From: Candidatus Caldarchaeum sp. | Lineage (GTDB): Archaea > Thermoproteota > Nitrososphaeria_A > Caldarchaeales > Caldarchaeaceae | NCBI GenBank assembly: GCA_038885755.1 | Contig: JAVZZH010000001.1 | Location: 231,432 to 263,431, forward strand | Length of the DNA: 32,000 nt | Direction of reading: 5' to 3' | Part shown: positions 1-32,000 of the stretch, piece after piece | How the letters are laid out: every line of letters begins with the position of its first letter | How positions within the stretch are numbered: the first letter of the stretch is position 1 | Notes under the pieces: model-generated | Told to the model about the DNA's origin: nothing | What the model saw: only the letters and a program-made list of their open reading frames with translations | The model's database searches: none | Position numbers and translations under genes: made by a program

Positions 1-1449
1 GTCTTCCTAGTCGTCGGCGGCCTGCTGGCGCTTCTCATGAGGTGGGAGCTTGCAACCCCGCGGGGAGGTTTGTTCACGCCAGACATGTACGCCAGCCTCT
101 TCACAATACATGGCACGTTGATGGTTTTCTTCTGGGCCATGCCGATCTTCGCAGGCTTCGGCAACTATCTCATCCCCAAGATGATAGGCGCTCCCGACAT
201 GTATTATCCCAAGCTGAACGCTCTGAGCTTCTGGCTGTTCCTGTCAGCCGGAGTGATTTTGCTGACGAGCTGGGCGAACATAGGGTGGACAGGCTACACA
301 CCGCTGTCCGTCATAACCCCTAACCCGGGCATAGACCTCTGGATACTCAGCCTGCACGTTGCTGGAACTTCTTCGATGATAGGCTCGCTGAACTTCATAG
401 TAACGGTCTGGAGGCTGAGGAGGAGCGACATAGGGCTCTGGAGGATGCCGCTGTTTGTATGGTCTTGGGTGGTCACAGCCTTCATTATTATATTCGCCGT
501 TCCTGTGATCGCGTTCGCCCTAACTCTTCTTCTGCTAGACAGAAACCTAGGAACCGGGTTCTACCTTCCGAGTGCAGGAGGAGACACAATCCTCTGGCAG
601 CACCTGTTCTGGTTCTTCGGACACCCCGAGGTTTACATACTCGTCCTCCCAGCCATGGGCATCGTTTCTGAGCTGATCCCGCGCTTGGTGAAGAAACCCA
701 TAGTCGGATACAGGATGATAGCCCTATCGTCTGTGCTGATAGCCGTCCTAAGCTTCGGCGTCTGGGCCCACCACATGTTCACCACAGGTCTTTCACCGCT
801 TACTCTCGCGCCCTTCATGATTATGACGATGATGGTAGCCGTGCCTTCAGGAATCAAAGTCGTCAACTGGGAGGCGACGATGTGGGGTGGAAAGATTAGG
901 TTCAACACGCCTACTCTGTTCTGCATAAGCTTTGTAGGAACATTCATAGTGGGCGGCATAACGGGAGTGTTCCAAGCATCCATCCCAGTCGACTGGCAGC
1001 TGCAGGACACTTACTGGGTCGTAGGCCACATGCACTTCATCCTGTTCGGAGCGATAAGTCAAGCCGCCTTCGCAGCAACATACTACTACTTCCCATACCT
1101 GACTAAGAGGATGTACAGCGAAACTCTTGGAAAGATCCACTTTGCAACAGCCAACATAGGCCAGTATCTTGTATTCATGTCGATGATGGTTCTCGGGTTG
1201 ATGGGCATGCCGAGAAGATACTACGGCTACGTTGAAGTCTACCAGCCCTTGCACGTCGTTGCAACCATCGGAGCCATGGTGATAGGCATAGGTACAGCGA
1301 TCTTCCTTCTGAACATCCTGCTCAGCTGGAAGTACGGGCCCAAAGCTTCTGACGACCCCTGGGACTCGGTCAAGAACAACATGCCGGACTTCTTGGGAGA
1401 GTACCTGAACAGGCAGCAGCTTACGGCGAAAGCTGACGGAGCAGGATGA
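1..1449 (+). CDS. Heme-copper (cytochrome) oxidase subunit I, 5' end truncated by the window edge
   Basis: Frame 1 is open from base 1 (the track lists 37..1449). The protein is polytopic and hydrophobic, with hallmark motifs WFFGHPEVYIL, WAHHMFTTG and VVGHMHF (heme/CuB histidine ligands). Confidence 0.93.
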   Translation, partial: VFLVVGGLLALLMRWELATPRGGLFTPDMYASLFTIHGTLMVFFWAMPIFAGFGNYLIPKMIGAPDMYYPKLNALSFWLFLSAGVILLTSWANIGWTGYTPLSVITPNPGIDLWILSLHVAGTSSMIGSLNFIVTVWRLRRSDIGLWRMPLFVWSWVVTAFIIIFAVPVIAFALTLLLLDRNLGTGFYLPSAGGDTILWQHLFWFFGHPEVYILVLPAMGIVSELIPRLVKKPIVGYRMIALSSVLIAVLSFGVWAHHMFTTGLSPLTLAPFMIMTMMVAVPSGIKVVNWEATMWGGKIRFNTPTLFCISFVGTFIVGGITGVFQASIPVDWQLQDTYWVVGHMHFILFGAISQAAFAATYYYFPYLTKRMYSETLGKIHFATANIGQYLVFMSMMVLGLMGMPRRYYGYVEVYQPLHVVATIGAMVIGIGTAIFLLNILLSWKYGPKASDDPWDSVKNNMPDFLGEYLNRQQLTAKADGAG

Positions 1450-1453
1450 TGAG

Positions 1454-1708
1454 ATGTCGTTGTCGAGCAAGCTTGAGGACGCCGTCAAAAGATACCAGAC
1501 GACCAGTGTAGTGCTGGCCATACTGGTCCACTTCTTCATATTCATCACAGCGATACTAGTCATCGTGGTGCTGAAGCAGCCGCTCGTGGTTTTCATAGCG
1601 ACACACGCCACGCTGCAGACAGCGACAATACTCAACGCATTATTCGGCCATAAGGTTTACCGGAAATATCTAACCGCGCGGCTCGCACGCAACGTCAGGA
1701 TCTCTTGA
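1454..1708 (+). CDS. Small (84 aa) membrane protein with two hydrophobic helices; possible accessory oxidase subunit
   Basis: Starts 4 nt after the oxidase subunit I stop on the same strand. Contains two long hydrophobic stretches. I recognise no family. Confidence 0.5.
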   Translation: MSLSSKLEDAVKRYQTTSVVLAILVHFFIFITAILVIVVLKQPLVVFIATHATLQTATILNALFGHKVYRKYLTARLARNVRIS

Positions 1709-1721
1709 AAGGTGATGGCTG

Positions 1722-2633
1722 TTGGTTTTCGAAACAGTTGCACGCATAGTAAAGCCGTTTATCGTGGCGGTGAAACACCTCTTCTCCACACCGATCACCG
1801 TCAAGTATCCCTACGAGAAGATCGTCAACACCACGGGTGAACACTACCGATACGACCCGAAAGCCGGCATAGCCTACCCGGGCTTCAAAGGCAGGCACAT
1901 CCTCTACCTTGACAAATGCACGGGCTGCAGCCTCTGCGACATAGCCTGCCAGAACATAGCCGAGGCCATCATAATGGTCTACGGCTTCAACGTAAGCATT
2001 AAGTTCGGCAAGGAGTTCATGGAGGGTTTCAGGTCGGGCGACAAGACTGCTGTGGAGTTTGTCGAGAACCTTACCACGGCCCTCTACTCAGGCGGGCGTG
2101 GAGCTGGCTTCAACTCACACCCGGTCCAAGACGTAGCTTGGACAGATTTCAGAGCGATCCAGCCCTCCGAGGATGGTTATCTGTGGAAGCTCAACGCCGA
2201 GCCTTTGTTTGCATACAGGTCTGAATACATAGTCGAGACCTACCTGCAGAAATTCTTCGACTGGCTCAAGTCGGCGGGATGGGCTGAGGAAGCGTTCGAG
2301 GTTCAGGGTGCCGACAAGGAGGATGAGTACCATAGGTTTTCGAAAGACCGCTACCAAGTTGTTTTGGCCCTAACGAAGATCGATGAAAAGATGGCGCACA
2401 ACAAGAAATCCTACTTCCCAGCAGTCGATTACAGCCGCTGTGTGTTCTGCGGTTTCTGCGTGGACGCCTGCCCGTTCTACGCTTTGGAGATGATGCCCGA
2501 CTACGAGCTTTCAGCCATGGACAGAAGGTCTCTCCTGTACAGCCCGAAGCAGCTGGCCAAGCCCGGCGTCTCAACAGCCCCGGCTGAGATAGGCTGGTTC
2601 GACAAGCTTGTAATGGCTTTGAGGGGATGGTAG
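1722..2633 (+). CDS. nuoI: NuoI-like 2x[4Fe-4S] ferredoxin subunit of NADH:quinone oxidoreductase, with a large internal insertion
   Basis: The N-terminus VKHLFSTPITVKYPYEK matches the NuoI/Nqo9 signature. Two CxxCxxCxxxC motifs are present (CTGCSLCDIAC at aa 66-76; CVFCGFCVDACP at aa 240-251), separated by about 163 aa. Confidence 0.75.
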   Translation: MVFETVARIVKPFIVAVKHLFSTPITVKYPYEKIVNTTGEHYRYDPKAGIAYPGFKGRHILYLDKCTGCSLCDIACQNIAEAIIMVYGFNVSIKFGKEFMEGFRSGDKTAVEFVENLTTALYSGGRGAGFNSHPVQDVAWTDFRAIQPSEDGYLWKLNAEPLFAYRSEYIVETYLQKFFDWLKSAGWAEEAFEVQGADKEDEYHRFSKDRYQVVLALTKIDEKMAHNKKSYFPAVDYSRCVFCGFCVDACPFYALEMMPDYELSAMDRRSLLYSPKQLAKPGVSTAPAEIGWFDKLVMALRGW

Positions 2634-2989
2634 TGTCTCACGAGCTCTCCCCGAAGGAGAGGCCTGAGCTCGTCGAGCTGCATGAGGGGCTCAGGAGCCT
2701 CGTCAAGGCTTTACGATCTTTTCTAGACACGGAGGACTATGGCTGGCTTAAGAAGGCCTTTGAAGTCCATCAGAAGCTTGTGAGCAACAAGCATTATCAG
2801 GGCTTGTCTGGAAGGCTCGACCTCGACAACAATCTCAGAGCCATGAACCAAGTCTACCTAGCCTACGGAGAGAAGTCGGATGACTTTACGCATGGACGGC
2901 TTCTCGACCAAGTTGTGTACACCATCGTAAGGGCTAACATCATTTCGACGGGGCTTGAGTTCAAGCTCAAGCGTATGAGGAAGGGCTAG
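2627..2989 (+). CDS. Hypothetical protein (120 aa), translationally coupled to the nuoI-like gene
   Basis: Its ATG overlaps the nuoI-like stop (ATGGTAG, 7-nt overlap). The composition is helical. I recognise no family. Confidence 0.55.
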   Translation: MVVSHELSPKERPELVELHEGLRSLVKALRSFLDTEDYGWLKKAFEVHQKLVSNKHYQGLSGRLDLDNNLRAMNQVYLAYGEKSDDFTHGRLLDQVVYTIVRANIISTGLEFKLKRMRKG

Positions 2990-4017
2990 GCTGTCAGGGT
3001 GGGCAGGTAGACTGTTAGGCTTACGATGAACAGGTTTATCAGGGCCAGCGGTATCAGAACCCTCCACCCGAGGTCTAGGATCTTCTTCATCGTAATTCTT
3101 GTGTAAACTCCTCTGAAGAGCAGCACTATCGACAGCAAGACTAGGAACTTGACGAACACCCAGAACGGATGTGCTATCGTCTCCGGGACCCCGGGAAGCA
3201 TCGGCCCGTGCCAGCCTCCCAGATAGAGGTTGACCGTGAGGAAGATCAGGGCGTCGAGCTTGGTGTACATGGCTAGCTGGATGGTCAAGAACCCGACGGA
3301 CCCGTACTCCACCATCCAGCCTTCCACAAGCTCCTGCTCGGCCGTCGGCAGGTCGAACGGAATCCGCTCAGCCTCGCTCAGAGCCGCTATGAAGAAGACT
3401 AGAAACCCGATGACCTGCGTTATGATGAACGGCACTGCGTACTGGGAGTTGACGATTTCGACGATGTCGAAAGACCTAGCCACAATTATAACGCCTGTGA
3501 GGGCTAGGAACAGCGGTATCTCGTATGCGAAAACTTGGAAGGCGAACCTTATCATGCCTATGAAGCTGTACTTGCTTCCCGAAGCCCATCCAGCAATTAT
3601 GAATGGGATAGGTGAAACAGCCAGCAGAAGGAATATCAACAGCACGCTGATGTCCGACCTGTAAATCACCCAGTATTCGCTGAAAGGTATGAAGGCGAAG
3701 AGGAGGGCCGATAACACGAGGGCGGCCATCGGCATGGTGATGAAAAGCTTTCTCCTAGCCCGTGATGGAATGATGTATTCTTTCGAAAGAAACTTGAGTG
3801 CGTCTGCAACCACCTGCAGCCATCCGCCGTACTTGCCGACGTGGAAAGGCCCGATCCTAAGCATCACACGTGCCAAGAGTTTTCGCTCATACCAGACCGA
3901 GAGGATGCCTAGGACGGCGACGAACGTTGCTCCCGGGAAAATTGCCGCCTTGACGAAAGGCTCGCTTGCGACGAAGCGAATTACTTGGTCAAGGGGTGGA
4001 GGTACCGGGACTACCAT
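2986..4017 (-). CDS. nuoH: NADH:quinone oxidoreductase subunit H (NuoH/ND1)
   Basis: Contains ERKLLARVMLRIGPFHVGKYGGWLQVVADALKFLSKE, the classic NuoH N-terminal signature. The protein is a polytopic membrane protein. Confidence 0.92.
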   Translation of the reverse strand: MVVPVPPPLDQVIRFVASEPFVKAAIFPGATFVAVLGILSVWYERKLLARVMLRIGPFHVGKYGGWLQVVADALKFLSKEYIIPSRARRKLFITMPMAALVLSALLFAFIPFSEYWVIYRSDISVLLIFLLLAVSPIPFIIAGWASGSKYSFIGMIRFAFQVFAYEIPLFLALTGVIIVARSFDIVEIVNSQYAVPFIITQVIGFLVFFIAALSEAERIPFDLPTAEQELVEGWMVEYGSVGFLTIQLAMYTKLDALIFLTVNLYLGGWHGPMLPGVPETIAHPFWVFVKFLVLLSIVLLFRGVYTRITMKKILDLGWRVLIPLALINLFIVSLTVYLPTLTA

Positions 4018-4020
4018 GTC

Positions 4021-4377
4021 TCACAGCCTCTGGGGAAGGTCCTTAAGGCTGAGGGCTGCGAAGATGGATGAAGCGCTCAGCACTCCAAGCAGGAGCACGA
4101 GGTTGAAGGCGTACTGTGGATTATCTATGATTGCTAGGGCTGAGATGAAGACGGCTATCGAGAGGACGGCGTAAGCCACGTAGATGATGGCGTAGGGGAA
4201 GTATTCTACGGGGAAGGAGGTTTCAGCCCACTCGAAAGGAACCTGACCGCTTTCGAACGAAAGCCTCTTCCTCCTCGTCCCCCTGCTCGACGAGAGGAGC
4301 TTGTTGGCCAGAAGAAGTATCAGGGGAAGCGCCGCCGTCAAAACCGTGTAGTAGATCAGCGCCTCGGTCTGCGACAT
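4021..4377 (-). CDS. nuoA: NADH:quinone oxidoreductase subunit A (NuoA/ND3)
   Basis: 118 aa with three hydrophobic helices and a FESGQVPF...FPVEYFPYAIIYV motif resembling the NuoA YECG...F loop. Lies 3 nt upstream of nuoH. Confidence 0.85.
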   Translation of the reverse strand: MSQTEALIYYTVLTAALPLILLLANKLLSSSRGTRRKRLSFESGQVPFEWAETSFPVEYFPYAIIYVAYAVLSIAVFISALAIIDNPQYAFNLVLLLGVLSASSIFAALSLKDLPQRL

Positions 4378-4413
4378 CGGTGATAAGCCGAGCGGCGATT
4401 ATTTAAATCTGCG

Positions 4414-5868
4414 TCAACGAGGCTCGAGAGCTGTTTTGAGGCTGAGATACTGCTTTATGTCCGAGACGGGAACCCTCTCCTGCTTCATCGTGTCTCTGTC
4501 TCGGATTGTTGCGGTGTGGTCTTGAATGGTCTGGTAGTCGACTGTGATGCAGTAGGGCGTACCTATCTCGTCCTGTCTTCTGTACCTCCTTCCGATGCTG
4601 CCGCTTTCGTCGTAGAAGACGTCGAAGTCCAGCTTTAAGCTCTCGTAAACGGATCTGGCGTAGCTGACCAGCGGAGGCTTGTCCATCAGAGGGAACACGG
4701 CTGCGGTGTATGGCGCTAGGTAGGGATGGAGCTTGAGGACTGTTCTCTCGTTTTCGACTTTGTAAGCTAGCTCCAGCAGGGCTAGAATGCTCCGGTCAAC
4801 ACCCATCGAAAGCTCGAAGACATGAGGGACTATGCTCACGCCGTCCTCGACAACACTCAGGTCAGCACCGCTCTCACGCGCGTGGCCGTTCAAGTCGTAA
4901 TCTGTCCTGTTGTTGCAGGCCACGAGCTCCACCCATCCCGAGCCGAGCAGCACCTCAAAATCCCACGCCTCAGCCGCGTAGAACGCCTTCTCGTCATCCC
5001 CCAGCCTCCTAAACCTAATCCTGTCGAGGGGGAAGCCAAGAGCTAGGTAAAAATCCTGAAGAAGCGACAGGTAGTAGGCTGTGAGCCAGCTAGACACCAG
5101 CCCGGACTCGACGGCTTCGCTGCACTTGACGAGGCTCACCCTGTCGTCAACCATGAGGTTGAGCAGCTTGTCCTTAACAGCTTCAGCCTTCGAGCCGTCA
5201 GCTATATTCGGGTTGTAGAAAACCTCTACCTCGGCCTGCGTGAACTCCCTCAACCTGAGCAGCGACTGTCTGGGGGAGATCTCGTTCCTGAAGCTCCTGC
5301 CTACCTGCGCAACCGCTATCGGTAGTTTCCTCCGCGATATCTTATAAATCCTCTGAAAATCCACGAAGATGTTTTGACATGTCTCGGGCCTCAGGTATGC
5401 ATCCTCGCCCGCCGCTCCCACCGAGACTTTGAACATCATGTTGAAGAGCGAGACCTTACCCAGACTTCCGCCGCAGAGCGGACATTTGAAACCTGTACGC
5501 TCTATGATCGAATCTATCTGCTCCGGCGGAGTTCTCTCGGGGACTTTCAAGCCAGTCTTCTCCTCGATAAGCCTGTCTATCCTGTGCACCGCGCCGCAGG
5601 ACGAGCATCTGCTTATAGGGTCTACGAAGGTGGTGAGATGCCCTGAGGCGGCGAAAACCCCTCTGGGAAGGATCTGCGACCCGTCTATCAGTATCATCTC
5701 GTCCCTTCGAACCAAAAGCCTGTGCCATGCCGAAATATACTTCTGCTTCATCAACACCCCGAGATGCCCGTACTCCCAGAACCCTGCGGGAGAGTTAGGA
5801 TATATCTCAGCCGAGGGGAAGAAAAAACCTCTCTCGAGCCCGAGCTTTATCACCTCTTCAAGACCCAT
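4414..5868 (-). CDS. glyS: Glycine--tRNA ligase (archaeal/eukaryotic-type class II GlyRS)
   Basis: N-terminus RGFFFPSAEIYPNSPAGFWEYGHLG, plus the motif-3-like and anticodon-domain region GSIGRRYRRQDEIGTPYCITVD. The 484-aa length is typical. Confidence 0.93.
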   Translation of the reverse strand: MGLEEVIKLGLERGFFFPSAEIYPNSPAGFWEYGHLGVLMKQKYISAWHRLLVRRDEMILIDGSQILPRGVFAASGHLTTFVDPISRCSSCGAVHRIDRLIEEKTGLKVPERTPPEQIDSIIERTGFKCPLCGGSLGKVSLFNMMFKVSVGAAGEDAYLRPETCQNIFVDFQRIYKISRRKLPIAVAQVGRSFRNEISPRQSLLRLREFTQAEVEVFYNPNIADGSKAEAVKDKLLNLMVDDRVSLVKCSEAVESGLVSSWLTAYYLSLLQDFYLALGFPLDRIRFRRLGDDEKAFYAAEAWDFEVLLGSGWVELVACNNRTDYDLNGHARESGADLSVVEDGVSIVPHVFELSMGVDRSILALLELAYKVENERTVLKLHPYLAPYTAAVFPLMDKPPLVSYARSVYESLKLDFDVFYDESGSIGRRYRRQDEIGTPYCITVDYQTIQDHTATIRDRDTMKQERVPVSDIKQYLSLKTALEPR

Positions 5869-5883
5869 CTTTCCAGCACCGTT

Positions 5884-6573
5884 TTAAAGAACTGTCTTGC
5901 CGCAGTTGGGGCACGTACCGTTAATGTTTACGTATGCCTCTGCGCACCCCTGATGAAACACGACCCCGCAGCTGCTGCATCTAACAGCGTTCTCGGCCGT
6001 GACGGTTGTGTAGCATATGGGGCAGACCGTTTCATCCTCAACGTTTTCAACCCTCTCCAAGCTGGTCTCCTCCGGAACCGACGAACTCGTCAACGGCTCC
6101 TGCTCCCCGTAGTACTGGGGATACGGAACCTCGACCCTCTGCGGCCTCGTCAGGACAACCACGAGCCCCAAAGCCATCAGAACCACGGCCGTGAACAGAG
6201 CTGCGAAGAAGCCTAGGTCAGGTTCTCCGGAGACGTTGAGCCTCGGCAGCGCAACCATGCTGAGGTACACGGGTGAAAGCAAGGCGAGGACGCCTCCTAG
6301 AATCGAGAAAGCCGCTAGGATGATTCTCACCGTCCCAGCCCGCGACGAGAAGGATGTGGCGAGAAGCGAGAGGCCTGCGAGCATTCCGCCGGCTACTGAA
6401 AACATCAGGGTCTCGGTCAACAGATAACCGCTCAGAAGGCTTCTGGAAACAGTGTCAGCCCTTACCACGTACCAAGGCAGCAGAAGAGTAAGGATGTGCA
6501 TGCTCCCAACTAGCGCAAGCAAGGAGCCGAGCTTGAAAAACCTTACCAAAAGCCGTTGCTCGGAGACTATCAT
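5884..6573 (-). CDS. Membrane-anchored protein with a C-terminal C4HC3 RING-type zinc finger (candidate membrane E3 ligase)
   Basis: About four N-terminal hydrophobic helices are followed by an acidic linker and then CPIC-x11-CSSC-x4-H-x2-C-x10-CPNC. This spacing is identical to the small finger protein at 7846..8076. Confidence 0.8.
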   Translation of the reverse strand: MIVSEQRLLVRFFKLGSLLALVGSMHILTLLLPWYVVRADTVSRSLLSGYLLTETLMFSVAGGMLAGLSLLATSFSSRAGTVRIILAAFSILGGVLALLSPVYLSMVALPRLNVSGEPDLGFFAALFTAVVLMALGLVVVLTRPQRVEVPYPQYYGEQEPLTSSSVPEETSLERVENVEDETVCPICYTTVTAENAVRCSSCGVVFHQGCAEAYVNINGTCPNCGKTVL

Positions 6574-6702
6574 TCCGGCTTAAAGCCTGTGAAAAGCACC
6601 TTATAAAAACATGTCTCTGGAACTCCCTCGAGTCGTTTAGCGAGATTGTCGGTTTTTCCCGTAGCAGTAGGGTTTATAACCCCGTAAAACGCTGAATGTG
6701 CC

Positions 6703-7536
6703 ATGGGCCTGCTTTCCAAGCGCGGCGACAACATGGTCGACCTCCGTAAAGAGGTTGCCGCTTTAAGGGTGCAGTTAATCGACAGGATGGAGGAGAGAAT
6801 AGGCCTTGTCGAGGAGGCTTTGTCGAAGCTCAAGGAGGATGTTAGGCTCGTCCTAGACCAGTTTTCGGCTCCACACAAGATAATGGTAAACATGCAGGAG
6901 ATCCTTGCACGTGGAGCTGTCCTCAACGAGACTCTCGACGAGTTCAAGGCGGCTACAGAGGAGCTGAAGGCTATGCGCAACAGCGTGCAGGAGATGACTG
7001 AAGCCTTGATGAGGGAGAGGGAGCAGCTTGCGAAGGAGATGCAGAGGTATAAGGCTGAGAGAGACGGTTTGAACGCCTTGAGGGAGGAGGTTTCCAGATG
7101 GAGGGCCGAGCTTGAGCAGAAAGAGCGTCAGATCGCAGAGGCTCAGGAGACGCTTAAAACTCTTCTGAGGAAGAAGGAGAGCTTGGAGGAGGAGGTCCGG
7201 ATGCTGAGCGATAGATACTTGACTTCTTTCGATGATGCTCAGAAGAAGCTCGAGGCATACGGGAGGGAGATGGACAAGATGTTCAAACTGAGGGAGATCA
7301 GGATGGAGAGGTTGATTCGTAGGGAGAAAGAGCTCGAGGACAGACTGGCTGCGTTGGAAAACAGCAAGTCAGAGGCTGAGAAGCTTATTGCTTTCGCTAA
7401 TAAGCTGAAGGAGGAGGTGAGCAAGCTGGAAGCCTACAAGGAATCGCTGTCAAACGAGATATCTCAGATGGAGAAGAGGAGGGCTGAGCTGAACGAGCTG
7501 ATAACTGAGATGAGGCGGGCATTCCTCACTTCATAA
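6703..7536 (+). CDS. Long coiled-coil protein (277 aa), function unknown
   Basis: E/K/R/L-rich heptad-like sequence runs throughout. A TATA-like TTTATAA at 6673-6679 lies about 27 nt upstream of the ATG. Confidence 0.75.
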   Translation: MGLLSKRGDNMVDLRKEVAALRVQLIDRMEERIGLVEEALSKLKEDVRLVLDQFSAPHKIMVNMQEILARGAVLNETLDEFKAATEELKAMRNSVQEMTEALMREREQLAKEMQRYKAERDGLNALREEVSRWRAELEQKERQIAEAQETLKTLLRKKESLEEEVRMLSDRYLTSFDDAQKKLEAYGREMDKMFKLREIRMERLIRREKELEDRLAALENSKSEAEKLIAFANKLKEEVSKLEAYKESLSNEISQMEKRRAELNELITEMRRAFLTS

Positions 7537-7842
7537 CTTCAGAGCCTTCTTTATCTGAGCAACTGTCGCAGACAACTCTCCCAACGCGTTTAGAACATCT
7601 CTCATGTCGTCTGCAAGAATAGTGAGCTGGTCCTCGATATCCCTCAACTTCTTCTCGAAGCCTTCGGGAGGTTTTTCCTCTCTCTGCAGCGAGTTGATTT
7701 TGGCGTTGACTTTTTCGATTTCCTCGAAAACCTCGACAAGTAGCTCAGCTAGCTGCTTGACTCCCTCAAACCGTGCAACAGGCCCCTTCGGCGTCTCCAG
7801 AAAGTCCAGTTCTACCACCTTCTCGTTTTTCTCCTCCGACAT
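7531..7842 (-). CDS. Small acidic helical protein (103 aa), last gene of the ubiquitin-like operon
   Basis: The ATG lies 3 nt after the RING-finger gene stop and is preceded by GGAGGAGTGA (Shine-Dalgarno-like). I recognise no family. Confidence 0.7.
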   Translation of the reverse strand: MSEEKNEKVVELDFLETPKGPVARFEGVKQLAELLVEVFEEIEKVNAKINSLQREEKPPEGFEKKLRDIEDQLTILADDMRDVLNALGELSATVAQIKKALKL

Positions 7843-7845
7843 CGC

Positions 7846-8076
7846 TCACTCCTCCACGATCGTTCTCCGGCAGAGGGGGCAGGTCTTCCTGATAAGCAGC
7901 CAGTCGTCGAAGCACGTCATATGACCTACAGCCCCGCAGTGAGGACAGCTGTAGATTTTGTCGTTCGACAGCTCCAGCCCACAGATTACACACAGGCCTG
8001 TCCTCTCCTTCTTCTCAGACACGGCTTCGAACGGGTTCCAGAAGCCCGCGTTAACTTCCTTGACCACTATCTTCAA
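7846..8076 (-). CDS. Small RING-type zinc finger protein (candidate E3 ligase)
   Basis: 76 aa with C29-x2-C32-x11-C44-x2-C47-x4-H52-x2-C55-x10-C66-x2-C69 (cross-brace C4HC3 pattern). The TTG start at 8076 (alternative GTG at 8067) overlaps the E1 3' end. Confidence 0.85.
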   Translation of the reverse strand: MKIVVKEVNAGFWNPFEAVSEKKERTGLCVICGLELSNDKIYSCPHCGAVGHMTCFDDWLLIRKTCPLCRRTIVEE

Positions 8077-9241
8077 CGAGCCTCACCCTTACAGAGAGTG
8101 GAGCAGCCCTCCTGCTCGTGTGGACGAAGACCACGTCCCCGTCTTTCAGCCCCGAGCCTATCAAGGTTTCGGATTCGTTTATCAGCCGGGTTCCGTGCTG
8201 GAGCTGGACGTCCGGGAACATAAACTTGCTGGATATTCTCTCCAAGAAATCGACTACTCTTTCGTGAGGATGTGCGGTCATCTCGACTGGTTTATCGCTG
8301 TCAGACCCGCATACATGGCAGAGCTCGTTCCTAGCAAGCCTGACCCTAGAGACACGGCCGTTCAGCCCGTCGTAAACGAGCAGCCCGCTCAAAGACCTTC
8401 CCAAAGAGCCGTCGTGCAGAACTCTAACGACTTCGAAGACGCCTAGGCCGGCTACTGTTGCGGATATGCTTAGAACGGCTGGAATCTTCGGGTTGAGCAG
8501 ACTACGTAAACGGTTGACGAGGTTTTTGAGCTCTGGACTCAGCCCGTCGACAACCTTCTGAGGGGCGTATTTTATGTCGTAGAGCGTCTTGATGTTGTGG
8601 TTGAAAAGCTCAGCCGCCTCATCCAACCCCACTGCTATGCCTCTGTCCCTGAGCTCGGAGACGAGGTCTTCAGGCTTCCTCCGCCTCAGAGAGCATTCAG
8701 CTGCCTGAACCTCCAAAGGGATCAGGGCCTCCGCATGACACTCGATACAAGCCGTCTGTCGCGGGATTATCGTCTGAACGTTCCCGTAGTATCCGTCGGT
8801 CGCTAGGTCGACTAAAGGCTTGCCCAGCTCCACGGCCATAGAGTTAATCCATCGCCTAGTCGGCCAGTTGTCTACACAGCTGACCAGCACGTCGAACTCA
8901 GAGAAGACATCCTCACCTATGTTCCTTACATCCTTGTGCATCCCAACAACGTGCACTAGAGGGTTCATGCGTCTAACCCGCTGCTCCGCAAGCTCCGCCT
9001 TCGGCTTTCCTATATCCTCGTCGACGTAAAGCATCTGCCTGCTTAGGTTGGAGAGCTCAACGACGTCGTTGTCGACTAGAAGCAGTTCGCCCACGCCCAT
9101 CAACGCTAGGTTCTTAGCCGCTTCACATCCAAGAGCGCCGACTCCAGCGACCAGCACACGGGCTGACGCCAGCCTGCGCTGGTCCCAGCCCTCAAGCATT
9201 AGTTGTCTGTCGTACCGTGCTAGTGCTGAGCCTGCATCCAA
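8051..9241 (-). CDS. E1-like ubiquitin-activating enzyme (ThiF/MoeB/UBA family) with an extra C-terminal domain
   Basis: Contains RYDRQLML...VLVAGVGALGCEAAKNLALMGVGELLLVDNDVVELSNLSRQ (adenylation Rossmann fold). Paired CIEC and CHVC zinc motifs are present. A C-terminal tail of about 90 aa includes GLKDGDVVFV, which looks beta-grasp-like. Start is TTG. Confidence 0.92.
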   Translation of the reverse strand: MDAGSALARYDRQLMLEGWDQRRLASARVLVAGVGALGCEAAKNLALMGVGELLLVDNDVVELSNLSRQMLYVDEDIGKPKAELAEQRVRRMNPLVHVVGMHKDVRNIGEDVFSEFDVLVSCVDNWPTRRWINSMAVELGKPLVDLATDGYYGNVQTIIPRQTACIECHAEALIPLEVQAAECSLRRRKPEDLVSELRDRGIAVGLDEAAELFNHNIKTLYDIKYAPQKVVDGLSPELKNLVNRLRSLLNPKIPAVLSISATVAGLGVFEVVRVLHDGSLGRSLSGLLVYDGLNGRVSRVRLARNELCHVCGSDSDKPVEMTAHPHERVVDFLERISSKFMFPDVQLQHGTRLINESETLIGSGLKDGDVVFVHTSRRAAPLSVRVRLVEDSGQGS

Positions 9242-9242
9242 C

Positions 9243-9749
9243 CTAGAGACCCTTTCTCCTGCCCAGCTTAAAAGCTTCCTCCGGAGAGGCGTAGACCTCT
9301 AAAAACTGTCTCACCCGGGCCATGAAGAGGTCGGGCCTGTTTTTGTACTCGAAGGCAGCGATGGGGTTTAGCGGGTCTTCGGGGTTGGGGTTGTTCAGCA
9401 GGTTTCTGAGAGCCTCTATGACGGCGACTATTCTGAGGGAGGGCGACCAGTGGTCCTTGAAGACAGACTCGCAGACGCGAGCCGGAACTGTGTCTGAGAA
9501 GTTTGGATGCCATATTCTTGTGTGCCAAACTATGTCGGGCGGGAAGTAGGGGTACGAGCGCGGTATAAGGATCTCGACCCTGAAGTATCCGCCCTCGTAA
9601 ATGTTTGTCCCGATTATCACGCCCTCGTAGTGTGTAAGGTCGTTCTCGACCGGGCTGAACGTCGGTTCATTTTCCTGGATGAGCGAATACTCGAGCGCCA
9701 GCCTCCTGTGCCATGCGCTCTCAGGCAGCTCAGCGTAAACGTTCTCCAT
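9243..9749 (-). CDS. E2 ubiquitin-conjugating enzyme (UBC fold)
   Basis: Contains IWHPNF (the HPN motif) followed by PARVCESVFKDHWSPSLRI, which matches the catalytic-Cys context of the canonical ICLDIL..WSP. The 168-aa length is typical. Confidence 0.92.
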   Translation of the reverse strand: MENVYAELPESAWHRRLALEYSLIQENEPTFSPVENDLTHYEGVIIGTNIYEGGYFRVEILIPRSYPYFPPDIVWHTRIWHPNFSDTVPARVCESVFKDHWSPSLRIVAVIEALRNLLNNPNPEDPLNPIAAFEYKNRPDLFMARVRQFLEVYASPEEAFKLGRRKGL

Positions 9750-9984
9750 TTCCCCCCACCGTACGGGTGATGAGGACGAACTTATCCCCGTCGGCGACGC
9801 CTAGGCTCTGAAGGGTCTCCGTGTCCTTCAACGCCCTTCCCTTGTATGTAAGCCTAGTTGTGTCTGGGGGGAGCTTCCTCATGGCGCATACCTTGGTCCT
9901 AACCGCTCCAATCGTTGCGTTCGGCGAAACCTCCAACTCTAAAGGGCTTCCTCCACCCACGGCAGGCACTATCTTTATCTTCAT
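9730..9984 (-). CDS. Ubiquitin-like beta-grasp modifier precursor (di-glycine followed by a 6-aa tail)
   Basis: MKIKIV...LEVSPNATIGAVRTKV...LPPDTTRLTYKGRALKDTETL...FVLITRTVGG-NGERLR aligns by eye along the full length of eukaryotic ubiquitin. GG is at aa 77-78 of 84. Confidence 0.9.
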   Translation of the reverse strand: MKIKIVPAVGGGSPLELEVSPNATIGAVRTKVCAMRKLPPDTTRLTYKGRALKDTETLQSLGVADGDKFVLITRTVGGNGERLR

Positions 9985-10008
9985 ACTGCAGGCTTGTTAA
10001 GCTAAAGT

Positions 10009-10018
10009 GTATATAAGG
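10009..10018 (-). promoter_or_regulatory. Candidate TATA box for the ubiquitin-like operon
   Basis: The minus strand reads CCTTATATAC. Its centre is about 29 nt upstream of the Ub-like ATG (9984), consistent with a leaderless or near-leaderless archaeal promoter. Confidence 0.45.
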
Positions 10019-10042
10019 TTTAACGGCGTGTAAAACGTCGAA

Positions 10043-10067
10043 AATGTCGATGAAATATTTCGACATT
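10043..10067. promoter_or_regulatory. Inverted repeat AATGTCGA-n9-TCGACATT in the divergent promoter (candidate operator)
   Basis: Perfect 8-bp arms at 10043-10050 and 10060-10067 flank an AT-rich 9-nt spacer. An additional GTCGA half-site lies at 10037-10041. The element sits between the two TATA-like boxes. Confidence 0.4.
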
Positions 10068-10102
10068 CCCGAAAGAGTCTAGTCGTCGGGAGAAACACGA
10101 CA

Positions 10103-10111
10103 TTTTTAATA
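10103..10111 (+). promoter_or_regulatory. Candidate TATA box for the JAMM protease gene
   Basis: TTTTTAATA is centred about 29 nt upstream of the in-frame ATG at 10136. Confidence 0.45.
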
Positions 10112-10126
10112 CCCGGCTTTGTCTCC

Positions 10127-10744
10127 TTGGAAGCGATGCGTGTAAGGATATACCCGCTAGCCCTAGCTAAGATTGTCAAGCATTCAACCACCTTCCTGAA
10201 CAAGGAGGTTGCCGGGCTGCTGGTGGGTAAGTCGGCGGGGAAGGTCCTCGAAGTGTGGGACGCCGTGACCGGGGAGCAGTACGGAACCGCCGCCTACGTC
10301 CATCTCGACGAGGCTGTGATGTCTCGTGTTGCGGAGCAGCTTTCTGAGGATGGTAAAGGCCTTTACATAGTGGGATGGTATCATTCACACCCCGGGTTGA
10401 CGGTTTTCCTATCTCCCACCGACATAGACACTCAGAAACGTTATCAGAGCATTTATCCCAAGGCCGTGGCCTTGGTGATAGACCCGTCCAAGTATGTCGA
10501 GACACGTAGGATCTCGTCGATCGACTTCAAAGTCTTCCAGATATCGAAGGAGGGGAAAGTGGTGTCCCTGCCCGTGTCTATAGGAGTTCAGAGGTCTAAG
10601 CTGCTGGAGAGCACTTTCCATGCTTTGAGCACTTTTGATGTGAGGCATCTACTCCAGCAGTCGGAGGGTATGACTGAGAGCGGTCCGCAAGCCGGTGAAG
10701 ACGGAAGCTTGCTGGGAAAAGCTAAAAAGCTGTTCGGAAGATGA
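10127..10744 (+). CDS. JAB1/MPN+ (JAMM) metalloprotease, Rpn11-like deubiquitinase / precursor-processing enzyme
   Basis: The JAMM motif is intact: EVAGLLVG (Glu) and GWYHSHPGLTVFLSPTDIDT (HxHx7Sx2D). The track start is TTG at 10127. The ATG at 10136 fits the TATA spacing better. Confidence 0.92.
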   Translation: MEAMRVRIYPLALAKIVKHSTTFLNKEVAGLLVGKSAGKVLEVWDAVTGEQYGTAAYVHLDEAVMSRVAEQLSEDGKGLYIVGWYHSHPGLTVFLSPTDIDTQKRYQSIYPKAVALVIDPSKYVETRRISSIDFKVFQISKEGKVVSLPVSIGVQRSKLLESTFHALSTFDVRHLLQQSEGMTESGPQAGEDGSLLGKAKKLFGR

Positions 10745-10757
10745 GGAGGGAGACGCG

Positions 10758-11531
10758 TTGCCTAAGAAAATCGTGCTGAAGATAAAGCATGAACAGCAGC
10801 AGGAGCAGCCGGAGGTCGAGCCAGCCCAGCAACAACCTATTGAGGTGCCGGCCGTCGCCGAGCCCGAGCCTGCACCACCTCAGCAAGCTCCTCAGCCGGG
10901 AGACCTTGAGGAAGCCCTGAAGCAGTACCAGGACTTGATGAAAGAGCTTGAGCTGATCAAGAACCTCGACAAGAACTTCATAGCCTACTGCGTAAAGCTC
11001 GAAGACCTTAGGCCTAACCTTATCAGGAGCATTCTGGGGCGTTTGTCGGAGAAGCGCAACGCTTTGCTGGAGAGATCTGCCGCGGTGCTGGAGAGTATGA
11101 AGGCTGTGCGGGATTCGTTGGGGTCGGAGTTTGCTGAGGTTGAGGAGGAGCTCATTTGGAGCAGCATAGAGCTCAACACGATGCAGCTAGAGGGCTCCAA
11201 GGCTGATGCTGCAAGGGTTGGTCTGAAAGAGGAGCTTGAGGCCAAAATACCCGAGCTCCGGAAGAAGCTCACCAACCTGAGGAACAGGCTGAAGATGGTC
11301 GAGGACGTTGTCAAGCAGCTGTCCGAACTTCCACGAAACATAGTCGAACTGACTACCAGCAAGGAGGACATAGCTAAGCTGTTTGAGGATGCAAAGAAGA
11401 GGTATATTCTGACGCATGGCCAGAGGGCGGAGGCTGTGCTTAGGGCCGAGATAGACAGGGTTGCCCAGCAGGAAGCCATTCCCAGAGAATACGCCACGCT
11501 GCTTGTCTGGAAGGCCTCGCTCCAGCGTTAA
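10758..11531 (+). CDS. Hypothetical helical protein with a Q/P/E-rich N-terminus, coupled to the JAMM gene
   Basis: The track ORF begins at GTG 10695 and overlaps the JAMM gene by 50 nt. I prefer TTG 10758, which lies 7 nt after a strong GAGGAGGG Shine-Dalgarno-like site spanning the JAMM stop. I recognise no family. Confidence 0.7.
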   Translation: MPKKIVLKIKHEQQQEQPEVEPAQQQPIEVPAVAEPEPAPPQQAPQPGDLEEALKQYQDLMKELELIKNLDKNFIAYCVKLEDLRPNLIRSILGRLSEKRNALLERSAAVLESMKAVRDSLGSEFAEVEEELIWSSIELNTMQLEGSKADAARVGLKEELEAKIPELRKKLTNLRNRLKMVEDVVKQLSELPRNIVELTTSKEDIAKLFEDAKKRYILTHGQRAEAVLRAEIDRVAQQEAIPREYATLLVWKASLQR

Positions 11532-11935
11532 ACCACAGGCCTGAACTTCACCCCGTACACTATTAGAGTTGAGTCGCTGTCCCACCTAAGCCTTCTGACA
11601 ACAGCTTCAACAGGTATGCCTGGTTTCAGGTCTTGAGGATTGCAGTCAGTAAGCTGGCCTACGACTCTAGTTCCGTCATCCATCTCTACCAAACCCACGG
11701 CGAAAGGCGTGCTGTTTTCAAACCCTCCTTGGGCTTGGTACACAACAGTGAACTGCACGAGCCTGCCGGTGTTGTTCAGCCTGTCGGAGTCCAGCCTTTT
11801 TGAGGAGCATCTACGGCATGCAAGCCTCTTCAACGGATGGAAGTGGCCGCAGACGGAGCAGCGGCTTCCCTCAAGGCGGTAGATGAACGGTCTGAGCCGC
11901 CAGTAAACGGGAGGTCTGGACGCCACGATGTTCAC
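11528..11935 (-). CDS. DUF35-family zinc-ribbon/OB-fold protein (scaffold of the archaeal thiolase/HMG-CoA synthase complex)
   Basis: Contains a CSVCGHFHPLKRLACRRC zinc ribbon followed by an OB-fold-like region. Its GTG start overlaps the thiolase stop (GTGA). Confidence 0.85.
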   Translation of the reverse strand: MNIVASRPPVYWRLRPFIYRLEGSRCSVCGHFHPLKRLACRRCSSKRLDSDRLNNTGRLVQFTVVYQAQGGFENSTPFAVGLVEMDDGTRVVGQLTDCNPQDLKPGIPVEAVVRRLRWDSDSTLIVYGVKFRPVV

Positions 11936-13095
11936 CTAAGGCTCTCTAGGACTACTGCGCCTGCGCTGGACCCTAGGCCGGCGATGGACACGACCATGCC
12001 TTTCTCAGCTCTGTCCACTTGGTTCTTGGCTGCGTTTTGCGTGAGCTGCATGAAAGCCTCGACCAAGGCGTACACTCCCGAGGCCCCTGCCGGATGGCCT
12101 CTCCCTTTCAAGCCTCCGAAAGTGTTTATCGGGAGATCACCGCTTAGGCTGAACCTACCCTTCTCAGCCTCAAGGCAGGCTCTCCCCCTCTCCGCAAGCC
12201 CGAGAGATTCGAGGATGAGCGGGGTCATAATGCTGTAGGATTCGTGGAGCTCTATGAAGTCAAGGTCCCTTCCCCTTAGACCGGCCATCTCCAGTGCTCT
12301 TCTTCCAGCCGTGCTGACCGAGCTCAACTCAAGGGGGTCTTCTCTGTCGAACGGAACTAGAAAGTCTGTCGAGAAGCTTGCTCCTGTGAGGAGGCATTTG
12401 TGGCCGTCGATTTTGCTGGCGAGGTCTTCGGACACGACTATTATGGCGGCGGCTCCGTCGGCTGGCGCGGTAGTTTCGAGCCTGCGCAGAGGCTCCGCCA
12501 CGTAGGGTGAGTTCATGACTGTTTGAAGGTTTAGCTTGAACTGGTATTGTGCGTGAGGGCATGTAGAGGAGTGTTCATGGCTCAGAACGGGGAAGTATGC
12601 TACGTTTTCTGGTAGAAGCTTGTATCTCGATAGGTACTCTTTGTAGAGGAGGGCGGCTTGGGCTAGCTGGCTTACTCCGAGGAACCCGGTGCATTCCTGC
12701 CTCTCCTCCATCGTAAGAAGGCTTAGGGCCTCCTCAGCCGTTCCATCCGACATCTTCTCTACGCCGACAACCATAGCGGCTTTCGAAACCCCCATCATCA
12801 CGGCTGCAGCAGCGGAGTAGAGGGCCATCAACCCAGACACGCCGCCGGCCTCGACACGAGTCGCGGCAACGTTCCTTAGCCCCAGCTCCTCCGCTAGAAC
12901 CGACCCTAGATTAACCTGTTCTTGAAGCTTCTCGCCGTAGACGTTCGCGACGTAGACATGGTCGACTGAGGAGAGGCCTGAGCCCTCCAAGGCTTTCAAC
13001 CCCGCTTCAGCCATCATCTCGGCCAAGCTCCTGTCCCAGTGTTCATCGACTTTGAGGACTGAACCCCCGCAGACGACTGCTTTCAACCTGCTCAC
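11932..13095 (-). CDS. Acetyl-CoA acetyltransferase (archaeal thiolase)
   Basis: Shows a thiolase-superfamily pattern, including the C-terminal NTFGGLKGRGHPAGASGVY. I trimmed the track ORF (to 13320) to GTG 13095, which forms a GTGA overlap with the upstream stop and gives 387 aa. Confidence 0.9.
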   Translation of the reverse strand: MSRLKAVVCGGSVLKVDEHWDRSLAEMMAEAGLKALEGSGLSSVDHVYVANVYGEKLQEQVNLGSVLAEELGLRNVAATRVEAGGVSGLMALYSAAAAVMMGVSKAAMVVGVEKMSDGTAEEALSLLTMEERQECTGFLGVSQLAQAALLYKEYLSRYKLLPENVAYFPVLSHEHSSTCPHAQYQFKLNLQTVMNSPYVAEPLRRLETTAPADGAAAIIVVSEDLASKIDGHKCLLTGASFSTDFLVPFDREDPLELSSVSTAGRRALEMAGLRGRDLDFIELHESYSIMTPLILESLGLAERGRACLEAEKGRFSLSGDLPINTFGGLKGRGHPAGASGVYALVEAFMQLTQNAAKNQVDRAEKGMVVSIAGLGSSAGAVVLESLR

Positions 13096-14180
13096 ATCCG
13101 GATCTTGTCTCTGTACTTTAGGTATGTTGCGTAGTCTATTTCTGTCCTCCTGCTGAGCATCTGGGCGTAGGTGGGGGCCCTGTTTCGCCTCTCGACAACG
13201 CCGTCGCAGACGGTCAGGACGAATGAGTCGCTGCCAGCTCCCGAGCCGTAGGATGTGGCCAGTATTCTCTGTCCCGGTGAAGCTATGTCTAGTATCTTTG
13301 CGAGGGCCAGCATGGAGCACGCTGCATAGGTGTTTCCGACCATGTCGGCCACAAGCCCGGGCAGTATCTTCGAGCTCGGTATTGACAAGACCTTGGCAAC
13401 TGCAAGCGGGAACTTGACGTTGGGCTGGTGGAAGGCGAAGTAGTCTATGTCGTTGACTGAGAAACCGTTTTCAGCGAGAATGGTGTTGACAGCCGAGATG
13501 GTGTGGTGGAAGTATGCAGGCTCACCCGTGAACCTTGACGCATGAACGGGATATCTCTCGTAGCTTCTGCGCCAAAAATCAGGAGTGTCCGAGACAAATG
13601 AAACAGAGTACTCAAACCGAGCTATACAGTTGTTGGTGTTAGGCCCTATGACAAAGGCAGCCGCCCCGCTGGCCGCTGTGTACTCGAGGGCGTCGCCCGG
13701 CCTTCCCTGAGCTGTGTCGGCACCAATCGCAATCCCGTACTCTATCCTGCCTGCTTCGACCAGTGCTGTGATGAACTGTACAGCCTCCGTCCCCGCCTTG
13801 CATGCAAACTCCAAGTCGGCGGAGGTAGTGCTTCTTGAAACGCCGAGTATCTCTGCGACGAGCGTCCCGGTGGGCTTGACTGCGTAGGGTTTCGACTCTG
13901 TCCCGACGTGGACGGCGGCTATCCTCGACGGGTCTATTCCCGCCCTCCTCAACGCATACCTGGCTGCTTCAACAGACATCGTCACGGTGTCTTCGTCGAG
14001 TCCAGCCACGGCCTTCTCCTTGACCGGAAGGTCTGCAGGGTTCTTGCCCCAGACCCTAGCCAGCTCCTCGCCCTTCAGCCTGAACCTGGGGAGGTATATG
14101 CCGTATCCATGGATGGCTGCGTTGCTGATTCTGGGCATCTGGGTGTTGGTGCTGTAGGGTTGTATTAAAGTCTCTTGCAT
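13092..14180 (-). CDS. Hydroxymethylglutaryl-CoA synthase (archaeal type)
   Basis: Contains GYGIYLPRFRL, VGTESKPYAVKPTG and the catalytic-Cys context EFACKAGTEAV. An alternative start is the ATG at 14138. Confidence 0.9.
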   Translation of the reverse strand: MQETLIQPYSTNTQMPRISNAAIHGYGIYLPRFRLKGEELARVWGKNPADLPVKEKAVAGLDEDTVTMSVEAARYALRRAGIDPSRIAAVHVGTESKPYAVKPTGTLVAEILGVSRSTTSADLEFACKAGTEAVQFITALVEAGRIEYGIAIGADTAQGRPGDALEYTAASGAAAFVIGPNTNNCIARFEYSVSFVSDTPDFWRRSYERYPVHASRFTGEPAYFHHTISAVNTILAENGFSVNDIDYFAFHQPNVKFPLAVAKVLSIPSSKILPGLVADMVGNTYAACSMLALAKILDIASPGQRILATSYGSGAGSDSFVLTVCDGVVERRNRAPTYAQMLSRRTEIDYATYLKYRDKIRM

Positions 14181-14249
14181 ATGCGGTTTTCGACGTTTGT
14201 CTAACCGTTATAGATTAAAGCCGATAAGCTGTTTAAGGCCCCGAGAGCG

Positions 14250-14699
14250 ATGAGCCAAGACTTGGACGAAAAAGACCGTAAGATCATAGAGGAGCTGATG
14301 GAGAACGCCGAGCAGTCGATTACGGAGCTGGCCGCCAAGCTACGGATACCACGTACAACGGTCCATGAGAGGGTTAAAAGGCTGAAACAGCTGGGAGTGA
14401 TCAAGAAATACACTATTCAGGTTAACTACGCCAAGCTCGGCAAGCCTGCGACAGCTTTCATCCTTATATCTTTTGAGCAGGGAGCGATGTCCCAGAAGAA
14501 GCTGGCCCAGGAGATCGCCAAGCTGCCGGAGGTGGTTGAAGCCCATCTCATAACAGGCGAGTGGGACATCCTTGTCAAGGTTCGGACCGACTCGATGCAG
14601 TCGATCGGGTCTCTAGTAGTCGACAAGCTCAGGATGATGGAGGGGGTTGGAAAAACAATGACCTGCGTCTCCTTCTTCGCTGTAAAGGAATCCTCCTGA
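14250..14699 (+). CDS. Lrp/AsnC-family transcriptional regulator
   Basis: N-terminal HTH DEKDRKIIEELMENAEQSITELAAKLRIPRTTVHERVKRLKQLGVI followed by a C-terminal RAM-type domain. 149 aa. Confidence 0.9.
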   Translation: MSQDLDEKDRKIIEELMENAEQSITELAAKLRIPRTTVHERVKRLKQLGVIKKYTIQVNYAKLGKPATAFILISFEQGAMSQKKLAQEIAKLPEVVEAHLITGEWDILVKVRTDSMQSIGSLVVDKLRMMEGVGKTMTCVSFFAVKESS

Positions 14700-14700
14700 G

Positions 14701-15492
14701 ATGGTCCTCGAAAGAGTTAGGGGTTTGGTCATAGACCTCGACGGCTGTGTCTACGTCGGCGACAAGCCGGTTGAAGGGGCTGCTGAAGCAATCAAACAGC
14801 TGAGGAGGACAGGGGTGCGAATAGTCTTCCTGACTAACAACTCGACACTGACAAGGCTGCAGTACGTGGAGAAGCTTTCCCGGATGGGTGTCGAAGCCTA
14901 TACTGAAGAGGTGCTGACGTCAGGCGTTGTCGCGGCTAGGTTCATCGCATCCAGACAACCAAGGTCCAGCTGCTTAGCCGTGGCTGAAGATGGGTTCATC
15001 CTGGAGGCTCAGCCTCTAGGTCTTAGAATCATCGACCCGGGTGAGTGGAGGAGAGCGGACTACGTGGTCGTCGGGCTGGACAGGAAGCTGTCGTATGAAA
15101 AGCTGGCTAAAGCATCCCTAGCCATACGAGCCGGAGCCTTCTTCCTAGCCACAAACCTCGACAACGTCTATCCGTCGGAGGAGGGTTTTTACCCCGGGGC
15201 AGGGTCGATCGCCGCACTGCTGTCGACGGCCACAGGCGTCCAGCCCTACTCTGTTGGGAAACCATCCAAGGAGATGTCCAGACAGGCGCTGGAGCTGCTG
15301 AGGCTTTCGGCTGACGAGGTGGTGTTTGTCGGCGACAGGGTTGACACGGACGTTGCCGCGGCGAGGGCCGTGGGTTGCAGGAGCATCCTCGTCAAAACAG
15401 GTGCATACTCCCTGTTCAGCAAGGACACGTCTGACGCCGACTTGGTGGTCGAAAGCATAGCCAAGGTTCCTGAAGTTCTGTCGGTCAAGTAA
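14701..15492 (+). CDS. HAD-superfamily hydrolase, subfamily IIA (NagD/phosphatase-like)
   Basis: HAD motifs are present: VIDLDGCVY, FLTNNS, GKPS and VGDRVDTD. The ATG lies 1 nt after the lrp stop. Confidence 0.85.
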   Translation: MVLERVRGLVIDLDGCVYVGDKPVEGAAEAIKQLRRTGVRIVFLTNNSTLTRLQYVEKLSRMGVEAYTEEVLTSGVVAARFIASRQPRSSCLAVAEDGFILEAQPLGLRIIDPGEWRRADYVVVGLDRKLSYEKLAKASLAIRAGAFFLATNLDNVYPSEEGFYPGAGSIAALLSTATGVQPYSVGKPSKEMSRQALELLRLSADEVVFVGDRVDTDVAAARAVGCRSILVKTGAYSLFSKDTSDADLVVESIAKVPEVLSVK

Positions 15493-15525
15493 ATCTTTTA
15501 TTCCTCCAGCTGTTTAACAATATCG

Positions 15526-15909
15526 TTGGAAACTATCAAAGTCTCAGAGATAATGTCTCGAAAACTGGTGAAGGCGCGGGAGGATGAAACTCTTGCCGAG
15601 GTCGGGGTGAAGATGCTTGAGTCCAAGGTCAGCAGCGTGGTGATAACGTCGGACGACAAGGTCGAGGGAATAGTGACGGAGAAGGATTACGTGAAGTTCT
15701 TCACGTTGAGGGTTTCGCCCGACGAGAAGGTTGGGAACTACATGACTAGGAACGTCATAACCGTTAAGGAGGAGGTCTCTCTCAACACGGCGAGGAACAT
15801 CATGGTTTCGAACAGGATAAGACACCTGCCCGTCGTTGACGAGAAGGGAAGGGCGGTGGGCATGGTCACCGCCAGAGACATCATAGAATCCGTTGAGACA
15901 CTTATCTGA
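15526..15909 (+). CDS. CBS-domain pair protein
   Basis: Two CBS-like repeats are visible (VSEIMSRKLVKA...; VGNYMTRNVITV...IRHLPVVDEKGRAVGMVTARDI). 127 aa with a TTG start. Confidence 0.85.
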   Translation: METIKVSEIMSRKLVKAREDETLAEVGVKMLESKVSSVVITSDDKVEGIVTEKDYVKFFTLRVSPDEKVGNYMTRNVITVKEEVSLNTARNIMVSNRIRHLPVVDEKGRAVGMVTARDIIESVETLI

Positions 15910-15965
15910 GGGCTCAGATACCCCAGAGTCTCTCACAGGTCAACCCTAGTTAATCATCATCGCCC
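15910..15965 (-). ncRNA. Candidate C/D box sRNA (56 nt)
   Basis: The minus strand reads GGGCG-AUGAUGA(C box)-n36-CUGA(D box)-GCCC, with a 4-bp GGGC/GCCC terminal stem. Degenerate internal D'/C' boxes (UUGA, UGUGAGA) are present. It fills the gap between two convergent stops. Caveat: the 3' part also forms a UCUGA-GCCC-UCAGA hairpin. Confidence 0.4.
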
Positions 15966-16000
15966 ACCGGCACGACGGGAAGCCGTTGATTAAACCTTAC

Positions 16001-18457
16001 TCAGCCCAGCTTACCCTCCACACGGTACAGCCTTTCCGAGATCCTTCTGTTCTCGTCCCTTACCTTCTCAATCTCCTCCCTCAAAGCCTTGTACTCGACC
16101 CCCTTCTCCAGCTGTTCTCTAATCTTCCTAGCCACCTCTCTGGCGTTCCTGCTAACCCTGCCGTTTAAATCCTGCTCAGCCAATCTGTCCAGCGTCTTTA
16201 GAAGCCTGCTGTCCATCAACTCTCTGGCGGCGGACACGACCGCTCCCCTCACCCTCTCGTTAGGGTCGTATGAAAGCTTCTCAAGCCTTTCAAACACCTC
16301 TTGCCTGTCTGGGAACTTCGCCAACCCCGCTATCGCCGCCAGCCGCACGGGAGTGGGGTGCGACGGCTCTGTTCTTCCAGCAACGTATGTGAACGCCTCG
16401 TCAGTTCCCAACTCTGAAAGGCCCGCAACCGCTCCGCATGCCACTGCGTGGGCGTGAGACTCGTAGCCGAGGGCTTTTATCAGAGCCGGTAGGTTTTCGG
16501 GATTTTTGAGCCTGCCGAGGCTTATGCACGCCGCCTGCCTTACGTAGTAGGACTCGGATGCGTCGTCGATTATCTTCTTCAGGGCTTCCTCCACCTGACC
16601 ATCCTTCTCGAAACTGCCCAGAGCCTCCACCACTCCACGCCTCACTTTGGGATGTTTGACCTCGTCAAGGCATCTGAGAAGAGCGTGCTTCGCTTCCTCG
16701 GACTTTATCTGGCCCAAGGCTTTCGCCGCTTGGTAGCTGACTCCCCAGAAGCTGTCGTGCTTGACAACTTTTTCCAACCTCTCAACAACCCGCCTCCCTC
16801 CCTGCCTGCCGAGGAACTCGACAGTTTCAAGCCTGCAGACAACGCTACCGCATTCGCCGACGGCTTTCAACGCTTCTTCGACAGGTCTCTCTACGCTGAC
16901 AGCCCTGAGCAGCTTGAGCCAAGGGTCCACGCATACGTGCGAAGGCTTTGTCTTGAGCGGAAACTGTAGAGAAACCTCTCTGACGTCCAGAGGTATCTTG
17001 CGGACAATCTTCTCGTCGCCAGCCGTAATCTCAACCTCGAGCTCCAAGTCGTAGGTCTCCGGGCAGTCGGCGCCTTGAACCTGCTTGACGTTTAGCCTGA
17101 GTAGCTGGTTCTCCGAGTCCCATCTGTAGCTGATGTTAAGGGAGGGGTGGCCGGCTGAATAGACCAGCTGCTCGAACAGATGCTCGAGCGACGTTCCAGC
17201 CTCATGCTCCAAAGCCTTGCGCAGGTCCTCTGTGTCAGCCGTCGAGAACTGATGTTTCTTCAGGAAGTGGCTAAGGCCTTTTCTAAACCTCTCCTCGCCC
17301 ACCACGTTGCTTATCGTGTGGAGGACGAGACCACCCTTGGGGTATGCGTGGCGGTCGAACAGCTCGTCGGGAGTCTTGTAAAGCCTGAAGACTACAGGCC
17401 TTGAGTATCTCCGCTGGTATTCGTCAAGGTAGGACTTGAGGTCGCTGTAGAGCTCGTACAGGAACTCGTCGTTTCCCTTGTCGTGTCTCACGTAGAGGTT
17501 CTCGAGATATGTTGCGAACGACTCGTTGAGCCAGATGTGGGACCAGTCTCTGCAAGTCACGAGGTCGCCGAACCACTGATGAGCTAGTTCGTGCGCTACG
17601 AGAGGGTCGCTGGAGAAGTCCATGTGCGCGTGGTCGTCGTGGAGGGTCAGGTCTGTGAGCGTGGTTGCCGTCGTGTTTTCCATGCCTCCTACGACGAACT
17701 CTGGAACGCATATCTGCTTGTAGGACTTGTAGGGATACGGGTAGTCTAGGTACTGGCTGAAGAACCTGATGATGTCGGCTGTCTTGCTGAAGGAGTTTTT
17801 GATGTATCTTCCCATTCCCCTTGGGACGTAGTATCCAAGCTTCACGCCGTCAAAGTTTTCCTCCATTTTGTCGAAGACGCCGGCGACGAAGCTCATCAAG
17901 TACGATGTGTGAGGCACGTCCAGCAACCAGTGCCACGTGCTCGCGTCTTTCCCTCTCTCGACGTTTACCAGCTCTCCGTTCGATACGACTTCGAGAGGCT
18001 CGGGAACGGTCGCAACAAGCTCGGTGCTGAACTTCATGTTTGGGTAGTCGTAGACGGGCATCCAGTAGCGGTTGTACTCGGGCTCGCCATGGCTCCACAC
18101 GAAGGCTCTGCTCCTATCCTCCGGCGTGATGAAGTAGAGCCCTGTACGTGGCCAAGCTCTGTAGTGGACCGACAGCTTGTGTTCCTGTCTAGAGGGTAGA
18201 GTTATTCGGAGGGTCTTGCCGTCGTAGTCGTAGCTTCCTCCCTCAACCCTAGTGACCTCCATCTCCACCGCGTCAAGCTCGACTTGGTCGCTGGAGTTTT
18301 GAAGCGTTATGGCGGCTTTCCCGTCGACCCTTCTGTCGTCAAGGTCTAGTGAGATCTCGAGTCTGTAGTGGCTGATCTTGAAAGACGGTCTTCTCGGATA
18401 ACGTGGCCTGTAGTCAGGGAAGATGAAATCTCTTCCGGCTTTCAGGTAGGGATGCAA
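16001..18457 (-). CDS. M1-family zinc aminopeptidase (aminopeptidase N / tricorn-interacting-factor-like) with C-terminal HEAT-like repeats
   Basis: Contains the GGMENTTA exopeptidase motif, HELAHQWFGDLVT and WLNESFATYLE (HExxH-x18-E). The C-terminal ~300 aa carries repeated helical HEAT-like units and a coiled-coil tail. Confidence 0.92.
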   Translation of the reverse strand: MHPYLKAGRDFIFPDYRPRYPRRPSFKISHYRLEISLDLDDRRVDGKAAITLQNSSDQVELDAVEMEVTRVEGGSYDYDGKTLRITLPSRQEHKLSVHYRAWPRTGLYFITPEDRSRAFVWSHGEPEYNRYWMPVYDYPNMKFSTELVATVPEPLEVVSNGELVNVERGKDASTWHWLLDVPHTSYLMSFVAGVFDKMEENFDGVKLGYYVPRGMGRYIKNSFSKTADIIRFFSQYLDYPYPYKSYKQICVPEFVVGGMENTTATTLTDLTLHDDHAHMDFSSDPLVAHELAHQWFGDLVTCRDWSHIWLNESFATYLENLYVRHDKGNDEFLYELYSDLKSYLDEYQRRYSRPVVFRLYKTPDELFDRHAYPKGGLVLHTISNVVGEERFRKGLSHFLKKHQFSTADTEDLRKALEHEAGTSLEHLFEQLVYSAGHPSLNISYRWDSENQLLRLNVKQVQGADCPETYDLELEVEITAGDEKIVRKIPLDVREVSLQFPLKTKPSHVCVDPWLKLLRAVSVERPVEEALKAVGECGSVVCRLETVEFLGRQGGRRVVERLEKVVKHDSFWGVSYQAAKALGQIKSEEAKHALLRCLDEVKHPKVRRGVVEALGSFEKDGQVEEALKKIIDDASESYYVRQAACISLGRLKNPENLPALIKALGYESHAHAVACGAVAGLSELGTDEAFTYVAGRTEPSHPTPVRLAAIAGLAKFPDRQEVFERLEKLSYDPNERVRGAVVSAARELMDSRLLKTLDRLAEQDLNGRVSRNAREVARKIREQLEKGVEYKALREEIEKVRDENRRISERLYRVEGKLG

Positions 18458-18526
18458 ACCTGCTCTTGTGGGAGTGGTTCTGGTGATGCTTTATATCTTT
18501 ACACGGTCAATCATGTGCGGAGCTAG

Positions 18527-18736
18527 ATGAGCGGGGAGAGGGTTTATGAATCTGTGATGGCTTTTCTGACTTCAAAATACGGGCCGGTTGAGCTAGAGCT
18601 GTCAAGGACTTATGAGCGTCGGGACGTGGTGGAGGTTGCAGGCAAGTTCAGGCTTGAGAGTGGGGGTGGTTGGAGGAGGTTCACGCTGCTGCTCAGCAGA
18701 GAAAACATGGAGGTAGTAGGGTTCGGCATGAGATGA
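18527..18736 (+). CDS. Hypothetical small protein (69 aa)
   Basis: ATG ORF in an otherwise empty gap, with a TATA-like TTTATATC about 30 nt upstream. I recognise no family. Confidence 0.45.
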   Translation: MSGERVYESVMAFLTSKYGPVELELSRTYERRDVVEVAGKFRLESGGGWRRFTLLLSRENMEVVGFGMR

Positions 18737-18757
18737 CAACGCAGGGGCTGGGAGTTT

Positions 18758-19087
18758 ATGTTTTTATCTGCGGCTTCACAAACCAGTGACGATGACTGTA
18801 TGGCTGAGGAGGATGCCAAGGCCGAGATCATGGAAAAGGTTGAGAAGCTCTACTCGGCTGTGAACCGGATAAGGTTTTACCGTGAGGTCGCGATGGATGA
18901 TAAAATCAGCGAACTCCTGACGGAGGCTGAGAAGCTGCGGACTGAGATGAGGCTTTCAGAGCAGGAGGTTGAGAAGCTGGCGGATGATTTGGACGAGTTC
19001 TACATATCCGGCTCCTCGTCCTACGGGGAGCTGGACCCTCTCAGCCACTGGGTCAACGTTGTTTACGGCAGGCTGTCTAAGCCCTAG
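18758..19087 (+). CDS. Hypothetical acidic helical protein (109 aa; alternative start at 18800)
   Basis: ORF with plausible composition (EKVEKLYSAVNRIRFYREV...). Its 3' end overlaps the convergent dehydrogenase gene by 11 nt. Confidence 0.5.
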   Translation: MFLSAASQTSDDDCMAEEDAKAEIMEKVEKLYSAVNRIRFYREVAMDDKISELLTEAEKLRTEMRLSEQEVEKLADDLDEFYISGSSSYGELDPLSHWVNVVYGRLSKP

Positions 19088-20198
19088 AGAATATGCGTAT
19101 CACTTTGTCGTCTCCGGCTCTTGGAACTCCTCTACCGTCTCTGTTGCTCGTCAACACATACAAAGCTCCATCCGGGCCCTCGACGACGTCTCTCAGTCTT
19201 CCAAAAGAGTCGGTGAAGAGCTTCTCGTGGCCTACGACGGCTGTCCCGTCTTCGTTCAGAACAACTCTGTGGAGATGGGATCCTCTCAGGGCTGCGAACA
19301 GCAGCGAGCCTCGTAGGCTTGCGATGTCCCCCTGCTTGTAGACGCAGCATCCGGAAGGAGCCCATGTCTCCGAGCCGCTGTGGATCAGAGGCTTGATGAT
19401 TCCTTGAACGGCTTCGTCTCCGATTGCCGCTGGCCAGCCGTAGTTTCCGCCTGAAACTATCAAGTTAACCTCGTCGTGGGCGTATCTGAGACCCTCGCCG
19501 GATGGCCCGTGGTCTGTTGCGTACATGCGTCCATCACGCCAAGCTATTCCCTGCGAGTTTCGTAGGCCGAGGGCGTAGACCGGCGAGTTGAACGGGTTGT
19601 CGCCGGGCGTTTCTCCCTCTGGGGTGACCCTTAGGATTTTACCTCCAAGGGAGTTGATGTTCTGCGACTCGGCCGGCACCCCTCCCTCGCCCGTAGCTAT
19701 GTAAAGCATGCCGTCGGGCCCGACCTTGACCCTTCCGCCGTTGTGCACAGCCCCTCCCGTGATTCCCGAGACCACATCGACTACGTCGTCCAGCCCGCCG
19801 TCGTAGAGGGCTTTGACGACCTTGTTCATCAACCGGCCGCCAGCCCTGTACGTGTGGTAGAGGAACACCACGGTCTTCCCTCCGGCTCTCATACTCTCGA
19901 CACCCAACAGACCTCCCTCGCCTACAGCAGCAACCTCGATGAAACCCACCTCCTCAACCTTTCGGCTGCCGAGGGTGAGCAGCTTCACCGAGCCCTGTCT
20001 CTCGGTGATGAGCGCCTCGTCGTCGCTGATGAACGAGACCGACCAAGGTATCCTCAGGCCTTCTGCGACAGGCTCGGCGGACAGGGAAACATCCACGTCC
20101 ATGCTCGTCCTAGGTGTTGCGAGAACAAGCCCGGCTGCAGCCGCCAGCCCAGCAGCAGCTCCTCCCAGCAGGAACCGTCTTCGAGTGAGCGGCGCCAA
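19077..20198 (-). CDS. PQQ-dependent soluble sugar (glucose/sorbosone) dehydrogenase, Tat-exported
   Basis: Twin-arginine signal TRRRFLLGGAAAG. Family motifs HNGGRVKVGPDGMLYIATGE, GKILRVTPEG..PGDNPF, LGLRNSQGIAW and DEVNLIVSGGNYGWP are present. Confidence 0.85.
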   Translation of the reverse strand: MAPLTRRRFLLGGAAAGLAAAAGLVLATPRTSMDVDVSLSAEPVAEGLRIPWSVSFISDDEALITERQGSVKLLTLGSRKVEEVGFIEVAAVGEGGLLGVESMRAGGKTVVFLYHTYRAGGRLMNKVVKALYDGGLDDVVDVVSGITGGAVHNGGRVKVGPDGMLYIATGEGGVPAESQNINSLGGKILRVTPEGETPGDNPFNSPVYALGLRNSQGIAWRDGRMYATDHGPSGEGLRYAHDEVNLIVSGGNYGWPAAIGDEAVQGIIKPLIHSGSETWAPSGCCVYKQGDIASLRGSLLFAALRGSHLHRVVLNEDGTAVVGHEKLFTDSFGRLRDVVEGPDGALYVLTSNRDGRGVPRAGDDKVIRIFSRA

Positions 20199-20285
20199 CC
20201 CGGGTGTCCGTCGGAGTGTTGGTAAATAAGCATATGCATAAATTCCGCTGAGAGATTCAAGCTGTGGCCGTGAGGTTGTTGATGC

Positions 20286-20642
20286 TTGCGTAGAGTCATA
20301 ACCTTCAAGCCTGAGATGCTCGACCTTGTGGTCAAGGGGCTGAAGACTTCCACGGTAAGGCCTGTGAACGGGTCGGTCTACAGCGACGACCTAGTTCTCA
20401 CCGACGGTGTGAGAAGAGTTTACGCCAAGCTGTTGAGCGTGAGGAGGTTGAGGCTGGCGGAGGCAGCGAACCACTACGTCATGGAAGGCTTCAGCTCCCC
20501 AGACGAGTTCATCGAAAACATTCGCCGAATCTACCCAAGCCTAGGCCCGAACGACGAAGTAAACCTGATAGAGTTCAAGCTCCAGCCCACAGACGCCTCA
20601 GCAACGATTCCTCACCCAAACCTTCAGAGGACTCGAACATGA
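20286..20642 (+). CDS. ASCH/PUA-like domain protein (tentative)
   Basis: The N-terminus ITFKPEMLDLVVKGLKTSTVRP resembles the ASCH-domain opening. TTG start. The last ~22 aa overlap a convergent ORF. Confidence 0.6.
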   Translation: MRRVITFKPEMLDLVVKGLKTSTVRPVNGSVYSDDLVLTDGVRRVYAKLLSVRRLRLAEAANHYVMEGFSSPDEFIENIRRIYPSLGPNDEVNLIEFKLQPTDASATIPHPNLQRTRT

Positions 20643-20787
20643 ACGCCACAACCCTGCCGGGCTCCGGCCTCGAGGCGGAGACCGCCATGTCGAGGCATGC
20701 CGTGAAACGCTTGTCGACAGGATGTCCAACGACTCCGACGAAAACATAGCCCTTAGGCAGGCGCGTATCCCATGCCGCCTCACCCAT
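20575..20787 (-). CDS. Hypothetical protein (70 aa), possibly the downstream part of a frameshifted gene starting near 20846/20852
   Basis: Frame B (GYVFVGVVGHPVDKRFTACLDMAV...) looks coding. The upstream ORF (20852->) looks coding only for its first ~22 aa and then becomes R/S-rich. Confidence 0.3.
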   Translation of the reverse strand: MGEAAWDTRLPKGYVFVGVVGHPVDKRFTACLDMAVSASRPEPGRVVAFMFESSEGLGEESLLRRLWAGA

Positions 20788-20871
20788 GTCTTATAGTCTA
20801 TGGCTCCGAGGGCTTCTGCGGCAGGCTTCCAGACAAGCTGCTCCATCCTCAAAGCCGGTTTTCCAGAAGCT

Positions 20872-21891
20872 CTATTGATGTGTTTGTTGAACTGTTTTCC
20901 AAAGATGTTTTAAAGAATGGATGTTTTTATACTGCATGGTTTGTAGAAGTTCTTTAAGCATGTCCCTGACCGCTGTAGCACCCCTATAGGCGAGCGCTGT
21001 GTAGATTTGAACGGTGTTCGCACCATTCATCAATGTATTGAGCACGTCTTCGCCGGTGAAGATTCCCCCTACAGCGTGAATTTCAAAATCCTCGCCGTAC
21101 ATGCTTCTAACTTCTTTGACGCATTTTATCATGCGCGGGTATAGCGGCCTGCCGCTTAAACCACCTCTACGGGCCGAGACTCTAGGCTCTTCAACAAGCA
21201 ACGCGTTGACGGCTGTGACGCCTTCGAACCCTGTGTCATGCCAGGTGTTGACGATCTTGTAAATAAGGTCCCGCTCCTCGCTGTTCGTGTACGGCGGTAT
21301 CTTTAGATAGGTTGGTCTCCGCTTATGCTGGTGCAGGGCTTCAGCGACCTGCTTGAATTTCTCCAGCTGAAAATAGTGGCGTAGCTGAGGCGTGTTGGGT
21401 GAGCTTATGTTGACCTCGACACCGGAAGCGAAGGGCTGAACCTCCCTGTAGCATTCTAGAAGGTTTTCCACGTCTTCATCGCTTACGCTCACCAATACAG
21501 GTATGCCAGAGTTTCCTGACATGGCGAGGTTTTGAACAAACTTTTTCAGCCCGGGGTTTGGAAAACCCATCGCGTTAACAAGGCTTTCTTCGCTTCTCCG
21601 CCGGACTATACGGGGTTTTTTCATACCTTTCCGTAGGTTCTTGGTGACGGTGCCGACTACAAGGTATCCGAACCCAAGCTTCTCCAGATGTTTAACGCAT
21701 TCGCCTGCTTTGTCGAAGCCAGCCGCCAGACCTATGGGGTTTTTTAAACGACCGAACCACGTATCCACGTAAAGCCTCTCGTCTCCGAAACCTATGTTAT
21801 ACGGCATCAGCCTAAGAAGTTTCATCCCAAGGTCGTGGGCTGCCTCCGCAGGCAGCCTCGCCAACAACGTCTGAACAAGCTTCAGCATCAT
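20872..21891 (-). CDS. pyrD: Dihydroorotate dehydrogenase, class 2-like (quinone-dependent)
   Basis: Contains NPIGLAAGFDKAGE, VEVNISSPNTPQLR (Ser catalytic base, class-2 signature) and GGLSGRPL. The N-terminal helix region LPAEAAHDL is also present. Confidence 0.92.
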   Translation of the reverse strand: MMLKLVQTLLARLPAEAAHDLGMKLLRLMPYNIGFGDERLYVDTWFGRLKNPIGLAAGFDKAGECVKHLEKLGFGYLVVGTVTKNLRKGMKKPRIVRRRSEESLVNAMGFPNPGLKKFVQNLAMSGNSGIPVLVSVSDEDVENLLECYREVQPFASGVEVNISSPNTPQLRHYFQLEKFKQVAEALHQHKRRPTYLKIPPYTNSEERDLIYKIVNTWHDTGFEGVTAVNALLVEEPRVSARRGGLSGRPLYPRMIKCVKEVRSMYGEDFEIHAVGGIFTGEDVLNTLMNGANTVQIYTALAYRGATAVRDMLKELLQTMQYKNIHSLKHLWKTVQQTHQ

Positions 21892-21990
21892 GTCTTCTTA
21901 CTGCCAAGCCACGGCGATAACATAAATGTTGTCCCGTGGTTGTAGGATTTTTACGGCGGCCTCTTCAGCCCTTACGAGAAGCAGGGTTTC

Positions 21991-22269
21991 ATGAGGCTTG
22001 TTGGTGCTGTGGACGACGCAGTCGGCTTAGACTGCTCCGATGATGCCGGCGTGATGGCCAAGTTCGTCGCCTTCGACGTCGAGAAAAGCATAGGAGCTTC
22101 CGCAGATATCTGCAAGAAGACACACTCCAGCAACAACAGTCAACAAATTGGCTGGATACCTCCGGTAGGTTTTGGGAACAGCCACACTGGCGAGGCGAAC
22201 ACATCAACGACGCGCACGTCCTACTTCATCGACGCCTGTAGCCTCCATTTCGAACCCTATTTTAGTTAA
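21991..22269 (+). CDS. Doubtful hypothetical ORF (92 aa); an exactly antisense reading looks like a stop-interrupted gene
   Basis: The ATG ORF is intact, but its C-terminal half is S/T/N-rich. See the finding on 21898-22203 for the competing minus-strand reading. Confidence 0.25.
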   Translation: MRLVGAVDDAVGLDCSDDAGVMAKFVAFDVEKSIGASADICKKTHSSNNSQQIGWIPPVGFGNSHTGEANTSTTRTSYFIDACSLHFEPYFS

Positions 22270-22300
22270 GGAGCAGATGAACAGCAGCATGCTACGGCTC

Positions 22301-22313
22301 AGCTGTAAGGACG
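22301..22313. repeat. 13-bp direct repeat copy 1 (AGCTGTAAGGACG)
   Basis: Exact match to 22644-22656. Lies 22 nt beyond the tRNA-Lys 3' end. Confidence 0.6.
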
Positions 22314-22334
22314 CCTAAGAGACAGGAGACGATG

Positions 22335-22409
22335 CGGGCCCGGCGGGATTTGAACCCGCGGCCCCCGGGTTAAAAGCCCGGTGCTCTGTCCTGACTGAGC
22401 TACGGGCCC
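22335..22409 (-). tRNA. tRNA-Lys (anticodon UUU), 75 nt, no encoded CCA, no intron
   Basis: Manual cloverleaf fold. Acceptor stem GGGCCCG/CGGGCCC, D arm GCUC-loop-GAGC, anticodon stem CCGGG/CCCGG with loop CUUUUAA, T arm GCGGG-UUCAAAU-CCCGC, discriminator G. Confidence 0.93.
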
Positions 22410-22430
22410 TTCTTCGGAGCTAAACACAGT

Positions 22431-22438
22431 GCTTAAAT
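22431..22438 (-). promoter_or_regulatory. Candidate TATA box for tRNA-Lys
   Basis: The minus strand reads ATTTAAGC, centred about 26 nt upstream of the tRNA 5' end. Confidence 0.35.
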
Positions 22439-22643
22439 CTCTCCACCGTCCTTCATTGATGATTCCGCGGCGAACGGGGCTGGATGTTTCACAACTCGAG
22501 GATTGAACTCGGAGATATTTAGAGTTAGTCCTCAGGTTCTCGAAAGGAGGCAGCGACGCACGCGTCTGTGCGATGAAAAATTCCAAGGTTTGACGATGTT
22601 GCGCCGTAGGCGATGAAGCCGGATTACACGACGCGTTTTCTTG

Positions 22644-22656
22644 AGCTGTAAGGACG
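22644..22656. repeat. 13-bp direct repeat copy 2 (AGCTGTAAGGACG)
   Basis: Exact match to 22301-22313. Lies 235 nt upstream of the tRNA-Lys 5' end. Confidence 0.6.
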
Positions 22657-22988
22657 GTGAGCCATTTATTTGTTGTATCGTCGACACCCAAGTCGGCTTA
22701 GGTTCCGTCCATCACTACGCCGTGGCCGTCGAAACCTAGGAAGACCAGAAAACCATCATACGCTAACTCTGTTCCGCCTCCGAGACGAAGATGAGGATTT
22801 AGCGGAGGTTGCTACAGCTGGCCCGCGCTAAGTCGACGAGCCGCGTGAAACCACGATACGCAAGCTTACTCTTCAGCTCTGCTCGAAGCCATGCAAACTA
22901 TCATCGAGCAAAAGCCCGCTTAGCGCGTCATGGAGAACATCGTGGGCACGCCGTAGGCTTATTCTTCGTTCGATGAGCCTCCCGAGCT

Positions 22989-24653
22989 CTAGAACCGTGG
23001 AGGAGGAGGCGGAGGAGGTGGATACCTTGGCCCAGCTCTTCTCCTCGTGATGATTAGGGCGAACGCTGCGAGCAACGCTCCAAGCACGATTGCCAAGCTT
23101 ACGTAATCCTCGCCGGATGTTTCCGGAGGAGGTGGTTTCACAGTAACCGTGACAACGATGGTCTGCGTTTCCCTGCCGAAAACCGTCTGAGTCGTGTAAA
23201 CCGTTTGAGCAACCGTGCCGGTGACGGTTCTCGTGACCGTCCTAGTGACTTCAACCGTCTCTTTTTCTTCGACGGGCGGCTCTTCACCGAGGCCGATGGA
23301 TAAAACGACCGTTCCAGCGGATTGGTCGAAACTCATCACCTTGATGACGAACCCCTCATCTGTCGCGTATTCGCTGTTTTCGAAGTTTAGTTCCAAGGGA
23401 TTGGGTAAAGCTCTGAGGCTGTGTATCCAGTTTGTCCGGTAGCTAGGCTCGATTATTGGTGCGTCAACCCCTTCGCACAACCTAACCACCCTAGATTCAA
23501 GGCGCTCGCAGATAGCTGGTGTGTCGGGATTGGCTTCAATCAGTCTGATAAAATATTTTTCGTCGACTATGTTCCTGTCAACGTATTCGTTGACGCGGAA
23601 GACGAGAACACCGGGGCCGGGAAGAGCTGCGTCGTTTTTCACAGGCCTTCGGGCATGGATAAAGTAGTATTCTTTATCGTTGATGCGGATAATGAGAGCA
23701 TGCGGTTCATCCGGTCTATCAAGCGTGTGTATCAAATATTCTCCTGTCTTCTCCACCTCGACCGCCTCTATCCATCCGAGGATGTATTTTGACCAGCCGT
23801 CGATGTCGACTGGCGGGTCGAGGAACGCACCGTAATCCATGTTTGTCCACACTCCTACTTCACTGCCCGCGCTGTATCCGTCTTTGTCGTAAACGTAGTG
23901 GTCGGATATCCACATGCTGTGCGTGAATTCATGCGCCAAAACCGCTGGAAAATCATCCTCGGCTACAGTCAGTATCCCCGCCAACAAATTCCCTTTTCCA
24001 TCCCTACCCCTATGCATGAAAAGGTCTACGGCCCAGTCGAGTCCCTGTCTACGAAGCGCTTGCTCCAATTCATCGAACCCATATTGTTCAATTAGGTCGT
24101 AGAGAACCCTCGGAACAACGCAGTGACAATGGCTCCAGACGTCGTTCGCTGACCCGCTGATAGCTTCGTCTCTCCCCGCATGTATCACTATGACGTGCTT
24201 AAACTTCGATACGTCGACACGTTCTCTTTCCTTGACTGTCTTTATCACGGTCAAGTGGTATTCCAGAATTCTTTGATTGTCGTCTCCTCTCTGCGCTCCA
24301 CTACTCGGACCGCCGTAGTAGCTCATGGTTTTAGGCAACGTGATGACTTTAGGATGAATATAGTAGTCGAGCCACGTCTTACCGTATGACGATGAGCGGA
24401 CGAAGTCGTCGACGACTTTAACTATCTGCTCCGCTTGAGTCCTGCCTATCCGCATTTTGACGTCGCTAAAATCTACTAGGACGACAAGAGTCGGCTGTGC
24501 ACCGAGGAAAGCTACCGGTTTATGCCACCTTCTCTCTTGTTGTTGAGACACTCCGGCTGGAATCAAGACACCGAGCAGAAGCAATCCTAAAACGAGGAGA
24601 ACAATTTTACGCAAACCTGTATCCACACCTCCTGCATGCAAAGTCTCCAGCAT
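22989..24653 (-). CDS. Secreted, C-terminally membrane-anchored zinc metalloprotease (M6/InhA-like HEFxH...D motif) with a polyproline cytoplasmic tail
   Basis: Signal-like LRKIVLLVLGLLLLGVLIPAGVSQ; VLAHEFTHSMWISDHY (HExxH plus downstream Asp); a Thr/Val-rich stalk; a TM helix; and the tail RRRAGPRYPPPPPPPPRF. The track start at 24740 is rejected because of a 134-nt overlap. Possible starts are ATG 24653 or TTG 24614. Confidence 0.8.
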   Translation of the reverse strand: MLETLHAGGVDTGLRKIVLLVLGLLLLGVLIPAGVSQQQERRWHKPVAFLGAQPTLVVLVDFSDVKMRIGRTQAEQIVKVVDDFVRSSSYGKTWLDYYIHPKVITLPKTMSYYGGPSSGAQRGDDNQRILEYHLTVIKTVKERERVDVSKFKHVIVIHAGRDEAISGSANDVWSHCHCVVPRVLYDLIEQYGFDELEQALRRQGLDWAVDLFMHRGRDGKGNLLAGILTVAEDDFPAVLAHEFTHSMWISDHYVYDKDGYSAGSEVGVWTNMDYGAFLDPPVDIDGWSKYILGWIEAVEVEKTGEYLIHTLDRPDEPHALIIRINDKEYYFIHARRPVKNDAALPGPGVLVFRVNEYVDRNIVDEKYFIRLIEANPDTPAICERLESRVVRLCEGVDAPIIEPSYRTNWIHSLRALPNPLELNFENSEYATDEGFVIKVMSFDQSAGTVVLSIGLGEEPPVEEKETVEVTRTVTRTVTGTVAQTVYTTQTVFGRETQTIVVTVTVKPPPPETSGEDYVSLAIVLGALLAAFALIITRRRAGPRYPPPPPPPPRF

Positions 24654-25608
24654 AGACGGGGAATCTACAGGCGGGGCAGTATCCCACGATTGACGGCGGC
24701 GGGGGTGGGGGCTGCTGATAGGTCGATGAGGGCGGCGCATACACTGGATACGGATAGGTTGGCGGTAGAGGTCTTTTCCTAGCCCGCGTAAAGAATAGGG
24801 TTGCTCCGATTATTCCCGCCGATACACCGACGGCTACGGGTAGCGGAAAGACCGCTGAACTAGGTGGTTGAACTTCTGCTTGAACGGTCGCGGTCGTGGA
24901 GACCGTTGTAGTGGCTACGATGGTTTCTACGCGTGTTTCTACTCTTGTCAAAGTTTCTATCGCCGTTTCGGTTACCGTCTCCGTCCTTTCCTGCACCACC
25001 GTGGTTCTAGTTGTGGCAACGGCTGTTGTCCTCCGCGTGGTCACCGGCGTCGTGTAAGTCGACGTCGACGCCACGGCCCCGCTCTGCTCGATGTTCACTA
25101 GCTGCAGGCCTTTTTTCTGGCCGAATATCACGCCGAGAAGCAGGCCTTTCAACCGGCTGAAAGGCTCTGGCCCGTCTTCGATAAACATCCAGAAAGTCGA
25201 CTGGTCTGTCGAAGCAACGATCGTGAGCTTAATGCCTTGCATCTCAAGTCCTTTCTGAGCGACTACGACATCTACTCCACCGAACTTGAAACGCGTTCCG
25301 GGGCTTAGGTCGAGTGGAATCCATAAATCAATCCTCACTCCCGGCTGAATTTCTCCGTTGGGCTTGACGTTTAAGCTGGTCGGCCTCATGACATCCGATT
25401 GGATGGCGACGGTGATGGCCTGAGGTGAGACGGATTCGATTATGTATCTGTGGAAAAGGTTCTCAAGCTGCTGTTTCTGCAAGTCGACGACTTGATATAC
25501 AAAAACGAATCCACGCTGAATGTATGGAGGCGGCTGCTGCGAGTATACGGGAGCAACCAAGGCCAAAGCAATTATGGAAACGGTTAACAAAGAAAGTAGT
25601 GAGCGCAT
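24607..25608 (-). CDS. Surface protein with signal peptide, Thr-rich stalk, TM anchor, Pro-rich (PPxY-like) tail and a terminal CxxC-x10-CxxC zinc ribbon
   Basis: I set the start at ATG 25608 (MRSLLSLLTVSIIALALVAPVYSQ), 7 nt after the upstream stop. The C-terminus is ...RKRPLPPTYPYPVYAPPSSTYQQPPPPPPSIVGYCPACRFPVYAGDFACRRCGYRFA. Confidence 0.75.
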   Translation of the reverse strand: MRSLLSLLTVSIIALALVAPVYSQQPPPYIQRGFVFVYQVVDLQKQQLENLFHRYIIESVSPQAITVAIQSDVMRPTSLNVKPNGEIQPGVRIDLWIPLDLSPGTRFKFGGVDVVVAQKGLEMQGIKLTIVASTDQSTFWMFIEDGPEPFSRLKGLLLGVIFGQKKGLQLVNIEQSGAVASTSTYTTPVTTRRTTAVATTRTTVVQERTETVTETAIETLTRVETRVETIVATTTVSTTATVQAEVQPPSSAVFPLPVAVGVSAGIIGATLFFTRARKRPLPPTYPYPVYAPPSSTYQQPPPPPPSIVGYCPACRFPVYAGDFACRRCGYRFA

Positions 25609-25615
25609 CTTCGCA

Positions 25616-26494
25616 TCACGCTGTTTTCTCGACGGGTGCTTTGCCAGCCGCGTAGCCCCAGGCAACTTCGTCCTGCAGTGCCCATAAAACCCTCTGCACC
25701 AAAGCTGCGAGGAACAGAACGGTCAACAACCCTGTTCCAACTAGCCGGATAAACAAAGGCTGGCCCCCGAGCAGAGCAATCACAAACGCTGCGATGGCCT
25801 TGAATAGAGCCACCGGAATAAAGCCGGTAAGCAGGTCGCCGAAGCCTACCGATGTGTACTTAGCTTTGACGTATCCAATCCACCATCCCGTGAACGCCGG
25901 AAACATCACGTATATGAATTCCTCCAAAGCCAGCGTCAGCAAAAATTCAGGCCGAAGCGGAACGTATCCCCCGAGCAGGTAGAAGTTGTTGTAGAGAACG
26001 TATCCGAGGCCCAGAGAAACACCGTATACGGCTCCGTCGAGGTGGTCGTTGAATTCCCTGCCGGTGAACCTGTTGGCGTCCAGAAGATAGAGGATGAGGA
26101 AGAAGATGAATTCGAGGAGGATGAGTTTGGCGACGTAGGAGGTTAATCCCGCTGGGAACGGGAGGAGGTTGAAAAGGGCTGCGACCACGACGCCGACGCC
26201 TATCACAGCTACAACAAGTGTCTTCGGCTCCGGCTCATACCTGTCTGTCCGAACCAGCCAAGCCAAAAGCAGCGCTATCGGCAGCACTGAAAGCCCGACG
26301 TAAACCATTATTCCACGGATTTCAGCGACGAGCAGCCCTGCAGCCAAAACGGCGATTACGGCGAATACACCGACAACCCAGAGCCTACTGCCGGAATAAA
26401 CAATCATACCTCTCTGATAAATCTCTGAAGTAGGAGACTTGATAGGAGTCCGCTTGAACCATGTGGCGAACGCTTCCCGCCACAGTGAGGACAT
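25616..26494 (-). CDS. Multi-pass membrane protein, distantly PrsW-like (tentative)
   Basis: Polytopic hydrophobic profile. DGAVYGVSLGLGYVLYNN resembles the PrsW DGxxYGxxxGLGFAxxEN block, but the expected acidic and His residues are not obvious. Confidence 0.7.
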   Translation of the reverse strand: MSSLWREAFATWFKRTPIKSPTSEIYQRGMIVYSGSRLWVVGVFAVIAVLAAGLLVAEIRGIMVYVGLSVLPIALLLAWLVRTDRYEPEPKTLVVAVIGVGVVVAALFNLLPFPAGLTSYVAKLILLEFIFFLILYLLDANRFTGREFNDHLDGAVYGVSLGLGYVLYNNFYLLGGYVPLRPEFLLTLALEEFIYVMFPAFTGWWIGYVKAKYTSVGFGDLLTGFIPVALFKAIAAFVIALLGGQPLFIRLVGTGLLTVLFLAALVQRVLWALQDEVAWGYAAGKAPVEKTA

Positions 26495-26498
26495 CTCA

Positions 26499-27044
26499 CT
26501 ACACCGCAGGCAGCATCAAAGCCACGTAAATTACGGCGCCGAGAAACACGAAGTATCCGAATAAGTAAACGCCCACGGCCAAAGGCTCTTTATCAACGTC
26601 GTCGAGGTCAAGGCCGAACGGCTCTATCTTAGCCAATATCCTGTAGTAGATGATTGCGAAGACGTAGGAAAGCAGGACAGCGGCGAAAAGTGTTATGAGT
26701 TTGTAGGCTATGAGCACGGCTGGGTTGACGTTGAGAGTCGCGACGCCTGTTTCAAGCCCGATGGGTAGGGGGGAGGCCATCGACGCGACGAAACCCATCG
26801 AAAGATAGACGAAGAAACCAGCCGCAAACACGCCCGTAGCCAAAGAATTACCCCTTATGACCTGAATTTCACGAATACCCGGAGTAATCAAGTCAACAAC
26901 ACGAACAGAGACCAACCCGATCAAAAACACGACGACGAAAGTCAAGAAAGTACGGATCAAAACCCAGCCAAGCCCCGTCAGGAAAACAACGGGGTCAGCC
27001 CAAGTAGGCGGAAGAGGAGGCTCGACCTGCATCAGGGAGAGCAT
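26499..27044 (-). CDS. Integral membrane protein (possibly DUF350-like)
   Basis: 181 aa with several hydrophobic helices and a GNSLATGVFAAG block. TATTTATA is centred about 27 nt upstream of the ATG. This is the first gene of a four-gene cluster. Confidence 0.72.
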   Translation of the reverse strand: MLSLMQVEPPLPPTWADPVVFLTGLGWVLIRTFLTFVVVFLIGLVSVRVVDLITPGIREIQVIRGNSLATGVFAAGFFVYLSMGFVASMASPLPIGLETGVATLNVNPAVLIAYKLITLFAAVLLSYVFAIIYYRILAKIEPFGLDLDDVDKEPLAVGVYLFGYFVFLGAVIYVALMLPAV

Positions 27045-27125
27045 ACATCCCTGTTTTCGAAACCCGGTATAAATACGTTTTTCCGTCCAATTTAGGGTCC
27101 ACCATAAATCTCACGTCATAGACGC

Positions 27126-27299
27126 TTACTCCCACGCGGGGCGTGTTAATGCGTCAACCGGCTGTATGAGGTTTTGATGATCACGCGGAGAACCGAGAAC
27201 ATCTTGAATAGTTTCAAACACGCCGGTCTTTGCATAGTCTAGGACTCGTCGCTGCGTTATCATTCGACAGCACCCCCGAAAGATGGGGGAGGTTTTCAT
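27126..27299 (-). CDS. Possible small protein (57 aa; alternative start at 27263), below the track cutoff
   Basis: Hand translation gives MKTSPIFRGCCRMITQRRVLDYAKTGVFETIQDVLGSPRDHQNLIQPVDALTRPAWE. It lies in an otherwise empty 320-nt gap downstream of the oxidoreductase operon. I saw no promoter and recognise no family. Confidence 0.25.
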   Translation of the reverse strand: MKTSPIFRGCCRMITQRRVLDYAKTGVFETIQDVLGSPRDHQNLIQPVDALTRPAWE

Positions 27300-27364
27300 A
27301 TCCTGTAGGGCCGTGCAGAACCGGCGTTGAGAGGAGATCGCTGCAAGCTCCTATGGAGTAGGTG

Positions 27365-28354
27365 TTATGTGTTTCGATGGGTTGTGGGTTTTGTTTCCAG
27401 CAGCCGAGGAGGCTCGAAGCCTTCAGCTTTGGCTGCGCTGACCCAGTACCGGCTTACCGTCTCCTGTATGTGGTTGATTGCTTGTTGCTGGCGGTGGGGG
27501 GTGAAAAGATGTCTGTATCGACCCTGAACCCTCAAGTATTCTTCCACGGGCTTGAGCGCTCGAGGCACGACCGTGTGGCGCACCACTCCATGCACTGCTT
27601 CCTTCAAAGGCCACACCCCGGTGTCGACAGCCAGCCTTGAAACCTTTACAGCTTCTGAGGAGTCGAACCCCCAGCCTGTCGGGCAGGGAGCTAGAGAGAT
27701 GAAAAGCTTGGGGCCCCTGAGCCTCGAAGCTTTCTCAACCTTTCTCAGCATGTCGACAACGTGTGAGGGAGCCAGCGTTGCGACGTAGGGCGGTTTGTGG
27801 CTTCTCCAGATCTCGAACAAGTCTTTCTTGACGCCGGTGTAGCCTGCTGGGTTGAGGCTGGTTGGAGGCGTTGTAGAGGTCGAGGAACCATAGGGGGTTG
27901 CGCCGCTTTTCTGGAAGCCTGTGTTGCCGTAGGACTCGTTGTCGTAAACGAGGTAGTAGAAGTCGAGACCTCTCTCGATGGCGCCGGAAGACGACTGCAG
28001 CCCTATGTCGTAGGCAGCTCCGTCGCCGGTCAGAACGACGACCTGCATCCTCTCACCCGGACTCAACCTGCCCTTCGCAATCAGGATGTCGAACGCATCG
28101 CTTATTCCCTGAGCTCCGGCGGGAGCCGACGCGAACGCCGTGTACATCCAGCTGGACTTGAGCGGAGTATATGGGTAGACCTGCATCAGAGTCAGGCATC
28201 CCGCCGCGTTCACGAAGACAACGTTCCCGCCGAGGGCTTTGTGGAAGACCCTCAGAACCAGCATGGCGCCGCAGCCGGCGCACATGGGCGATCCCGGTGA
28301 AAGATACTCTTCGACGGGAAACTCTCTCAAAGTCTTGAACTTGGTCTCCATCAT
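27365..28354 (-). CDS. porB: 2-oxoacid (pyruvate-type):ferredoxin oxidoreductase beta subunit (TPP-binding)
   Basis: Contains GSPMCAGCGAMLVLR and the TPP motif LTGDGAAYDIGLQ. An ATGA overlap couples it to the alpha subunit gene. Confidence 0.9.
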   Translation of the reverse strand: MMETKFKTLREFPVEEYLSPGSPMCAGCGAMLVLRVFHKALGGNVVFVNAAGCLTLMQVYPYTPLKSSWMYTAFASAPAGAQGISDAFDILIAKGRLSPGERMQVVVLTGDGAAYDIGLQSSSGAIERGLDFYYLVYDNESYGNTGFQKSGATPYGSSTSTTPPTSLNPAGYTGVKKDLFEIWRSHKPPYVATLAPSHVVDMLRKVEKASRLRGPKLFISLAPCPTGWGFDSSEAVKVSRLAVDTGVWPLKEAVHGVVRHTVVPRALKPVEEYLRVQGRYRHLFTPHRQQQAINHIQETVSRYWVSAAKAEGFEPPRLLETKPTTHRNT

Positions 28355-29577
28355 TCATCACCCCCGCCCGCAAGCTGGAAAGCTCTTTGAAAGTCTCTGA
28401 GCTCGTCTTCACGGAAGAGGAACAAAGGCTTGTCGACCTCCGGTCCGTCTCCTCGTGCAAGCAGCCTGAAAACGTGTTCAAACTCCTCCTCCGTCACGTA
28501 TTTCCCGCCCACTCCGCCTATCACTGACATTATTCTCTCCGGCCTGTTTCTGGCGTGGATGAGCGCCGCAGCTGTCTCGTTGTAGATTATTCCTCCGAGG
28601 CCGGGGGAGATGTTTTGGTCGAACACAGCCACAGCCCTCCTGCTCCTCAACACTTCCTCGAGCTTTTTCCCCGGGAACGGTCGGAGCATGACGATTTTAG
28701 CGAGGCCGGCCGCCACTCCTCTCTCCCTCAACTTCATGACGGCTCTCCTAGCGATTGTCGTGAACGAGTTCGTCATCACGAGGACATATTCGGCGTCGTC
28801 GAGCATATACCCCTCAACCGCCTCGACACGCCTGCCGCAAATCTTCTCGAACTTTTCAGAAGCCTCTTCAAAGACTCGACTAGCTCTGACCATCGACTCG
28901 TGTATGTTGTGCTTGAAGTATGTGTAGATGTGTCCCCCGAACACGGCGGCTCCCTTTACGACGTGTTTCTCAGCTCGGAAGGGCCGGGGGTTTGTGTAAG
29001 GCGGTAAGAACTCAGCGACATCCTCCTCGGACGGGAGATGCACTGCTTCACGGGTGAACGAGAGGTAGAAACCATCCATGTTTACGATCGAGGGCAGCAA
29101 GACCCTTCTGTCCTCGGAGACGCGGTAGGCTAGAAGGATCAAGTCGAGCACGTCCTGACAACGTTCGGCGTGAAACTGCAAGAACCCGCTGTCCCTCGCA
29201 GCCAGTACGTCGTTGTGGTCGGGCTCGAGCGTGATGGGAGCGGCTAAAGCCCTCGAGACGTTAACTAGAACTATCGGAGCCCTCCATCCAGATATGTTGT
29301 ACAGCATCTCAAACCCGTAGAGAAGACCTTGGCTCGACGTTGACGTGAACACCCTCGCGCCTGTCAGCGAGGCTGTTCCGGCGGCTGTGAGCATCGAGTG
29401 CTCCGACTCGAGCTGCACCAGCTTCGCCCTCATCAAGCCTTGGCTTATCCATTTGGCGAGCGTCTCGATGATCTCGGTCTGCGGGGTTATGGGGTACGCC
29501 GGAATGTAGTCGACGTCTGCGAGTCTCGCCGCCCACGCAGCCGCTGTGTTCCCGGTCATCAAGTCGTATTCACGCAT
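28351..29577 (-). CDS. porA: 2-oxoacid (pyruvate-type):ferredoxin oxidoreductase alpha subunit
   Basis: The N-terminus MTGNTAAAWAARLADVDYIPAYPITPQTEIIE is typical of PorA/VorA. 408 aa. Confidence 0.9.
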   Translation of the reverse strand: MREYDLMTGNTAAAWAARLADVDYIPAYPITPQTEIIETLAKWISQGLMRAKLVQLESEHSMLTAAGTASLTGARVFTSTSSQGLLYGFEMLYNISGWRAPIVLVNVSRALAAPITLEPDHNDVLAARDSGFLQFHAERCQDVLDLILLAYRVSEDRRVLLPSIVNMDGFYLSFTREAVHLPSEEDVAEFLPPYTNPRPFRAEKHVVKGAAVFGGHIYTYFKHNIHESMVRASRVFEEASEKFEKICGRRVEAVEGYMLDDAEYVLVMTNSFTTIARRAVMKLRERGVAAGLAKIVMLRPFPGKKLEEVLRSRRAVAVFDQNISPGLGGIIYNETAAALIHARNRPERIMSVIGGVGGKYVTEEEFEHVFRLLARGDGPEVDKPLFLFREDELRDFQRAFQLAGGGDE

Positions 29578-30457
29578 AAGCCCTCACCTCCTTCACGGCT
29601 GAGATAGCCTTCAGCGGGCACTCCTTCAAGCATATCAGGCAGCCCTTGCAGTTTTCGTAGTCGACCACAGGCCTGCCCTCAGCGTCTAGGACGATGGCTG
29701 AGTCGGGGCAGTAGACGAAGCAAACCATGCATCCTGTACACTTGCTGTAGTCTACGACCGGCCTGAAAACTCTCCAGTTTCCAGTTCTCCTTAAGTAGGA
29801 ATTACCCGTCCTAGTTATGTCGCCCGAGACAACAGCTTCAGAAGAAAGGCTGGCGAGAACGACAGGCCTCCTATACTCCTCGTCAAAGCTCACCGGATGA
29901 CGAGGTATCTTTTCAAATACTTCTGAGACGAGCTTGAGGTTCTTCTCCAGCATCTCCCCGCCGAGGCCCAGCTCCGCCAGCTCCTCGGAAGCAGCCTCCA
30001 AAACATGCCTTTTCCTAATCAACCCAGATATCTTCGCAGCTGTTGCGGCGGCTGGAGCGCTTATCACAGGCCTGCCGATGGTCTTCAACGCCTCGTCTGT
30101 CAAGCTGTACCTCAAGACGGTGTACCCATCCCGCGACGACTCGGAAGCTTCGGACGCCGCCGTGTTTATGAAAGCGACGCCGCCTCTCTGAAGCCCTTCC
30201 AGAGGCCTAGCCTGCCTGTCTTCGATGAGTGTCTCATCCATCACGACGACTATGTGTGGGTGGAAGATATACCCCCTTTCAAGGATGGGCCCGTGCGATA
30301 TCCGGGTGAAGGCGGCGACCGGGGCCCCCCTTCTCTCGGCGCCGTAGATGGGCGAGTCCTGAGCAAAGTAGCCAGCTAGGAAGGCAGCTCGGCCGAGAAT
30401 ACGGCTGCTCGTCTTAACCCCCTGCCCGCCTCTTCCGTGAAACCTAACCCTAAGCAA
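29570..30457 (-). CDS. 2-oxoacid:ferredoxin oxidoreductase fused gamma-delta subunit
   Basis: The N-terminus RFHGRGGQGVKTSSRILGRAAF...GAERRGAPV is the gamma subunit. The C-terminal CTGCMVCFVYCP and CKGCLICLKECP form the 2x[4Fe-4S] delta subunit. TTG start. Confidence 0.88.
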   Translation of the reverse strand: MLRVRFHGRGGQGVKTSSRILGRAAFLAGYFAQDSPIYGAERRGAPVAAFTRISHGPILERGYIFHPHIVVVMDETLIEDRQARPLEGLQRGGVAFINTAASEASESSRDGYTVLRYSLTDEALKTIGRPVISAPAAATAAKISGLIRKRHVLEAASEELAELGLGGEMLEKNLKLVSEVFEKIPRHPVSFDEEYRRPVVLASLSSEAVVSGDITRTGNSYLRRTGNWRVFRPVVDYSKCTGCMVCFVYCPDSAIVLDAEGRPVVDYENCKGCLICLKECPLKAISAVKEVRAYA

Positions 30458-30514
30458 GGGGGTTCCCTACTGTATATACTTCGGCTGCTGAATATATTTG
30501 TTTTGATGGCTTGC

Positions 30515-30523
30515 ATTTAAAAA
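30515..30523 (+). promoter_or_regulatory. Candidate TATA box for the acetyl-CoA synthetase gene
   Basis: ATTTAAAAA is centred 26 nt upstream of GTG 30545. An in-frame TAA at 30518-30520 closes the frame upstream. Confidence 0.4.
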
Positions 30524-30544
30524 CACGCCGGACAACGGGTTGGC

Positions 30545-32000
30545 GTGAGCGGGCTGGATCTTTTCTTCAACCCGGGTTCCGTGGCGGTGGCGGGGGTGTC
30601 GAGGGACGAGTCTAAGATAGGGCGTGTGATATATGAAAGGCTGCTGGAGAACAAGCGTTCCGGCCTCCTCAAAGCCGACCTCTACCCTGTCAGCGATTCG
30701 GGTGGAGAGGTCCGCGGCGCGAGGGTTTACCGTTCTCTCGACGAGATAGGGAGAGGGGTTGACTTGGTCGTCGTAGCCGTCCCAGCCGCCGCGGTTCCCG
30801 ATTTGATCTTGGACGCTGGAAGATGCGGGGCTAGGGCTGCGGTCTTGGTCAGCGGAGGGTTCTCGGAGGCGGGCAACCACGATCTAGACAGAAGGCTTAG
30901 AGAAGCCGTCGCCGTATCGGGGGTTAGAGTCATGGGCCCCAACACCGTCGGAGTCCTAGATCCTTACACGGGCGTGGAAACTTTCTTCACAAAGCCCGTC
31001 AAGCCTTTCTCAGACGGGAGGCAGGCCCGAACCATCACCTACCCTCCACGTGGAAGCGTGGCCGTCGTGTCCCAGAGCGGTGCTCTAGCCTACTTCATCA
31101 TAGACTCTCTCGGGGAGAGGAACGCCGGGCTCAGGGCGGCGGCCTGCGTCGGCAACCAAATCGACGTGAAAATCGCTGAGCTTGTCGGCTACTTTGCTGA
31201 GGACAGGCTGACCAAGGTCGTGGCCGTCTACGTGGAGGGGCTTGACGACGGGCGAGAGTTCCTCAACATGGTTTTGAGAGCTAGGAGGGCGGGAAAGCAA
31301 GTTGTGGTGCTTAAGGCCGGCAGGACGGCGGCGGGCGGTAGAGCCGCTTACACGCACACAGCCAGCATGGTGGGAGAATGGGACGTCTACTACGGGGCCT
31401 TCCGTCAAGCGGGAGCCATCGTAGTAGACAACGTAAGGGAGTTGGTCGACGTCGCCTTCACCGCGAGCATTCAGAGACCTCCGAAGAACAGGAAGGCTTT
31501 CGTGCTGTCGAACGCCGGAGGATTCTCGGTGATGGCCTCCGACTTCGCGGCGATGGGCGGGCTGGAGCTTCCACCTCTTCCGGATGATGTCGTCGAAAGG
31601 TTGGAGCATCTCAAGCAGTCCGGCATCCTGCCAGCCATAGTCGTGCCCAGCAACCCACTCGACCTGAGCGGAAGCGCCACCCCCCAAGCCTTCGAAGAAG
31701 CCTGCAAAGCCTTGTCCGGAGAATTCGGCATCCATCTCCTCATGCCCTTCCACCTGCCTCCAGCCATGGACGACACGGTCGTCGACAGGCTTTCGAACTT
31801 GGCTGCGGCGAGCGGGGCTACGGTGGTGGCCTGCGATGCAGGCGGGTCTGAGTGGGCTTTGAGGATACGACGAATGTTCGTGGAGAGGGGGGTGCCTGCG
31901 TTGAGCAGCGTCGAGGAGGCTGTAAGAGCCCTGTGTCTCTACGCCCAGGCTTACACACCTTCTAGGGCAGGTTTTCCATCATTCCGGATGAGGGAGGGTG
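30545..32000 (+). CDS. ADP-forming acetyl-CoA synthetase / acyl-CoA synthetase (NDP-forming), 3' end truncated by the window edge
   Basis: Not in the ORF track because it has no stop. My hand translation is open from GTG 30545 to 32000. It contains FFNPGSVAVAGVSRDESKIG (CoA-binding), VMGPNTVGV, VSQSGAL and the phospho-His context AAYTHTASMVG. Confidence 0.88.
   Translation, partial: MSGLDLFFNPGSVAVAGVSRDESKIGRVIYERLLENKRSGLLKADLYPVSDSGGEVRGARVYRSLDEIGRGVDLVVVAVPAAAVPDLILDAGRCGARAAVLVSGGFSEAGNHDLDRRLREAVAVSGVRVMGPNTVGVLDPYTGVETFFTKPVKPFSDGRQARTITYPPRGSVAVVSQSGALAYFIIDSLGERNAGLRAAACVGNQIDVKIAELVGYFAEDRLTKVVAVYVEGLDDGREFLNMVLRARRAGKQVVVLKAGRTAAGGRAAYTHTASMVGEWDVYYGAFRQAGAIVVDNVRELVDVAFTASIQRPPKNRKAFVLSNAGGFSVMASDFAAMGGLELPPLPDDVVERLEHLKQSGILPAIVVPSNPLDLSGSATPQAFEEACKALSGEFGIHLLMPFHLPPAMDDTVVDRLSNLAAASGATVVACDAGGSEWALRIRRMFVERGVPALSSVEEAVRALCLYAQAYTPSRAGFPSFRMREG

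Follow-up and report, generated by a model that had tools for sequence, protein, structure and literature searches.

The E1/E2/srfp cascade of Caldiarchaeum is the reference model for the origin of eukaryotic ubiquitylation. To our knowledge, it has been studied only with a borrowed substrate, Sulfolobus Rad50, and RING ubiquitin ligases bound to a membrane are, as far as we know, otherwise characterized only in eukaryotes. Among these, Hrd1/synoviolin, gp78/AMFR, the plant ATL proteins and the RNF family arrange a membrane domain, a flexible region and a C-terminal cytosolic RING in this order. RING-CH proteins (MARCH, Doa10) carry the finger N-terminal to the membrane helices and have a C-x-C pair and seven residues before the histidine, the RINGv spacing being C-x2-C-x(10-45)-C-x-C-x7-H-x2-C-x(11-25)-C-x2-C.

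In Candidatus Caldiarchaeum subterraneum, the small RING finger protein srfp (CSUB_C1477; Nunoura 2011; Hennell James 2017) is a soluble protein of 76 aa that is encoded in the ubiquitin operon and has Arg-Arg after its last cysteine. This orthologue has been tested biochemically and is a demonstrated E3 (PMC5654768). Mutagenesis (I30Q, W58A, R69A) showed that I30, W58 and R69 are needed for activity, and its zinc ligands were reported to show a 'C3B' anomaly (PMC5654768). A further family of prokaryotic RING fingers, Prok-RING_1 (PF14446; Burroughs, Iyer and Aravind 2011), is described with a transmembrane domain in PMC4029887, where a 61-aa Bacillus protein serves as the example.

Here we describe a second RING protein from the ubiquitin locus of Candidatus Caldarchaeum (Aigarchaeota), a hot-spring archaeon. 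The window, the whole stretch of 32,000 nucleotides that was analyzed, encodes it close to srfp, and we refer to it as the membrane RING protein. Both proteins are found in the same genomes, and their fingers represent a single archaeal RING subtype. They share the layout C-x2-C-x11/12-C-x2-C-x4-H-x2-C-x10-C-x2-C, in which an extra Cys replaces His-4 of RING-H2, and at the positions that contact the E2 they have Ile, Trp/Tyr and Pro. Unlike srfp, the membrane RING protein has a 142-residue four-helix membrane domain followed by a linker, a putative promoter of its own and Gly-Lys after the last cysteine. From its sequence, we lean towards the view that it is a membrane-anchored E3 ligase using the local E2.

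The locus and its conservation

The features of the locus are as follows.

4414..5868, minus strand: glycyl-tRNA synthetase (GlyRS; Pfam tRNA-synt_2b and HGTP_anticodon)
5884..6573, minus strand: membrane-anchored RING gene, 229 aa plus stop, ORF from ATG to TAA
5887..6033, minus strand: RING finger, residues 181-229 (zf-RING_2 profile)
6034..6147, minus strand: acidic disordered linker, residues 143-180 (low pLDDT, low conservation)
6148..6573, minus strand: four-helix membrane domain, residues 1-142 (AF2, Foldseek, charge counts)
6601..6609, minus strand: TATA-box-like element TTTTTATAA, about 32 nt upstream of the membrane RING ATG (read from the sequence)
6703..7536, plus strand: CC277, a 277-aa coiled-coil protein, divergent from the membrane RING gene and part of the conserved module
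7531..7842, minus strand: CC103, a 103-aa coiled-coil protein, final gene of the ubiquitin operon
7846..8076, minus strand: srfp, small RING finger protein of the operon (zf-RING_2, 38.8 bits)
8051-9241, minus strand: E1 (Pfam ThiF)
9243-9749, minus strand: E2 (Pfam UQ_con)
9730-9984, minus strand: ubiquitin (Pfam ubiquitin)
10127-10744, plus strand: Rpn11/JAMM deubiquitylase (Pfam JAB)
10695-11531, plus strand: CC278, third conserved coiled-coil protein (neighbourhood conservation)

A six-frame scan of the whole window finds the RING-type ligand pattern at two sites only, the membrane RING and srfp, with 1273 bp between the membrane RING gene and the srfp ORF. The initial annotation had described the 229-aa product as four hydrophobic helices, an acidic linker and a C-terminal finger, and the ORF, its hydropathy and AlphaFold2 (AF2) confirm this. 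The product is 100% identical to the database protein P0001, 'RING finger protein [Candidatus Caldarchaeum sp.]'. It contains 2 Lys and 11 Arg, which raised the idea of a 'lysine desert'; this was dropped, since more distant orthologues are richer in lysines.

Because the element at 6601..6609 lies at the usual position of an archaeal TATA box, it suggests that the membrane RING gene is transcribed from a promoter of its own with a very short leader. The GlyRS start codon follows the membrane RING stop codon after 15 nt, and the two genes are therefore probably co-transcribed. On the opposite strand, TTTATAA at 6673-6679 precedes the CC277 ATG by 27 nt, as read from the sequence. In profile searches, CC277 gave only generic coiled-coil matches of the SMC/Rad50 kind, far under the cut-offs. 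The N-terminus of CC103 carries a [DE]TPxGxxV motif that is conserved in an alignment across lineages, including the distant locus L028.

By sequence search, the membrane RING protein defines a small family that is found only in Caldarchaeales. Its orthologues span 31-99% identity, and since those at 31-36% still retain the whole architecture, the gene is real. In a profile search that covered 1.84 billion proteins exhaustively, the membrane domain came up solely in fusion with a RING: of the 15 clusters recovered, the finger is intact in 13 and the C-terminus is frameshifted in one (P0035), while the last (P0037) is a weak spurious match. Queries against Pfam, NCBIfam and PADLOC with the isolated membrane domain, the full-length product and srfp yielded no family other than the RING profiles. 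PADLOC gave no sign of a known defence system, with E1 and JAMM matching its generic E1-E2/JAB models. The initial annotation knew of no characterized example; likewise, no accessible paper describes the protein, although an earlier computational mention may exist.

Co-occurrence with the ubiquitin cassette had been named as a test of a link between the two, and the membrane RING gene is indeed strongly co-located with it, though not obligately so. In 21 of the 23 informative loci, the genes immediately upstream of the membrane RING are srfp, CC103 and CC277, E1 is also present in 18/23, and this conservation extends down to about 31% protein identity. There are exceptions both ways. Two lineages, the Calditenuaceae loci L021/L022 and L030, have a membrane RING without cassette genes within 5-10 kb, and a third, L032, has a complete cassette but no adjacent membrane RING. 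Genomes with such arrangements are GCA_033581515.1 and GCA_025058225.1 (Calditenuaceae, membrane RING alone) and GCA_038874475.1 (cassette with no membrane RING close by), whereas GCA_033581295.1 and GCA_053490655.1 have the module with E1/E2 not in its vicinity. Orthologues of CC278 border the cassette in the state-A loci and adjoin the membrane RING region in L030. GlyRS adjoins the membrane RING in every locus with downstream sequence, in inverted orientation in L012, L013, L015, L024 and L030. The exceptions count against our main reading, as do two further features: the linkage to GlyRS is more constant than that to the cassette, and the membrane RING gene stands outside the Ub-E2-E1-srfp transcription unit, heading its own unit with GlyRS.

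How much of this adjacency reflects function? Part of the synteny may be inherited gene order, because all family members belong to one order and the flanking housekeeping genes GlyRS, nuoA/H and HMGCS-thiolase are syntenic too. In its strict form, this explanation takes the adjacency as functionally meaningless, the protein being a RING E3 or something else with unrelated targets; the cassette block, seemingly gained, lost or moved independently of the membrane RING in L021, L030 and L032, fits with it. However, L024, L025 and L026 keep srfp, CC103, CC277 and the membrane RING together although E1, E2, Ub and JAMM are not adjacent and the genes on both sides have changed (MFS transporter, ribosomal protein L15e, ThiS/PALP, inverted GlyRS). 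Moreover, the theme recurs with another membrane domain in L028, an independent lineage. There, the RING belongs to the membrane-type clade and is joined to another kind of polytopic membrane domain, its gene lies within the operon, flanked by E1 and a second E2, and the srfp, CC103, CC277 and membrane RING families are all found again in the cassette. A homologue search with the L028 membrane RING returned itself as the sole match. Given the retained block and its recurrence, we regard inherited order without functional meaning as very improbable.

A RING finger with conserved E2-contact positions

The finger of the membrane RING protein, CPIC-x11-CSSC-x4-H-x2-C-x10-CPNC, places its zinc-ligand positions at C184-x2-C187-x11-C199-x2-C202-x4-H207-x2-C210-x10-C221-x2-C224. 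Its spacing is identical to that of srfp (CVIC-x11-CPHC-x4-H-x2-C-x10-CPLC), as the initial annotation had pointed out, but x11 is not a fixed property of the srfp family, where half of the distinct fingers (10/20) have x11 and half (10/20) x12; among distinct membrane RING fingers x11 occurs in 39/41. Both proteins exceed the Pfam gathering cut-off of 27.3 bits for zf-RING_2 (PF13639), the membrane RING with 36.0 bits over residues 183-224 and srfp with 38.8. An ungapped pairwise alignment of the two fingers covers 47 residues with 32% identity (E = 1e-9).

The same annotation had taken the shared spacing as a sign of paralogy. This holds in a deep sense: by their sequences, the two fingers are ancient paralogues that go back to an old duplication. 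It does not hold as a recent local event. Fingers of the membrane type and of the srfp type fall into two distinct clades, L028 holds one of each, and the mean identity between the types (33%) does not exceed that to the eukaryotic RING-H2 fingers of Arkadia and RLIM (35%); a recent tandem duplication of srfp is thus rejected.

Profile matches and the likeness to solved RING-H2 E3s, together with the retained E2-contact residues, identify the finger as a RING and not as a plain zinc ribbon. Its best solved relatives are Arkadia, RLIM, RNF38, RNF126, EL5, AMFR and Hrd1; it aligns ungapped to Arkadia, RLIM, RNF38, AMFR and Hrd1, and AMFR and synoviolin are among its PDB matches with E = 4e-4 and 2e-3, respectively. 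Within the RING class, the RING-H2 (C3H2C3) subclass has the ligand order C-C-C-H-H-C-C-C with C3-x-H4-x2-H5. In the ungapped alignment to Arkadia, V204 takes the place of His-4, so that the finger is a derivative of RING-H2 and not a member. Cys199, three residues ahead of C202, is likely the fourth ligand judging from the sequence, which would give a C4HC3 finger; the anomaly reported for srfp is the same deviation (PMC5654768).

The finger does not fall into the other classes compared. Pfam PHD reached 18.5 bits against a cut-off of 24 and matched residues 184-216 alone. A RING-CH/RINGv finger is incompatible with the C-terminal position and with the C-x2-C and x4 spacings, and Pfam RINGv is absent at E <= 1. 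PF14446 resembles our protein in being a prokaryotic RING with membrane helices, of which some members lie in Ub-like neighbourhoods according to PMC4029887. The membrane RING (14.8 bits) and srfp (26.4) stay below its cut-off of 29.1, and the orthologues P0029 and P0032 have precomputed PF14446 matches.

Three features mark the E2-binding surface of catalytic RING fingers: C1 and C2 enclose a hydrophobic residue, the central helix bears an aromatic one, and a proline follows C7. The membrane RING protein has I186, Y214 and P222 at these positions, and across the 41 distinct fingers of the family Ile is found in 41/41, Trp/Tyr in 39/41 and Pro at C7+1 in 41/41. This conservation bears on the idea that the finger is a ubiquitin-independent, zinc-stabilized protein-binding module, in a protein that anchors a coiled-coil structure or partner or senses the exterior through its tetraspan domain, the proximity of the cassette being secondary. 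Prokaryotic RING fingers are functionally diverse and some are not related to ubiquitin, in the view of Burroughs et al. (2011) as quoted in PMC4029887. In addition, C4HC3 with x2 and x4 spacings would also fit PHD-like fingers, GlyRS is the most constant neighbour, and the membrane RING persists apart from the cassette in L021/L022 and L030. Nevertheless, the conserved residues coincide exactly with those through which, according to mutagenesis, the paralogue srfp binds E2, all of the nearest solved sequences belong to active RING-H2 E3s, and the L028 protein of the same clade is encoded between E1 and the second E2. A ubiquitin-independent module is hence distinctly improbable in our judgement.

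The finger deviates at the linchpin, the basic residue directly after the last zinc ligand, in whose place we find G225, followed by K226. Of the 41 membrane RING fingers, 15 have Lys or Arg at C8+1 and 21 have it at C8+2; those of Caldarchaeum have Gly, Asn or Gln at C8+1, and more distant orthologues Lys or Arg. By comparison, 19/20 srfp fingers are basic (R/K) at this position. Since srfp-R69A is impaired (PMC5654768), the Gly at C8+1 means that, by analogy, the finger of the window may activate E2~Ub weakly.

Such a difference could point to a division of labour, with a non-catalytic or weakly catalytic membrane RING that tethers active srfp, as a RING-RING heterodimer or via the coiled-coil proteins, thereby recruiting E2~Ub to the membrane. 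BARD1, BMI1 and MdmX, each paired with an active RING, are precedents for this kind of partner. The basic C8+1 of srfp would fit, as would the constant company of srfp, CC103, CC277 and membrane RING in 21/23 loci, L024-L026 included, and the return of all four families in L028. Yet an invariant Ile and Pro and an aromatic residue in 39/41 fingers are unexpected for a purely structural RING, and the distant orthologues carry the basic residue themselves. In L024-L026 it is srfp that loses Trp and Ile, and not the membrane RING. No dimerization element was identified. We consider a mere tether unlikely and prefer to read the membrane RING as an E3 in its own right.

Membrane domain, linker and orientation

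Hydropathy and two AF2 models agree on four hydrophobic helices, which the models place at residues 2-31, 53-73, 79-112 and 120-141. A hairpin (33-48) and a strand (115-118) form a small external sheet. With pLDDT values of about 80-95 in the membrane domain and model values of 81.9 and 86.6, the two models rest on 18-19 sequences. When both were compared to the PDB using Foldseek, the top 50 matches were all claudin, TARP-gamma or Cav-gamma chains (E = 3e-4 to 4e-2). TM-scores were 0.42-0.58 when normalized to standalone target chains and lower for fusion constructs. That the fold assignment draws on E-values no better than 3e-4 to 8e-3 and on models from so few sequences is a point against our main reading.

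A claudin/TARP-like tetraspan fold is thus predicted for the membrane domain: four helices bundled in N-in/C-in orientation and an external beta-sheet, as is characteristic of the claudin/PMP22 structures. In the models, it shares with claudin, PMP22, TARP-gamma and Cav-gamma the four helices, the orientation of both termini, a long TM3 and an external sheet made from loop 1 and a strand of loop 2. Differences are evident as well. Sequence similarity is absent, with 11-19% identity in structural alignments, and the likeness is one of fold that does not imply homology; the sheet has three strands and not five, the W-GLW-C-C signature with its disulphide pair is missing, and loop 1 has no cysteine pair. 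Residues 1-150 match no Pfam family, PMP22_Claudin being absent even at E <= 10.

The domain is under strong constraint. It contains 24 invariant residues, among them R11, H26, W34, Y35, D40, G62, G63, G93, G94, S100, P101, Y103, G121, F122, F123 and T142, and TM1 is the most conserved segment of the whole protein with 70% mean pairwise identity, compared with 64% for the RING. With the membrane domain conserved to the same degree as the finger, we reject the idea of a passive anchor. In contrast, the linker has the lowest mean pairwise identity of all segments (33%) and a variable length in the alignment. It includes the stretch EQEPLTSSSVPEETSLERVENVEDE quoted in the initial annotation, counts 9 D/E against 3 K/R, and falls below a pLDDT of 50 at residues 149-167.

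The finger is predicted to lie in the cytoplasm, in an N-in/C-in protein, because positive charge sits in the N-terminus, the TM2-TM3 loop and the flank behind TM4, where the Lys and Arg residues of the membrane RING protein are concentrated. The TM2-TM3 loop carries a charge of +2 to +4 and no acidic residue in the 19 aligned sequences, and the flank past TM4 is at +1 to +4, with at least +2 in 18/19. Loops 1 and 3, the two that remain, are net acidic in most of the 19. The charge pattern that points to N-in/C-in is found in all 19 and matches the topology of the claudin-like fold. The question of finger orientation raised by the initial annotation is thereby answered in favour of the cytoplasm, as a prediction from charge.

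These properties also refine the comparison to eukaryotic membrane E3s, for which MARCH, Hrd1 and Doa10 types had been suggested. The architecture is nearer to Hrd1, gp78 or ATL, with the same order of parts and, for Hrd1/gp78-type E3s, a finger that is similar in sequence. MARCH and Doa10 are likewise membrane-bound and RING-type with a formal C4HC3 count, but they are poor counterparts by finger type and analogues by role alone. The likeness to Hrd1 and gp78 does not extend to the membrane domain, for which no homologue of that type was found by Pfam with residues 1-150 or in the Foldseek top 50. Unlike Hrd1, gp78 and ATL, the membrane RING protein has His-4 replaced, lacks CUE, G2BR or any other accessory domain, and belongs to a prokaryote without endomembranes.

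Proposed role at the cytoplasmic membrane

We propose that the membrane RING protein would sit in the cytoplasmic membrane with both ends in the cytoplasm. Residues 1-142 would form the compact claudin/TARP-like four-helix bundle with its small external beta-sheet, and a flexible acidic tether of about 40 residues would carry a RING of srfp's archaeal subtype that is expected to bind two zinc ions. Through Ile186, Tyr214 and Pro222, the finger would bind the ubiquitin-charged E2 of the cassette and promote ubiquitin transfer to lysines of proteins near the inner face of the membrane. E3 activity on membrane proteins, as the initial annotation had envisaged, is what we infer from this arrangement. 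The membrane domain, and TM1 above all, may pick out partners or substrates through lateral contacts between helices, or may drive self-assembly. CC277, CC103 and srfp could act as partners, adaptors or substrates in the same pathway, and the JAMM protease would reverse the modification.

A bolder version of this proposal, which we put forward tentatively and hold to be rather unlikely in its full form, is a dedicated membrane-ubiquitylation module of Caldarchaeales. It would consist of the tetraspan-RING, the small soluble RING and the two coiled-coil proteins; the claudin-like domain would recognize proteins of the bilayer, and their ubiquitylation would lead to extraction and degradation or to sorting. 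We know of no characterized E3 that combines a claudin-like tetraspan with a RING. If true, ERAD- or MARCH-type control would have in this module a prokaryotic counterpart, perhaps even a forerunner in principle, that existed before any endomembrane system.

Three points make the membrane RING protein worth taking seriously: its conservation throughout the order, its linkage to srfp and two coiled-coil proteins, and its retained E2-contact residues. A second RING that is anchored in the membrane would show that diversification of E3s and spatial targeting of ubiquitylation were already present in archaea. The locus also offers concrete candidates for physiological partners and substrates of the archaeal ubiquitin system.

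Gene arrangement and RING finger of the membrane RING

Nunoura et al., 2011 (PMC3082918) gave the first description of the Aigarchaeota ubiquitin locus, to which the window locus corresponds, and Hennell James et al., 2017 (PMC5654768) reconstituted its cascade. The genes around the membrane RING include those of three coiled-coil proteins (CC277, CC103 and CC278, named by length in aa) and of the small RING finger protein srfp, whose C. subterraneum orthologue is a demonstrated E3.

Genes of the locus (window coordinates)
4414-5868, minus strand, GlyRS
5884-6573, minus strand, membrane RING (ATG-to-TAA ORF, 229 aa)
6703-7536, plus strand, CC277 (coiled coil)
7531-7842, minus strand, CC103 (coiled coil)
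7846-8076, minus strand, srfp
8051-9241, minus strand, E1
9243-9749, minus strand, E2
9730-9984, minus strand, ubiquitin
10127-10744, plus strand, Rpn11/JAMM
10695-11531, plus strand, CC278 (coiled coil)

The ubiquitin ORF (9730-9984, minus strand) encodes a pro-form that extends six residues (NGERLR) past Gly-Gly; C. subterraneum ubiquitin also has a pro-form, with a reported extension of nine residues. At its 3' end the ORF shares 20 nt with the start of E2. E1 and srfp share 26 nt, and the convergent genes CC277 and CC103 have 6 bp in common at their 3' ends. An N-terminal [DE]TPxGxxV motif is conserved in CC103. Conserved at the ubiquitin locus across Caldarchaeales, CC277, CC103 and CC278 have no family assignment; we found no mention of them in the accessible literature.

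The sequence TTTTTATAA lies at 6609-6601 (minus strand), 32 nt ahead of the membrane RING ATG, and TTTATAA at 6673-6679 (plus strand), 27 nt ahead of the CC277 ATG. The GlyRS start codon follows the stop codon of the membrane RING after just 15 nt. We infer from these signals that the membrane RING probably heads its own transcription unit with GlyRS, divergent from CC277 and outside the Ub-E2-E1-srfp-CC103 transcript.

The initial annotation described the protein accurately, including the linker exactly as quoted, and the spacing C-x2-C-x11-C-x2-C-x4-H-x2-C-x10-C-x2-C is indeed the same in the membrane RING and srfp. These are the only RING-type fingers detected by a six-frame pattern scan of the 32 kb window. 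Both exceed the Pfam zf-RING_2 gathering score of 27.3 (36.0 bits for the membrane RING, 38.8 for srfp), and a gap-free alignment of the two gives 32% identity (pairwise E = 1e-9). The proposed paralogy of the two fingers also stood, although as an old split: in a neighbour-joining tree of 26 archaeal fingers with Arkadia and RLIM, built on about 45 columns and hence of limited resolution, membrane-type and srfp-type fingers form separate clades, and a distant contig, L028, supplies one finger to each. Between the clades mean identity is 33%, which does not exceed the 35% seen with the eukaryotic outgroups Arkadia and RLIM. The identical spacing is not diagnostic, as x12 occurs in half of the srfp fingers.

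Among solved structures, those nearest in sequence are active ligases of the RING-H2 type (Arkadia, RLIM, RNF38, RNF126, EL5, AMFR and synoviolin/Hrd1). In the ungapped alignment with Arkadia, V204 occupies the place of the fourth ligand, the RING-H2 His, and Cys199, three residues ahead of the third ligand, is positioned to replace it as a putative ligand. As srfp shows the same anomaly with an extra cysteine, 'C3B' (Hennell James et al., PMC5654768), a derived ligand arrangement appears common to both archaeal fingers. In the reconstituted cascade, srfp activity was abolished by I30Q and impaired by W58A and R69A (PMC5654768). The equivalent positions were compared over 41 distinct membrane-RING fingers.

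Residues at the compared positions of membrane-RING fingers
C1+2, Ile, 41/41
C7+1, Pro, 41/41
C6+4, Trp or Tyr (Tyr214 in the window protein), 39/41
C8+1, Lys or Arg (Gly225 in the window protein), 15/41
C8+2, Lys or Arg (Lys226 in the window protein), 21/41

The displaced basic residue is the sole feature that argues for a weaker or partner-dependent activity of the window protein. That the membrane RING is a non-catalytic tether pairing with srfp remains a rival explanation.

A membrane domain of predicted claudin-like fold

AlphaFold2 models of the membrane RING (mean pLDDT 81.9) and of its 36% identical orthologue P0023 (pLDDT 86.6) agree in the following picture.

AlphaFold2 features of the membrane RING
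residues 2-31, helix
residues 33-48, beta-hairpin
residues 53-73, helix
residues 79-112, long helix
residues 115-118, short strand
residues 120-141, helix
residues 149-167, disordered stretch (pLDDT < 50)
finger, compact beta-beta-alpha with N-terminal strand at 172-174

For both models, the top 50 Foldseek matches in the PDB were all claudins (-3, -4, -9, -15, -19), TARP gamma subunits or the Cav1.1 gamma subunit, with E-values of 3e-4 to 4e-2 and TM-scores of 0.42-0.58 when normalised to standalone target chains (lower for fusion-construct targets). Since residues 1-150 match no Pfam family at all and the protein carries no claudin superfamily sequence signature, we take this as a predicted resemblance of fold and do not claim homology.

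Among 19 aligned sequences, the TM2-TM3 loop is charged +2 to +4 with zero acidic residues in all 19, the flank following TM4 is charged +1 to +4 (at least +2 in 18) and the N-terminus +1 to +3; in most of the sequences, acidic residues outnumber basic ones in loops 1 and 3. The claudin fold has an N-in/C-in topology. Together with this positive-inside pattern it places the finger, by prediction, in the cytoplasm.

Across the family 24 membrane-domain positions are invariant, including R11, H26, W34, Y35, D40, G62, G63, G93, G94, S100, P101, Y103, G121, F122, F123 and T142. Mean pairwise identity is 70% in TM1, 64% in the RING and 33% in the linker. The invariant positions and the TM1 identity rule out a merely passive anchor. 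The window protein has two lysines (K14, K226) and 11 arginines; a conserved 'lysine desert' looks unlikely, because distant orthologues have more lysines.

Distribution and gene neighbourhood of the family

A word-indexed search returned 23 relatives, all from Caldarchaeum or 'Aigarchaeota'. An exhaustive HMM search of 1.84 billion representative proteins with the membrane domain alone gave 15 clusters, 13 of them with membrane domain and intact finger; the domain was never seen without a finger in this set. The C-terminus of cluster P0035 is frameshifted, and a weak match, P0037, was rejected as spurious. By name, the sources are Caldarchaeum, Pelearchaeum, Geocrenenecus, Calditenuaceae and unnamed Caldarchaeales.

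We annotated 34 fetched loci (L numbers) by tblastn and iterated HMM searches seeded with the window proteins, and counted neighbourhood states among those with enough upstream sequence.

Genes directly upstream of the membrane RING
State A: CC278, JAMM, Ub, E2, E1, srfp, CC103, CC277; window and 14 loci, also L031 (cut at E1)
State A': E1, srfp, CC103, CC277, with Ub, E2, JAMM not adjacent; L014, L015
State B: srfp, CC103, CC277 only, upstream genes different in each; L024, L025, L026
State C: no cassette gene; L021/L022 (Calditenuaceae) and L030

srfp and both coiled-coil genes lie directly upstream in 21/23 loci and E1 in 18/23. GlyRS adjoins the membrane RING in every locus, inverted in five. 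The L032/L033 lineage, reached from E2 homologues, has a complete cassette in which srfp, CC103 and CC277 are all present; in L032 malic enzyme is the next gene and there is no membrane RING within 6 kb, and the L033 contig ends just past CC277. The association with the cassette is therefore strong, not obligate. It persists despite changing flanks, and the genes most tightly tied to the membrane RING are those of srfp and the two coiled-coil proteins. Inherited synteny without functional meaning and a ubiquitin-independent zinc module remain rival explanations.

An independent indication comes from L028 (735-8243), a Logan metagenome contig reached via a 48%-identical E2. This divergent archaeal cassette encodes a JAB-TM-PKD fusion, Ub, E2, E1, a 267-aa polytopic membrane RING and a second E2, after which come a second JAMM and genes homologous to CC277, CC103 and srfp. 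The finger of the 267-aa protein falls in the membrane-RING clade (hhalign E = 1.7e-14, finger only); its membrane part is unrelated to that of the window protein. A search of 5.8 billion proteins found no other relative of this 267-aa membrane RING.

In Calditenuaceae the order is HMGCS, AsnC regulator, membrane RING, GlyRS (L021/L022). The AsnC regulator and the HMGCS-thiolase-OB trio are immediate neighbours of the membrane RING there (L021, 6732-10834), but in the window (5884-14699) they flank the ubiquitin block on its other side. The eight genes CC277-CC278 therefore behave as a single insertion/deletion unit, with an inversion. The longest window thiolase ORF (11932-13320, minus strand) has GTG as its first codon and shares about 230 bp with the HMG-CoA synthase gene upstream of it; its true start is probably downstream, because orthologues align only from about residue 79. 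Three successive window ORFs of 583, 352 and 292 aa (22989-26494, minus strand) have no Pfam match at E <= 1e-5.

In the three lineages without adjacent E1, E2, Ub or JAMM, srfp (L024 8470-8673, L025 8460-8672, L026 8456-8656) has Leu for the E2-contact Trp and Val/Ala for the Ile, and may have changed partner or role; their membrane RINGs keep the Ile in 3/3 and the Trp in 2/3. About 1.6 kb upstream of E1 in Candidatus Geocrenenecus huangii (L014, 4067-5197, minus strand; Ub, E2 and JAMM not adjacent), a gene encodes an MIT-like N-terminus and an AAA ATPase region, Vps4/CdvC-like as judged by eye, with a cysteine-rich ORF of roughly 410 aa between it and E1. LAGLIDADG-type homing-endonuclease-like ORFs lie between cassette genes in L031 (1319-1912, minus strand) and L034 (5623-6315, minus strand), contigs of one sample and probably the same genome.

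Earlier descriptions and predicted function

That the protein is a RING finger protein is already known from automated annotation: an identical (100%) database protein carries the NCBI pipeline name 'RING finger protein [Candidatus Caldarchaeum sp.]'. Nunoura et al., 2011 labelled the operon neighbours 'hypothetical' and mentioned srfp alone (PMC3082918); Hennell James et al., 2017 mention no membrane or second RING (PMC5654768). The count of zf-RING_2 genes by Grau-Bove et al., 2015 reached nine for an aigarchaeote, and 'transmembrane' is absent from their main text (PMC4327156). Hua et al., 2018 have 'E3-like' only, and neither a 2024 ubiquitin-evolution review nor a 2026 review of organellar Cdc48 pathways cites an archaeal membrane E3. 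In the accessible literature we found neither a definition of the family nor a mention of the predicted claudin-like domain, the predicted cytoplasmic topology, the retained E2-contact residues, the conserved module in which two RINGs go with two coiled-coil proteins, or the linkage exceptions.

The sole substrate ever used for the cascade is Rad50, modified on coiled-coil lysines (PMC5654768). CC277 matched SMC/Rad50 coiled coils weakly, with scores far below threshold, and a link to a Rad50-type substrate would be speculative.

The best-supported reading is that the membrane RING is a predicted membrane-anchored E3. Its tetraspan domain would fix it in the membrane. The high conservation of this domain suggests a further role, probably either in self-assembly or in lateral binding of partners or substrates, comparable to the way TARP and Cav-gamma subunits contact their channels. 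On its acidic tether the finger would be free to sweep the inner face of the membrane and recruit E2~Ub via its Ile/aromatic/Pro surface, with the neighbouring coiled-coil proteins as candidate adaptors or substrates.

Follow-up and report, generated by a model that had tools for sequence, protein, structure and literature searches.

The eukaryote-type ubiquitylation system of Candidatus Caldiarchaeum subterraneum was described in 2010 (Nunoura 2010/11, PMC3082918), reconstituted in 2017 (Hennell James 2017, PMC5654768) and characterised structurally in 2018 (Fuchs 2018, PMC6043591), and it is represented in the PDB by entries 6FJU, 6FJV, 6FNN, 2MQJ, 6FJ7 and 5ZEW. Its protease CsRpn11 cleaves pro-ubiquitin (pro-Ub), and both ATP-dependent ubiquitylation that depends on E1, E2 and the RING protein srfp, and deubiquitylation, have been shown (PMC5654768; PMC6043591). 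The system has been reported in all Aigarchaeota genomes examined. Among the Asgard archaea, operonic Ub/E1/E2/srfp gene clusters have been described as Clusters I–III (Hennell James 2017, PMC5654768).

Gene layout and relationship to the C. subterraneum system

We analysed a stretch of 32,000 nucleotides (the window) from a Candidatus Caldarchaeum sp. MAG, in which a sequence-only reading had proposed a Ub-E2-E1-RING operon facing a divergent Rpn11-like protease. The features of the locus are as follows.

5884–6573, minus strand: TM-RING, a second E3; Pfam zf-RING_2, 8.2e-09
6703–7536, plus strand: cc277, uncharacterised coiled-coil protein of 277 aa
7531–7842, minus strand: hyp103, uncharacterised protein of 103 aa, likely the fifth cistron of the operon
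7846–8076, minus strand: srfp (RING, E3), 76 aa; Pfam zf-RING_2 (PF13639), 1.1e-09
8051–9241, minus strand: E1, 396 aa; Pfam ThiF (PF00899), 3.4e-59
9243–9749, minus strand: E2, UBC fold, 168 aa; Pfam UQ_con (PF00179), 4e-29
9730–9984, minus strand: pro-ubiquitin (Ub), 84 aa; Pfam ubiquitin (PF00240), 1.2e-12
9985–10135, no strand: divergent promoter region with two TATA-like boxes
10136–10744, plus strand: Rpn11-like MPN+/JAMM metalloprotease, 202 aa; Pfam JAB, 9.4e-21
10758–11531, plus strand: cc278, uncharacterised; likely start TTG 10758, about 257 aa

In the profile search all five core proteins scored well beyond chance and above the Pfam gathering thresholds, in agreement with the families first assigned from sequence alone. 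The ORF listing and synteny confirmed the order Ub-E2-E1-srfp with overlapping or abutting frames, and the ORF coordinates reproduce the minus-strand coupling reported earlier (a 20-nt Ub/E2 overlap, a 1-nt gap between E2 and E1, and a 26-nt E1/RING overlap). All of the motifs that had been singled out were found: LITRTVGG-NGERLR in Ub, WHPNF...RVCESVFKDHWSP in E2, GVGALGCEAAKNL and CIEC...CHVC in E1, and HSHPGLTVFLSPTD with its upstream Glu in the protease. The E2 Cys, the E1 adenylation residues and the JAMM ligands align with the expected catalytic positions. The extent of the operon had to be revised: the four coupled genes stand, but the operon does not end at the RING gene, since the conserved hyp103 follows after 3 nt.

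Each of the five core genes has its orthologue in C. subterraneum (CSUB_C1473-1477), with identities of 92% (Ub), 82% (E2), 76% (Rpn11), 65% (srfp) and 63% (E1). Gene order, overlaps, the divergent Rpn11 and the RING spacing are common to both. The C. subterraneum genome is colinear with the window over 13 genes, and the same flanking genes are found over more than 20 kb. The precedent that the sequence-only reading had named is the right one (PMC3082918; PMC5654768), and we are highly confident, from this comparative analysis, that the locus represents the orthologue of the C. subterraneum system in another Candidatus Caldarchaeum species. The description, reconstitution and structures cited above, and the Aigarchaeota-wide reports, mean that the core is already known, as had been suspected; the exact window Ub, E2 and E1 proteins are present in NCBI and annotated as such. 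The set had also been called rare. Within this lineage that does not hold; presence in all Aigarchaeota genomes examined makes it the rule.

The components closely resemble eukaryotic ones (human UBE2K and UBE2D match E2 at about 1e-24), as would be expected if the locus were a eukaryotic contaminant or had recently been transferred horizontally from a eukaryote. The genes, by contrast, are intronless, overlap within an operon and use GTG/TTG start codons, which speaks against a eukaryotic origin. The archaeal TATA boxes are conserved, and GC content at the locus is uniform with the flanks. Many independent MAGs, and the C. subterraneum genome as well, show the locus in a colinear arrangement with archaeal housekeeping genes. 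A eukaryotic origin is already refuted by operon structure and synteny, and we put its probability close to nil.

Catalytic and interface residues of the core proteins

The β-grasp domain of Ub ends in G77-G78 and is followed by a propeptide, NGERLR, of six residues and not nine. The best single-domain PDB matches of Ub are 2MQJ, 6FJ7 and 5ZEW (about 1e-46 for 2MQJ/6FJ7), and residues T46, G77 and G78 are conserved with respect to C. subterraneum. E2 carries the HPN motif at positions 81–83 (H81-P82-N83) and the catalytic Cys93, with which the active-site Cys of UBE2K aligns. P67/Y68 and P103/S104 are conserved between this protein and CsE2.

E1 is of a minimal kind. Its ThiF-type adenylation domain is accompanied by a zinc site (C165/C168/C308/C311) and, at the C-terminus, by a Ub-like domain; residues 274–375 are weakly similar to a Ub gene. 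G33/G35/G38 (the GxGxxG ATP loop), D57, N65...R68, K79/K81 and D124 align with the active adenylation domain of UBA7. The Cys of the P-V-C-T-V-R motif of UBA7 aligns with Cys183, which is therefore probably the catalytic Cys of E1. Among NCBIfam models the top matches of this protein are ThiF, MoeB and UbaA (1e-43 to 1e-35), and the desampylase model weakly matches the JAMM protein (1.5e-06). Such matches would fit a sulfur-carrier system of the prokaryotic type, or one like SAMP/Urm1, with a ThiF/MoeB/UbaA protein and a ThiS/MoaD-like β-grasp protein serving cofactor thiolation or SAMPylation. All of them lie far below the model cutoffs (122 bits against 450 for UbaA, 28 bits against 130 for desampylase). 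In the PDB, E1 is closer to the eukaryotic E1s (UBA7 1.7e-39, UBA1 4e-37) than to ThiF (8e-30) or MoeB (2e-27), and the modifier matches Pfam ubiquitin, not ThiS/MoaD. A UBC E2 with HPN and Cys (4e-29) and a RING finger share the overlapping operon. In C. subterraneum, moreover, CsRpn11 leaves the SAMPs unprocessed; a separate JAMM protease for these is encoded at another place in the genome. The SAMP-type explanation is thus very improbable and effectively refuted already.

The ligand spacing of srfp, C-X2-C-X11-C-X2-C-X4-H-X2-C-X10-C-X2-C, is the motif published for CSUB_C1477. Its I31, W59 and R70 are the counterparts of the tested I30, W58 and R69 in C. subterraneum. The protein is a bare 76-aa RING without a substrate-binding domain.

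The protease had been read as an MPN+ enzyme with an intact JAMM motif, and this is borne out by its JAB match and by all metal and catalytic residues being in place (E24, H83, H85, S93 and D96). The CsRpn11 structure 6FJU matches it at 3.7e-98, and the five published active-site residues of CsRpn11 are all kept. The protease and E1 also match models of anti-virus defence islands that conjugate ubiquitin-like proteins, such as bacterial Bil, CBASS-Cap2/Cap3 or 6A-MBL. PADLOC CBASS 'E1-E2' models partially match the E1 adenylation domain (up to 2.6e-21), PADLOC 'JAB' models match the protease at 1e-06, and the NCBIfam 6A-MBL cap2_3 model gives weak matches below its cutoff (48 bits against 320). 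These matches cover just the shared ThiF and JAB folds, and no full-length match to CBASS Cap2/Cap3, Bil or 6A-MBL was obtained; none of the defence models picks up Ub, E2 or RING. The surroundings are of the housekeeping type (GlyRS, mevalonate pathway, ribosomal proteins), the chromosomal position is conserved throughout the lineage and not patchy, and ORF and profile searches found no effector, cyclase or mobile-element genes near the locus. We consider a defence function of this kind highly unlikely.

The mechanism of the orthologous ubiquitylation system can be inferred from the reconstituted C. subterraneum system. Ub would be made as an 84-aa precursor, from which the soluble Rpn11-like Zn protease would cut the propeptide after G78. 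The ThiF-type E1 would adenylate Gly78 with ATP and form an E1~Ub thioester, probably at Cys183, and Ub would be handed to Cys93 of the UBC E2. Binding of the 76-aa RING to E2 through I31 and W59 would stimulate both the transfer of Ub to lysines of substrates and the formation of chains, and Rpn11 would also strip Ub from conjugates. Expression would start from two back-to-back TATA-box promoters, one serving Ub-E2-E1-srfp-hyp103 and the other Rpn11-cc278.

Divergent promoter region and accessory neighbours

TTG 10127 is the mechanical ORF start of Rpn11. Across eight orthologous loci ATG 10136 (MRVRIYPL...) does not vary, but TTG 10127 does; the ATG gives a protein of 202 aa, the same length as CsRpn11. 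The conserved ATG 10136, rather than TTG 10127, is the predicted start. The divergent intergenic region between Ub and the protease, correctly recognised before, would therefore measure 151 bp and not 142 bp. On the Ub side a TATA-like box, TATATAAG, lies at 10010–10017 (minus strand CTTATATA), 26–33 nt upstream of the Ub ATG; on the Rpn11 side a second box, ATTTTTAATA, is found at 10102–10111, 25–34 nt upstream of the Rpn11 ATG. Both are invariant or nearly so across the eight loci, and inverted repeats with CGACATTTT occur between and over them. Judged by known archaeal promoter geometry, mRNAs made from boxes at these distances from the ATGs would have no leader or a very short one.

The ATG of hyp103, closely preceded by GGAGGAG, is separated from the srfp stop by 3 nt, and hyp103 follows srfp in every locus examined, distant ones included. 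In the protein, an N-terminal β-hairpin that carries the invariant motif V..L....TP.G.V precedes a helical hairpin. The family is tiny: a profile search returned 17 matches among 1.84 billion representatives and, across all public data, only about 12 clusters of small proteins. This points to a restriction of hyp103 to Caldarchaeales-like lineages. Its AF2 model (pLDDT 72.7) has no fold match in the PDB by Foldseek. The gene cc277 is convergent with hyp103, their 3' ends overlapping by 6 nt, and it sits beside the operon in all contexts sampled (32–56% identity in divergent lineages). The AF2 model of cc277 is one continuous 220-residue helix (residues 57–276, pLDDT 87.7). Searches of Pfam, NCBIfam and PADLOC with hyp103 and cc277 gave nothing beyond generic coiled-coil similarity. 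ESCRT-III/PspA-like proteins and other known folds were considered for both and rejected, as there was no recognisable fold or family match.

TM-RING has four predicted TM segments and a C-terminal RING (residues 184–224) by hydropathy and motif analysis, and the ligand spacing of this RING is that of srfp. It is 65.5% identical to its C. subterraneum orthologue, which was termed 'a second E3 protein' (Fuchs 2018, PMC6043591). It is 229 aa long here, against an annotated 250 aa in C. subterraneum, probably through a start-codon difference. The L014-type context is without it. On the other side of the locus, cc278 runs in the direction of Rpn11, 13 nt downstream, and combines a P/Q/E-rich N-terminus with a coiled coil. 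Its start was placed at TTG 10758 from orthologue alignment and an upstream GGAGG. The gene is found after Rpn11 in three types of context (window-type, L017 and L019), where its identity is 35–47%.

At least four contexts that differ in their flanks have both hyp103 and cc277 beside Ub-E2-E1-RING, and the two are kept even where Rpn11 is not adjacent, so that their linkage is tighter than that of Rpn11; the genomes sampled all belong to one order, and shared ancestry therefore adds to this synteny. From gene neighbourhood we infer that hyp103, cc277, cc278 and the 4-TM RING E3 form one functional module with the core genes, in which they would probably serve as a scaffold, an adaptor or a target. 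A more specific reading, which we put forward tentatively and think less likely to be right than wrong, is that the Caldarchaeales ubiquitylation system comprises as many as nine genes, not five, conserved as a module. In it, hyp103 and cc277 would form a substrate-recruiting scaffold of the RING E3 or be its primary physiological target, and the 4-TM RING E3 and the Rpn11-linked cc278 would form a membrane-associated branch. Translational coupling of hyp103 to the bare RING E3 is part of this nine-gene reading.

The coiled-coil neighbours hyp103 and cc277 are a modest lead that goes beyond the literature searched. These apparently lineage-restricted proteins are the first candidates for substrates or adaptors of the archaeal Ub system. 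If true, the nine-gene module would offer a first handle on the in vivo targets of that system.

Comparison with known systems

The SAMP/UbaA/HvJAMM1 system and the bacterial Bil and CBASS Cap2-Cap3 systems share with this locus a β-grasp modifier, a ThiF-type E1 and a JAB protease, but they do not combine a canonical HPN UBC-family E2 with a RING E3. The matches to their models reflect shared domains only and fall below family cutoffs. The eukaryotic machinery (UBA1/UBA7, UBE2D/UBE2K, RING-H2 E3s and Rpn11/PSMD14) has homologous folds and catalytic motifs and follows the same E1-E2-E3 logic. Unlike its eukaryotic counterparts, the E1 here consists of one ThiF-type polypeptide of 396 aa that lacks FCCH/SCCH domains. 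Rpn11 stands alone, there being neither Rpn8 nor a lid, and would also mature the precursor, and the genes are operonic with a bare 76-aa RING as E3. The Asgard clusters, judged by their published description, contain the same four component families.

The closest system is that of C. subterraneum. The core described here is another species-level copy of this best-characterised archaeal ubiquitin system; it holds nothing new and is already annotated as what it is in public databases. What it offers is a comparison: at 63–92% identity, the catalytic and interface residues tested experimentally in C. subterraneum are all fixed, whereas propeptide length and the P1' residue vary. The propeptide has 6 aa here (NGERLR) and 9 aa in C. 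subterraneum (CGEPIRRAA), and P1' is accordingly Asn instead of Cys. The position after GG affects cleavage in C. subterraneum, where C79E blocks it and C79G accelerates it (Fuchs 2018, PMC6043591). The differences between the two systems leave the architecture unchanged.

Ubiquitylation operon and its active sites

The core of the locus is made of four minus-strand genes and one divergent plus-strand gene, given here with their Pfam matches.

7846–8076, minus strand: RING gene, encoding the small RING finger protein (srfp, the E3), 76 aa (zf-RING_2, 1.1e-09)
8051–9241, minus strand: E1, 396 aa (ThiF, 3.4e-59)
9243–9749, minus strand: E2, 168 aa (UQ_con, 4e-29)
9730–9984, minus strand: ubiquitin (Ub), 84 aa (ubiquitin, 1.2e-12)
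Start ATG 10136, plus strand: Rpn11-like JAMM protease (Rpn11), 202 aa (JAB, 9.4e-21)

The ORF list reproduced exactly the coordinates and junctions of the minus-strand genes in the sequence-only reading (RING/E1, 26-nt overlap; E1/E2, 1-nt gap; E2/Ub, 20-nt overlap). That reading had assigned the five proteins to these families, and the Pfam profile search placed each of them above its gathering cutoff. The E2 Cys, the E1 adenylation residues and the JAMM ligands all align with the catalytic positions, and nothing in these checks contradicted the reading. The observation is confirmed, and its interpretation as a ubiquitylation cassette is supported.

All residues identified or tested in the literature are conserved in the window proteins. 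In Rpn11 these are E24, H83, H85, S93 and D96, which Fuchs et al. 2018 (PMC6043591) give as the active site. The E2 retains H81-P82-N83 and C93, the latter aligned with the active-site Cys of UBE2K, as well as loop-4 P67/Y68 and loop-7 P103/S104, positions mutated by Hennell James et al. 2017 (PMC5654768). T46 and G77-G78 of Ub are conserved, as are I31, W59 and R70 of srfp (I30, W58 and R69 in Candidatus Caldiarchaeum subterraneum). The zinc ligands of srfp are complete, with spacing exactly as published (C-X2-C-X11-C-X2-C-X4-H-X2-C-X10-C-X2-C). The class "C4HC3" proposed from sequence fits the nine candidate ligands, but the RING-H2 reading of Hennell James et al. fits equally; H46 and C47 are the counterparts of the displaced H4/C3B residues discussed there (PMC5654768).

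The active adenylation domain of UBA7 aligns with the E1 at its GxGxxG loop and at its adenylation residues (D/N..R/K/D), and Cys183 falls opposite the Cys of the UBA7 P-V-C-T-V-R motif. The zinc site is formed by two CxxC pairs (165/168 and 308/311). When the E1 was searched against the PDB, eukaryotic E1s scored best (UBA7, 1.7e-39), ahead of ThiF (8e-30) and MoeB (2e-27). We also noted weak similarity between the C-terminal region of the E1 (residues ~274–375) and the Ub gene product (tblastn E=8e-4 against the Ub gene of L012, a related locus); precomputed PF00240 matches on orthologous E1s are faint or weak. This predicted resemblance fits the remark by Hennell James 2017 (PMC5654768) that archaeal E1-like proteins have a Ub-like domain at the C-terminus.

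The canonical E2 and the RING protein exclude a sulfur-carrier/SAMP system, and so do the NCBIfam scores: matches to the prokaryote-type models (ThiF, MoeB, UbaA, desampylase) all fell far under their cutoffs. A defence-type Ubl system is not supported: in PADLOC only the ThiF and JAB folds that are shared with such systems gave matches, Ub, E2 and RING had none, and the genomic context is housekeeping.

Divergent promoter region

Rpn11 starts at ATG 10136, giving 202 aa, the same length as the C. subterraneum protein (CsRpn11). All eight loci compared have this ATG, but TTG 10127 upstream of it is not invariant among them. From this start, the Ub/Rpn11 intergenic region measures 151 bp and not the 142 bp first reported. 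It contains two invariant TATA-like boxes, CTTATATA at 26–33 nt upstream of the Ub ATG and ATTTTTAATA at 25–34 nt upstream of the Rpn11 ATG. Given the usual geometry of archaeal promoters, we infer that both transcripts would be leaderless or near-leaderless. A sigma-70 promoter and terminator scan, a model not applicable to archaea, gave nothing above background. Base composition of the operon is uniform with its flanks. The genes overlap in an operon with archaeal promoters, and this together with the synteny rules out eukaryotic contamination or recent transfer.

The two TATA boxes are separated by inverted repeats based on the motif AAAATGTCG/CGACATTTT (10034–10106; arms 10038–10050/10060–10072 and 10041–10049/10098–10106), with one copy overlapping the Rpn11 box. 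The central block shows partial conservation among species. The repeats could form a putative operator for a regulator of both promoters.

Neighbour genes and their linkage to the operon

Four further genes, given working names here (cc, coiled coil), flank the core.

5884–6573, minus strand: TM-RING, four TM segments predicted, RING at the C-terminus spaced as in srfp
6703–7536, plus strand: cc277, convergent with hyp103 (6-nt overlap)
7531–7842, minus strand: hyp103, ATG 3 nt past the srfp stop, GGAGGAG just upstream
10758–11531 (likely), plus strand: cc278, start 13 nt past the Rpn11 stop, GGAGG upstream

The AF2 model of hyp103 shows a short β-hairpin followed by a helical hairpin at moderate confidence (pLDDT 72.7), and the invariant V..L....TP.G.V motif of the family sits in the β-hairpin. 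Foldseek found no match for this model in the PDB (a single entry, E=8.3). cc277 was modeled as one unbroken helix of ~220 residues (pLDDT 87.7), suggesting an extended coiled-coil rod; this single-helix monomer model weakly disfavours an ESCRT-III/PspA-type hairpin. Against Pfam, NCBIfam and PADLOC, hyp103, cc277 and cc278 showed only generic coiled-coil similarity below cutoff, and the labels SMC, Rad50, LmuB, JetC, HmpF and prefoldin-like were rejected as compositional. The inferred accessory locus tags CSUB_C1472, C1478, C1479 and C1480 are mentioned nowhere in the open-access literature searched.

Scanning genome contigs with E1 returned only five close Caldarchaeum MAGs. Throughout the genus the neighbourhood is colinear over 13 genes, including GlyRS and the mevalonate genes, so within-genus synteny cannot establish linkage. 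We therefore sampled divergent Caldarchaeales loci. In L009 and L012, ribosomal protein genes lie upstream, Rpn11 and cc278 are not adjacent, and Ub-E2-E1-srfp keeps a hyp gene followed by a convergent cc gene; L012 additionally retains TM-RING and GlyRS, and the L009 contig ends within the cc gene. L014 has an archaellum operon upstream and peptidase M20 and Ldh downstream, and only hyp105 (39% identity, E=6e-13) and the convergent cc275 (35%, E=2.5e-45) are kept with Ub-E2-E1-srfp. In L019, whose E1 is 47% identical, GlyRS is inverted and the upstream genes are AspRS and a methyltransferase; all nine genes are kept.

Word-indexed searches with srfp, hyp103 and cc277 reached only relatives of at least 56% identity from Caldarchaeum-type sources; distant hyp103 members were reached only by exhaustive profile search. 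Against 1.84 billion representative proteins, the hyp103 profile gave only 17 matches, about 12 of them proteins of 104–126 aa. The three distant members that could be placed (P0139, P0142, P0143) all come directly after the RING gene in a Ub operon. These placements, together with the divergent loci, define a six-gene block (Ub, E2, E1, srfp, hyp103, cc277) that is invariant in the loci sampled. Rpn11-cc278 and TM-RING are frequent yet separable companions of this block. We infer that the domain-less RING E3 would use hyp103 and cc277 as its scaffold or adaptor, or would modify them as substrates. The remaining value of the locus lies in these two, possibly four, uncharacterised genes that are tightly co-inherited with the operon; as candidates for the adaptors or substrates still missing from the archaeal ubiquitin system, they can be put to the test.

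The Rpn11 orthologue of L019 (3596–4378) has 260 aa and a terminal hydrophobic segment (…LIAMALAALAIMMLVAFIFAIG), whereas the window Rpn11 is a soluble protein of 202 aa. The segment looks like a putative C-terminal membrane anchor and, with the 4-TM RING E3, hints that part of the pathway may act at the membrane. A Vps4/CdvC-type MIT-AAA ATPase lies ~5 kb upstream of Ub in L010 (122–1231) and a Cdc48-type AAA ATPase ~7 kb upstream in L012 (46–2247). The equivalent window position holds neither type, and the proximity is probably coincidental.

Elsewhere in the window, the archaeal mevalonate-entry trio (HMG-CoA synthase, thiolase, DUF35/ChsH2-type OB-fold protein; 11528–14180, minus strand) lies just beyond cc278. 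The thiolase ORF (11932–13320, 462 aa) shares 229 nt with the HMG-CoA synthase gene, and its N-terminus is almost certainly too long; in C. subterraneum the orthologue has 384 aa. Three consecutive large ORFs (583, 352 and 292 aa) without a Pfam match at E≤1e-5, then a DUF350 membrane protein, form an uncharacterised block unrelated to the operon (22989–27044, minus strand). The 2-oxoacid:ferredoxin oxidoreductase genes (27365–30457, minus strand; TPP-binding, POR_N/PFOR_II, POR gamma and 4Fe-4S delta-like domains) and dihydroorotate dehydrogenase (20872–21891) are ordinary metabolism. One tRNA gene (22335–22409, minus strand) is the sole Rfam gathering-level match.

Relation to the C. subterraneum system

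The C. subterraneum locus (BA000048.1:1427034–1447297) is colinear with the window across at least 13 genes, with pairwise identities of 91.7% (Ub), 82.1% (E2), 75.7% (Rpn11), 65.3% (srfp) and 62.8% (E1), in line with the shared architecture named in the sequence-only reading. Five further Caldarchaeum MAGs have the same arrangement. In the PDB, the JAMM protein matches 6FJU/6FJV, "26S proteasome regulatory subunit N11-like protein" (3.7e-98), and the modifier matches Ub-like protein entries 2MQJ, 6FJ7, 6FNN and 5ZEW (~1e-45); the proteins in these entries are those from C. subterraneum studied by Fuchs et al. 2018 (PMC6043591).

The propeptides differ, with six residues in the window (NGERLR) and nine in C. 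subterraneum (CGEPIRRAA); elsewhere they vary widely (CGGGGLC, FGDGEHLR, YGRGRGIC, DGVRGVR). Cleavage by CsRpn11 is modulated by the P1' residue, C79G being faster and C79E blocked (Fuchs 2018, PMC6043591); in the window, P1' is Asn. In two divergent lineages, the Ub genes (L016:442–678 and L019:4829–5065) encode 78 aa ending exactly in RTVGG, without a propeptide. Maturation by Rpn11 is therefore not a universal feature of the system.

In the description by Nunoura et al. (PMC3082918), the cluster rpn11l, ubl, e2l, e1l, srfp has overlapping genes, with Rpn11 on the reverse strand. The reconstitution by Hennell James et al. (PMC5654768) covered pro-Ub cleavage, E1/E2 auto-ubiquitylation, deubiquitylation, and srfp-dependent ubiquitylation of Rad50, a coiled-coil protein that served as an artificial substrate. 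Fuchs et al. (PMC6043591) solved the structures of CsRpn11 and CsRpn11-CsUb and noted "a second E3 protein" beside the operon. The set had been called rare, but it is universal within this lineage: Hua et al. 2018 (PMC6053391) reported Ub, E1, E2, E3 and DUB in all six Aigarchaeota bins analysed. For Ub, E2, E1 and the membrane RING, identical sequences that derive from "Candidatus Caldarchaeum sp." MAGs are already in NCBI, under the names ubiquitin-like domain-containing protein, ubiquitin-conjugating enzyme E2, ThiF family adenylyltransferase and RING finger protein. The expectation that the core was probably known is thus borne out by its description, reconstitution, structures and annotation. 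Given the published C. subterraneum and Aigarchaeota work, the ubiquitylation system of the window is already known, and it is already annotated in public records.

Follow-up and report, generated by a model that had tools for sequence, protein, structure and literature searches.

The tail of a Caldarchaeum pro-ubiquitin as a probable by-product of overlap with the E2 gene, and a likely Shine-Dalgarno core for E2 in the Thr75-Val76 codons

Introduction

Why is ubiquitin made with a tail that has to be removed in Candidatus Caldarchaeum, and what do the codons around its conjugation motif do for the E2 gene that begins inside that tail? We addressed this question for a locus of Candidatus Caldarchaeum sp. 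located in contig JAVZZH010000001.1; "the window" refers to the whole stretch of 32,000 nucleotides that was analysed.

Results

A new member of the C. subterraneum ubiquitin cluster

The locus is an orthologue of the Ub-E2-E1-RING/Rpn11 cluster of Ca. Caldarchaeum (Caldiarchaeum) subterraneum, Csub_C1473-C1477 (Nunoura et al., PMC3082918), and hence a new member of a well-studied system (PMC3082918, PMC5654768, PMC6043591; PDB 2MQJ, 6FJ7, 6FNN and 6FNO), for which the E1-E2-RING cascade has been demonstrated and the CsRpn11-CsUb structure solved. The pro-ubiquitin gene (9730-9984, minus strand; 84 aa) is the orthologue of CsUb (Csub_C1474). Its product matches the ubiquitin family (PF00240, E=1e-12) and the structures 2MQJ (E=2e-47), 6FJ7 and 6FNN; with these matches and its RTVGG end it is a eukaryote-like ubiquitin of the C. 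subterraneum type with a C-terminal di-glycine. The search with Ub returned identical proteins from Ca. Caldarchaeum sp. MAGs, and RTVGG is found without exception in 18 aligned orthologues and in all 75 genomes discussed below. Mature ubiquitin (residues 1-78, ending Thr-Val-Gly-Gly; 9751-9984, minus strand) is followed by the tail NGERLR, six codons and a TGA stop at 9732-9730 (9730-9750, minus strand), just as an earlier note on this DNA had read the end of the ORF (VGG, with Gly77-Gly78, then NGERLR). The same nucleotides encode, in another frame, the 5′ end of the E2 gene (MENVYAE).

The E2 conjugating enzyme (9243-9749, minus strand; 168 aa; UQ_con PF00179, E=4e-29) starts 1 nt after Gly78. 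It is followed on the same strand by an E1-like activating enzyme (8051-9241; 396 aa; ThiF PF00899, E=3e-59), the C-terminus of which gives a weak Ub-like match in relatives, and by a small E3-like RING finger protein, srfp (7846-8076; PF13639, E=1e-9). The gene for an Rpn11-like JAMM protease (10136-10744, plus strand; 202 aa; JAB PF01398, E=2e-20) is divergent from ub, and its JAMM motif is intact (E24, H83-x-H85, S93, D96; E...HxH-x7-S-x2-D). The operon ub-E2-E1-small RING with a divergent Rpn11-like gene has the layout reported in PMC3082918. In addition to gene order and orientation, the two clusters have in common the TVGG end, a short tail and an E2 start 1 nt after Gly78. Compared with the C. 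subterraneum-type proteins of a relative with a complete, single-contig genome (G011), Ub is 92-95% identical (92% over 84 aa), E2 82% and Rpn11 76% (153/201 residues); the tail of this relative is the published CGEPIRRAA. The clusters differ in the tail (6 aa, NGERLR, here vs. 9 aa, CGEPIRRAA, in C. subterraneum) and in the E2 start codon (ATG vs. GTG).

Rpn11 cuts the C. subterraneum precursor after Gly-Gly in vitro, as demonstrated by mass spectrometry (Hennell James et al., PMC5654768; Fuchs et al., PMC6043591), and E1 does not activate uncut pro-Ub (PMC5654768, PMC6043591). The precursor and its protease are thus already published and are not new. The suggestion of the earlier note that the adjacent JAMM protease trims the tail is supported by these data on the orthologue, by analogy with which Rpn11 would also cut the NGERLR precursor. 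In the CsUb precursor, Cys79Glu and Gly80Trp block cleavage by CsRpn11, and distal residues matter; Asn at P1′ (Asn79, as here) is not among the mutants described. Nunoura et al. (PMC3082918) noted that genes of the cluster partially overlap. A word search of the C. subterraneum papers returned no mention of the tail as an overlap with E2, and one of part of these papers no mention of Shine-Dalgarno (SD) sites.

A TATA-like box, TTATATA, lies at 10010-10016 (minus strand), 26-32 nt before the Ub ATG, and is kept in genera g1 and g2 of the window's family. The Ub start has an SD pairing energy of +1.1 kcal/mol, i.e. no SD. With the putative box at -32 to -26 and no SD, ub is probably translated leaderless. 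An Rfam scan of the window gave a tRNA gene (22335-22409, minus strand) as its sole match and no cis element at the ub-E2 junction.

Several further ORFs surround the operon. A second RING protein (5884-6573, minus strand; 229 aa) is encoded 1.3 kb downstream; its N-terminal hydrophobic segments are probably membrane-spanning, and it probably corresponds to the second E3 that Fuchs et al. (PMC6043591) refer to. Coiled-coil-like ORFs with no Pfam assignment flank the cluster at 6703-7536 (plus strand), 7531-7842 (minus strand) and 10695-11531 (plus strand). The one at 7531-7842 (103 aa) starts 3 nt after the RING gene behind a strong SD (-9.3), and is probably the operon's fifth gene.

The E2 start codon and the geometry of the junction

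The codons GTG GGG GGA occupy 9759-9751, followed by an A at 9750 and the E2 ATG at 9749-9747, so that the two genes overlap by 20 nt. This agrees with the earlier note, which had set the Val-Gly-Gly codons immediately 5′ of this ATG; the intervening distance is 1 nt after Gly78. The ATG is the sole ATG, GTG, TTG or CTG in the open E2 frame, and in the window's family, 18 genomes from four genera, an NTG is kept at position +1 in 18/18 (8 ATG, 7 TTG and 3 GTG). Since it is the only candidate in frame and the NTG is kept throughout, the ATG at 9749 is very probably the real E2 start. The note had placed both the start codon and its G-rich upstream stretch inside the post-GG tail; the start codon does lie there, but the G-rich stretch is made of the mature Thr75-Gly78 codons.

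An E2 start at +1 means that codon 79 ends in T and hence is not a stop, and a precursor is thereby forced by geometry. For the same reason Glu79 is impossible, while Gly80, present in 18/18 family members, arises from the G of the E2 start codon and a G-initial second E2 codon. A constraint of the junction on tail evolution, as had been suggested, is therefore real within the 18-genome family, where the +1 start bars a stop, but it does not extend beyond it.

Unusual start codons were also observed. In all 7 genomes of the Terraquivivens genus (G057-G063), E2 appears to start at a CTG, 7-8 nt after GG (loci L016, L017, L020, L021, L022 and L024, about 4242-4245, plus strand), and no SD elsewhere in the set is as strong as the one before it (-13 to -15 kcal/mol); the open E2 frame of G057 and G062 offers no other start candidate. 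The window's genome has 20 CTGA stop/start overlaps whose SD strength (median -6.2; 75% reach -5) resembles that of ATGA overlaps and differs from that of the non-start NTAA/NTAG controls. For several, among them a 132-aa ribosomal S9-like ORF on C1, there is no alternative start in the vicinity; some have an ATG close by. CTG starts may thus be used in this genome; the literature, incompletely covered, held nothing specific on CUG starts in these archaea.

A likely Shine-Dalgarno core in the Thr75-Val76 codons

The likely SD core for E2 is GGTG at 9757-9760 (minus strand), i.e. -11 to -8, to which Thr75 (ACG) contributes its wobble base and Val76 (GTG) its whole codon. The G-run of the Gly77-Gly78 codons, GGG GGA, follows at 9751-9756 (minus strand). 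As the own assembly is 86.5% complete and is without a 16S rRNA, the anti-SD was taken from five relatives, in which the 16S 3′ end is canonical: GGAUCACCUCC. The E2 site is complementary to it, at -6.5 kcal/mol. This is about the median of 168 confident starts (43% are stronger) and weaker than the -10.3 in most relatives, and 10% of internal ATGs reach the same pairing energy; on the window's genome alone, the E2 site exceeds chance weakly. Before the 168 confident internal starts of the genome, GGTG peaks at -12/-11, and the E2 GGTG has this spacing (-11). The Gly G-run (-7 to -3) falls outside this peak, closer to the start.

The comparative signal is strong. Across 60 four-fold sites in Ub and E2, the family shows a mean of 6.0 parsimony changes, and 3 sites never change; two of these three frozen sites are Thr75 and Val76, with 0 synonymous changes in 18 genomes, while the wobble bases of Gly77 and Gly78 are free (5 and 6 parsimony changes). 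The codon pair ACG+GTG is universal (18/18) among genomes with E2 starting at +1, rare (2/37) among those whose E2 starts at +5 to +8, and missing (0/18) where E2 is distant. GGTG itself stands at -11 in all three start classes +1 (18/18), +5 (10/10, formed by Gly77 GGT plus G) and +8 (2/2, formed by Gly78 GGT plus G). With a +7 start, 15/24 scored genomes are without GGTG and have GGGGG/GGAGG-type pairing instead; among Gly-Gly codon pairs 5-7 nt before a start, 99% reach -5 kcal/mol or better. GGC at Gly77 occurs in 3/37 genomes with a near E2 vs. 8/18 with a far one. The genomes are related, and these counts amount to about four lineage-level contrasts rather than 75 independent points.

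Both marks of an intragenic SD are found here: synonymous positions are conserved, and the site moves with the start codon. GGTG shifts with the start codon and so behaves as expected of an SD. From this conservation, the E2 SD core is likely the GGTG of the Thr75-Val76 codons; with an E2 start 5-8 nt behind GG, this role would pass to the Gly codons. The proposal of the earlier note that ubiquitin codons double as the E2 ribosome-binding site thus holds with respect to conservation and positional covariation, but its core falls in Thr75-Val76 and not in the Gly-Gly G-run.

The third frozen site is Gly11: all 18 family genomes encode it as GGA, with 0 changes against the mean of 6.0. Codons 11-12 form GGAGG at 9950-9954 (minus strand), 31 nt into a probably leaderless mRNA, an anti-SD-like sequence with no start codon behind it. 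An in-frame start at Leu15 was considered and rejected, this codon being TTA, CTC, TTG, CTT, CTA, CTG or ATT. In genera g5 and g7, Gly10 is frozen as GGT. Since Gly11 is as frozen as Thr75 and Val76, not every frozen wobble base need be part of an SD.

Intragenic SD motifs are typical of overlapping prokaryotic gene pairs (Huber et al. 2019, PMC6728339; 2023, PMC10666635), and the ub-E2 pair resembles them in that the coding sequence of its first gene carries, near its 3′ end, a likely SD for the second. An overlap of 1 or 4 nt is typical of coupled pairs; that of ub and E2 measures 20 nt. In the E. coli pairs moaD-moaE (GGA GGT) and thiS-thiG (GGG GGT), the C-terminal Gly-Gly codons stand at the place of the next gene's SD and, judged from sequence, may act as such; in both pairs a stop follows GG, the next gene begins after a gap of 1 nt, and there is neither a tail nor a need for a protease. 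An SD within the final codons of the preceding gene is a generic, ordinary feature of tightly packed prokaryotic genes. The literature, incompletely covered, held nothing on Gly-Gly codons as SD and nothing on tail-less Caldarchaeales ubiquitins.

Tails vary across the Caldarchaeales, and Rpn11 is kept with or without them

The ub gene was retrieved from 75 of 76 genomes of the order, and each ub-E2 junction was inspected. Ubiquitin ends directly at GG in 35/75, which the earlier note had named as a finding that would count against its proposal. The other 40 carry tails of 1-20 aa, among which 35 distinct sequences were counted; 35 of these 40 tails extend into E2. Within Terraquivivens, the insertion or deletion of a single nucleotide between GG and the E2 start puts the tail into another frame (L016/L017 vs. 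L020/L021), with unrelated tails as the result. The alignment of orthologues that the note had called for thus shows tail length and sequence to be variable, while the GG/start overlap is kept within the 18-genome family. On a tree of Ub+E2, the tail state changes at least 5 times, and tailed clades are interspersed with tail-less states (g11, g15). Since a phylum-wide search of 301 genomes gave just two weak hits outside the order, no outgroup was available for rooting; the tree is rooted at its midpoint, which does not fix the direction of the earliest change. The tail is best read as a by-product of the overlap, being mostly the 5′ end of E2 translated out of frame.

Individual loci show further variation. 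One genome (G056, locus L084) has the tail PDRAC, with a proline at P1′, and an Rpn11 homologue on another contig; many proteases cut poorly at a P1′ proline. Another (G042, L111) has a second Ub-like gene, 65% identical, which ends TRTGG-AALLR and has no E2 nearby. Second Ub-like copies in G020-G022 and G038 (L129-L132) are 31-36% identical and end at GG.

The Rpn11 JAMM motif adjoins ub in most tail-less genomes. In genera g3, g4 and g6 (loci L068, L069, L072, L113-L115, L117-L119 and L128), Rpn11 is unlinked from the ub operon yet present elsewhere in the genomes, as found in 10/10 genomes searched for an unlinked copy; adjacency to ub is thus not required. The idea that tail-less lineages lose Rpn11, or that tailed ones are without it, was rejected, as Rpn11 is kept in both.

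Probably weak or no coupling between ub and E2

The earlier note had also proposed that the arrangement ties the stoichiometry of Ub and E2, i.e. that the Val-Gly-Gly G-run is the ribosome-binding site of E2 and that the overlap enforces tight coupling and so fixes the Ub:E2 ratio. There is something to be said for this: in H. volcanii, termination-reinitiation is supported by intragenic SD motifs where gene pairs overlap (PMC6728339), all 18 family genomes retain the +1 junction, and in lineages whose E2 starts at +5 to +8 the SD is indeed made of Gly codons. Furthermore, in the window's genome the SD core is predicted to base-pair with Ub sequence that precedes it (unpaired probability 0.01-0.05), and elongating ribosomes could open this pairing. 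Against it, the Gly wobble bases are free in the window's family, and the predicted SD-hiding hairpin is not significant (z-score -1.07). Among the 18 genomes, no conserved start-hiding structure was found; the pairing partners differ, and most sites are no more occluded than control GGTG sites, so that the hairpin was rejected as a coupling device. Coupling in E. coli is best at -4 to +3 nt and absent at -25 nt (PMC12548453), and termination-reinitiation falls faster with overlap than with gaps (PMC12548453; PMC10666635); the overlap is 20 nt here, outside that optimum, and 11-55 nt in other tailed relatives. Long overlaps are not special to ub-E2 either: srfp overlaps the end of the E1 gene by 26 nt and has its own intragenic SD (GGGTGAGG, -8.5 kcal/mol), and roughly 9% of SD-led neighbours in the window's genome overlap by at least 17 nt. 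Finally, E2 lies about 50-450 nt from ub, mostly with no strong SD, in 19 genomes (L099-L101, L102, L085-L089, L093-L098, L103, L105, L107, L082), in 16 of which ub ends directly at GG. A distant E2 that often has no SD suggests a promoter of its own. In G038 (L112), no E2 lies within 1 kb of ub. A modifier is needed in excess over its E2, and 1:1 coupling would bring no obvious benefit. Taken together, tight stoichiometric coupling is less likely than coupling that is weak or absent, and we regard the reading in which the G-run fixes the ratio as unlikely.

Two other readings concern the tail itself and the frozen codons. The tail could be a selected pro-peptide that keeps Ub inactive until the divergent Rpn11 licenses it, like eukaryotic pro-Ub, SUMO and NEDD8, and this would fit with uncleaved pro-Ub being refractory to E1, with tails in several lineages, with Gly80 in every family member, and with the complete absence from the 40 tails of Glu at P1′ or Trp at P2′, the residues that block CsRpn11. 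However, an extension is not present across orthologues, 47% of which are tail-less, including some inside tailed clades; where a tail exists, its sequence, length and frame vary. Moreover, Gly80 and the absence of Glu79 follow from the start-codon geometry, and selection for cleavability is likewise expected of a by-product. We therefore give a selected pro-peptide very little credence, the least of the readings considered here. Scarcely more probable is that the frozen ACG-GTG reflects chance or another constraint, such as RNA structure or a protein-binding site, and is not used in E2 initiation. In its favour, the equally frozen Gly11 is far from any start found, and removal of SD motifs in H. 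volcanii was never essential, with effects from small to 80% (PMC6728339). On the other hand, Thr75 and Val76 are two adjacent frozen sites, each with an empirical frequency of 1/56 (Poisson 0.002), at the genome's SD position, and the constraint vanishes and shifts to Gly codons when the start codon moves.

Discussion

We conclude, with good though not full confidence, that the locus is an ordinary orthologue of the Caldarchaeum ub operon, in which the tail is a by-product of gene overlap that is trimmed by Rpn11, and the SD of E2 lies in Thr75-Val76. According to this explanation, Ub would be made with a short C-terminal tail, translated out of frame from the first codons of E2 until a stop is reached, and free Rpn11, a JAMM protease, would cut after Gly78. 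The +1 start of E2 would put a T at the third place of codon 79, exclude a stop and so lock in the precursor, which would be tolerated because Rpn11 removes the tail; the origin of the tail may thus be neutral. E2, as an internal gene after a probably leaderless first gene, would be initiated from the GGTG at -11, either de novo or after Ub termination 20 nt downstream.

A further proposal, which we put forward tentatively and hold to be somewhat less probable than an even chance, is that archaeal pro-ubiquitin is the outcome of a ratchet of neutral origin, with maturation by Rpn11 obligatory in this family only. With free Rpn11 present, losing the stop behind Gly-Gly would have done no harm; the start of E2 would then have moved to 1 nt after GG, recruiting the Thr75-Val76 codons as SD. 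A stop after GG would now be impossible, and maturation by Rpn11 an obligation in the 18-genome family.

Neither the placement of the SD nor the origin of the tail as a by-product was found in the literature searched; both are small additions. The junction is a natural experiment in which an intragenic SD appears to slide from Thr-Val to Gly-Gly codons as the start moves, and the 35 natural tail variants map the tolerance of Rpn11 at P1′ and P2′. Nearly half of the order makes mature ubiquitin directly, yet keeps Rpn11; deconjugation, not maturation, is thus the likelier conserved job of this protease. Only a rooted analysis would justify treating the tail as an ancestral eukaryote-like trait. 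If true, the neutral ratchet would be a compact, testable model of how ubiquitin precursors can arise without selection for them, and archaeal pro-ubiquitin, cited as a eukaryote-like precursor trait, would be recast as neutral in origin.
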